64,000 nucleotides of DNA from Eledone cirrhosa (lineage: Eukaryota). The stretch is taken from positions 63,736,001 to 63,800,000 of the forward strand of contig OZ024741.1 in assembly GCA_964016885.1 (NCBI GenBank), read 5' to 3'. The position numbers were made by a program, and so were the translations under genes. Numbering within the stretch: position 1 is the first letter of the stretch; each line of letters starts with the position of its first letter. Under the pieces are notes generated by a model. The model did not search any database and had not been told where the DNA came from. It saw only the letters and a list, made by a program, of their open reading frames with translations. Below are positions 1 to 64,000 of this stretch, piece by piece.

Positions 1-207
1 TCCAACGCAAGAGACATACAGATACATATGTATATATTGATGTACAGTGGAGTGACATATATTATATTATATTTCTGTATAGTAATTCAAATTCAAAATC
101 AAAATCACATTAGAACAAAATCAAAGCAAAACTGACCTTCACTGTTTAGGGTTTAAAATATATAAATATAAAAAGTTTTAGTATATACATAACCATAAAT
201 AGTATCC

Positions 208-247
<40 letters not shown>

Positions 248-301
248 TTATATTTATATACACACTCACACAAACACACTCATACCTCTAAACCCATATT
301 C

Positions 302-390
<89 letters not shown>

Positions 391-456
391 TTATATTTAT
401 ATATTTATATTTATATACACACTCACACATACACACTCATACCTTCTAAACCCATA

Positions 457-518
<62 letters not shown>

Positions 519-542
519 TATATAGATAATATAGAGTATATA

Positions 543-1445
543 GTCAAAGATCACCAAAACACCCAAAATAAATCACATAGGAGTAGAAATAGCACAGAAT
601 CACCACCATACATACACTACCGCAATAGACACAATAATAGTCGCACACCACCAAACAGAAGGCGATGTAGGGAGTATATCTGGTACAACCCGGTCTATAA
701 CAAATCTATTAAAACCAATCTACCCTCAAAATTCTTTCGATTAGTTAGAAAACACTTTCCAACATCACATAAATATAATAAAATCTTAAACCCTAACACT
801 ATTCGACTTTCATATTCAACCGCCCCTAATATTGAACAACATATAAAAAAGCTTAACGCAAAACGGTTGTATAAACGCCTTCCAACACATAACAATACAC
901 GTAAAACATTAGCTATAACATCACAAAACAACAAACAACATCCTGTCCTACATAAGCAACCTCATCAACCCATCCATGGCAATACAACAACGCAAGATTA
1001 TAATTGCAACTGTGTCCAACCAGGAATGTGTCCGTTGAACAATCAGTGTCTTGAACGCAACATCGTATACAAATGTACTATCGAATCGAATAGACAGAAG
1101 TGGTACTATGTGGGATCTACAGCCACCTCCTTCAAATCACGCCTTTATAGACATCGTTATTCGATAAAACATGAAAACCAGCGTTATGTAACAACACTCG
1201 CAGACAAGGCTTGGCAGCTGCGTGAAAATAACCAACAATTTCACCTAAAATGGGATATAATAGCGGCTGCCCCTTCCCCCCCCCCATATTCCAATGGACA
1301 GGAATTTTGTAAATTATGTAATGTAGAATTATTTTGTATTATGAAATCCAAAAACATTTTATTAAATAACAGAATAGAGCGATCGTTATACTGTAACCAT
1401 CGCTTAAAATCTACATTTTCATATTATAAATACTACCAGGATTGA
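543..1445 (+). pseudogene. 5'-truncated Penelope-like element ORF (RT thumb, Cys linker, GIY-YIG endonuclease)
   Basis: Frame is open upstream of the called 867 start (..REYIWYNPVYNKSIKTNLPSKFFRLVRKHFP..RLSYSTAPN). It then has CNCNCVQPGMCPLNNQC, IVYKC..YYVGST, CKLC and CNH, and is homologous to the end of the 28285-29580 element. Confidence 0.9.
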
Positions 1446-1914
1446 ACGCCTGTCTCTATCCCCGTTTGATTGTTAAAATAGATATGAACATTCTTTATTA
1501 GTCTTAATTCTATCAACTCTTCTATTATTTACCTTTTAATACAAACTGCTATAGATAAAATGAGATTTCTGATTTCTTGATTCAATTCCCTAATGCATAT
1601 ACCAGCTGGCTACTAGCATTGATGTTATTTAGTAGCAATCGAAATCTCCCCCTTCCCCAATTGACACTTTATAATTAATACTACTGCACCAAATGACCAG
1701 CCCTGTCCACTGTCCAGTTGGTCAAGTAGAGATTAAAATTGGCACTCCCAAAATTCTTATTTAGATTTACTCATGGTATTCTCATTAAAAACCCATTATA
1801 TACTTGTTTAGCAGTAAATTATTTTACCATCTGTCATATTCTATCCCCTCTGTTCCTTCCTCTTTTACTAATATAAATACTTCAATTTTTCTGATTTTAT
1901 CCAGTTTATCCAAA

Positions 1915-2031
1915 ATCTCTGAAGAAGTGACAACTGATTATACATTTGCTATCGAATACTTGCTAACATTATATGATTACGCAAGCAGCGGTACATAGGT
2001 ATTCGGTCTGTTACAGAAACATATGTCAATA
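1915..2031 (+). ncRNA. Degenerate hammerhead ribozyme with long stem II
   Basis: CTGAAGA (1919), gtgaca..tgttac long helix, GAAAC-ATAT-GTC (2016-2027). Stem I pairs poorly. Lies in the PLE 3' UTR. Confidence 0.45.
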
Positions 2032-2081
2032 CCTAATAGATTCCTTTTTTAACAAAAGCACTTTCATTTTATATTCATCCT

Positions 2082-2157
<76 letters not shown>

Positions 2158-2450
2158 TTATATTTATATACACACTCACACATACACACTCATACCTTCT
2201 AAACCCATATTCCTAAAATAGAATTTCTTTTACAATCCTATACTTTTGACAATACCATTTTCCTCTCTCCCCTATAGCTATTGTCTCTAGCTTACATTTC
2301 CCCTCTTCGCCACCCCCATCTGAACTCTTGACCAGTCCTTTAACACAATTGAGATACATACACATATATACAGAAACAATTCCTCTCCCTAAAAATAATT
2401 TTGTTGTGTAAATACACAACTACTACTATTACTATGACTGCCTCTCTCGC

Positions 2451-2481
<31 letters not shown>

Positions 2482-2789
2482 GTCCATTTTAGACAGTCTT
2501 CTTCTCAAAATGAAAGATAAAGAGACCTTCTTTAACACTTAATTTTTTAATTTTTTAATTTTTAATTTTTAATTCTTTTTAATTATTTTCAATTGTAACA
2601 TTCAACATATAATAAGATGGATTACACTGATACATCAAAACCGGTTATATTTTATATACATTATAAAACTCCTTTTTTAAAAAAGAATTGTTCCTCTAAT
2701 CTTTTCAATAATGTCACTTTTATGAATCAAAGAAGAAAAAAAGAAAAGCAGATCCTTCAAATATATTTTTCGTACTATTTACAATTCCA

Positions 2790-3118
<329 letters not shown>

Positions 3119-3163
3119 TCTATTTTCTAATTTAAAACCTGCTCACTGTTTCAAAACATATTT

Positions 3164-3200
<37 letters not shown>

Positions 3201-3645
3201 CGTGACGATGTGAAATTCCTCATTCTGAGACTGCTGGAATTTCAAATTTGGCGGTCATTATGATGCGTGGAGGGATGATTAGCTGACACAAAAAATGACA
3301 TCGGTAAGGGATTTTTTCTTATATCAATGTTTGACGGGCATCCACTGATGATTTATAAGTGCCCACCTGCATATGTTCTTACAGAAAAATATGTTGGCTT
3401 TTACATAACCCGGATACATTCTCCCAACTTGTAAAAAACTTATAATGAAACAATTGTTTGGAAAGAGAGATATATATTTTAATTTTAATTATATCTCATA
3501 TAAAATAATACAACTGGCTTTCCACAAAATACATATAGTTAGCACCCCAAGCATATAATTGGGATTATACTAAGGTATATCCTAATGATTGTTGAGTGAG
3601 ATGGTAGCCAGTCAGAGTAAAGCTTAAGGCTTTCCCTGTTAATGT

Positions 3646-3687
<42 letters not shown>

Positions 3688-4514
3688 AGTGTGTGTTTTG
3701 CTTGTATACTTGTCAATCTTCTTGATTGTCATCTACTCATCCCCATCCATTTTTTCTGTTAGTTTGTTGTGGCCGAACGATAAGAAAAGTAATGAACAAG
3801 AGAGAGAGTATGAGAGATAGAGAAAAGGTGAAAGAGAGACATAGAAATATAGAAAAAGACGGTAGGAGAGTCAGAAAGTACCATCGAAACTGTGTATGAA
3901 ATACTGACGTTTCTACTGATTAAATCCCCAATAAACATACATGAATGTTTAAAAACACATATAATGAAATCCCTGCATTAAATTAAGATAAGGAAAGCTA
4001 TGTTTTTTATGAACGATCTCTTAAGTATTTGTCGCTTCCCAGCAACAGTGTCCATTTCTATAAAATCCGTTATATTAAGTTTATGTATAAATATTTGTAA
4101 TATTTTTTAATTACTTAAATAAGGTTTTTTTTTATTTGTAAAATTGTAAACAGCGTCTTATTTTGATAGTGTCCTGTCTAATGTACTTCAATGCTGTTTT
4201 TTTTATGATAAAATAAAAACAGCTGTTGTGCGACTTCAAACAGAAGAAACAGTAATCTGTTATTCCATATTCTAACATTCTAGAAAATAATTATCAACAT
4301 TATATCGTTATTTCCATATATAAACATTTACATTAACGTGGGTGATTTTTACATTTAAAAAATTAAAGGCGTTCTAATGTTGATCAGCTCATCTTTTCAG
4401 ACATTGTGAACCACGGGTTGCACTGTATAGTCTGCTTTATCTGTTATAGACCGCGAGCTTTTGGCTACTATTTCTAGAAGGTAGTGCGACTACGTACAAC
4501 ATCATCAATTATCC

Positions 4515-4625
4515 TAGTGTATTACTGATGCTTTATTTTATTGACCTCGTAAGGATGAAAGGCAAATTAACCTCGGCGGGATTTGAACTCAGACCATAAA
4601 GCATGGCGTCCGACCCTCTACCGAA
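4515..4625 (-). mobile_element. tRNA-derived SINE (partial)
   Basis: Reverse complement of the family core gagttcaaatcccgccgaggtt..gcctttcatccttacg..taaaataaag. Confidence 0.85.
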
Positions 4626-4779
4626 TGCTTAATATATTACTGTGTGGTCAGTATAACAGCTTTATAAACTTATAACGCATAATGTATTACCTCAGTGTGA
4701 GTGTGTGTCCTTCAAACATATATATATACACACCAGGGCCAAACACAAATAACCAAACTCCCACTGTCAATGCCTCCGT

Positions 4780-5250
4780 CTCGCCCGCTCTCCCTATCTC
4801 TCACTATTATGAACAAATGGAGGCTCATGCACCGGCCGCTCCGCGGCACCAGCGGACAGAATAGAGAAGACGTTTGCTCGGAGGATGGGGAGGGAGAGGC
4901 GCTGGAAGAACCATTAGGCTCACACCTGGAAGAACCGTAAGGCTCACACCTGCGGTTGGACCTCAAACCTATCAGAGAGCGACCGATATTTAGAGAGTTT
5001 ACCCTACTCGGCCCGAACTGCAACAGAGCCTGGGTTAGTCGCAAACTGCACCAGTTTGCCGCTGGAGAATATGTCGTTGCATGTGACATGCCAGATGAGG
5101 GGTTTACCAGCACGAGAAGGGAAGATGGTCATGTTATCTGGCCTTTTCCCGTCCTCTCGATCCGGCCCCTCCGGCTTGAGGTGGGAGAGGAAGCTTGCAG
5201 CATCAAAGCCATACCTGTATCTTGGTATCCAGTTCCATGCACTTCTATGC
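4780..5250 (-). mobile_element. CRE-like non-LTR retrotransposon 3' fragment (restriction-like endonuclease)
   Basis: Minus strand reads EDGKRPDNMTIFPSRAGKPLIWHVTCND (RPD..WDVT-type RLE motif). DNA is similar to 62060-62140. Confidence 0.75.
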
Positions 5251-5270
5251 CCTTCTCATTCCATACATAC

Positions 5271-5355
<85 letters not shown>

Positions 5356-5364
5356 TGTGTGTGT

Positions 5365-5403
<39 letters not shown>

Positions 5404-5545
5404 TGTGTGTGTCAGTTCCGAAGAGATTGTTATGGTAAAAACAGGAGCAGGCAGGAGAAAGCTCTCAACAATCGCAACTTTTAGTTACCATAGAGATTGT
5501 TATAAAAATAACAAAATAAGATGCTGAGGTTACATAAATCGTTTA

Positions 5546-5634
5546 ACCATTATAATTATTTCCACGGTTCTCCAGGCAATCGAGATTTCCTTCATGCATT
5601 TGTTGTTGTTATGAGAACGGTATCTTCAGATGAT
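5546..5634 (-). ncRNA. Type I hammerhead ribozyme, extended stem II
   Basis: Reverse complement: atcat-CTGAAGA-taccgttctc..gagaaccgtg-GAAA-taatta-TA-atggt. Confidence 0.8.
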
Positions 5635-5681
5635 ATCCGATTTGTTTTTTTCCAACCGGTGGCATATCAAATAAATCAGAT

Positions 5682-5770
5682 ATCAACTGAAGATACCGTT
5701 CTCATAACAACAACAAATGCATGAAGGACTTCTCGATTGCATGGAGAACTGTGGACATAATTATAATGAT
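5682..5770 (+). ncRNA. Hammerhead copy with core mutation GAAA>GACA
   Basis: atcaa-CTGAAGA-taccgttctc..gagaactgtg-GACA-taatta-TA-atgat. Confidence 0.65.
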
Positions 5771-6021
5771 TAAACGATTTATGTAACCTCAGAATATCGT
5801 TTTTTACAAAAACAATATAAAAATTGGAAAGAAGTAGGTATATATATGTGTGTGTGTGGGGGGGGGGGGTCAGTGAGTGTGTGTGTGTGTGTGTGTGAGT
5901 GTGAGTGTGTGTGTGTCTGTGCGTGTGTGTGTTACGATTATCCAGGTTGTCTGGATAATTTTAGATGAAATTTGAAATGTTAAAATTCAAACACAAATTC
6001 ACTACCATGATTATAGCGCAA

Positions 6022-6121
<100 letters not shown>

Positions 6122-6134
6122 ATTTTCTTGCGTT

Positions 6135-6345
6135 TGTGGCCCGTCTGAGGAGGAAGCCCCGTGAGGTTGGGTGGCTATTGCAGCAGGTGTCACTGGCCAT
6201 CGCCTGGGGGAATGCTTCTGTCATTTTGTCAGGAGGGCGCAGCACTTCTGCCCTCTTGCCCTAGGCCCAAAGCTCTATCACCCTCTCAATTCACCCTTTC
6301 ACTATCTTCTGCAACACCAGAGCTCTTGCCATCCCCTCCCCTCCC
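6135..6345 (+). mobile_element. CRE-like LINE 3' end
   Basis: ARLRRKPREVGWLLQQVSLAIAWGNASVIL resembles the C-terminal FQRISLAIxRGNA motif. Second copy at ~44120-44330. Confidence 0.7.
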
Positions 6346-6503
6346 CGTTTTCTTCTTTCTTTTTCTTTTTTTTTCTTTCTATATTTCTCTATTCTTTCTT
6401 TCCTTTTGTTTTCCATTTTTTTATTTTTCTTATTAACTTTCATTTTAAAAATAAGCATCTATTTAATTAATTACTTCACTACGCATGTAACAATCCAAAT
6501 ATA

Positions 6504-6596
<93 letters not shown>

Positions 6597-7817
6597 TATG
6601 TATGGTCCCGTAACTCCAGATAGAGTCGTAGGGGCACTGTATTGTTATAGAGCGTTTCTTGGGCATGTTAATCCTGGTAGAGCCCATCCCTCTCCAGGCC
6701 TGAGTACAGCAGACTTCTATCAGATAAAGATAGAAAATTAGAGAGAGGAAAAGAGAAAGAGATATAGAGGAAGAATCCACCATAGTACTACACTGGTACT
6801 CTTTTTATCGACCTGGAAAGGATAAAAGGTAAAGTTTACCTCAGCGGGATTTGAACTCACAGTTGCAGTTGGTGTCGATGTCCATTGTCCGCGGAAATGC
6901 TTTTGCTTTCTTCTCCGTCGAGCGTAGCCCCAACACCACCGCACCCTAGGCAAAAAACCCGTCACCCTTCCCCTTCCCATCCCATTTTTCTGTGACTCTA
7001 GAGAGTCGTTCCCTTCCTTTTCCGATTTTAAATGTTCAAAATTGTTTTTATTTTCAACCAAAGGATAACACTCCAGATATACTATTACAGATATACTTTA
7101 CAGCGGTAAAGACAAAGAAGGGAGAAAATGAGAAAATAAATATACGTATATTTTCATGGGTTTATTGAGCTGGTGTACATGTGTGTGTAATAAAGGAACT
7201 GCATGCGGTATGTGGTCAGATCTCACGCCCAAAAAATCATTAAATAAAATGCAAAATGAGTGAAAAGATAACAATGTTGTACAAACGCCATTAACATACG
7301 ACGTTTACTTTTGTGTATACGTGCATGTGTGTACGTGTGTCTTTGTATGCGTGCATGTGTACTTGTGTGCGTGCGCCATAGTGTTCTCTCAAATCTCTCT
7401 CTCTTCCTCACTCTATCTATCTGTAACACACACACACATCGATCAGTATGTATACTCTTACTTTCTTCTCTATTTAACTTCTTCTTCTCTCTCTCTCTCT
7501 CTCTCTCTCTCTTGCTCTCTTTCTTTGTCTCCCTTTCTCCCATCTCTCTTACTCTCTATCGCTTTCTCTCTCTCTCTCTTTATGCTATGAAAAGCGTGAC
7601 ATCTGAAATCCGATCGACAAAGCGACCAACCAGCCAACACATTATCTGAAGAAATTAAAATTGACATACGGGAAATCGCAAAGTATATATTTTCGCTTTG
7701 TGGTACTTTTTAATACAATCCACTACGTCTTGGAGATTCTGTCACATGAAATCTGACAACCCTGAGGTATATTGTATATATTATCTCATATGCAAACTTC
7801 CTCGATATATAAATAAT

Positions 7818-7997
7818 TGTTTCTACTTTTGGCACAAGGCCAGCAATTACCCAGTGCATTACTGGTACTTTATTTTATCGACCCCGTAAGGATGAAAGGC
7901 AAAGTCAACCTCGGCGGGATTTGAACTCAGATCGTAAAGGGACGTAACTATGCTGGAAAGCATGGCGTCCGACCCTCTACCGATACTGCCAATCCAC
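7818..7997 (-). mobile_element. tRNA-derived SINE with target-site duplication
   Basis: A-box tggcagtatcgg, B-box gagttcaaatcc. Direct repeat tatataaataat at 7806 and 7998. Confidence 0.9.
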
Positions 7998-8027
7998 TAT
8001 ATAAATAATGAAATAATATATACATGC

Positions 8028-8275
<248 letters not shown>

Positions 8276-8318
8276 CATGATTTTAAATAAATGGAAATTA
8301 TATTTATAAAATCATATT

Positions 8319-8383
8319 TATTTTATTATATATATTTCAAGAGCAAATAAGACAACATTGGTGCGCTTTCATCAGATAAAATA
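8319..8383 (-). ncRNA. Type I hammerhead ribozyme
   Basis: Reverse complement: tattttat-CTGATGA-aagcgca..tgctctt-GAAA-tatata-TA-ataaaata. Confidence 0.85.
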
Positions 8384-8510
8384 CAAAGTTTGTTTTATAA
8401 ATAGAGACGTACCCATGAAAATTCTACCTTATCGGTTGGAAATTCACTGGAAATTCACTATCCAGTGAATTTCCAACCGATAAGGTAGAATTTTCATGGG
8501 TACGTCTCTA

Positions 8511-8574
8511 TTTATTATCTGATGAAAGCGCACCAATTTGTCTTGTTTGCTCTTGAAATATATATAATAAAATA
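8511..8574 (+). ncRNA. Hammerhead copy, stem I shortened by an upstream deletion
   Basis: ttat-CTGATGA(8519)..GAAA-tatata-TA-ataa. Confidence 0.75.
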
Positions 8575-8709
8575 AATATGATTTTATAAATATAGTTTCC
8601 ATTTATTTAATATCATGGAATATTTACTCCAGTAAACTGTTGAGTGCTCTAAATCAGTTATAAACATTTATGTTTGTCGGACTTCCAACAAATTAAATAC
8701 AACTTCTAC

Positions 8710-8752
<43 letters not shown>

Positions 8753-9224
8753 CCATTTGTAAATAAACCATTGGCGCATTGAGTGGATGGGAATTCTTAG
8801 AAATGTATAAGATAATTGTAAACACAGTTGATTTCTATAAATAATAGACATAGAAAATCGGGTAAAATACTCTTATTGACGGATAAATTGAGCTGTATTT
8901 TTGTTGGGGTTTTTTGGTGTGTTTTTTTATAACCAAGACTTAGTTCTTTCCGTGCGCTTGAGGACGTAATTAGATCTCTTTGCATATATTTCGCCGTACC
9001 TCATGTGACCGTTTTCATGTGTTGCCGTTATGTCTTTATTTTATAAATGCAATATTTGCTCATAATATTTACATCCGCGTCCACGTGTTGATATATCTCA
9101 GTTTCAGAAAATCCCGCTTTGGTATACTAGTAATATATGTAAGAGATGCAAGTGAGCCTGCTTCTTATGAGCACTAATTTTACGTTAGGTCTTAATTATA
9201 AACTTTATTTTGTATTTGCAACAT

Positions 9225-9593
9225 AGAGTTACTGCCCTTTACCTTCTGAGCTCAAATCCCGCCGAGGTTAGCTTTGCCTTTCATCCTTACGGGGTCGATA
9301 AAATAAAGTACCAGTAATGCACTGGGGTCGATTTAATCGACTTTCCCCTCCTTAAAATTGCTGGCCTTGTGCCTATAGTAGAAATTGTTATTTATAACTT
9401 AATATAATTGTTTCTACATTTGGAAGAAGGCCAGCAATTATCCAGTATATTGCTGGTACTTTATTTTATCGACCCTGTAAGGATGAAAGGCAAAGTTAAC
9501 CTCGACGGGATTTGAGCTCAGACCGTAAAGGGCTATAACTATGCTGGAAAGCATGGCGTCCGACTCTCTACCTATACTGCCAATCCACCGCCC
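9225..9593. mobile_element. Tail-to-tail inverted pair of SINEs
   Basis: Plus copy ~9225-9390. Minus copy 9409-9593 with TSD tataacttaatataat at 9393 and 9594. Confidence 0.9.
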
Positions 9594-9697
9594 TATAACT
9601 TAATATAATGAATATATATTTGAAGAATAACTTTGTAAGTGGGATGCAAGATATGGAGAAAGGTGAAATGAAAACTGATATTATATTGCCAACATGA

Positions 9698-9885
9698 GGG
9701 CCGTAGATTGGCAGAATCGATGGTGCAATGGCCCTCTATGTTCTAAGTTCAAATTTCGGTGATATATAATTTGCTTTTCAACCTTGTGAGGGTCGATAAG
9801 ATAAAGTGCCAATCACTTACTGGGTCGAAATTATCGACTTTCTTCGCCCCACAAATGGTTGGCCTCAGGCCTAAATTTAAAAATA
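9698..9885 (+). mobile_element. Diverged SINE
   Basis: gggccgtagattggcagaatcg..aagttcaaatttc..gggtcgataagataaagtgcc. Confidence 0.75.
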
Positions 9886-11212
9886 GTAATTTGAGTATGT
9901 GTGTATGTATGTAAGTATGTGTGTGTGGGTTTGTGGTGTTTGTGTGTGTGTATATGTATGTCTGTGTGTGGGTGTGTGGTGTTTGTGTATGTGTGTGTGG
10001 TTTGCATCCGTGCTACAATAAATGCCGTGTTCGGGGCTAATGATGAAAACTGCCGACTGCACAAGCATAACTAAGTTCTTGCGTGTATTGTGATTGTGTG
10101 CGTGTGTTGTGCAAAGTAAATTGAAATTGAATACATAATAATCCAACCGAGGAAAATGAGATATAGGTAAGAGTTGTTGCCTGATATACTAGGTAAATAT
10201 ATGTTTAACACTGTTAAAAGCTGGAAATGAAGTACAGAAAATACACTTTGCCATTAAGAATTACGAGGTTATAGAAACTTCCCAAAATATTTTATTTACA
10301 TAAACCAGACATTCTAAGGATTTTGGTGTTTATTCTTTCTTTTCTTTCTTTTTGGTTATTCTCTAAAGAAATGGTAGTTCCATATTTGTCACATTTTGTA
10401 TTCTTGACTTACTTCGTTTTGATACTGTCGTGTCATTATTGAGTTGACTACTATTCCGCATGAATAATTACTGCATCGTTGTAAATACTGTTATTTCTGG
10501 TTGAAGCGAAGTATTAACGAATGTGCAAGTAATTGCCTCTGACCTGTCATAAAACTATACTTCAGTTTGTGTGTAACATCAAGCCTGGTTGTTAGGCCAG
10601 AAGAAAATAGCTTTAGGCAAACAGCAGATAGAAATACAAGAGCAATTTCAGTTACCGTAGAGTTAGATCTAAGTAAAATAAAAAGAAGAAAAAGGCACAG
10701 ATTGAAAATTGCATAATTATTCTTGTAAACAATGTCACAGAAAAATGCAGAAAATATTACTCAGCTGGCATGAATGCAACTTATACATTCACGGCACGAA
10801 TGTAATTGTACAAAACTTTCTGTTGAATTACGAAGCCGTGTGTTTAATTAGCAACACATCTTTAATGAGAAACCAGGCGGCTTGCTAATATGACCACAAT
10901 TGTATGCTGGGTTGTAGCAGTTCAAACAGAAGCACGGTCACTTTTTAATCCTCGGGGTCAATTATAGTGCAAAGCTAAGGGAATAGTTCACAGGAATAAC
11001 AACTGTAATTGATTATATATAATTTTTACTTTTAGATCTATAGAAAGTTCTATAGAAAGATCTATAGAAAATTCTTATATAGAAGCCTCGACATAAAAAG
11101 ATATAAACATTATGAATATTAGATCAACCATTTCACTTAATTTCTATATCCTACATGACATAAATAGCGTCTGCTTTAAAGATATTTCTGTATGCAGGAT
11201 CATAGTGGTAGG

Positions 11213-11257
11213 TATCTTCTGACGAAGACGCAATAATCTCTGAAACGCGTAAAGATA
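11213..11257 (+). ncRNA. Minimal type I hammerhead ribozyme (solo pLTR remnant)
   Basis: tatctt-CTGACGA-aga..tct-GAAA-cgcg-TA-aagata, with palindromic stem III ACGCGT. Confidence 0.85.
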
Positions 11258-11639
11258 ATCTCTTATGTGTAGAAGAATAATAGTAACTGTTTACTCTTCA
11301 TTCTTTTCACAAAAGGATTCTTATTAAAAACAATATATAGATATATCTACATTAAATTTATCTTAAATCTTCCCATATACAATGTCTTATGCATACAATA
11401 TTATGTAATTGATTACATTGCCAAATGAATGTATATTATACTGGCTAATTCGGTTAGATTCTACATCTCGCTTAACATGAATATCGTCTGCTATAATGAT
11501 CGCCGACAGGGCATGTTTTGGTGGTGGCGGAGGTGATGGTGATTAGCTATGGCTCAAAATTGATCAAATGCATCTTCACCGTGAGAGATATTTTTTAGGG
11601 CATATAGGTCGACATTATCTAATGTCTACTCATATTTTA

Positions 11640-11865
11640 TCAAGAGAGTGTGTTAAGAAGCGCCAGGAAAATCCAATGGAAGGAAGCTGAGGTAGAGGTA
11701 GACCAAGAAAGACCTGGACAGAGGTTGTGAGAGCTGACCTGAAATCACTTAGATTCAGACGGGCGATAACAAAGGATCGCGAGGTGTGGAGAGATGCCGT
11801 GCTGAGAAGGACCCGTCCAATCCATAATAACGCGGAAAAAGTGGACGTAAAAATGATGATGAATG
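11640..11865 (+). mobile_element. RTE-type LINE 3' end
   Basis: EGS*GRGRPRKTWTEVVRADL..DREVWRDAV. Tail ggacgtaaaaatgatgatg is like the one at ~42831-42853. Confidence 0.8.
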
Positions 11866-12016
11866 CTGATGATACATACATACTAGAAGTCACTCGTGTC
11901 CGAGTACGGCCACATCTTAGAAGTCAAAGAAAAAAACAGACAATGGAAAATGTATTATTTATGTTGTTTTCGTTTATTGTCATACCACTCAGCGTGCAGG
12001 TACGTTACCCACCTGT

Positions 12017-12771
12017 TTATGTTTGAATGGCATGGTATTCTTTTTGGCCCCATACATAGCAGTCCAACCGATTCAGGTCTGGAGAGCTAGGAGGACATAT
12101 GTTTGGGCTGCTGTAACCGTGGAGATTGTAACTCATCCATACTTGAGTCGTCTTGGTGATATGAGACGGCGCAGTCTTGTTGGTAAGTGCAGTGTTTTCC
12201 TTTCTTACGCTCCCTATCCAAGACCTCACAAACTTCTCCCAAATCTCCTTGTAATCAGAATCATTGGCCTGAGAAAAGTAGCGAGGGGCCATGACATTTC
12301 TCTCATGGCGTACAACCCCCAGAACCATCACAGTTTTTCGAACGGCTTCAGGATCCCTGCATATCTATCATTCTTTACTCATCAGAGAAAAACAAAAGAA
12401 AAGCATTCCAGGCTCTTGGTGTTTCAATTTGCTCAACAAGCTTTTTGAGCTGATCAGATAATCTTTTGTCTTTATAGGCAGGGATTGGCCTCTCCACATC
12501 ACCTATGGCTTGTATTGAAGATCCTCGTTCATAATTTTTTTCTGATTGTTGTGGTGGTGTTAGGACACCTAGCACGCGTTTTAATTTTGATTACTACTGT
12601 AGAATCACCGTCAGCGGCTTCCAGCACTTTCTGGATGTTGAAAACAAACATCCGTGCAACTTTCAGGAAGCGAGCAATCTTTAAATTAGTATGTTTTCCT
12701 TTAAGGCAATGATTAGAGTGTGCCTTTAGCTTTGCTGAGTTAGCTTGATGTATGCCATCATTTATCTGCAA
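12017..12771 (-). mobile_element. Decayed Tc1/mariner-superfamily transposase (maT-like)
   Basis: APSHITKTTQVW..PPSSPDLNRLDCYVWG catalytic-region motifs and an N-terminal HTH-like KIARFLKVARMFVFNI. Frameshifted. Confidence 0.8.
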
Positions 12772-13849
12772 AGATAATCAGAACGAAATATACGTTGCAC
12801 ATTCAGATGAACGCACCATGACGTAAGTATATCATATTGTATTTGGACACATGAACAGTAATCACAGCATGTGGACTTTATATCCTCTACACATTAGACT
12901 TATCTGTTGCCTAAATCACATTGCATAATGCTGATATGTAATGCTCTTCGCTGTTTTGCTTATGTATCTCTTACAATTGCTTTAAAAACGTCCTTTCGCT
13001 TTATGTCTGTAATTTGCTTATAATATATATATATATAAGCAAATTATATATATATATATATGAAATTAGAGAAGCAACACACGAGTTGATATATATATAT
13101 ATATATATAAATGTGTATATGAATATTTTGAACATCCTGCCTGGCGAAAAACAAAACCCATCAAAGGATGGAGAAACTCATGGGAGTCACCGGTCATACA
13201 ATAGTGTGTACACATCTATATATTGTTTTTGTTTGTTTGGGTGTATGACTGTGTACGTGTATATATATATAAACGGAGTTCCTTAGTCATGATAAAAGTA
13301 GCTCGTCAAAGAGAAGAAAAAGGAAAAAAATGTTGATATCAAACTATAAATAGAGTAACTTGACAGTTCCCTTAATTGGGCTGACTATCCGATGTCTTAG
13401 CTCTATTAAGCAAGACCGGGCTCTGTAATCTTTTTACAACAGTCAATCCTGAAGTTAGATCACTCTGGCAAACCTTAACACCAATCATTATCATCATTTG
13501 TGGCTGCTCTAACAGATGTTTTCACCACTGTAAACAATTAATTTTTGTGGGTAGCTTAACATTTTATATCCCACCATAAGCACAAAGCCCGCTGGTGAGA
13601 GAGGAGAAAGGTGACAGGGACAGGTAAAAGCTTTTCCAGAAAGTTCTTATCTTGAGCTCTACACAGTAGTGACCATCAAGTGATGGCCGTTCATGCACAA
13701 ACTATAAGCACTTTATGCTGATCGTGTCTTCTTCTAATGGCACTGCATTCGCTACACAGGGAGGGGTGTTAAAAGGAGGCCTAAATGCTTGCTCAATCTT
13801 TTAACCTAGCAGTTAAGCACTGTTAAATCTGCGGTTGAAATAAAATAAA

Positions 13850-15160
13850 TTATTCAACGATGTTGATAAAAAGGACTCAAGGCCCTTTTATAATGGTCGG
13901 AAGGTTATGTATAGTCCGAGAAAGAGCAGGTCAAATCCAGTGCTACCCTTTGATGGTGCAGCCATATGCGCAGACAAAGCTTAGATACTCACTCGCTGGA
14001 AATTTAAGAAAGTCCTTAGTGTTGAGTCAAATGTAGATGAATATGTAATAACATCTATTTCACAAAGACTAGAGATAGTCAAATTAGCATTCAATCCAAA
14101 TGGAATTAATTACAAGCTGCTATCAAGCAACTATTATCCTACAAAGCTCACTGTAAAGATGGCATCACACCGTACGCTTTCAAATACGGGGATCGAAAAC
14201 TAGTATGTGAGCCTCTTCAGCGATTTCTGGAAATCTGGACGGTCGGACTTGTCCCCCGGCACTTTAGATATACATCTATAATGCACCTTTTCAAGAACAG
14301 AGGTAACTCTTGTGGCATATCACTTCTCTGTATCTCTGGTAAGAATCTTGCCCGTGTCATTGCCAAAAGAATATATCCAGACTTGATGAACTCTACCCAG
14401 AAAAATCAATGTGGATTCCGCTCTGATTGGTGTATTATTAACATGATCTCCCCGAGACATATTGCAGAGTGGTTTCGAGAAAAGAACCGGGAGCTGATTT
14501 TTGTCGATTTGACCAACGCCTTTGACACTGTCAATTACAAAGCTCTCTGAAAAAGTCTCAAAAAGTTTGGTATACCTGACGATATACTGAATATCATCAT
14601 AACTTTTTATGAGCATCAAAATATCAGTTATATCAAATTGTGAATGATTCTCGGAAGCAACTGACGCTCTTGGCAAAGCACATCATGGTATATGAGGTGT
14701 CAGAGTTATATCCTTGAAAATATATGTTGCTGACAACAGTTTTACAGCTCGTTTTTATCACACCCACATTTAGAAGATTGACGTCTTCCACAAACATTGT
14801 CTTTGCTCTGTCTATGGTTATACACTTTCTGACAGTTTTCAATACTGATCTATTCATTAGATGGGCTGGTCATGTTCTACTGATGAAGAGTGCACACCCA
14901 GGATACCTTTATACAGTCAGCCTCAGGATTGTGCACGTCATGTAGGCAGACCATACTTAGATATGAAGACAAACTGAAGTACACTTACTTCGAAAATTCT
15001 CGTCTGGTCCAAATTCGGGATCTAAGATTTTACACCAAGACGATCAAACCTGCCGCGTGCACCGCTCATAATCCTGTCATCTGCACTAAATGCAGCTTGA
15101 AGAGTAAATCAACAGTTGGTCTGGAGTGCTATTTAAGGCATAACTATAAAGAATAAATAC
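13850..15160 (+). mobile_element. Decayed RTE/BovB-like LINE
   Basis: GISLLCISGKNLARVI, QCGFR, FVDLTNAFDTV, RWAGHV, LRYEDKLK and a C-terminal CTKC..H remnant. Confidence 0.8.
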
Positions 15161-15626
15161 AGAAAACTGTTCAACTCTCATGCGTCGAAATCGCCACCTG
15201 AGTCCATCATTCCTTATATCTTCTTTTTATTCTAAATCCCTTATACAATACATATATTATTTTATTTATATTTATATTTTAGTCTTTCACGTATTTCAGT
15301 TATCACACTACAGTCATGTTGAGACACCACCTTGAAGGGATTTTAGTCAATCCTTTCAATGCCAATACTTATTTTTGCATCGCAATCCATATATATCATT
15401 AATTTGCTTTCCCCTCCTCACACTCTCGCTCACGCACATTCTTTTTCAATAGATTTGTTGTCAACCGAGGATTAAATTCTGCTATGTGTTTTATTAATTC
15501 TGAACACTAATCTATGACTAAGAAAGAAGAAAAATTCTCCGCCTGAAAAATAATACATGCAAATCTTCATTCAGTGAAAGCACAGCTATTTTTTGTTATT
15601 ATAATTTTTTTATGACAAAGGAGGTG

Positions 15627-16105
15627 CTACTTCCAGATAAGTAACCCACTCCAGAACTACCTCCAGCTAAATACCTAACCCTAGACCTACCTTCAGCTAA
15701 GTAACCCACCGTAGACCTATCTCAAGCTAAGTACCCCACCTAGACTTACCTCCAGCTAAATACCCCACCCTAAACCTAACTCCAGTTAAGTATCTACCCT
15801 AGATCTATCTCTTCTCCCACGTCGTAACACTCCATCCTTCATCAGCTAAGTACCCCTCCCTAAACCTACCTCTACCTAAGTAACACACCCTAGCCTAACC
15901 TCAAGCTAATTACCTCACCTAGACATGCCTCCAGCTAATTACCCCACCTAGACTGATCTCCTGCTAAGTACCCACCTAGACCTATCTCCAGCTAAGTACC
16001 TCAACCTAGACCTACCTCCAGTTAAGTACCCCCAACCTAGACCTACCCACAGGTAAGTACCCCCACCCTTGACCTATCTCCAGCTAAGTTCCCCATCCTA
16101 GACCA
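15627..16105. repeat. ~27-bp minisatellite
   Basis: Diverged tandem units of cctagacctacctccagctaagtacccca. Confidence 0.9.
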
Positions 16106-16169
16106 TTACGACGTCGATAATTGATATAAATATTAAAGAGAAATGTGCTTAACATAGTGCATTTTGGGA

Positions 16170-16790
16170 TGCCATTACTGACTTTGGCTGAGCTTGATTG
16201 TATTCCTTCGACCATATGTTGGGCTCTTTTTGTCGTGAAATACTTGATCTGTTGTAAAAACTTTCCACAGATCTAATGCTAACATTTTTTTCGACGCGAT
16301 GTTGTGATCAACCCTTTCAAATGCCTTATTGAAATCAAGGTGTATGGCATAAGTATTGGGACCCTCTTTCAAAGCTCTTAAAGCGTCATCAAATTGATGC
16401 AGGAGTTGCGTTAGGTAGTCCCTGCCATTACGGAACCCATGTTGGTTGAATCAGATTGTTGCTTTCAAGGAAGTGAGTTATTAGTGATCTCACCGCCCCC
16501 TCAAACACCGTGATGGTATGATAGGGGAGTGAGATCGGACGGTAATTCACTGCAAGGGATTGTTTCCCATTTTGAAAACTGGGATGACAAACTAGTACAG
16601 AAATTGTTCAGGGTTAAAGCCAACGTCCAGTGAGTCCCTTCACAGATTAGCTGGAAGAAATGCCAGTTGGTGTCAACACACCTCCAGGACACTAGCAGGG
16701 ACTCTATCGTGGCCTATTGCTGAGTTGTGTTTAATTTCGTTTATTGCCGCTAGGACATCAGGGAGACCAAACATTATGTCATATATAGTG
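16170..16790 (-). mobile_element. CR1/L2/Jockey-group LINE RT fragment
   Basis: QHGFRNGRDYLTQLL, IHLDFNKAFERVDH, SAIGHDRVPASVL. Confidence 0.75.
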
Positions 16791-17257
16791 TGTTGGAGAT
16801 TAACATCACTGATACAGCCCAAACATATATAGATGGAAATATGTATGTGTATATATGTATGTTTGTATTTATGTAGGTATGTATTTTGTATGTATGTATC
16901 TATAATATCAATATTTCCATTTGCGTTTGAGACAGACATATTTAAAATTTCCTCCAATGCTTCTTAAGTCAACCAGCTTCTATCAACTAGCTTAAAATCT
17001 AAACATAAGCAAATTCCAATCTGAGGCATGCGGGTTTTGATTACTGGCAGGGGTCTCCGACCATTTTACATAACACCTGTCGTATTTCGCCGTTTCTCTC
17101 AACTATTTTTATAGTGATCGACTATTATAGTCATTTGCGTTGGGCTACAATTCATATACATATAAATATAATATGTAGGATCCCGAGAGGCGACCAATTA
17201 AAGGAAATACTCAATACGTTAGTGAAGTATTTGTGTATTCATTTTATTATAGAATAA

Positions 17258-17295
17258 CCGATGAGATGTAATAACATCGAAACTAGTCCAATATT
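17258..17295 (+). ncRNA. 5'-truncated hammerhead copy
   Basis: CCGATGA-gatgtaataacatc-GAAACTAGTC-caatatt. The 5' strand of stem I is absent. Confidence 0.7.
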
Positions 17296-18045
17296 CCTGT
17301 CTGGCCCTCTGGAGAATAGAGGAAATGTGTTTCCTTGAAAACTCGTATGACTCTAAAACCCGGTCCGCCTGTGTGGTTACATACAGACTAGCTGACACTC
17401 ACTGTAAAGTGTCTAGTGAAAAGCTGAGTACATGTACATATGTATACATGTGTGTATTTATATGCATACTAATACTTCCGTATACATATGTAGATGTACA
17501 CTTTAACTTAATTGTTTAAGCGTCAGTCATACAAAAGTGAGTTAGAAGCGAAACGAAATTTAATTTCGTTTCGTTATTTGTTTTTCTCGTTTCCGCTGAA
17601 CCGGTGCGTACAATGACTCACGTTCTATGCAAATTAGTCTACCCACTACTAATTTTCATAGAGAAAGCATATAACGATATGTGCTTTTACAATTCTCCAG
17701 AGAAGCCGGAAGATGGGTAAATATTGCTGATGAGATGTAATAACATCGAAACTAGTCCAATATTCCTGTCTGGCCCTCTGGAGAATAGAGGAAATGTGTT
17801 TCCTTGAAAACTCGTATGACTCTAAAACCCGGTCCGCCTGTGTGGTTACATACAGACTAGCTGACACTCACTGTAAAGTGTCTAGTGAAAAGCTGAGTAT
17901 ATGTATACATGTGTGTATTTATATGCATACTAATACTTCCGTATACATATGTAGATGTACACTTTAACTTAATTGTTTAAGCGTCAGTCATACAAAAGTG
18001 AGTTAGAAGCGAAACGAAATTTAATTTCGTTTCGTTATTTGTTTT
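17260..18045 (+). repeat. Direct repeat with 469-bp period carrying HHRs (tandem pLTR/retrozyme-like)
   Basis: 17260-~17585 is nearly identical to 17729-18045. No credible ORF. Confidence 0.9.
17720..17764 (+). ncRNA. Canonical minimal type I hammerhead ribozyme
   Basis: aatattg-CTGATGA-gatgt-aata-acatc-GAAAC-TA-GTC-caatatt. Predicted cleavage after 17757. Confidence 0.95.
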
Positions 18046-21000
18046 TATATATATATATATACAAAATCCACGTTAATGGATGGATATAGGGACACAACAT
18101 CCATACTACCTATGATACAGTCTGTTAGGTCTCTAGATCGGTTATTTTCGCTGATTCTGCTGAGGAGGTCCTCCGTGCTGTCACATATATCTGGGGACAT
18201 TTCAATGATGGGGCGTATGATCAGGGAGACGAAGTAGGAAAGTCTGTAGTTACTAGCAATGTTAGCTCCACAGACTGGCCGTGTTGGTGGTCCTGTGACA
18301 GGCTCACTGCTCGTCTTATGGTCTTTTCGAAGCCCATACAACGCTGGCACGTCATTGTTCCAGGCCTGGAATTTGTTGGCAGTCCTTTTATTGGGGTGCA
18401 TTATATTTGTCCACATCATCATATGGGCATTGAGGGTTTTCTCCCTATCCTCATGCTCTCGTGGTGTTACTTCTCTTGTGTTAGTGATGTGGGGGTTGCA
18501 TTGCCTGGATGTAGTTTGACAGACTGTCAACCGACATTCTGCCAGACTTGTCTGTTGGAAAGCATGCAATCTCTCCATTACGCGAGCGCTGCATGAGCTT
18601 ACGCAAGTCATTTGCAGATTCTTCTCCCAGTTGCTGTGCTTCGATTCTATTTTGCTTCTTGCTATACTGTTCTATAATATTTATAAGTTTAGATCTAGCT
18701 ATACTAAATTGTGCTTCTGTTTGTTCATCGACCTGCCACGGCAATTGCGTGCGTTTGTTAAATGGTAAAGTCGTGGCGTAGACTCGTCGTAGGTCGAATG
18801 GCATATCGGAAGGATTATAAAAAGTAGAATTCCAGGCTGCTGCTTTATGTGTACTCCTTGCTATTGTTATTGTTAGTTGTGTTGTTTCTATTTCTATTTC
18901 CACCAACAACCTCATGGTTGTTTCTGTCTCTCATCATTACTCCTGTCTCTTTCCTCTGGCTCATTGTTATTATCTACACTATTTTGTGTGTTCGTCCTGG
19001 TGATTTTCTCTGTCAGTATCGATAGTCACCCTTCTCCTTTCAATCCCATTGCCTTCCCTTACTTCTGTGTTACTGTCATTACCTGTTTTCTGTGTCTGTG
19101 TGTTTGTTAAGATTGTGGTGGTGGTGAGAGGCATAGACTGTGTGTTGTTGTTGTTTTTGTTGTTGATGTGTGCTGTTGTTGATGTGTGTTGTTGTTGATG
19201 TGTGTTGTTGTTGTTGTTGTCTCCGTGTATGTTATTATTGTTGTGTGTGTTGTTGTTGTTATTGTTGTTTGTGTCTGTGTGTCTGTTGTTGGAATGTGTG
19301 TTGTATGTGTGTGTGTGCGTATGTTGTTACTTTTGTTTTTGTTTTTGAGGCTCCAACGTAATTTTGTAAATTATTTTTCTATTTCTGACAAGCATTTTAT
19401 CATATTTACCTTATTATATGTGGCTTATTTAGGTGGTAGCTGTAATATCGATAATTCATCAGAGTCGACTGTAGTGTTGCCGTATATATTTGTGTTGTTG
19501 TTGTTGAATTCATCCGTTAATGAGATGTCGGCCATGTTTATACCATCAATCTTGTCTAAATATGTATCTCTATTCTCTGAAGTTTCTTGGTTTAGTTTCA
19601 TCTATTTGTGCCACTTTAATTTCTTGTTAAAGTGTTTGTCGCACTCCTGAACGATGTACTTTTCTTCGTCACATATAAGGTTTATATATATTAATTTTTC
19701 TCTTGGTGTGGTGATCTTAGTTATTTCTTGTATTAGGTTACGCTTATGTTTTTCTTGATGACTTAATTCTCTGTAAATCTTTTTTTATGTTTAGAATTAG
19801 TGTTCGTTTTAGCCTATCTCCTTGCTTTTTGGTAAGGTGTAATCTTCTTACATCGGTGTTGATTGTGTTGGTGTAAACTAGGGATGAGGCACATTATTTA
19901 TGAAGTGTAGTTGTCGAGATGTTATTGTTTTTCGTAGACAACAGAACTTGGTGGTTTTCAGTATCTTGTTAGCCTGGCTAAGGCTTACGATATTTCGTTT
20001 CTGAATTTGTTTAGCAAGATTCTTTATCTGAAAACGTGTGTTGAAACCGATATTGTTATACTTTGGGAGGGTCATGTTGCCAATAAGAAACACACGCATC
20101 AGTTGCTTTCACTCCAATTTATTATAAATTAAATTTATAAATTTAAGAATTTATAAATTTCCGGTTGGTTGGTTGGTTCCACAACCGGACGGTTGTTCAT
20201 ATATTGTCAAAGTTCTTTCGTCACACATTCTGTGACCTCTTCAGTGACTGGGGATTCTTTTTTTTGTTTTGTGCTTCTCCTTTGTTCTGTCCTACGCCAT
20301 CTTGTTTTTGTGTGTTATGTGCTTAGTTTGCGCATGTGTTACATCCGGATGTCTGTGTATGTTTTTATTTGTTTATTTATTTGTTTATTTACAAGTTACT
20401 GGTTGGTTGTTTGTTCTATGTGTGTGTGTGTGTTTTCATTTTGTCTTTAATTGTAAGTTGTGATGTTGCTTTTCCATTCATGTTTTCTATTTAATTTTGG
20501 TTGGAGTTCATTTATGTTTATTGCCTCTGTGATTTGTCCAAACATTGCGTCTATTCTGTGTGTAGATTCTATTTTTATTTCTATGTTCTCTAATTTGCCC
20601 TTATGTTCTATTTTAGCATGTTGGTGGAGTATTGATGATTCTTTTTTATCTTGAAGCTCTCGCCAGTGTTCATTTAACCGTTCTCCTATACTACGAGCTG
20701 TCTCACCTATGTACACTATATTCTTATCTTTAGATTGTCCTTCAGTACATATTATGCTATATACTACATTTCTAGTTTTACAGTTAATATGGGGGCATAG
20801 TTTACAGATTATGCATTTATTATCTATACAGGGAGGTCTTTGAAAAGGGTATGTATTGCTAATAAGTGTGTTTATGGAGGTACCTGGTCTTTCTACTATC
20901 TTAATATTAAGTTTAAGTTTATCTAGGGCGCTTCTAAATTTGTAAGCTAATTCACCTCTAGGTGTTGTATTGATAAACATTACACGCTGGTATTTATTGC

Positions 21001-21288
21001 TATGAGTTTATTCTATTAACCTTATTCCTAGTTCTTTCTATTCTATTCCAAAATTTGCTCCTATACAAGGGGCAGGTCCCATTTGTATCATTATTTACCA
21101 TTTTTTCCCATTTGGTTCTGGCTCCTCTATATACTCTGACAATATATGAACAACCGTCCGGTTGTGGAACCAACCAACCAACCGGAAATTTATAAATTCT
21201 TAAATTTATAAATTTAATTTATAATAAATAGAAGTGAAAGCATATGATGCGTGTGTTTCTTATTGGCAACATGACCCTCCCAAAGTAT

Positions 21289-21295
<7 letters not shown>
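18045..21295 (-). mobile_element. PLE (Neptune/Nematis-like Cys linker) in partial-tandem arrangement: GIY-YIG end, pLTR, N-terminus/RT start, plus inverted pLTR tail
   Basis: 20447-20980 has CIDNKCIIC..VVYSIIC..YIGETARS. 18481-18915 has PTDKSGR. 18045-18611 has LYGLRKDHK, PTRPVCG, MDVVSLYPSI. 21137-21295 is an inverted copy of ~20050-20209. (TA)n at both ends. Confidence 0.92.
20206..20248 (-). ncRNA. Type I hammerhead ribozyme in pLTR
   Basis: Reverse complement: gtca-CTGAAGA-g-gtcaca-gaatg-tgtgac-GAAA-gaac-TT-tgac. Confidence 0.75.
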
Positions 21296-21319
<24 letters not shown>

Positions 21320-21580
21320 GCGGAGATATTATATATTATATGTGATGTATATTATATGGTATATATCATGTGCTGTGTATGATGTCGACGCGATGGTCCA
21401 GGTTAGTCAAACATTTTATCCTGAGTTCAGTTTTTTTCGTCGCTATTGTCACAGCGGCCCGTCTATTGGTCGCTATCTTCAATTTGCAAAGCTGTCTAAA
21501 CGTAATATTATAACTCTAGGGTAATATACATTCGTTAGCTTGGCTGCAGCCAGAGCTTCGATGATGCTGTACTAAATTGA

Positions 21581-21614
<34 letters not shown>

Positions 21615-22530
21615 GATAACAAGTTATCGTTATAGGTAATCCAGTTAGAGGTTGTGAGTGCTCTGCGTCGTGGATACTTTTAACCTACGGCTTTTTTTTA
21701 CTCAACAAGATGCTTCCATATTTATGCAGTAATTTTTCGCGGTAATTTTTATGCAGTAATTACTTGGAGTAATAATAGTTAAAGAATGAAGATTAACATG
21801 GTTGGCTGTACAATAAGGACTTTATTTAAAGTACTGACAATTTTTTCGTTGATCATGTGGGTCTAGAGTTCGCTAATCGCTTGATGTTGCGTTATTCGAT
21901 CTACAATACATTATTCACCTATGGTCAACACATCAGAGTATGTAAATATGAAAATAATTCACTCGAGGCAAGACTTATATAGAGAAATAGCGTATAATTA
22001 AAACAATAACATCAATAATAAAATAGCGTATAATCTAAACAATAACATCAATAATAATACATGTATGGTAAATAGGTAGAGAAGTTACAGATGTAAAAAG
22101 TAAAAGTAGAATATAAGATAGGGTACATAAAAAAGTAAGAAAATGAGAGAATGGAAAATACAGAGCTAAATAAATAAGTACATAGTAGTAGTTTTTGAGT
22201 AAGTGTTCTTATAAGGATTCGTTGGTGGGAAACTAGATTCGAGATGTACATAGATACGTGTAGAGGGTCCGATAAAAGAGACAATAAATTAGAGATTAAT
22301 TGCTGGATGTATGTATGATATTTATGGGCTAGGGATGACGGGACATTTGATAAACGCTTGTTGTAAATGTTGGTCGTTTGATAGCTAATAGCAGTGCGAT
22401 GGTGTATATTCTATATGTTAAAATCTAGGTGGTTCAGTACTAATTTTGGGATTGCATGGTGGTTTAAATTTTGTGAATCTAGTAGGTATTTTATGTCTAG
22501 AGAAAATAGATCTTTCTATTTCGCTGTTAA
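21615..22530 (-). mobile_element. PLE 3' end/pLTR remnant
   Basis: Minus strand begins SEIERSIFSRHKIPTRFTKF (compare NRIERSLYCNHRLKSTF and SEIFNSCRHRQKSTF). It contains an HHR and ends at (TA)n. Confidence 0.6.
21832..21940 (-). ncRNA. Degenerate hammerhead with ~85-nt stem II domain
   Basis: Reverse complement: tact-CTGATGT-gttga..tcaac-GAAA-aaatt-GTC-agta. Confidence 0.65.
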
Positions 22531-23323
22531 TATATATACACAAATAAAGTCTCGCTGTGAATATGGCACGTAGCAAAAACACTTCAACCACCAGACACTA
22601 TCCTAGAAATTCAAGACTGAAACTCCCTTTAAGGATATCTTGGTGATGCAACGCAAGTAGGGGAGAAAACATATATAGTCTTATCTGATCCAGGTCTTTT
22701 GGAACAGTTCAAGACAATGCATGTTTCTTTCTCCGCAGTAAAGCACATTCATTTTTGTTAGACTTATCAGATGTAGATGTATGAAATAGAAAAGAAATAT
22801 ATATGCATGCAGCTGAGCGAGTGTGTATGTATGTATGTGGGAGTGTGTGCGTGCGCGCAGTAAATAATTTTTGTCGGGTTGAGTTTCTTAAAGCAAATGT
22901 AGTGATTGACATCAAAATAAAAAGACATGAAATATATATATTTCTTTTTATTCCATAGAAGTCCACTACTATGTATGAATTACTCAACTTTCAACAGATC
23001 CTAGTCAACATTCAATTTAGAGATATGGAATAAAATATCTTGTTCACTGTTGTTTGTCTTTAAAACTGCTATTTCAGTACGTTAAGAAGTTGTTGACAGT
23101 TAAGAGGTTTTGCCTTGAAAAACTACATTATGCCATGTCAGATAGGGAAGAAATCTCTGCCACAACAACTGCAACATGTTAACTTCACTAACAATTCTTT
23201 TCTTTGCTACAGCTGCTACGTCTGACCATTGTTTTCTTAATTTCTACTACTCTAAATTAAAGTTATACTTTGTTTCTGTTATTTTAAATACTAGTACATA
23301 ACCCGTTGTTTTACAAGCGTAAT

Positions 23324-23425
<102 letters not shown>

Positions 23426-23542
23426 AGATACACACACATACATTGGCTGAATGGATACATACGTGCTTTTTCTCAAAACCTTTTTTCTCGTTCCTTTTCT
23501 TCTCACCCTCTATCTTTTTATTTCCTCTTTCATTTCTCATTC

Positions 23543-23586
23543 TATCTTCTGATGAAGAATGTTCGTCCGAAACGTTTATTAAGCAT
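23543..23586 (+). ncRNA. Degenerate hammerhead-like motif
   Basis: CTGATGA-agaatgttcgtcc-GAAACGTTT. Stem I unclear. Confidence 0.4.
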
Positions 23587-23647
23587 TAAACTAACATATT
23601 GATGTATGTACTGAGTTGCCTGCTTTGTTGTTTCCGTTTATTTTTTG

Positions 23648-24289
<642 letters not shown>

Positions 24290-24544
24290 ATGATTAGAGA
24301 ATACAGTGGAAATAGATTTGAAAAATATATTAGTATACAATAGAAGATAAGGGAAATCGAATACTATCTCGTGTGTATGTTGCATGTCGCAATATATTGG
24401 TTCATTTCAGGCTAAGTTGCTATTCCTGTGTCATGTTTAAAGGGGCAGAAAGGAAGGAAAGAAATTCAGCTGCAGAACGTTCACTTCATCAGCTATCCAA
24501 GATAGTTCTCAACGTTTTCCGCACATCCGACATTATTGCACTTT

Positions 24545-24760
24545 GGCGGTGGATTGGCAGAATCGGTAGAGCGTTGGACAACATGCTTCGTGACATAGAT
24601 TTAGGGCACTTTAAATTCTGAGTTCAAATCCCGCCGAGGTTAGCTTTGCCTTTCATCTTTACGCGGTCGATAAAATAAAGTACCAGTAATACCCTGAGGT
24701 GGATTTAATCGACTTTCTTTTCCTCCAGATTGCTGGCCTTGTATCTATAGTAGAGATCAT
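24545..24760 (+). mobile_element. tRNA-derived SINE
   Basis: ggcggtggattggcagaatcggtagagcg..gagttcaaatcccgccgagg.. Confidence 0.9.
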
Positions 24761-25207
24761 CATTGAAGATTTATTTGTTCCCAACGTTGGTGTCTTTCGG
24801 ATGCTTCTGTCATATTCACAATGAAGTATTTTCAGCATCACTCTCTAATTTACAAATCAATGTACTGATCCAGTACCAGTCAGGAAGGGAAAATCTACCT
24901 AGCTATGAACCTGCGATATCTCAACTCTACCGGAAGTTTCTCGTATCTCATATGATTAAAACAATGTTCTTCATATTTTAGGCTCTTTCTTCTAATCGTA
25001 CATTCCGTTTCACCTTCCAAAGACGCCAGCAATTCGTGGATCAGAATTTTTTGACAGGTCAGATGATACCATAAATTGAGAGTGTTTCATCCTTATAGCA
25101 AATATTCCTGTATCGTCCTGTCTTAACTTCGTGTCAGAAGTCCGGATACTTGCATTATGATTTTAGTTTATTAGCAAAGACACTCAATACTTGGTTATGT
25201 TATAAGA

Positions 25208-25872
25208 CATGGGTCTGCAACCTTTTGGGGTGGGCGGGCCTCATCTTTATGGAATGTCTCGTCGACAGGCCACATAGCATGCACTGGTTCGTTGGCGGGC
25301 CATATCAAAATATAATAAATTTGCTCAACCTCAGAAGGCTAGCTTAATCCCGGGATTTAAAGAATAACAATGGATGTTATGTGATATTACTTTGATGACA
25401 TTCCTTACTACAAATAGAATACAGGCAGAAATGATAAATTGTTTAATGAAATATTTCTTTTTGCCCGTCGTTGGATAGCTTCTCTACATCAGGCGAAATA
25501 TTTATCGAGGACATGTGTAGAACATCTTCCAGAGGGTCATCACGCAACCCTGTCCTTAAACGATCTTTGGTACATTTTCTTTTGGAAAAAAGCTGTTCAC
25601 AGGTATAGATATTGCAAAAAAAAATGATATTAGTACATACAGACCCCTTGACCTCGATGTCTGACTATTCTATCTGTCTGAGTTTGTTTATTCATTAGTC
25701 ACCCCAATTATTACGTTCAGCTAACTGAGTATTGTGGCTAGACGTGTTCTCTAGTCGGTATTCTAATCCAAAATAATTCAGAGCACTTTTTCAGGGATCA
25801 CCTAGCCTAAGATTGAAACCTTTTGGTGGGCCGGACAGAAATGCTTCGCGGTCCGGGGGTTTCCGACCCCTG
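25208..25872. mobile_element. Non-autonomous hAT (Charlie-like) DNA transposon
   Basis: TIRs catgggtctgcaacc and ggtttccgacccctg. 8-bp TSD ttataaga/ttataagg. GGGCCG-type subterminal motifs. Confidence 0.8.
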
Positions 25873-26533
25873 TTATAAGGTATATTCCGCAAGGGGTGTG
25901 TTAAATGCTGCCAGAACATGTTCCAATAAGGAAAAGACTTCTGCATCAATGACAATCAGTATTATTCCTGCACCAACTGAAAAACAAAATCTGACACCAT
26001 TCACTTTTCCATTTTCCATAACATGTTCCAGGATAGCATATTTTCTTCCGCAGTCACATACTCTTCATATGTATTAGATTCCCAACGTTACTTAATTGTT
26101 TGTACGTTGTTCGTCTTGAAATACACACACATACACAGACAATCACAGCTACACAAACGCAATTTGATATCAGAAGATTCTAAGCAAAATTACTTCACGT
26201 TCCTTTGAATTGACAAGGAAAAAAGAATCGACATTGAGGTCAATATATAAAGAATATATATATAATTCAAGTAAAGAAATGCATCAATTTTGAAAAGATG
26301 ACAGGAAGATACATAGGTTTATGAACCGGAAAGTTCTGGAATAAGCGAATGTAGAAAGTGCATAAGGATCAATTCACAATGCGACTGATTTAAGAGATTA
26401 CATGTGGAAAATATGAACAAAACGTACAGAAGCCCCCACCCCCACCCAATCCCACCCCCTCTATATTTATATCTTATATTTATATATATATATATATATA
26501 TGTATATTTATATATATATATATATGTATGTAT

Positions 26534-26599
<66 letters not shown>

Positions 26600-26695
26600 G
26601 CGTGTGTGTGTGTATGCGAACTTGTTTAGTCTCAGTTTGGTATCCAGGCAAACCAGAGTGTCTGAAGATTCTACTCCCACGACCCTCACAAGAAG

Positions 26696-26726
<31 letters not shown>

Positions 26727-26953
26727 CCATTGAGATTTTTCACTAAGAAACATATTCATCATACATATAAATGTTATGATACTTTAAATGAGTATATATA
26801 TATATATACATATATAAACAAAGGGATATTTAATTTGTTGGTAATTCAACAAATATATATATATTTACAACTGATTCGAAGCACTCGACAAGTTTTCTGG
26901 AGTATAATATCAATGATATTAATAAATGGAAACTATATTTATAAAACCATATT

Positions 26954-27014
26954 TATTCTATTATATATATTTCAAGGGTACCAACACTTTGGTACGCTTT
27001 CATCAGATAAAATA
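26954..27014 (-). ncRNA. Type I hammerhead ribozyme
   Basis: Reverse complement: tattttat-CTGATGA-aagcgtaccaa-agtg-ttggtaccctt-GAAA-tatata-TA-atagaata. Confidence 0.88.
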
Positions 27015-27087
27015 CAAAGTTTGTTTTATAAGAATTGACATATCCAGGAATGAGACCTTAAGGGTTCAAGTTTTACCTGGATAGCAC

Positions 27088-27140
27088 CTGATGAAAGGGT
27101 ACCAAAGTTTTGGTACCCTTGAAATATATATAATAGATTA
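27088..27140 (+). ncRNA. Hammerhead copy starting at the inversion junction (no 5' stem I)
   Basis: CTGATGA-aagggtaccaa-agtt-ttggtaccctt-GAAA-tatata-TA. Confidence 0.75.
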
Positions 27141-27321
27141 TATATGATTTTATAAATATAGTTTCCATTTATTAATATCATTGATATTATACTCCAGAAA
27201 ACTTGTCGAGTGCTTCAAATTAGTTATAAATATATATATATTTGTTGAATTACCAACAAATTAAATATCCCTTTTCTTATAAATAGCTCCTTTAATGTTG
27301 AGCACTTTAAACTATAACTGA

Positions 27322-29580
27322 TTGCAAAAATTAATAATGGAATTCTATAGAATTTATTCTTCGTTAAAGGATGTACCCTTACCTAAAAATAAGGAATATC
27401 TAAAACAACTCATAGAAAAATCAGACTCCTTCATAAGAAGACTTAGATGGCGTGCTTTCCATTTTGATATAAAATCGGAAAACAAAATAAATAAAACCAA
27501 GTACAATTTTGATCTTATTTTCAAATCTAAGAAAAATCCACCTTGCAACAAACTACTAGCCGAATTCAAAAACGAAATAATCTCCATCATACAGAACATT
27601 AAATTTAAAAGGAACCAATTTATTGGCCAGGATTACCTTAAAGGCCTCAAAAACAAAATAGACAGTCTAGAAAAAATAAAGAAGATCCTTGTAAAATCTG
27701 ACAAAACCAATAATTTATATGGTATGGAAAAGGACGAGTATAATAACCTAATACTGAAGGAACTCAGGAAAAACTACAAATGAAGATCTTTCAACCCTAA
27801 ATAGAGACGCTTCGGAAATTATTTATAAATTAGGCATTCAAAATAAGACAGAACCCTTTATACCTAGAAAACCGAAGATTAATTTGAAGGACCACAAAAG
27901 AAATTTTGAAGTAGAACTACCAGTCAGACTCATTGCACCATCTAAATCTGACTTAGGCATAATTAGAAAGCATATACTAGATAGAATTATACAACTACTT
28001 AAAGAAAAATCACACCTTAAACTATGGAACGGTACTAATGAAATAATAGATTGGTTTAAAAACATAAAATTAAAACATAAGAAAAATTATTTCAAATGGA
28101 AATTACAAATTACTACTCCTCTATTACCCCTAGATTACATAATAAGGCACTTATTTACGCTTCTAAACATACAGACATATCTGGTGAAGAAATGAATATC
28201 ATTCTAACCGCACGTAAAACTCTAATAGAATGTAATAACCATCTCTGAACAAGAGCCGACAGATCAATCAATTTTGATATTATTATGGGATCATCTGGCT
28301 CGGCGCAAGTAACAGACATCGTTGGATTATTTATTAATAATGTACTGCATAGAAAAATGCCAGAGATGACCGGAGGTATATATCGGGACGATATGTTACT
28401 TTTAATTGAAAACCATAGCAATAGTGAAATTAATCGGAAAAAGAAATCCATAATACAGTTTTTCAACAACTACAACCTTAATTTAGAAATCGAGAATAAT
28501 TATAAAATCGTTAACTTTTTAGATGTATCTTTAAACCTTAGCTCAAGTCTTTATTATACATTCCATAAAAATAATGAAAATGTAAATTACGTAAGTTTAA
28601 ATTCTAATCATCCTAGAAATATAAAAAATATTATTGTCAATAGTGTCCAGCAACGGATTTCACGCATCTCCGATAATAAAAATATTTTTGATGATAAGGC
28701 AGAATATTACAATGAGGCTTTACAGAGAGCAGGATACTCCAATAAAATTAAATACTTAGACAGCAATAACATGATAAATCATCCTAAAATTCATTATAAT
28801 AACAATAAGCAATTCAACTTAAATAGTAAACCAAACAAAAAAACTAGAACTAGAAATATTATTTGGTACTCTCCGCCATTCTCATTAGGCGTTAAAACAC
28901 CTGTAGCAAAACTATTTTTCAAAGCACTGGATAAGTGTTTTCCTAAAGCCCACAGATACCATTCTATTTTTAACAGACACACTATAAAACTATCTTACTC
29001 TACTACTATGAACATAGCACAAAATATAAATAGAATTAATAATAGAAACTTAAATTTAAACCTTAACCAGACAAATCAAGCTAACAATAATAATATTTCT
29101 AATAACAATATTCATACTAATAGTACCGTTCCTAGTAACAACAACTCCCGAAAATGTAACTGTAGAATTGAATCAAACTGCCCTTTACAAAACAATTGCT
29201 TAGACAAAAACTTAATTTATAAATGCACAATAAAAACTAGTGACAAAATATTTAACTATATAGGTGCCACTTCTACAAAATTCAAAGAACGCTGGTACAA
29301 CCACAAACATATTTAATAGGTCCGATAAAAAATCTTCCACTTCACTTTCACATCTAATTTGGAATTTAAAGGTCAATAACATAGACTATTCAATATCTTG
29401 GGGAACGATTTCGAAAGCACCTGCATACCGAAATATGGCTTCTCAAGAATCTGTCAATTGTGTATCGAGGACATTTTTTATATAATTAACTGTCAAAATT
29501 CTATTAATTTAAAAAGCGAAATATTTAATTCTTGCAGACATCGCCAAAAATCCACTTTCCGAAGTATTTTTAATCTATAA
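27322..29580 (+). pseudogene. PLE RT + GIY-YIG polyprotein, disrupted by frameshifts and stops (possibly Hydra clade; unverified)
   Basis: FIRRLRWRAFHF, VKSDKTNN, LKDHK..PVRLI, MGSSGSAQVTDIVG, IYRDD, VNFLDV, CNCRIESNCPLQNNC, LIYKC..YIGAT, CQLC, SCRH. Confidence 0.93.
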
Positions 29581-30786
29581 TATTCATTACACTTGACTAA
29601 TTCTTATACACCTTTAAATTGATCCTGTTATTTACTGAGATTTATTTAAACAAACTTTTAATTTCTTAAATAATTTTCTTAAATTTAGTATTTTTACCAA
29701 TTGATATTATTTTCCTAATGATACTCTTCATAATCTATTTTTTTATATTTATATATATATATATATATATATTTTTAGATTGATACTTTTTAATTGATAT
29801 TCTGAAAGATATCCTCTTTACGATAGTTCTTCTAAATGCACTCTCGACTTTCTAATAATACATTTTTCCTCTCTTTAATCTTCCAACTTTTTACACATCT
29901 TTCGACGTAGAAAATATATAATTGAAATTCTCATCCTTGAAAACATGTAATATAAAATACCCTATAATCTCACACAAAATAATATATAATATTCTCTACA
30001 TACTTTCCGCATTTTCTAAGAAAATTATTCATCAATTTTAATAGTTTAACAAATAATATTGCAGTTATCTTTTCCTTTACAATTGAGCAAACATAGACAT
30101 AATAACATGTATGATAAATTATGTAATTTCGCTAAATTAATAATGTTCTGAAAATATTTTCAATGTTTGGATGAAAATATTTGAAACTACAAATTGTTCT
30201 TCTCTTATAATTTGAACTACGCCTTTTTCTTAAATATGTATGTAAAATGTAAAATCAACATCCTTCGTAACTCATATTAGAAATGTAAACAAATAAATAA
30301 GTGTGTTTTATATTCATATAATCACCAATAATTTATACAATTAATAATCTATATAGATATTTACATACTTACAACCTGTTGCAATATAATAAGATAAAAT
30401 GTACTTACAACCAAAATTCTTCATATAATCTAATTGATTATATATATGATATTATAACTCATAATTTAGCTAAATATTTTTTTTCATTCTGGAATCATAT
30501 TCTACCACTCCAACAAACTTAATTCTTAACGTTTCAATCTTTTTAAATTCACGTAAATACAAGCTTTTCTTTCTACATGCATATATATCCTAATAATTAT
30601 CTAAATCTACCTAGCGTCTAAAAATAACGTTTTTTTTAGCCCTACGCCTCAATCTCATTTGAATATTCATCTTAATAATTTGAAATATTTGTTTTTTTCC
30701 TCTCTTCCCCCTTTTTCCTTTTACTATCCAGGTAAAACTTGAACCGTTAACGTCTGGATATCTCAATTTTTATAAAACAAATTTTG

Positions 30787-30847
30787 TATTTTATCTCATG
30801 AGAGCGTACCACAGTTTTGGTACCCTTGAAATATATATAATAGAATA
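30787..30847 (+). ncRNA. Hammerhead copy with core mutation (CTCATGA)
   Basis: tattttat-CTCATGA-gagcgtacca..tggtaccctt-GAAA-tatata-TA-atagaata. Confidence 0.7.
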
Positions 30848-30888
30848 AATATGGTTTTATAAATATAGTTCCCATTTATTAATATCAT

Positions 30889-30920
<32 letters not shown>

Positions 30921-30924
<4 letters not shown>

Positions 30925-32119
30925 GATATTAACAAATGGAAACTATATTTATAAAACCATATTTATTTCATTATACATATTTCAAGGACACCAAGTTAAA
31001 TTATGGCGTGCTTTCATCAGACAAAATATAATATAGATCAGTTTTATAAATAAATATTGACATACCCTTAAAAAATGCAACCATTGCTGTTGGAAGCTCC
31101 CGGATAGTGGAGTTGTTTAATTATATTATTATTAGTATTGGATATTTTTATTTGTAAAATAAGCCGTTGGGTTACAGAGAAAGAAAAAGATAAAGAAGGA
31201 GAGAGAGAAAAAGAGAGAGAGAGAGAAAAGAGAGAGAGATACCAAAACAACAGAGAGAGAAAGATATAAAGAGAGAGAGGAGACCGAGAGAAGAGGAGAG
31301 AACGAAAACTCTAAGTCATATCTTGTTGAGTTAACTTAACAATTGAGATGAAATGAATAAATAAAATTAGAAATGTTAATAATCATGAATGGAATATACA
31401 TATATAATATGAGAAATTAATCATTGTTTAAATATATTATATGTTTAGTTAATCATTTAAAAATTGAGATCAATATATTAAAAATTGGGATCTATACATT
31501 AAGAAATCCATATATTGCTAAAGAACTACATATCATATAACACGTATACACACGCAAAAATATATATAAATATATATACACATTTATAAAATACATAACA
31601 TATCTAACTACGTATATAATATATACACACAAAGCATAAAGGATTCTTTAATTTAATTTAAGATATAGGAATCTTAAAAATGTTATAATTGTTAAAATAT
31701 TAAAGGAAATTTTATGTTATACACACTTTATGTTATTAAACAAAATTTTTTATATAAGTTTTATAAGATTCTCTCTCTGTTGTTTTTGTCTCTCTCTCTC
31801 TCTCTTTTCTCTCTCTCTCTCTCTCTTTTTTTCTCTCTCTCCTTCTTTATCTTTTTCTTTCTCTGTAACCCAACGGCTTATATTAAAAATAAAAATATCC
31901 AATACTAATAATAATATAATTAAACAACTCCACTATCCGGGAGCTTCCAACAGTAATGGTTGCGTTTTTTAAGGGTATGTCGATATTTATTTATAAAACT
32001 GATCTATATTATATTTTGTTTGATGAAAGCACACCATAATTTAACTTGGTGTCCTTGAAATATGTATAATGAAATAAATATGGTTTTATAAATATAGTTT
32101 CCATTTGTTAATATCGTAT
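30921..32119. mobile_element. ORF-less element with ~340-bp inverted pLTR arms
   Basis: Arms 30921-31260 and 31770-32119. HHR intact on minus (30964-31028) and TTGATGA-mutated on plus (32012-32076). Confidence 0.88.
30964..31028 (-). ncRNA. Type I hammerhead ribozyme
   Basis: Reverse complement: tattttgt-CTGATGA-aagcacgcca..tggtgtcctt-GAAA-tatgta-TA-atgaaata. Confidence 0.82.
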
Positions 32120-32677
32120 GTTTACTCCTAATATGTAATATCACTTACATATAAGAATATATGAATAATGATCAGAATAATGGGCAATATAAGTAAAATG
32201 GCCTGGCCTGTCAACATATATTTATGGGGATGGTATATTCATGTATAACGGGATTATTTAGTTATACATAGCTATACATAAGTGCGGATATCTACAAATA
32301 CGCATAAATATGCAGAAATTAGTTTGTAAAAATATATTTAAACATTCATATCGGAATGAATGTGGAAAGGATTATACTCTAAAAAGAACAAGAAGGAAAA
32401 GAACCGTAGCTACCTCCTTTCTCTCCACTCAATAGTAGAAGAGGAAAACACAATTTCACCAGCTCTTAGCTTCCAGTTTATAAATGGTGGTGGATTCAGG
32501 GAAAGATAACATTTGTAATGTACTGTTAAATAATACAAAACTAGATAATAAATATCAGGTATGATATGCATTATAAAGTTTCAATAAAAAATGATCTTAC
32601 TATTTTTATATAGTATACAATTTCTCTATTTAAACTTTATAATGGATATTGTGTATTTCAAGCATTATTTGATTATA

Positions 32678-32865
32678 GGGCGGTGGATTGGCAGTATCAG
32701 TAAAGCGTCAAATACCATGCTTTGCAGCATAGAGTTATGGCCTTTTACGTTCTGAGTTCAAATCCCACCGAGGTTAACTTTGCCTGTCATCCTTACGGTA
32801 TCGATAAAATAAAGCACCAGTAATGCACTGGAGTAATTGCTGGCCTTGTGTCAAACGTAGAACCA
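32678..32865 (+). mobile_element. tRNA-derived SINE
   Basis: Full family consensus from gggcggtggattggcag to gtagaacc. Confidence 0.9.
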
Positions 32866-33144
32866 AATAGAAACATTTATTTGATTAGAGAGTATTGAAG
32901 TTTGCTTGAAGTATTGTGGAACAATAAGTAAATATCTTTAAGTCGTTTGGAAGCCTCGACAATGCAAATGGGTAAATCTCCAGGTAACAAGGTCCGGTGG
33001 TGGAGAGAGAGATGTAAGTGGGTGTACGTTGAGATGCGTGGTGTGTATAAGATGTGTGAGATGTGTAGAATGAAGGGAAGAGTATAAAGGATAAAATAGA
33101 AATAACAACACAAGAGAGAGTTACCTTGGGAGAGATTTAATAGT

Positions 33145-33181
33145 CCCTATATATTTCGGATTCACATCCATCAACTGGGGG
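33145..33181 (-). ncRNA. Variant hammerhead-like motif
   Basis: Reverse complement: ccc-ccagttga-t-ggat-gtga-atcc-GAAA-tata-TA-ggg. Non-canonical core. Confidence 0.45.
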
Positions 33182-33750
33182 TTTTTTCCGGGGTGGGGGA
33201 AAAGGTTGTCTGTCGGACAAGTCCGGAACGCGTCCTTCGGTGTTTGTTGTTTTGAATATTTCATATACATTTTCTACACGTTTCACCTATCATCTATAAA
33301 CTAACATATCCCCTAGAAAATGTTTATCTTTGACCCCAAGTGCTTTTTAGTCAAGTTTTCTTCCCTCGTACTATTAAAAACATTTCATTTTAGTTAATTT
33401 GAACAAATTTCGAAATTTAAACACGAATCTTAATTTTGTTGAAGTTAAATGCTAAACCTTCTATTCAAGTTCATCCTTTACCGCTTGCTTTTGGCATCAG
33501 AAATATTTTCAGTCGTTTTTGCTGATACATCAATTTACCACAAATATGTAACAAATAAATTTTGTGTTTAAATTTACATTTGAATATCTTCTACGTATCC
33601 CAACATAGAATTTAACGCTTTTATATTTAGCTTATTCCATTTATATACTTGATCTAACATACATTTCTTCCACTTCCTCGACTTCTTTTTGTTCTTGTCG
33701 AGTATTCATACATATATTAGCACTGCCATGATCATTTTTCGAATTATAAG

Positions 33751-33918
<168 letters not shown>

Positions 33919-33923
33919 TTCTT

Positions 33924-33958
<35 letters not shown>

Positions 33959-34025
33959 TTCTCTCTCCCGCTCTCTCTCTCCCGCTCTCCCTCTCTCTCT
34001 CCCGCTCTCTCACTCTCTCTCACTC

Positions 34026-34134
<109 letters not shown>

Positions 34135-34515
34135 CAACCTATATGTTTCTTTCTGCGTATAAACACATATATATATACATAATTATATAGCTATATATAT
34201 ATATCAATTTAAGAATGACCTGTAGTATCTATTTCATACTATTAACCTTAATTGAATATATATCTGACCAGGAATGCCTTTTGTGAAAATCAGTCATATT
34301 GAACTATTGTCATCTTGCCCGACGGTTTGAACTTTACAAAACCACCTGCCTCTTTGAGGTCAAATACCAACCTACTACCATCTACAAACTGACCAATGAG
34401 AATCAAGACTATTCCTGCTGACAACATTAAATTATTCCTAAGAAGCTCATATGTCCCAAGGCTCTGATACCATCAACACTATAAACACAGAGCTGGCATA
34501 TCTAAGAACTGACTA

Positions 34516-34571
34516 ACTGCCTGATGAGGTCATAGCCATTCAATGGCTATCATCGAAATATATATAGCAGT
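34516..34571 (+). ncRNA. Type I hammerhead ribozyme (solo pLTR remnant)
   Basis: actgc-CTGATGA-ggt-c-atagcca-ttcaa-tggctat-c-atc-GAAA-tatata-TA-gcagt. (TA)n lies ~45 bp downstream. Confidence 0.88.
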
Positions 34572-34612
34572 AAATAAAGGATTATGAGTTCATGCAATTG
34601 ACTTATGTTTCG

Positions 34613-34754
<142 letters not shown>

Positions 34755-34950
34755 TTACTTCAATTTTGTGATATTTCTGATACACTCATCGCTCCAATCC
34801 TTTTGAATTATCTTTACATTCATAAATATGAGCCAATTCGGTTTTCTGAAATAAACGGGAAGCAGTGCCAAGGACAGGTAACACTTTACATCTTTGTCTA
34901 TCTAACTATTTCTGTAGTTCTGTCGCTCCTTCCCTATTTATTTCTCTCTC

Positions 34951-35006
<56 letters not shown>

Positions 35007-35009
<3 letters not shown>

Positions 35010-35129
35010 CGCACCCATTTCCCTGCTGCTACTTCCGCTGTCTTCTCGCGTACTGCTGCTGCTGTTTCCGTCAGAATAACTGACAGCCTCTTTTCTGCCG
35101 ACCACGGTTCGACGTAAACGTCCTTCCAT
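35007..35129 (-). CDS. Possible host first coding exon (unidentified)
   Basis: gcaATGg start, MEGRLRRTVVGRKEAVSYSDGNSSSSTREDSGSSSREMG, then donor-like gtgcgt/gtaaga. CpG-rich unique sequence. Confidence 0.25.
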
Positions 35130-35206
35130 TGCTGTCTTGTCTTATTTTGTTTCTCTTTATACCAACAGAAATGTTGACTCTGTTGCGCGTGCTAACCTTC
35201 AATGCA

Positions 35207-35268
<62 letters not shown>

Positions 35269-35279
35269 CCTTCAATGCA

Positions 35280-35361
<82 letters not shown>

Positions 35362-35374
35362 CCTTCAATGCATG

Positions 35375-35405
<31 letters not shown>

Positions 35406-35648
35406 TTCCCACTTTTCATCTCTTCACTCTTTCTCTCTCTCTCTGCATTGCTCTCGTTTTTTTCATACGCTTTAGACTCTCTTTCTTTCATTCTATCCCT
35501 CTCTTCCTCCCTCTTCCAATCTTATGAGATTATATTTTAAACGGGGTTTTTGCTATGCATGATAGCAGCTAGCTGTTTTCACAGCTACCTCCGCCTTTGA
35601 GATTAAAACAATTTTGTGACACACACACTCACACACGCGCGCGCGCGC

Positions 35649-35690
<42 letters not shown>

Positions 35691-35751
35691 GAAAAGGGGT
35701 GTAAAGTTCCATATAAATCAAAAGTTATAGGTAAAGAGAAAAGAGAAAGAG

Positions 35752-36013
35752 AAAAAATACAGGGATATATTTACAGATTATTTTTTATATGATAGGACAG
35801 AATGAAGGTTTTTATAATTTTTACATTGAATGGATTTATATTTTCTCAAATATTACCGCTTTCAATTGGCATGTTAATACTGTCAAATATTAAAAATATC
35901 TAATATTTGATAAGATTGGCATACTAATCGAATCCAGTAAAATCCATTTAATCTAATGGTTATATACATTCTGTCCAATAAAGATAATCATTAAATATAA
36001 CCCCGTGCTTTTT
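35752..36013. repeat. Decayed palindrome/foldback between microsatellites
   Basis: ggacagaatg..tgtcaaatatta / taatatttgata..cattctgtcc. Confidence 0.7.
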
Positions 36014-36038
36014 ACCTTCTACACACACACACGTACAC

Positions 36039-36090
<52 letters not shown>

Positions 36091-36374
36091 TTTTCCTAGA
36101 GTGCTTAAAATTATTTGTGACTAATCCCGGTCTTTTTTTAAAAAAACCGCGATGATATTGCTATTTTGCTGAACTCCTTACACTTGTAGAGTTTTTTTTC
36201 GGAATGTTTTTTAACTGCTGTTTCCTATAAACAGACATTCGTCTCATTCTGACGTCACCAGCCATGTCTCTCGATGTGCGTTTATTTTTCATAATTACGT
36301 ACGAGGTGAATTAGCCTGTCTTTAAATTCCCTTTTTGGCATATTCTACAGTGGATTTAGGGTTATCGTGTTTGA

Positions 36375-36454
36375 GCTCTGCTGATGAACGATTCCAACCG
36401 TGACCATCCCCACTGAAAGTTTCGCGAAATAGTCTTTTTAAGACTATACAGAGC
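36375..36454 (+). ncRNA. Type I hammerhead with a full stem III hairpin
   Basis: gctctg-CTGATGA-acga..tcgc-GAAA-tagtctt-ttt-aagacta-TA-cagagc. Confidence 0.8.
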
Positions 36455-37189
36455 ATTTGTAGTTTTTCCAAATTGAAGGATGAGTATTTAAACATTTTAT
36501 TTTATTCTGAGTTAAGGCTCTATTGATTTTTCCCTGGATTTCACAAAATTCTATGGAATAATCTATGTCTTGATTTTTTTTTTGATTGAGTTTGAATTAT
36601 TTTCCCACATCTTACGTTAACCATTTTTCTATTTTGACGTTATAGTCACTTATATATTATGAAATACTGTTGGCTTCACGCTCACAATAATTTCTATACT
36701 TTAATTTATATTTATTTAAAACAGCACCTACGTACGTTTGCCCAGTTGGGCTTCTCAAGGGCATAAATAACCAAAAGTGTTCCTTACATTGCTCGGAAAG
36801 AGTTTTTGGGGTTAAGTTCACGTCATGATTCATTGCCCGCAAAAATAGCGTGTTTTGATTTTGCAGCAGGTCAGGGGAGGTAACTTTGGCCGGTGTTAGG
36901 GCAGTCTTTCCCGGACAAATTTTTATCCGTTACAAGATGTGGTTACAACCTTACCATTGTCGATACGCACAGGGCCATGTAACCAACGCTTATTTTGAGC
37001 CGTTTGTTTTTCCGCACCTGTTTGCCTGGGAGGTTTGAGGCTGGGTGTGGTAGGCATGGTTAGTTTCCTGGGTGTTATTTTGCAGCGCCTGCCCGCCAGG
37101 GTGTTAAAACTTATTGCAGGGAGATCCGGTGCACGGTTTCACTCCTCATCCTTAACCCATCTGAAGAAGGATATTTTTTAGTGATGTGT

Positions 37190-37605
37190 TCAACTTATTG
37201 CTGCTTCAGCTCTGCTGTTGATGAGCTCGTGGGGTACAGTTATGATGTGGTAGAGCTCCATGAGGCAAAGATCGCACTTCCTCTTGAAGTTGAACGGTGT
37301 AGCCCTGCCGACAATATCCCAGTGCGTGGAGAAGCTGATGTTTAAGTCATTTAGTGATGTGATGTAGTCCGCGAGCGAAGTGGAGTGTCTTAATTTCTTA
37401 TTTGTGAAAGAGTGGAGATGTGTTCGAAACCTAATTTTGAACGGGCCGGAGGTAGCCCCTATATAATGTTTAACGCTATTGTGGCTAGTTACAGTGCATC
37501 TATATATAACCCTATCACTCTTTCCGAGCAATGTAAGGAACACTTTTGCTTATTTATGCCCTTAAGAAGCCCAACTGGGCGAAACGTACGTAGGTGCTGT
37601 TTTCA
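37190..37605 (-). pseudogene. PLE GIY-YIG endonuclease fragment
   Basis: VIYRCTVT..HYIGATSGPFKIRFRTH..STSLADYI..CDLC. 37518-37603 is an inverted copy of ~36718-36801. Confidence 0.85.
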
Positions 37606-37651
37606 ATAAACATGTTTTAACGGTCTATTCTCCGATTTCTTACTTTTCCAC

Positions 37652-37690
<39 letters not shown>

Positions 37691-37716
37691 GTATAATAAA
37701 CAATACAATATAATTA

Positions 37717-37784
37717 CCTCATTACCAGAGGTTTCCCGAATAAGACGAATACGAAAAACGTCCCCATTCGTTCGTCGGACAAGG
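37717..37784 (-). ncRNA. Hammerhead-like motif with CCGACGA core
   Basis: Reverse complement: ccttgt-CCGACGA-acgaat..attcgg-GAAAC-ctctg-GTA-atgagg. Confidence 0.6.
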
Positions 37785-38124
37785 CAATTTAAAACATAGT
37801 GAAATATTTGAAAAGTCTCCTTAAGAAATGCAAGAGTTTAACGGGCAAAAAATATATAAATAAAAGTAATGCAAGAGATATATAAAAAAAATAAGGAAAT
37901 ATAGTTAGGGTATGTGTATATGTATGTATATACACTCACAAATGTACATATGTGTGTATGTACAAATGCATGTTTAAGGTGAAAATGTGTGCATAAGTAC
38001 ATATATGAGGGCAAGTATATTTGTGTATATGTGACCACAAATACGTATATAATATGAGTTGAAAAAGAAATTGTAAGATAATATATATATATATATATAA
38101 ATATATATATATACTGCAACATGC

Positions 38125-38400
38125 AGTTACGTTCCTTCACGTTTTGAGTTCAAATCCCACTGGGATTAGCTTTGTCTTTCATCATTACGGAGTCGATAAA
38201 TATAGCACCAGTAATACACTGGGGTCGATTCAATCGACTTTCCCCCTTCAAATTGCTGGCCTTGTGCCTAAAGCAGAAACAAATATTATTATTATTAGTA
38301 GTAGTTAACTTTGCCTTTCATCCTTATGGGGTCGATAAAATAAAGTACCAGTAATACACTGGGTAATTGCTGGCCTTGTGCCAAAAGTAGAAACAATTAT
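38125..38400 (+). mobile_element. Two tandem 5'-truncated SINEs
   Basis: Family core and tail occur twice. Confidence 0.85.
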
Positions 38401-38460
38401 TATTAGTAGTAGTATCCTTCTCCTTCTTTTTGTCGTTTATTCCTACATATTTTTTTTAAA

Positions 38461-38760
38461 TTGAATTAATTTAGCTACTCTTACCATATTTTTTTGGCTA
38501 CAGAAAATTATATAATAAAGAAGTTTACGGAAAAAATGGGTATCAGTGCGCGTGGAAATCGATCGACACATTTTCTTTTTGCGATCAGTGTGCGGCGTAT
38601 TACGTCAACTTTGGTGTAATAGGCTAGCAGACTTACTACGTAACTAAGCGTTGTGGGTTCGATTACCACACATGCTAATACCCATTTTTCCCCGTCCCGG
38701 GGACTTTTATGACTATTTTTTTGTAGTTAAATGATATGGAGAAAACTGCTAATTCTATTC
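38461..38760. mobile_element. Old foldback element containing a tRNA-like sequence
   Basis: Arms aaaaatgggtatcagtg / catgctaatacccattttt. A-box tggtgtaatagg (38612), B-box ggttcgattacc. Confidence 0.6.
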
Positions 38761-39874
38761 ATTTTCAAATCCCAATCGGCATCTTCCTTACACACGTAGT
38801 TTGTTTACACGCATCTATATGTATATATTTACATAATCATATCTAGATTATATTAATCAAATTAAATAAAAATATAAATATGTATATATATATATATGTG
38901 TGTGTGTGTATGTGTGTGTGTGTGTGTATGTGTGTATGCGCGCGTGTGTGTACGTGCGTGCGCGTGTACATGTGTACGTGTGTGTGAGCATGCGATGACC
39001 TAATTAAAAGTAATGGAAGAGCGTAGATGTGTTTAGGAGATTAATATGAATGAAGATCACCGAAAACAATGATTGATATTTTAATCTATAATTAAGGAAT
39101 GTGACAATAGATATTATCATTATGCAGATTCAATGCCTGGCGGCTAAGCTTGAGCTGTTTCGATGAAACCGAAACGGTCTAATCAAAGCGGTTCAAACTT
39201 AGCCGTCGGGCTAAGAAACCCAGTAATAATAATAGTTTCTAGTTTTGGCACAAGGCCAGCAATTATGCCACTGCTGCTTTATGTTATCGACCCCGTAAGG
39301 ATGAAAGGCAAAGGGCCAGGCCCGACTGACAGTACTTTCGTGTCTGGAGAGCTTATCTCGAACCGCCTATGTTTCCCGTGGCACAAACAATCCAGGGATC
39401 TCAAGAAGTTAACCATTGGGGTTGGGCCGAAAGTTTTCAAGAAGAGAGTGGCTAGTTGATTGTCTTCAACGCCCAGAGTCTCTCGAGAACGTCATCGTTA
39501 TTCCATGCCACCAATCCTCTATAGAGCGCCAAATGCTTGACTAGTTGAAGGCTGTAAGCTTTTGACGATATTGTAGTTGTCAAGTGCTACCTTTCGGTCA
39601 TTGCTTGGCTGTATGAGACGAACTGGGGAAACATGTGTTGGCAAACGGCGCGCGTGCATATTATTGATATATACTTATATTATATAGGTAGATATTATCC
39701 CATGAAGCCATACAGCTTCAACAGCAATCAACTGGAAACATATTGAATATATCTGTACATAAATTATATTTTGTATTCTTCCTGACATAACAAGTATATA
39801 TATTCTCACATTATTGATCAAATAGATTTTGTTTATGTTGTCTTGAAACTAACTCTGAATATATAGAGAATTTA

Positions 39875-39905
<31 letters not shown>

Positions 39906-39939
39906 CTTCTTCTTCTTCACATTAAGGCACAGAAGTGCT

Positions 39940-40290
39940 GTCAGACGGACCTTCCCGAGATGCGTGCAGAGCGACGAAACCGTTCTGCACGCACTCGTCC
40001 AGTTTCTGTGCATTACTGACTTGTGGAGTTATGTCAAAAGCTGTTTTCCCGTGTAGAACGGATCCGGCTTTCGGCCGAGTTCATAGTGAAGATCGACCCG
40101 CCGCCTTCTTTTGGCCAGGAAGGGCAGGCAATTTTCCTGCCTGGTGTCTGTTGCGAAAAATGTTTTGTGGTGGACCAGGTTGAAAGGACTGAAGACATAC
40201 ACGTTTCTCTTCGGTCAATCCCTCAGCAACTTCATCAAGTATCACTTGGAAAGGAAGGTGAGGGTGGAGAGAGAAGTGCTGCCCCACATT
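39940..40290 (+). mobile_element. Tx1/L1-like LINE C-terminal fragment
   Basis: PRCVQSDETVLHALVQ zinc-knuckle remnant, homologous to ~59430-59780. Confidence 0.75.
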
Positions 40291-40309
40291 AAATTTTTTT
40301 TTCAATACC

Positions 40310-41165
40310 GTAAAACGTCGGACACCATGCTTCGTGGCATAGAGTTACCTCCCTTTACGTTATGAGTTCACATCCCAGTTTTGCCTTTCATCCTTACGGG
40401 GTCAATAAAATAAAGTACCAGTAATGCACCGGGGTTGATTTAATCGACTCCCCCTCCGCCAAAATGGTTGGCCTTGTGCCTAAATCAGAAACCATTTGGC
40501 AGTATCGGTAGAGGGTCGGACGCCATGCTTTCCAGCATAGTTACGTCCCTTTACGATCTGAGTTCAAATCCCGCCGAGGTTGACTTTGCCTTTCATCCTT
40601 ACGAGGTCGATAAAATAAAGTACCAGTAATGCACTGGGTAATTGCTGGCCTCGTGTCAAAAGTAGAAACAATCGTGGATTGGCAGTATCGGTAACGAGTC
40701 GGACACCATGCTTTGCAGCATAGAGTTACGGCCCTTTACAATCTGAGTTCAAATCCGCCGCGGTTAACTTTGCCTTTCATCCTTAGGGGGATCGATAAAA
40801 TAAAGTACCAGTAATACACTGAGATAATTGCTGGCCTTGTGCCAAAAAGTAGAAACAATTATGTATGTTTGTTGTGTGTGTGTACCAGTAACGTCCTGGG
40901 GTCGATGTAATCGACTCCTCTACCTCAAATTACTGGCCTTGTGCCTATACTAGAAATCATTATATATACATATATATATATATAATTGTTTCTACTTTTT
41001 GGCACAAGGCCAGCAATAACCCAGTACATTACTGGAACTTTATTTTATCGACCCCGTAAGGATGAAGGACAAAGTTAACCTCGACGGGATTTGAACTCAG
41101 ACCGTAAAGGGACATAACTATGCTAGAAAGCATGACGTCCAACCCTCTACCGATACTGACAATTC
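40310..41165. mobile_element. SINE cluster: tandem plus-strand copies followed by an inverted copy
   Basis: Plus copies at ~40310, 40497 and 40675, with a tail at ~40883. Minus copy ~40984-41165. Confidence 0.9.
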
Positions 41166-41214
41166 ACCGTCCATATAATGTGCATAAACATATACCCAAA
41201 ATGAGAAGAAAGGA

Positions 41215-41500
41215 TCGCGGGCATGGCTGGGGTAGTTGGCGCGGAGGAGACAGCTTGTGAGGGCTGTTAAAGACTAGAGCAGTCCAGCGCGTGTTTCCGC
41301 CGCGTGAGGCGAGATGAGGTCTCGGAGGTGGCCAGGTAAAGATCTTATAGGGCGGCTGCCATGTCTTTTCTGGACGCTGACGGGGAAAGATTGCTGGCCG
41401 GGTCTGGAGCGTCCTAGATGTTTCAGGAAGGTCCGGATATTTGAGGCGAAGTGCTGACAAAACGTCCGGTGCTGGTCGAAGGACAGCATCTATTTTCTGG
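41215..41500 (-). mobile_element. CRE-like RT N-terminal fragment
   Basis: LPGHLRDLISPHAAETRAGLL*SLTALTSCLLRANYP resembles the GLRPxHLKDL..LLxALT region. GC-rich. Confidence 0.5.
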
Positions 41501-41608
41501 CGAAATCTTAAGATACTTTTCCTACTATATCAAGCGTTTAACTAATATATATCATCATTGTTATGAATAGTTTTTCTGAGTTGTTTATTTATTTATTTTT
41601 CGCACATG

Positions 41609-41643
<35 letters not shown>

Positions 41644-41644
<1 letters not shown>

Positions 41645-42853
41645 ATAAATTCCAAACCTGGAAGCAGGGACTAGAGAGAAAGGGTCTCAAAGTCAACATG
41701 ACAAAGACTAAGGTCCTTGTAAGTAGACGAGAAAACAGAACCCAGATCCCCTCAGGGAAATGGCCTTGCTCAGTATGTAGGAAAGGTGTAGGTAGGAACT
41801 CCATTCTCTGCCCCAAATGCAAACAATGGGTACACAAGAGATGTAGCGGGATCTCAGGAAACTTAATTAAGAATGTAGGATTCACATGCAGCAGCTGTGC
41901 TGAAACAGCAAGCAGCAAACAGCCACAGGAAACAAGTACCACCAATCTCTGGGAGGGCCCTGTAGAAACAGTAGACAGCTTCTGCTACCTAGGTGACCGA
42001 ATTAGCAACGGAGGTGGGTGTTCAGAAAGTACAATAACTAGGGTAAGAACGGGATGGAAGAAGTTTACGGAACTACTACCACTGCTAGCTGCAAAAGGCT
42101 TCTCCCTCAGAATGAAAGGCAGACTGTATGGTGCGTGTATCCGAACAGCGATGTTGCATGGTAGTGAGACCTGGGCGCTGAAGGTGGAAGACTTACGTAG
42201 ATTAGAGAGAAACGAAGCCTGCATGCTCCGATGGATGTGTAACAGTAATATACGTGAACGACAAAGCATAAATGAATTGAGAGAGAGACTGAGCATAAGA
42301 GGAATCAAATGCTGTGTGCAGGAGAGGCGGTTGCGCTGGTATGGACATGTGATGCGTATGAAGGATGACAGCTGCATAAAAAGGTGCAGAGCACTAGAAG
42401 TTGATGGAAACCGCTGAGTGGGGAGACCCAAGATGACCTGGGATGAGGTGATAAAAGCCGACCTTACCCAATTACAACTCTCAAAGACAATGACACACGA
42501 CCGTGACTTCTGGCGTCACGCAGTAATACAGAGTACCCGACCTCCCATGGGTACATGCTGAAGCATATAAACAATATGCCCCCACACCCCCCACCGCAAG
42601 GTGGTCGTGGAGGTGCCACGGCAAAAAGGCACCCAGCCCACACTGTAAAGTGGACGTGTAGGCGCCACGAAAAAGCACCCAGCACTCACTGTAAATGAGG
42701 TTGGTGTTAGGAAGGTCATCCAGCTGTAGAAATCAAGCCAGATCAGTTCCTGTATGAGCAAGGCATGGTCAGCCGACCAGACACTGCACACAACAGAACA
42801 ACCCGTCTAACCAATGCTAGCGTGGAAGAACGGACGTAAAACGGTGATGATGA
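41644..42853 (+). mobile_element. RTE-type LINE 3' part with a PHD-like Cys/His insert
   Basis: GLKVNMTKTKVL, then CSVC..CPKCKQWVHKRC..CSSC, then VDSFCYLG, HGSETW, RLRWYGHV. Premature TGA at 42415; frame continues GRPKMTW to a stop at 42561. (TGA)n tail. Confidence 0.9.
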
Positions 42854-42862
42854 TATTCATAT

Positions 42863-42931
<69 letters not shown>

Positions 42932-44119
42932 GGAGGGGGTATGTGTTTGTATGGGTGTCTAAATTATACATATTCATATTTTGTATATATATATTTTCGA
43001 TAGACATTTCACTGAAATCTATCAACCGGAGTACATATTGAATGCACATTCTATACATAAATTATATTTTATATTCTTCCATTAAATCACTCTTAGACTT
43101 TTAGGCAACATTCATCTTATGCAACTTCGAGATTCGCCTTTGTTCGATTTTTTCTTTCATACTATTTAAAGATGTCACTCAATGGTTTGTGGCTATGATG
43201 GGTCCCCACTTCAGAGAGAGAGAGTGTGTGTGTGCATGTGTGTATGTGTGTGTGTGTGTGTTTGTATAGATGTGTTAGTGCATGTCATTACGTCTACCTG
43301 GATGTGAAGATGCATGGCTTTGTGATTAAAGTATTTATCTCGCAATCGTAAATTCAACGGTTGCATTAATTCATGTTTCTCCATTCCACTCAGCTGGTAA
43401 ATATGATTTGTGCCTCTAATTCAAATTGACAGCCATATCGCAGGCTGTGTCACCTTGAATGCTGAATCTCCCTGAGAACTACGTTAAGTGTGCACCAGTC
43501 CGCGAAATACTGTTATTTTGACGGTAATTTCAAAAGCAAGCTGTTCTGTTGTTCAAACAACTGGAACACTCTTCGACGGAAATTCTGGCGGTCCAACACG
43601 TCTATCTGGGTCTGTAAAGTTGATGCAAAATTGGATACTTCTTTCAGTGTAATATCTAATATTCTTATTAGTACTTGTTATAAGTTTCTATTAGAGGATT
43701 TTTACATGGTTATACCTCCTCTCTAGCTTGCTTTCTAGAATGTCTTTATATAAATTTCACACACATGCCAAATTAAAATCTCACATTATCTAACAGAATA
43801 GTCTATTTTGAACACAATGTGCATAAGAAAATCGTTAGGAAAGATGTTTACATGTACTTCTGACATTGGTGCCTAGCTCCAAATCAACATTGATTAAACA
43901 GACTATATTATCCAGTAATGGCTTCTCTTCTTAAAGGAGGGTTTGATATGATATGAAGGAGATTTAGCTGCTATTTCAAAGATATAGTACGTAGAAGCTC
44001 CCTCTTGCCTCAAACATATGTTGTTGTGCTTGATATGAATGTTTCTATAGCCAAACTTCAACTGTGATTGAATAGTGGACGCCCCATACAGCCGAGCTTC
44101 TCCGCAAGATCAGAACAAC

Positions 44120-44330
44120 GGCGGCCCGTCTGAGGAAGGGCCCGCAAGGTTCAGTGGCTGTTGCAGCGGGTGTCACTGGTCATTGTCCGCAAGAATGCTT
44201 TTGCAGTCTTGTCCACGGAGCGCAGGCCTTCTCCCTCCATGCCCTAGGCCCAAAGCCCAATCATCCTCCCCTTCACCCCTCCCCTCTCTTTTGCGACACT
44301 AAAGTACTTGCCACCCCTTCCCCTCACCGA
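44120..44330 (+). mobile_element. CRE-like LINE 3' end (second copy)
   Basis: DNA similarity to 6135-6345. Confidence 0.7.
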
Positions 44331-45133
44331 TTTTTTTTCTTTTTCTCTTTTTCTCTAAATCTAGCTTATACCTTCATATAAGCTCCAATTAAAATACACC
44401 GTCGTCGTTGTTTAAATAAAACCGTACGTCTTTATTTTGTCCATAATCAGTACAACTCCGGCTATGTTATCTTATGTGTCTGTTTTTAAGACTCAATGTT
44501 ATGGTTGTAGAGAGATTTCTCGGCTACAGTAGTTGATTGAGCTAACGCTGGTTGCATGCATATACTTCAAGGTTATGTGAATATCATCGACGGACATCAC
44601 TCGGTTTCGACGATGAATGTTACAGTTGTTCGATCAACGGAACTTCCTGCTGCTGAATTTAACGTGTATGTGGTTGCAAATTGTAGAGACTGGTACCCTA
44701 AGCGTAATTCTAAATCTATATCAAGACTGATCCTTGAAATTACAGGTACAACCCATCTGACGGGCGTCCAAACTTTGTTGTCGATCCAATTCCATTACCC
44801 GGAGTTATAGCTGAATAAGTGCTAGAATTGCACGAGCTGGTGCAGTAATACACCAGCTCCAGCATTCAGTAATTAGAACGGGGGTAGTTGTAAAAGTCAA
44901 ACTTGCTAGCTTCAATTCAGTATTCGTGCCAACCCTTACCTATAGCCAGGAAAGAATCACTAGATAGATTTTACGAGCAAAACCAACCGTTAGGAGACCC
45001 AGGGGTAGATCCGAACAAGATGGTTTGATAACATCCGAGTTCGGCTAGTCATGCTTGGGAATCCAGCAGGATCATTTGAAAATGCTTGCTTCTGACAGGA
45101 CCCTCTCGGGAATAAGTGGACAAAGATGATGAT

Positions 45134-45310
45134 GAAGAAGAAGAAGAAGAAGAAGAAGAAGAAGAAGAAGAAGAAGAAGAAGAAGAAGAAGAAGAAGAAG
45201 AAGAAGAAGAAGAAGAAGAAGAAGAAGAAGAAGAAGAAGAAGAAGAAGAAGAAAAAGAAGAAGAAGAAGAAGAAGAAGAAGAAGAAGAAGAAGAAGAAGA
45301 AGAAGAAGAA
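45134..45310. repeat. (GAA)n microsatellite
   Basis: ~59 triplets. Confidence 0.97.
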
Positions 45311-46024
45311 GGAAGGGGTTATGTGCTGTGTCTGATCTTATCAAAAGTAACAGCATTATTTGTGAACTGAAATAGACTCAGCTGTATATCGAAACAGATC
45401 GATCTGCTCACAACTAATGTAAGATTACCTTTTGACTGTGATGTTCATAATAGTTTAATATATATTTAATTTGCTTTCAGTTTTAGTGAGGAAAGGTTAA
45501 AACTTCCACCTATACTTGTGTACTGATTTCTTACGCTGTGAGCTCAAAACAACCAGAATGATGGATATTTTATTTTTTGCCAACTTTGCCTTTCATATTA
45601 CCAGAAGTACATTTATTGTATATTTAGGGAAGATTGTACATATGTATGTTCACATCCTCTTTTTCTTTCGTTTCTCTCTAGCTCCACTGATGGGATATCT
45701 TCTCTACTTCTTATAGTTACTGTTTCCCATATCTTTATCATTTAGTTCTACCACTAACCAACCCCTTTCTCTCTATTTTCCAATCTTTCCATCTCCTTCT
45801 ATCACCTATTATTTTAGTTTCCCCAATTATTGAAATCTATCTTTTGTTTACATTTTGGTCTTTTTTGTAACTAGACTTAGATACTCATTACTCGCATGTG
45901 CGAATAATTCACGTTTCACTTTCTCCCTGTAATGTAATTTATATTTAAAATTACATTTCCTCAATTTCTATTTAACTTATATTTGCGTTTTTGTTAGAGA
46001 GTTTTCCATATTTACTTATTTATT

Positions 46025-46298
46025 ATATTCTACTTCTTCCCCGCCCAAATTTCTGACTTTGTGCCTATATAATAAATAAATAATTCTTCCCACAAGGCCA
46101 GCAATTATCCCAGTGTATTACTGGGACTTTATTTTATCTACCCAGTAAAGATGAAAGACCGAGGTCAACTTTGCCTTTCAACCTTACGGCATCGATAAAA
46201 TAAAGTACCAGTAATGCACTGGGATAATTGCTGGCCTTATTTATTTATTATATAGGCACAAAGCCAGAAATTTGGGTGGGGAAGGAGAAGTAGAATAT
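46025..46298. repeat. Palindrome built from SINE parts
   Basis: atattctacttct..ggccagcaattatcccagtg / cactgggataattgctggcc..agaagtagaatat. Confidence 0.85.
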
Positions 46299-47086
46299 TT
46301 CGACCAGTAACTGGCTGGTACTTGTTTACTCTGAAAGGGTAAAAAGCATCTTTAATCCCATCGAAAAGTCGTCCAACATATTCAGAGTCCTATTAGCCGC
46401 TGTTTTTTCTACCTACCTTCAGTATCCACTGCCACTTATTTTGGTCTCTTTCACTGTCACTCCCTATCTCATAATATGACCATATCTTATTTCTATACAT
46501 TTGTCTCTTCTCTTTTACATTCTCTATATTATCTTTCTCTCTCCCATTCCATTTCTCCAATTCCCTTTAATTCATGTTTTTGTTGATTTGCTGTTGCTTC
46601 TGTTGGTGTTTTTCCAAAACTCAATAATATACCATTATCAAATCCATTTACTTATATCCCCACACTTCCCAATACATATACAATGTAAAATTTAAGAGAG
46701 AATACAAAAGCTCAAAAACCATCTACTCGTGTGGCGTATTTCATTAATTCAAGCTACAGTTGTCTCGTCTCGTGCTTTTAAATCGGTCGCTTGTGTGTAG
46801 AGCAATATTAATGTCGTATTTCATTCATTATATGGACGTTCATAAAATTTATAAAAGTCATGACGCTATTCTTAAATAATTTTACATATCAACTCTTCTG
46901 AGAGATGAATAGAAATAAATGTAAGCTACTGTCAAATACCTGCTCAGTAAGTCACCAACATTTACACAAATATATGGAATGCAATATCATTTCGAAATTT
47001 AAAAAGAAATTATAGCAATATATTATGATTGATCGACTTGTGGTTCGCTGGAAAGACTTAAATCTATGCATAATATATGACATAAC

Positions 47087-47188
<102 letters not shown>

Positions 47189-47258
47189 TGTGTGTGTGTA
47201 TATATATATAAATATATATATTATATATATATATATAAATATAAATAAATATATATAT

Positions 47259-47299
<41 letters not shown>

Positions 47300-47388
47300 G
47301 TATGTATGTATATCACTGAATCATGAAAATAAAATAAGAAACTATAACATTTTTTCTTTCATGAATTGTATCGTTACTTTTATAAATA

Positions 47389-48498
47389 CTAGCTGACGTA
47401 CCCAGCTTCGCCCGGGTAAACAGATGATAAGAGAAGACAGGTAAAAGAGAAAATGACTGTATTGGATGTTTGTCTGGTTACAGTATGAGGTAAGTCCGTG
47501 GTGTCTGTGTGATACAGAAAACAGTAAAAAAAATCTTCAAGATATACCAGATTCTTCGTTGTACCGTTTGTGCATAGTATATGAACAATTCTAGGTGCTC
47601 CCACCTAGAATAGTGACCTCTAGGAGATGGTTCATCTTCTGCCTGACTGTAAAACGTGTATCATTGCATAGACGTGGTTGTTCCACGTTTCTCAAAAGGA
47701 TGCTGGAAGTTCCAATCTTTTATATTATATGTAGATATAGATATAGATAATTAATATAAAAGATAATGCTCAGACAGTTCGTCTTCAACCATCTCAGCAC
47801 GCCGTCGCTGCTTGGTTCCAGTGTTTCATTGGCGTTGTTCAGCCAGCTCTTCTTCATTCATAGCAGCACGTCTTCGCTTCTGAAGTTCGGCGTTCCGATG
47901 GCGCTGTTCGGCCCGTTTTTCTTCATTCCTGGTTGCACGCCGTCGCCGCTGTAGTTCACTGTTCGATAAAGTATTCATTTCGAGCAATTGCAAAAAATGA
48001 CACAATAATAAATATAAAAGATGTCCGTCAATGTAAAAAAAGGTCCCTATTTACTCCCTTCACAACTCTGTGTATGTTAGACTGACAGGCAGGCACACAG
48101 ACAGATAAACTGCGTGGCGATTGTGGAACGCCCCACGTACACACACATACACGCATGGAAATGTGCACACGCACGCAAACTTACACACGCACCCGTGCAC
48201 TTACACACACGCACACACTCACACGTGTTGTTAGTTTTTAGTTTGTGGAACGCTGCACGCACGCACACACACATAAACATACGCGAACGTACATACACAC
48301 GCAGACATGGTAATAGTTACAGCATTCACTTTGCCTCTCTGTTTCTTACTCTCCCCTCTCACTCCCTCATTGGCATTATGCATATTAATTTAAGTTTGGT
48401 GTCGTTGAGGTGGGCGGAGTCGTTTGAAACCTATGAACCAATGATAATCGAGAATTATGACACACGGAATACTGACATTTTTGAAATTAATATATAGA
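47389..48498 (-). mobile_element. Non-autonomous Helitron (composite)
   Basis: Minus-strand 3' end acccgggcgaagctgggt hairpin + acgtcagCTAG|t. 5' a|TC..ATAT ends at ~47735, ~47763 and 48498. Internal 23-aa repeat coding relic. Confidence 0.75.
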
Positions 48499-48572
48499 TT
48501 ATGAAACATATTTTGATTATTTTTTCCTTTATTCTTTTCCCTTTTCTTTTTCTCTGTCTTTTTCTACTCCTG

Positions 48573-48630
<58 letters not shown>

Positions 48631-48986
48631 ATCTCTATCTATCTCTATCTCTCGTTCTCTGTTTCTAAGATATTTCCTTCAAACGGGAAATAAAAGACAT
48701 CTAAGGTGTTTTCTATAAAAAATATCAAATAAGATAGATGTAGTGCATCAGTGATCTATTTCTTGTGGCTTTTGTTATTATCTTCATTTCAAAAAGAAAA
48801 AAAATATCTAATAATAATGACATAAAATGAATAAACATGATTGAAATGCTGGCATTCATAAGTTAGATAAGTGTGGCACAACAAACAGTAGTTCATATTT
48901 CATCTCCTTAATACGTTGAGTATTATTATGGACCAGTTTTCCTCTATTCTTTTCACTTATCTTTTTCTCTGTCTTTTTCTACTCCT

Positions 48987-49097
<111 letters not shown>

Positions 49098-49673
49098 AAA
49101 ATTTACACATACTACGACTGTAAATCTTTAAAGTTTACACATACTAACATACACACACACATACACATAATGTATTACCTAACTCAGCAATATAACTACA
49201 ATATGAAATTCTCTTTCCATTCCCAAGTTCCCGGGTTTAAACTCCGCATTTCGCATTGAAAATATTTATTCCCCCCAATGTTACTCATAATGTAATCCTG
49301 TATGCCATGTGCACATGAGTCTGTCACCTTCTCCCACCCCATTTCTGTCTTCTTTTGTCTGGTACTCCTTGCTCTTCCCCTCCTTTTCCTCTGATTTATG
49401 GCATTTATAGTCCTTTCCAATACTGCTCTCTTTTTCTGTTTATATAATTCTACTACGAAATAAAATGTCTTATATTAAACGAGAAAAAGAAATTATGTAA
49501 TTATATGTTAGAAATGAAATATTAAAATATCATTTGTATTTGTAATCATGTCCACTTACATAAGTTATTGTGTTTCTCTTACATAAAACATAAATTTATC
49601 AAAACGCCTATTTCCAGTTTATTTGATTGTTCACATCTATTTGTTCATGTCTCTATCTATTATATATATATAT

Positions 49674-49722
<49 letters not shown>

Positions 49723-50886
49723 TGTTTATATGCATGTATATGTATATGTATGTGAGTACGTGAGTGTGTGTGTAGATTATTAAAGCTGTTCTAGTGACTT
49801 GTCCTGATATATCTCTGGGTTGGAAAAAAAATTCACTAGATGAATTGGATGAGTATTCTCGCCCTAACGACAATGATTGAGTGGAAGCAGAAGTTTAGTT
49901 GGATTCTGGTCAGCGAGAGAAAATGGTAAAGAACAGATACGCAGAGGGTGACAAAAAAGACAAATAAAATGGAGAAGTGATGAAGAGGCATAAAAAATGG
50001 AAAGAAAAGAATGAACATAGGACAAAAATACATGACACTATTAGATTTTTCTTGAAAAGTTTACATTCATGTATGTGTCTAATGTATTAAGCTACAAATA
50101 CACGTTGAATATGAATAGTTTACTTCGCAATTCAGCTGTGCAAATTGTATACACCAAGTCGTTAGAACTTCAGATAGAATTCTTGATATATTCGTTACCG
50201 TTCACTGTGCTCTCTGAGTTTAAAAAATAGCTGAGTTCAACTTCGGCGTTCATTTATTAGAGATCGATAAAAAAAGTATCAGTCCAGCAATGAGGTCGAT
50301 TCCTCCTCTATATTTCTTTCTGAGCTCCTCTCCATCCACCAGATTTAAAGTGCCGAAGATACTTTGTCATGCAATAAAAACGGATGTGTGAGCAACATAA
50401 TGGTAATGCTTCCATTCAGAGTTTGGATGTTATGAATAATATATAACCTGTCAATCACCATCATTATAATCATCATCAACCAGCGTTATTATAATGATCA
50501 TCATAATGATCATCATCACCATGATCGTCAACAGCGTTATCATTATCTTCATGATCATCAACGGCAAACAACCAATGTTTATTAGAAAATATATAAATTT
50601 CAGCCTTAATTCATTGTTTGGTGTAATCTTCTATGTAAGATAAAATCTAGAACCCGTGGAAGCCGTTCTGGGTCTGAGTCAGCAAAAAGTAATAAAAAAA
50701 AAACAGCTATAAATATAATCAGAAGTTACATCTCAAAACGTACTGCAGAGGAAACTGTTGAAAACAACACTTGCAGTCTATATATTGCTATAATTCCACT
50801 GCACAAACAAAGCAAGGTGATTCTTGCCTTGTCTCTCACAAGATACACGTGTATCCACAGTAACTTTCTGGTGTACTGTTTTCTAG

Positions 50887-50953
50887 AAATGGCGTACAGT
50901 CGCAATCGATGAGGGCTCTGATCCCACAAAAGTGACTTCTCAACCGTCTATTT
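50887..50953 (+). CDS. Possible 67-bp host internal exon (unidentified)
   Basis: Acceptor tgttttctag, open frame KWRTVAIDEGSDPTKVTSQPSI, donor gtaagt. Unique sequence. Confidence 0.3.
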
Positions 50954-51005
50954 GTAAGTTTCTCTCATTTTATTTTATTTCTGTGTCGCATTTATATTTA
51001 TGCAC

Positions 51006-51159
<154 letters not shown>

Positions 51160-51814
51160 TTATATATATATATATGTGTGTATATATGTATATATGTATA
51201 TATATGTCAGGTCACCAGTTGGTGCTACTGGTAACATGTATCCCAGTACAACCTGTCTCATGGTCGGGTCGTTGGCGACTAAACTGGCAACCCCACCAAG
51301 GTTTCTTGGTGAGGTGGGTGACTTTGGACATCCTGCAGGACTAAAAACAAAACCTGTCAAAGGGCAAAGGAGCTCTTAAGAGTCAATGGCCATCCAAAAT
51401 CACCGGGAGAGATGACCCCTTAGCCTTTGTCAAGGCAGAATTCTAGGAGAAGGAAAACTCTGATATAACACCTGCAACCCTGATGGTATCCAATGATGTT
51501 GACTTGTTCTTCTTTTTGGTAAATATCATCTTGGTTAAGAGAGTGGGACTGGCTTTGTGCAGTGCCTTTGCTCACTATAAAAGCTTCACGGCACAGGCAT
51601 TGCTTTATATCTGGAGATCTCTCTGCACTTGTCGTCACATGGTGCCATGGGCCCGGCACTATGTGCCAATAATTGTCACAAGTGTAGTGTTTGTACCATA
51701 GTTTTCAAGTCGCTGGGTGGACTAGAGGGTCACACTCGTTCAGCGCATCGGTAGGGGTTCTCCTACATGGATATAAAGTAGTGGCCGTGCTCGAAAACGA
51801 GTTGGCAGCCACCA

Positions 51815-53561
51815 TGTATATATATAGAGAGAATATAGAGAGAGAGGAAGGAGCAGCCATTGGTGTTAGCATTGCAGGCGACATAGCTAACTTATTCATG
51901 GTATGGTGGGACAGTAGACTTAAACTTAAACTTAGAGAACAATTAGAAGACCCCTTAACTCTGATAATGTACTCCCGCTACGTTGATGATATAAACATCG
52001 TAGTTAAAACACCCCCACTAGAGAACAGTCAGGAATTAGAGAAAAACACAATGGAAAGCATCCAGCAAATAGCTAACTCCATCCACCAGAGTATTAGAGT
52101 TACTATAGACTACCCAAGTAAACACCCCAACCATCGATTACCTGTACTAGACACAGAGCTCTGGTTAGATACCATTAATAACAAAAAACAAATCCTCCAT
52201 TCCCATTATGCCAAACCCATGACTTCCAAATATCTGATCCACCGAAACTCAGCTGTTTCGGACCATACCAAAATCAACATACTGATTGAGGATTTGGTAC
52301 GGGTGATGAGAAACGTGTCCCGCATGTGCAACCCCGAAGAACTAGAGAGACACATACAACACTTCATCCACCGTATGCAGTTCTCTGGTTACAATCAGAG
52401 AGATAAAATCAGAGTGTATAGAGGAGCCAGAACCAAATGGGAAAAAATGGTAAATAATGACACAAATGGGACCTGCCCCTTGTATAGGAGCAAATTTTGG
52501 AATAGAATAGAAAGAACTAGGAATAAGGCTAATAGAATAAACTCATGTTATGATAGCAATAAATACCAGAGTGTAATGTTCATCGATACAACCCCTAGAG
52601 GTGAATTAGCTTACAAATTTAGAAGGGCCCTAGACAAACATAAACTCAATATTAAGATAGTAGAAAGACCAGGTACCTCCGTAAAAACACTTATTAGCAA
52701 GACATACCCTTTTCAAAGAACCCCCTGTATAGATAAGAAATGTATAACCTGTAAATTAAGCCCCCATATTAACTGTAAAACTAGAAATGTAGTATATAGC
52801 ATAAGATGTACTGAAGGACAATGTAGAGACAAAAATATAGTGTACATAGGTGAGACAGCTCGTAGTGTAGGGGAACGGATAAATGAACACTGGCGAGACC
52901 TTCAAGATAGTAAAGAATCATCTGTACTCTACCAACATGCTAAAATAGAACATAAGGGTAAATTAGAGAACATAGAAATAAAAATAGAATCTACACACAG
53001 AAAAGACGCAATGTTTAGACAAATCACAGAGGCAATAAACATAAAAGAATTACAACCAAAATTAAATAGAAAATATGAGTGGAACAGCAACATCACAACT
53101 TACAATTAAGGACAAAATGAAAACACACACGCACATAGAACAAACAACCAACCTGTAACATGTAAATAAACAAATAAATAAACGAATATAAACACACACA
53201 GACACCCAGATGTGGCGCATGCGCAGACTGAGCACACAACACACACACAGAAACAAAATGGCGTAGGACAGAACAAAGGAGAGGCACAAAAACAAAGAAA
53301 AGAATCCCCAGTCACTGAAGAGGTCACAGAATGTGTGACGAATGAACTTTGACAATATATAAACAACCATCTGATTATGGAACCAACCAACCAACCGGAA
53401 ATTTATAAATTCCTAAATTTATAAATTTATTATAATAAATTGAAGTGAAAGCAACTGGTGCGTGTGTTTCTTATTGGCAACATGACCCTCCCAAAGTATA
53501 ACAATATCGGTTTCAACACACGTTTTCAGATAAAGAATCTTGCTAAACAAATTCAGAAACG

Positions 53562-53565
<4 letters not shown>
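51815..53565 (+). mobile_element. 5'-truncated PLE, same family as 18045-21295, with 3' pLTR
   Basis: Open frame EGAAIGVSIAGDIANLFM, YSRYVDD, LPVLDT, CIDKKCITC, VVYSIRC..YIGETARS to stop 53109. The 3' UTR matches the reverse complement of ~19990-20446. Ends in (TA)n. Confidence 0.93.
53311..53353 (+). ncRNA. Hammerhead copy (GAAA>GAAT)
   Basis: gtca-CTGAAGA-ggtcacagaatgtgtgac-GAAT-gaactt-tgac. Confidence 0.65.
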
Positions 53566-53649
<84 letters not shown>

Positions 53650-53786
53650 ATTAAAATACTGGAGCGTGTTGGAGTTAAACACCCTCTTCGTATTATAGAA
53701 ATGACAGTAAAAGGTATAGCTCAATGCAGTTAAACAGAGCCAAAAAATTAAGAGAGTAAAACAAAGAAGCCTTTAATACATCAAAA

Positions 53787-53843
53787 GTTTTTATTAGCCG
53801 ACAATGTTTCGTCCTATTAAGGACTCATCAGGGCAATTAAAAC
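53787..53843 (-). ncRNA. Canonical type I hammerhead ribozyme
   Basis: Reverse complement of 55901-55957. Confidence 0.92.
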
Positions 53844-55900
53844 AACAAGAAGTAATATCGGCAGATACAAGCCGGAAGCTCCGAAGAATATGGAGTGTAC
53901 ATACACTAAAGTCTTGCAAAAATATATAATAAAAATAAAAATAATAAAAATATATAATAAGAATAACTAAGGATGTATATAACATTAAGAACCATATTAC
54001 AAATATAGTCCAAAGCAACTAACCTAAAGCTAAACAAAGGTGGTTATATAGAGCAGGAATTATATATAACACAATGTAATATAATATAATACATTATAAT
54101 AATATACCTTTACCAACATTAAAATTACAATTAAAAATCAAAAGGTACAATATATACGTGTATATATGTGCGCACACACACACACACACACACACACAAC
54201 AATACGCACATCTATGTTCAACTACACAAATTAAGCCTTATTAGGAGTTTGAATATAAAAATAAGCATGATAAGAGTGAAAATAATAATAATACCAATAC
54301 ATCTACCTAATATACATGAGGTAATAATATGATATAATTACAAGAAACACATATAATACATAATAAACAATAAAATTATATAATTCAATATAATATAATA
54401 GATAATCCCCGGTTAATTTACACAAACAATATAGATGTCACAATAATAATATAATGATAATATGTTAACAATGTACTAACATTTACAATAAACAATATAT
54501 ACAAATCGATTCATACTGGGTTACAATAAATAATTATAATCAACCGGAAATTACAAAACAAAAACAAATATATACACATTTAGGTCTCACATGCGGTTAA
54601 GTAGTTAGGTAAAAACTAAGGAAAACAATCACTGTAAATGACTCAAAACCCTATTTGATAAATTAATATTAAAAATATTAAAACTATCCAATAAGGTAGT
54701 ATAATATTAGCTGTAGTTTAAGTCATTAAAGTTTTTAAACTTTAATGTTTCGTTACAAATGTTTGTAAACAAATTTTTGTAATTTCCGGTTGATTATATT
54801 TATTTATTTTATTCTATATTTTATATTCTATTTACTATTCACTGTCTGGCATTTACTTACACATCCACATATGTCTGTCTACTAACCTTGTAATTATAAG
54901 TATTTATATATTATTTTATGTCAATTTATTTTATATAATATATTATATTATATTGTATTGTAACATTGATCCTTATTACTTACTGTTCATTATATGTAAC
55001 ATTATGATATTTAAACTTTATATATCATGTAAGATGTCTGTATTTTTGTAATATTGTAATATTGATCCTTATTACTTACTGTTCATTATATGTAACATTA
55101 TGATATTTAAACTTTATATATCATGTAAGATGTCTGTATATTTTTTTCTGTACCATCATAATTTTTTCTGTACCATCATAGTGTTTTTGAGTATTGTATA
55201 ATTTATTTTTCCTCATTTACTCTGTAACCCAGTATGAATCGATTTGTATATATTGTTTATTGTAAATGTTAGTACATTGTTAACATATTATCATTATATT
55301 ATTATTGTGACATCTATATTTTTTGTGTAAATTAACCGGGGATTATCTATTATATTATATTGAATTATATAATTTTATTGTTTATTATTTATTATATGTG
55401 TTTCTTGTAATTATATCATATTATTACCTCATGTATATTAGGTAGATGTATTGGTATTATTATTATTTTCACTCTTATCATGCTTATTTTTATATTCAAA
55501 CTCCTAATAAGGCTTAATTTGTGTAGTTGAACATAGATGTGCGTATTGTTGTGTGTGTGTGTGTGTGTGTGCGCACATATATACATGTATATATTGTACC
55601 TTTTGATTTTTAATTGTAATTTTAATGTTGGTAAAGGTATATTATTATAATGTATTATATTATATTACATTGTGTTATATATAATTCCTGCTCTATATAA
55701 CCACCTTTGTTTAGCTTTAGGTTAGTTGCTTTGGACTATATTTGTAATATGGTTCTTAATGTTATATACATCCTTAGTTATTCTTATTATATATTTTTAT
55801 TATTTTTATTTTTATTATATATTTTTGCAAGACTTTAGTGTATGTACACTCCATATTCTTCGGAGCTTCCGGCTTGTATCTGCTGATATTACTTCTTGTT

Positions 55901-55957
55901 GTTTTAATTGCCCTGATGAGTCCTTAATAGGACGAAACATTGTCGGCTAATAAAAAC
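55901..55957 (+). ncRNA. Canonical type I hammerhead ribozyme
   Basis: gttttaattgcc-CTGATGA-gtcct-taat-aggac-GAAAC-att-GTC-ggctaataaaaac. Confidence 0.92.
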
Positions 55958-55992
55958 TTTTGATGTATTAAAGGCTTCTTTGTTTTACTCTC

Positions 55993-56053
<61 letters not shown>

Positions 56054-56649
56054 TTATTTATTTATTTATTCATTTCTGTACGTCATCAATTGTTTTAATA
56101 CGGTTTAACATGTAATTCGTTTAACCAACTTTGAATATCAACACTTGTTCTTTTGTAGCACGTACTTGTATTAATGCATGGTTTCTGTGCAAAATAAATG
56201 AACGTATTATCATCGTCATCATTATTGAGATGCCACACTATTTTCAATTTCAAAAAGCAAATCTTTATATTTTCTGAGCTTGTCAAATTCTTTTGCCGCA
56301 ATATTGGGATCACGTGGGATTCTCATATTAATCAATAATCATATGATGTTATTTTGACTTTTTTTTTTACAATAATATCCAACCTGTTAGCTTTGATTGT
56401 TTTGTATATATGTACAAAGAATCGTTAGATTTTCTCCCTCACTTACAGCCTCAACTTGAGGCTTATACCACTTGTCAGCAATTTTGATTTTATAATGCCG
56501 ACATATTAACCAATGTGAATATTGGCCAACAGTTCATTCTTTGATGTATACTTTACATCGAGAGATTAAGTGCTTTACTGTTTCAATCTAATCATTGAAG
56601 AATCGATACCTTGGATCTATTCCTTTTCTCATCACATTGGCTTGAAAGT

Positions 56650-58270
56650 TCCGTGTTAATGAGGTTTGATCTTGAGCAGCTAAAATGAAGCCTTAATTCT
56701 CTGCCTTATCTATGAGATACATAACTATTATTCACATTCATTTGCACAGTGATTGTGTTATTAATACTGGAACATTTAATTGACTCCCTATCAAGTTATG
56801 TGATGTCAGACATTACTTTCTGCAAGATATTTGTGTTCCCAAAAGTGTTGTTTTCTGGAATTTTGTAATGCTGGAGCTGGCTTCAATTCTATCAAGATTT
56901 TTCCTGGTGGTGTTCTGTCACATTTAAAACTTTCTTAAGCTCTAAAATGCCCAGATATTTGTACTCAATCTCCTCAGGATCACCAATCGAATCTCCATCA
57001 GGTAATTCAATCTCGCCACTATGTACATGCCTACCACTATTGTCAGGGTGGCACCCTTTCCGATACCAAATTTCATCCCAATGTCCCCGCCGCACCAGTG
57101 GACTGTATTGATCTGTGAGTTAATTCAAGATTCATTCTTACCAAAATGCTTCAGATCATCCATGGAAAGTAGATAATTGATCTTAGGTCCTATGTTTTCT
57201 ATCTGATAGCCAATATCTATATCCCGTAAGACCATTTATATTGGAATCATGACAATCACAATGAGTAATAGTGAAAAGGAATCCCCTTGAAATTTTTCTC
57301 TTTTTATATTGACCACACCTAGATGTTTATTTCCTGCATACAGATTTGTCTTCCACAAAGGCATACTAGACTCCATTACATTATTAACTCAATCGGCTCT
57401 CCTAAGCATTCTCAAACATTTCAGTACCCATGAATGTTGGACCATGTCAAAGGCTTTCTTAAAGTCTTTCCAAGCAATGCATAAATTCTTTAGAAGTATT
57501 TTCCAGTTAGTCTTCATCGCTTCATCTTAACAGCAAGATGGTCTTTGGTTTCCAGGAAATGTTTCCAACAAACCTTCTCTTCGACAGAAAGCATCTCATT
57601 CTGAATCAAGTGATCAGACATTTTTGCAGCAAAGATGTCAACAGCTTCCAAAGTAAATTCAAGCAAGCAATCGGCCGGTAATTTCCAACAAACGAACCTT
57701 CCTTTTTATACGTCATCATCAAAGTTGTATTTCCGTCAACCATCCAACTTGGAACGTCTTCTTGTACTACTAAATAATTTAGGTGCTTTCCTAGCCTTGA
57801 ATAATCAGTTTTAAATCTTTTCAATCAGAATTCTTGGATCCCGTCTGGTCCGGGGAGATTTCCAGTTTGACATTTCCCTAACTTGCTCTTGAACTTCTTC
57901 CTTTGAAATTCTTTCCCATCTCTATTTTGGTTCAATAGATAACTTATGCTCAACTTCATTTTCCATCACACATCATTGTTATGCTTTTTTGCAATGCTCA
58001 ATAGATTTGACCAAAATTGTATGAATTCTTCAGCATTGGGAGAAACGTCTGCACCATTTTCCCTTTAAGAGCATTTTCTGATTTGCAGAGAACAATCAGT
58101 TCTGTTTGTAATGCTTTTGTCTATTTGTATGGCGTCTAAGCCGATTAGAATGTGCATTAATTCGCTGTTTCACTTCTTCCATCACTACATTCAAACCTTT
58201 CAACTTTATTTAATAACTCATGTCCATGTGTTGTTTCTCCCTTACTTTGGTCTTCTTCCAGTTTCCTCTA
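56650..58270 (-). mobile_element. Decayed R4/Dong-like LINE RT region
   Basis: NYRPIACLNLLWKLLTS, AWKDFKKAFDMVQHSW, FQGDSFSLLL, SMDDLK, YKYLGILE. Confidence 0.8.
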
Positions 58271-58279
58271 TGCCATGCA

Positions 58280-60093
58280 TCACAGAGAAGGTGAGGAGTA
58301 ACACTACCTTCGGTGGGGCTCTAATCAATTTATATCAATCAAAAACTATCGATAGGGTTGACCTTCGCTGCCTGGAGACCGTCATCAAAGCAGCCGGTTT
58401 CAGTCCCGTCTTCAGAGACTGGATGACTGCAATGTACAGTGGCATCTGCTCAGTGGTTAGAGTAAATGGACACTGTTCGGTCCATCAATGATGCCATCTC
58501 TCCTCTCTTCTATATGTGCTGACTGTCCAGCAACTAGTTCGGAAGCTGGAACTATGGCAAGGCATCCCGCTTCAGCCGAGACATTGAGAGGCTGTGTCAG
58601 CATATGCGGACAACTTCACCGTGATAGTATCGAAAACATCGGAAATGGAGGTGGTCGGCAACTCCTTACAGTTGACGGGAGCAACATTTAACCCTCATAA
58701 CTCGGTGGATTTGCAGCTCGGTACTTGGAGACACAAATCCATGCCGATCAACATCTTCGTCGGATGCTAGATCGATGGATCGGTCAGGTTACTTGAGGTC
58801 TGGACCTCCAAGAGGATAGGAACTAGGATGAGGTAATGAGCAGGGTGATTACTTTTACCCTGAAACAGGCCGAGAGAAAGTTATTTTTGAAGGGTTGGGT
58901 GGAGGTGGCGAACGCGTACTTTGCTTCCGTTATCTGTTACTACCTAACTCTCTCGGGTTGCGAGATTGGAGTGTCTGCTCTATCAATTCTTACTGGAGGG
59001 ACAGGTTCCTCTCATCAGGTGGTCTATGTACTACCAACACCCTTTGCACGGAGGGCTGGGAATGCTGTGGCTGACGAGGCACAAACTTGTGACATTTGCA
59101 GATATTGCTAAACGGTCACTGTTTGTGAGGAACGTCTTTTTGCAGGTCAACTCTTTGACAGAGAAGCTGTCGGGGGTCAAGCGAAGACGGAGTGGGCACC
59201 TGACATCGAGTTGTTGTCAGGAGTACACAGCCCCCTACCAATCGGGCAATGCGGTCAGTAGAAATTCCACATTAGTTTTCTATGGGCAAGTGCAACGACA
59301 TTCTAGGAGAGAGTCAATGTGTCAACGAGAACGAACTAGCCAGTTTGTTCCGGAGGACTTTCGGCCCAAGGCCTATGAATAATTACCAGAAATCCCTTAC
59401 TTGGCAATGCTAATGGAATTGATGTCAGACGTGTCTGAGGCGCGTGCAGAGTGACGAAACCGCTCTGCACACACTCGTTCAATGTCCGCCATTCGCTGAT
59501 TTGTGGAGATTTATCGAACAACTATTGTCACGTATGTGACGGATCCGGCAATCGGCCGACTCCATCGTCAAGATCACCGCACCATCTTCGTTAAACCGAG
59601 GACATGCAGTTTCCCTCTATCTGGTGGCTGTAGCAAAAAAAGTTTGTGGAGGACGCGACAGAAAAGACTAAATACAGACACGTTCAATCCCTCATCAACA
59701 TTTTCAAGTTTCATTTGGAAAGACAGGTGATGAGGAGAGGGGATATTGCACCCAGTACATTTATTAAAAGGTGGGTAAATTTAGCAAGGATGGTCCGAGT
59801 TAATGGGCCTAGTTTGAGCATGCGCCTGTTGGTTGGGGAGTTCAAAGAGGAGAAGGGGCGCCTTTCTAGGTTGCTCTTGGCGATTAGAGTGTCTTCGGTT
59901 CTGTGGGGTTCCAGAATCATCCCTGGGCTGCACACGTCCTGATGGGGAATTTTATTGTTCACATTTATTTTCTTGTTAATTCTTACCCGTTTTATTTGTT
60001 TGCACGTTTTTTTTTCAATTATTTGTAAATTCTCGCTGACCCTGTTTTTTGCATTGTTCTTTTATGTTTCAGCCCTAGTGGCCAATAAATAAA
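58280..60093 (+). mobile_element. Decayed Tx1/L1-like LINE
   Basis: ALINLYQSKTIDRVD..GFSPVFRDWM..VRVNG, AYADN, HPLHGGLGM, DETALHTLVQC, aataaa tail. Confidence 0.8.
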
Positions 60094-60117
60094 TGCTAAT
60101 TATTATTATTGTTATTA

Positions 60118-60235
60118 TTACGGCCCTTTATGGTCTGAGTTCAAATCCCGCCGAGGTTAACTTTGTCTTTCATCCTTACGGGGTCGATAAAATAAAGTAC
60201 CAGTAATACACTGTGCAAAAGTAGACACAATTATT
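60118..60235 (+). mobile_element. SINE (5'-truncated)
   Basis: Family core. Confidence 0.85.
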
Positions 60236-60299
60236 ATTAGCCTAAATTTTATTGTGCCTCGTCACAGCATTACCGAACACATCTCTCTTCGCCTTGGGT

Positions 60300-63200
60300 A
60301 TGTGTAGTATGATTTGGGTGGTATTGTTTCTATTGTATTGAGAATACACTTCGTAATATGTGTGCAGGGCCTGGTAGTGCTATTGTCTGCAGGCTATGTA
60401 TACTTGAGAGTTCTGGGGCTTTGTTTATGTTATTTAACATCCTCAGAGTACCTATTATTAGAGGTACTGTTTCTGTTTTCACCATCCTCATTCGGGTTAT
60501 CTCTATTACTAGGTCTTTGTATTTGGTTAGTTTCTCCATTTCCATGTTAGATACATTGTCGTTTACGGAGATTGATACATAACTTAGAAGACACTTCTTT
60601 TCTTTGTAGTTTTTGATTTCCCTGCCTGTGCATATCCCAGAGTATGGCTGAATTGTCATTCCCTGAAACCTTTTGTGGTATGTGTCTCTACCATCGTTTT
60701 TCTATTGGTACTTCGTAAGGTTGACATAAATTCCAGTGTATGTAAATTCAAACTCTATCATGTTTGTGGATATATTGCGTTTTCGCTTAGTCTAGGCTGT
60801 CAGAGGTAATTTTTTCTTTCCCATCTCTACGTATTCTGCAGTTGCTTATTTTTTTCTGCTTCAATGTGTGCTTCTGGTGGGAAGGCGTTAATATTTTGCT
60901 GCGATTGAAATCCTTCTGTTTCGGCTTTTACTCCAGTGCCTCATAGCCTGTTTAGTAAGTTTGGCTTACTTTTTCGGGTATTGGCCATGTAAGAATTTAT
61001 CTTGCCATTATTTTAACATGGCAAGGGCGGTGGATTGGCAGTATCGGTATAAGAAACCATTATTTTAACATGGCAACCTGGAGGTCTGTTTTTAATTAAG
61101 TTTTTGTTTTTCACAATTTCTGTTGTTTATTCTTTGTTTTCATTTTCCTCACAGTTATCTGTCAATCAAGTTTGTGGTTTGAATTTGTTGGCTTCCTTGA
61201 GATAGAGAACAATTGGTTTTGTTTTGTTCGTGTTACTATTAATTTTCCTTTCTTCTTCATTAAATATTTTTGTAGTTCTGTAGTGTTATTTTATAATAGT
61301 TTTTAAGTTACATAAGACATTTTTCTCCTTACGTTCACCGTAGACATCGTGTTTCTACATCTGAAATTGGATGGTGTATTCTGAATGCAGTAATTACAGT
61401 AATTATTTTTCTAGTTTTTTTTATGTCTATTCCAGCTAGTTCTTCTAGTGTCCACTTCAGAATATTAAACCAATAGCTTATTATTTGGGATCGGTAGAGT
61501 ATTAATGCTAATTACCTTATTAGTTGTATTTAGTTTAGTTTTAAATAGTAATTTAATCCATCCGTAGTATTCCTTTTTAATCTTCTCTTTCATCAGTGTT
61601 TGGTGAATCTTGTCTAATTTGTTGATTCCTAAGTATTTCTATGTCTGTGGTTGATCTAATTCTCTTAACTCAGTTTCTTTAACATGATATTAGTGTTTTT
61701 CATTAGTTTTCATCTTATCGGAGTTGCCTTGACTCTTTTTTTTCCAACGCCCATGCCTATTTCATTTGTTAATCCATTTACTGTCTCTAGTAGTACTGCG
61801 AGTTGTCGCTCGTCTGCATAATACAGCTTTATATCATCTATATACAAGAGACGGTGATATAAATTGAGGTCATGTCTGAAATATTTTTTTTTGGGGGGGG
61901 GGGGTGTTAATGAACACAACCACAAGGATATGGTCCGAACGTGGAAGAGCTGAACTCCCACTGTCACTGCCTCCATCTCTCTCGCCTTCGCCATCTTTCC
62001 GTATGGTAAGCAAATGGGGTCCCACGTGCTGGCCTTCCCACAGCCCCGGCGGACAAAATGGAGAAGGCATTTTCTCGGAGGATGGTAAGGGAGATGCGCT
62101 GGAAGAGCCATTCCAACTCGCAAGGTTCACACCTGCGGCTGGCCAGCTCAGCGCCTATGGTGGTGAGTAGGGATGTAGCTCTAGAGCCAAGGAAACCAGA
62201 AGTCTCCACTGCTAAGAGCCTGACCACGAACCTGTCGGAGAGCGATCGGTACTTTACTTTTCTTGTTGTATCACTCATGTCCCCCATCCAGTTCTGTTTA
62301 GTTTCTCAGATAATAGTATCAGTGCTCTGTAGAAAAGCAACTGGTCTTTACAGCCATATGAACCTTTGTAGCATCTTTTCTGTTCTTCCGAAAGCAGGTT
62401 GTGTTTTTTCTTCAGGTGTTTGATCAATTTCTGCGAAAACATTGCAGTTAAACTTTTGTATGTTATATGAAGGAATGTTATGAGCCTGCAGTTATCAGTG
62501 TTGGCTGTTTAATTATTCTTGGGGATCAGGATGGTTTCCCCTTAGTGAGCCAGTCAAGTATTTTTTGTAGCTCTGTCAGTATCTCATTAATTACATCATG
62601 TGTCTCTGTTAAATACTTCAACCAAAAGTTTGGGATCTTGTCACATCCCGGTACCATCCAGTTGCTTCCTTTTTTTCAGTGAGCTAGACACATCATCTGC
62701 TGAGATATCTTCCCACAGTTGTTCAAGTGCCGTGTTCGTTATTCTTGCTAGTTCTATGCATTTTTATTTCCCTTCTCTTTCTACTCATAATATTCTCCTG
62801 AACTCTTCCGTTTCTTTTAATTTCGGGATATATTTACCACCATTTTGCTCCTATTAAGTTCCTGGTAGAGTCGTTTTAGTTTGGAGTGAAATAGCTGGTT
62901 TTGTTAAAAAACAATCATTCGGCGCTATTCATTACTCCAGATTATTTGTGCCTTTGCAGGTATTTATTGTCTTAGGCATTCTTTAGCCTCCAGGAATTCC
63001 TTTTCTGTTATATTTCTTCTGTACACTTATTGTCTTTCCAATTACTGTTTTGTTGTTTTCTTTCCTATTTCGTTTACGATTCAGAGGTCTTTTCTTTTGT
63101 TTTCTATCTTTTTTCATTGTAACCATGTTTGACCATAGAAAGATCTGTTCTTTGGAGTTCTTGGATTATTTTTAGCTGAATCATATTGTGGTCTTGATTT

Positions 63201-63600
63201 CGTCTTTAGGGTTTCTTTTACCTAAATCTTTTCATTTACATTTTTGGCTGTGTTGTCCTGAACCAGTTTTTATTTGTCAATACTCTGTATGTCTAATAGT
63301 GTTGGGGTTGCGTTTTGTTGTTTACTATATCTGTTTTGGTTATGTCGATTTTATCTTCATGTTCTAACTTCCCAATATGTTTATGTTCGTTGTTTTGTGT
63401 TCGTTATTTGTGTTTTATGTATTTGTTCATTTAAGAGCACTATTTCCATGTATGATTTTTTTGCTTTGTTTTTAATATGTATCTCCTTAAATTTGCTACT
63501 TTGTTTGGCTCTAACGCTAAATAAGAGTGTGGGTTGGTTCTTGCCAGATTTTATATGTGTTGTTATTTCCATTTTAAGCTATAGTGTTGTAAGATATGCC
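60300..63600 (-). mobile_element. Decayed R4/Dong-like LINE (RT + RLE) with nested insertions
   Basis: PGCDKIPNFWLKYLT, LLYIDDIKLY, EKLTKYKDLVIEITRM..VPLIIGTL..AHILRSV. Confidence 0.8.
61895..62290 (-). mobile_element. CRE-like LINE 3' fragment nested in the R4-like element
   Basis: KVKYRSL..LAVETSGFLG..WLFQRISLTILRENAFSIL. Confidence 0.8.
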
Positions 63601-64000
63601 GATACTTAAAGTCCGATTTCCTATTTCGAATGAGGAATATCATATGGATATATACCCATCGTTTATAAAATTGAGGACAGCCCAACGAGAGGAGCTGAGA
63701 CAGTGTATCATGTGCTTACTCATAGATGAACCCCGCAATAAAAGGTACTAATAAATATGAGTGTCATCTTAAAACATTAATGACGAGATTGTTCCTTGTT
63801 TCGTTATATCTTTTATGGCAAAATATAGACACGAGGTTAGCATTGACGATATGTAATCAAGGTGGATTTTCTGAACATACAAGTCATAAGGACTCCGAAA
63901 CCCCGAAACTATTTCGGAGTTGTACTTCGTAGCGGGTGTGGAGAGGAATAGCAAAATCCCGGCTGCTATAGATTTGACATTATAGGTTACTTAATGAGTT

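Follow-up and report, generated by a model that had tools for sequence, protein, structure and literature searches.

The unit at positions 53647–55997 of the window, the 64,000-nt stretch of DNA analysed here (microsatellite-rich animal DNA without N), is very likely the product of one recent insertion event, in which a Penelope-like element (PLE) of the endonuclease-positive (EN+) kind entered a (TA)n microsatellite as two 5′-truncated cDNA copies joined head to head. Two opposed copies of one 3′ end face outward onto (TA)n and are joined near 54774/54775. The layout has already been described for PLEs, and the unit most likely does not represent a new kind of mobile element. The first-pass annotation had treated it as a non-autonomous PLE derivative that looks like a TIR element and moves as a unit through RNA. 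Its PLE origin is supported by the hammerhead type, the geometry and the (TA)n target, and arrival via an RNA intermediate is likewise supported. The proposed anatomy and the movement as a unit did not survive, as described below. The features are:

53565..53646, no strand: (TA)n tract of the left flank, presumed target; a separate PLE copy (51688–53567, plus strand) ends at its opposite side
53647..53746, minus strand: one-sided extension ("tail") of the left copy, 100 nt, running on from the arm without a break as far as (TA)n; it ends 153 nt downstream of the cut
53747..54525, minus strand: left arm, comprising the left copy's non-coding 3′ end with its pseudo-LTR region
53797..53834 (core 53831–53800), minus strand: type I hammerhead with intact core, outward; predicted cut after 53800
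54522..54558, minus strand: block A of the left copy, inverted match to 54775–54811, joined directly to the arm
54559..54774, minus strand: segment X, read as upstream sequence of the left copy only, with an 11-bp-stem palindrome at 54724–54747
54769..54780, no strand: likely head-to-head junction, in a short palindrome (5-bp stem) read from the sequence, weak alone in AT-rich DNA
54775..54811, plus strand: block A of the right copy, where that copy is truncated on its 5′ side
54812..55222, plus strand: block B, 411 nt, right copy only, with one 96-nt and one 20-nt tandem duplication
55223..55997, plus strand: right arm, comprising the right copy's non-coding 3′ end with its pseudo-LTR region; ends 51–53 nt past the cut
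55910..55947 (core 55913–55944), plus strand: type I hammerhead identical to the left one, outward; predicted cut after 55944
55997..56048, no strand: (TA)n tract of the right flank, presumed target

The inverted arms (779 nt and 775 nt) are 98.97% identical, in agreement with the ~780-bp arms with few mismatches described previously. They differ by four substitutions, two of which are CpG-to-TpG changes in the right copy, and by a single 4-nt indel within a (CA)n run. The resulting divergence of 0.5% is the lowest among the six head-to-head units examined in the window, which bears out the young age claimed for the unit. The right arm meets (TA)n at 55997, while the left arm goes on for 100 nt, to 53647, before (TA)n begins. 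The inverted repeats are thus not at the very termini, and the unit runs 100 nt further left than the arm–spacer–arm anatomy originally proposed, which is better read as two copies placed head to head. Measured from the hammerhead cut, the ends lie at 51–53 nt on the right and at 153 nt on the left, 100 nt apart. The extension is found at the left end only, and no second copy of it occurs within the 64-kb window; it is probably a tail, the long ends of two sibling units described below (U1 and U3) lying at 144 and about 152 nt. Because both flanks are (TA)n, a target-site duplication is unreadable.

The two hammerheads are identical, outward-facing and intact in their cores, and the predicted cut site is 53 nt from the arm end in both. 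To this extent the earlier description of identical hammerheads near the outer ends holds, but helix III is of a dimer-dependent kind and the left end of the unit is at 153 nt. Helices I, II and III comprise 3, 5 and 3 bp, respectively, and helix III is palindromic with a 1-nt loop. Rfam model RF00163 matches both copies with 31.7 bits (E = 6e-4), just below the gathering score of 34, and the 26-nt hammerhead motif occurs twice in the window with ≤3 mismatches, compared to no occurrences in 100 shuffles. Type I hammerheads with a short palindromic helix III near the PLE 3′ end are described in the available part of PMC4209133, and the modelled folding of the motif fits the dimer-dependent metazoan PLE type given there. 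The isolated 60-nt motif is predicted to favor an inactive fold, with the active monomer 4.5 kcal/mol above the minimum and an ensemble share of about 1.5e-4. The double-hammerhead dimer is predicted at −28.5 kcal/mol, compared to −30.6 kcal/mol for the best co-fold and −27.8 kcal/mol for two monomers. Each strand holds only one sense copy of this dimer-type motif. In a full-length transcript of either strand, the sense hammerhead is predicted to pair with the antisense copy, at a thermodynamic cost of 71.4 kcal/mol to free it. With the sense hammerhead fully paired in the hairpin, the foldback would mask the ribozyme rather than present it. Thus, of the suggestion that either strand gives a hairpin with a ribozyme near its 3′ end, the long hairpin remains, but the ribozyme would be buried within it; a transcript starting inside the unit would escape the hairpin. 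Rfam matches to miRNA and snoRNA models were microsatellite noise, far below their gathering scores.

The region between the arms had been described as a 700-bp AT-rich non-coding spacer. It is 697 nt long and has no coding capacity, but at 21.5% GC, compared to 24.9% in the arm, it is only slightly more AT-rich, and it holds a second inverted pair (54522–54558 and 54775–54811; 37 nt, 35 of them matching) as well as a switch in strand polarity. The sense strand of the arm is T-rich. The cumulative A–T skew reaches its maximum at 54704, and when the polarity changepoint is fitted with a Markov model trained on the arm, the best position is 54774 (range 54648–54779 within 3 lnL). The switch therefore falls inside the spacer and not at its edges, with a weak signal over 54576–54775. 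The left copy, 1128 nt from 54774 to 53647, is then ordered X-A-arm-tail on the minus strand; the right copy, 1223 nt from 54775 to 55997, is ordered A-B-arm on the plus strand. Since block A of the left copy joins its arm directly, this copy is without block B. Neither X nor B has a mirror counterpart, and the junction contains neither (TA)n nor host DNA. The 11-bp-stem palindrome lies ~30 nt from the junction. A stem of ≥10 bp was found in 7% of resamples of the whole interior and in 0.4% of resamples of a 101-nt junction segment that was picked post hoc; a long palindrome is present at one of the four sibling junctions with a defined site. The junction-adjacent palindrome lends weak support to a PLE head-to-head origin. 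The three interior rearrangements (the missing block B and the two tandem duplications) are many for an arm divergence of 0.5%, and could reflect an earlier non-autonomous history.

Segment X was considered as a decayed second pseudo-LTR on the basis of two 10-nt matches, but 106–333 of 1000 shuffles scored equally under three scoring schemes, as did 45–438 of 1000 in the comparison with the U3 end, and this reading was dropped as unproven. Block B has no GT-AG ends on either strand and was rejected as an intron. The unit contains no direct repeat of its 3′ end, i.e., no partial tandem pseudo-LTR. This absence bars only the claim of a complete element, the pseudo-LTR being optional in truncated copies.

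The longest stop-free frame in the interior, at 85 codons, falls just short of the 95th percentile of 300 Markov resamples (86 codons). Pfam gave no match for the two longest plus-strand frames of the unit, a PLE RT-EN profile (an HMM of six database homologues) matched none of its six frames, and tblastn with nine PLE ORF pieces from the window and the six homologues found nothing significant in the unit. There is thus no RT plus GIY-YIG ORF in the unit, which is what one would expect of short truncations. Between the arm and the other PLEs of the window no significant similarity was seen, so the PLE identity comes from hammerhead type, geometry and target, not from RT homology. Local alignments were made between the 3′ end of the unit and five sibling ends, and between the arm and five sibling bodies; nine of the ten scores were within the null. 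The remaining one, a family link to the U5 end, was reached by 10 of 300 resamples and was discounted given ten tests. Searches of the masked window with blastn and nhmmer returned low-complexity matches only, and there was no significant DNA similarity to the Hydra-like U3. No second copy of the unit and no parent element was found in the 64-kb window, which is a weak test of copy number. A scan of bacterial and archaeal genomes yielded 0 loci and is uninformative on the host genome. No tRNA genes were found. Five short motifs were absent from the supplement of PMC8557442, where FASTA line breaks could mask a match, and three were absent from the short supplement of PMC13282606, in the 5,371 characters of its available text. 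The unit has both the (TA)n target and the canonical hammerhead, as in the Hydra clade. Since PMC8557442 lists (TA)n targets for Naiads too, the target is not diagnostic of that clade.

Five other inverted-arm units in the window were picked from self-BLAST and then aligned, as a selection rather than an exhaustive annotation of the window:

U1, 8275–8710: arms of 158 nt, 9-nt gap, ORF-less, two intact outward hammerheads, 92-nt one-sided tail, (TA)n at both ends
U2, 19990–21296: arms of 164 nt around a GIY-YIG remnant, extension of 60 nt, (TA)n at the right end only
U3, 26810–30890: near full-length broken RT-EN element with a 197-nt inverted 5′ arm, (TA)n at both ends
U4, 30922–32118: arms of about 349 nt, 489-nt interior, ORF-less, one hammerhead intact and the other mutated, (TA)n at the left end only
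U5, 36708–37652: arms of 96 nt, endonuclease remnant (RT-EN profile match), 39-nt extension, (TA)n on the right only

PLE ORF pieces are present in three of the five (U2, U3 and U5), and U1 and U4 are ORF-less. The sibling interiors range from 9 nt to a whole ORF and the arms from 96 to 349 nt, with an arm divergence of 1.9–5.6%, compared to 0.5% in the unit described here. All five have (TA)n on at least one side, and two have it at both ends. The cut-to-end distances are 52–56 and 144 nt in U1, 51 and about 152 nt in U3, 48–50 nt in U4 and 50 nt for a lone hammerhead at 34521. Those of U1, U3 and U4 match the present unit, though there is no detectable sequence similarity, and its 100-nt one-sided extension resembles those of U1 (92 nt) and U3 (about 100 nt). 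Tracts of (TA)n are reused: U3 and U4 share 30892–30923, and the copy at 51688–53567 shares the left tract of the unit. In U3, the ORF pieces (about 27331–29580) match the RT-EN profile, and their motifs agree by eye with Hydra-clade alignments. They are followed by about 1310 non-coding nt (22.5% GC over the 1141 nt measured), which exceeds either copy here, so that in a family with such a long 3′ region truncations of 1.1–1.2 kb would be ORF-less. U1, a nearly perfect palindrome, is a miniature of the unit, and U5 has degenerate hammerhead cores in both of its 96-nt arms. The pseudo-LTR of U4 resembles that of U3, and the U4 body does not align to the U3 3′ region; such bodies may thus be captured or fast-changing DNA.

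Pieces that resemble PLEs and lack an inverted arm lie at about 158–2085, 17260–18046, 18045–18930, 34521–34616 and 51688–53567, so the head-to-head layout is common in the window but not universal. The sequences at 19990–21296 and 51688–53567 are 92% identical copies of another PLE family with a C-terminal GIY-YIG and a CX4CXXC linker, a motif by which the family appears Neptune- or Nematis-like. The piece at 17260–18046 is a partial head-to-tail tandem (326 nt, 97.5% identical) that ends at (TA)n, with a type I hammerhead at 17727–17757 and a mutated one in the first copy; it may represent a pair of PLE pseudo-LTRs or something retrozyme-like. The lone hammerheads or similar motifs at 34521–34616 and 23549–23650, each a short distance upstream of a (TA)n tract, are probably very short PLE 3′ ends.

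According to Craig et al. (2021; PMC8557442), a typical PLE has an inverted 5′-truncated copy at its 5′ end, which leads to inverted repeats around the unit and a tail at one end, with a published length of 30–40 nt; the mechanism of head-to-head inverted insertions is called undefined there. Arkhipova et al. (2013; PMC3846280, in excerpt) describe head-to-head junctions with palindromes, for which self-priming was proposed, and long unique spacers before the 3′ pseudo-LTR. With the EN+ PLE insertions of these two sources, the unit shares head-to-head inverted repeats, a one-end extension, a hammerhead near the 3′ end, a junction palindrome and a microsatellite target. It differs in that both copies end before any ORF, the tail is 100 nt rather than 30–40 nt, and the copies differ by the 411-nt block. 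On four structural features read from the DNA, rather than on protein sequence, the unit is classed as a truncated EN+ PLE insertion. A one-off truncated insertion, which the first-pass annotation had set against its own reading, thus fits the locus best.

The closest described counterpart is Penelope-13_HM of the Hydra clade (PMC8557442, Files S1 and S2). Its inverted copy measures 966 nt, identical hammerheads lie close to the two ends on opposite strands, and its target is (TA)n. It is likened to the unit by description, not by sequence: both have an inverted 5′-truncated copy of about 1 kb and identical opposite-strand hammerheads, but Penelope-13_HM has an (incomplete) protein and a 4-1-4 helix III, as do most listed Hydra-clade motifs, compared to 3-1-3 here. 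Opposite-strand hammerhead pairs about 100–700 bp apart also appear in the available part of PMC4209133. Non-LTR retrozymes are likewise ORF-less and PLE-related, with a type I hammerhead, but are defined in the accessible text of bioRxiv 10.64898/2026.07.22.740005 as head-to-tail tandem repeats with a hammerhead in each unit. Such head-to-tail units are absent here, where two copies in opposite orientation leave one sense ribozyme per strand, and a retrozyme identity was rejected. Rearranged Drosophila Penelope copies (PMC3681739, in excerpt) have long inverted repeats able to give dsRNA, as here, and in those copies siRNAs map to the inverted regions. The part of PMC12910113 at hand contains nothing on the head-to-head layout.

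In the version of the PLE insertion that we prefer, an RT-GIY-YIG protein encoded elsewhere would nick both strands of the (TA)n tract, and each 3′-OH would prime a cDNA that began at either of two start sites, these lying about 100 nt from one another. With one start site per cDNA and both sites in use, a tail would be left at one end only. Both cDNAs would stop early and then be joined at their truncated ends. We give this dual-nick, two-start-site priming about even odds among the ways in which such an insertion could have been made. The available portion of PMC11167929 reports that a PLE protein, a predicted dimer, cleaves and extends both strands, that two RT start sites bound the tail, and that hammerhead cleavage is not needed in vitro; no model for inverted copies is offered in that portion. 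The main alternative for the junction, which we regard as possible though clearly less probable, is self-priming at the palindrome with template jumps, as in the excerpt of PMC3846280. Simple self-priming would yield a mirror image around the junction, of the kind seen in U1; since X and B are unmirrored, this route needs extra jumps.

On this reading, the unit is ORF-less since both copies (1128 and 1223 nt) ended before leaving a long 3′ non-coding region that is AT-rich. The pseudo-LTR would have brought the hammerheads along as passengers, and their identity would reflect recent copying from a single family. Block B, the 411 nt by which the copies differ, may go back to two variants of the template, to a jump of the RT or to a deletion after insertion. 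The parent RNA could have come from an autonomous element with a long 3′ region or from a non-autonomous monomer, either of which fits. The locus has probably reached a dead end; read-through transcription, if it occurred, would provide dsRNA for RNAi or editing.

The best surviving alternative, which we nevertheless consider improbable, is a replicating non-autonomous foldback family, whose 2.3-kb unit would be transcribed in full and moved in trans by a PLE protein. In a specific form, held to be just as improbable, the foldback RNA would be recognised by a PLE RT-endonuclease at its tail-bearing 3′ end and copied whole, with ribozymes silenced by the hairpin, yielding the appearance of a TIR or MITE element. 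Pseudo-LTRs do mobilise unrelated sequence in trans (PMC3846280, in excerpt), and non-autonomous PLEs exist (PMC8557442). A bottom-strand transcript would carry 100 nt past the short start site, the window holds two other ORF-less foldbacks, and the interior rearrangements suggest some history. Against such a family, and against the TIR-like element moving as a unit in the first-pass annotation, stand the asymmetric ends, the polarity switch within the spacer, the related siblings U1, U3 and U4, which differ in arm length and interior, and the predicted pairing of the only sense hammerhead on each strand. Moreover, reverse transcriptase would presumably need to cross a 775-bp duplex, and the window, a weak test, contains no second copy. 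We found no report of a replicating ORF-less PLE foldback family in the open-licence literature.

It is still less probable that a single PLE fragment came first and acquired its mirror copy via a later DNA-level inverted duplication or a second independent insertion. The reuse of (TA)n tracts as targets in this window and the difference between the copies in block B are in keeping with this. The junction, however, is without (TA)n or host DNA, both 3′ ends are at PLE-typical positions facing their own (TA)n, and the layout recurs in five other units.

Foldback and MITE elements of the TIR class have long inverted arms and no ORF. A cut-and-paste DNA transposon of this type with a captured PLE end in its arms would explain the long near-perfect arms, the lack of an ORF and the TA-rich flanks, but it is highly improbable: on the left, 100 nt separate the inverted repeat from (TA)n, the spacing between hammerhead and end agrees with that of PLE ends in the window, and tandem subrepeats of the kind known from Foldback arms are absent beyond short AT-rich ones. 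Furthermore, in contrast to Foldback and MITE elements, the unit has asymmetric ends, the hallmarks of an RNA element and no readable target-site duplication. An assembly or read-foldback artefact, the other counter-case named in the first-pass annotation, might be suspected because PLE inverted structures trouble assemblies (PMC8557442) and both flanks are microsatellites, but we give it hardly any credence, since the arms differ at four sites, two of them CpG-to-TpG transitions, the interior is unique and unmirrored, the tail is at one end, and five older units (1.9–5.6% arm divergence) have the same plan.

Read as a PLE insertion, the unit is one more case of a published layout, from a family unmatched to any named one, and by itself it matters little. 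The six head-to-head units in the window bear on how PLEs make inverted insertions, and three of the six have paired end positions at about 50 and about 150 nt past the hammerhead cut. If the two halves of the present unit, which differ by block B, were traced to two source loci, this would support two-nick priming on two templates. ORF-less PLE foldbacks may well be annotated automatically as TIR or MITE elements, and should the unit turn out to replicate as a whole, it would rank as a non-autonomous element in which the outward distinction between class I and class II is blurred.

PLEs make up 6.83% of the Octopus vulgaris genome according to the available text of PMC13282606. Several further repeats were seen in the window. 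A dispersed SINE-like repeat of about 180 nt is abundant (7805–8010, 9215–9610, 24545–24760, 32672–32883, 40317–41180, 60118–60240 and others); we take it to resemble octopus SINEs. A 261-codon frame at 41632–42417, presumably RTE-like, resembles the C-terminal part of a LINE reverse transcriptase. Finally, a 30-nt minisatellite at 15627–16104 comprises 16 copies and is C-rich on the plus strand.
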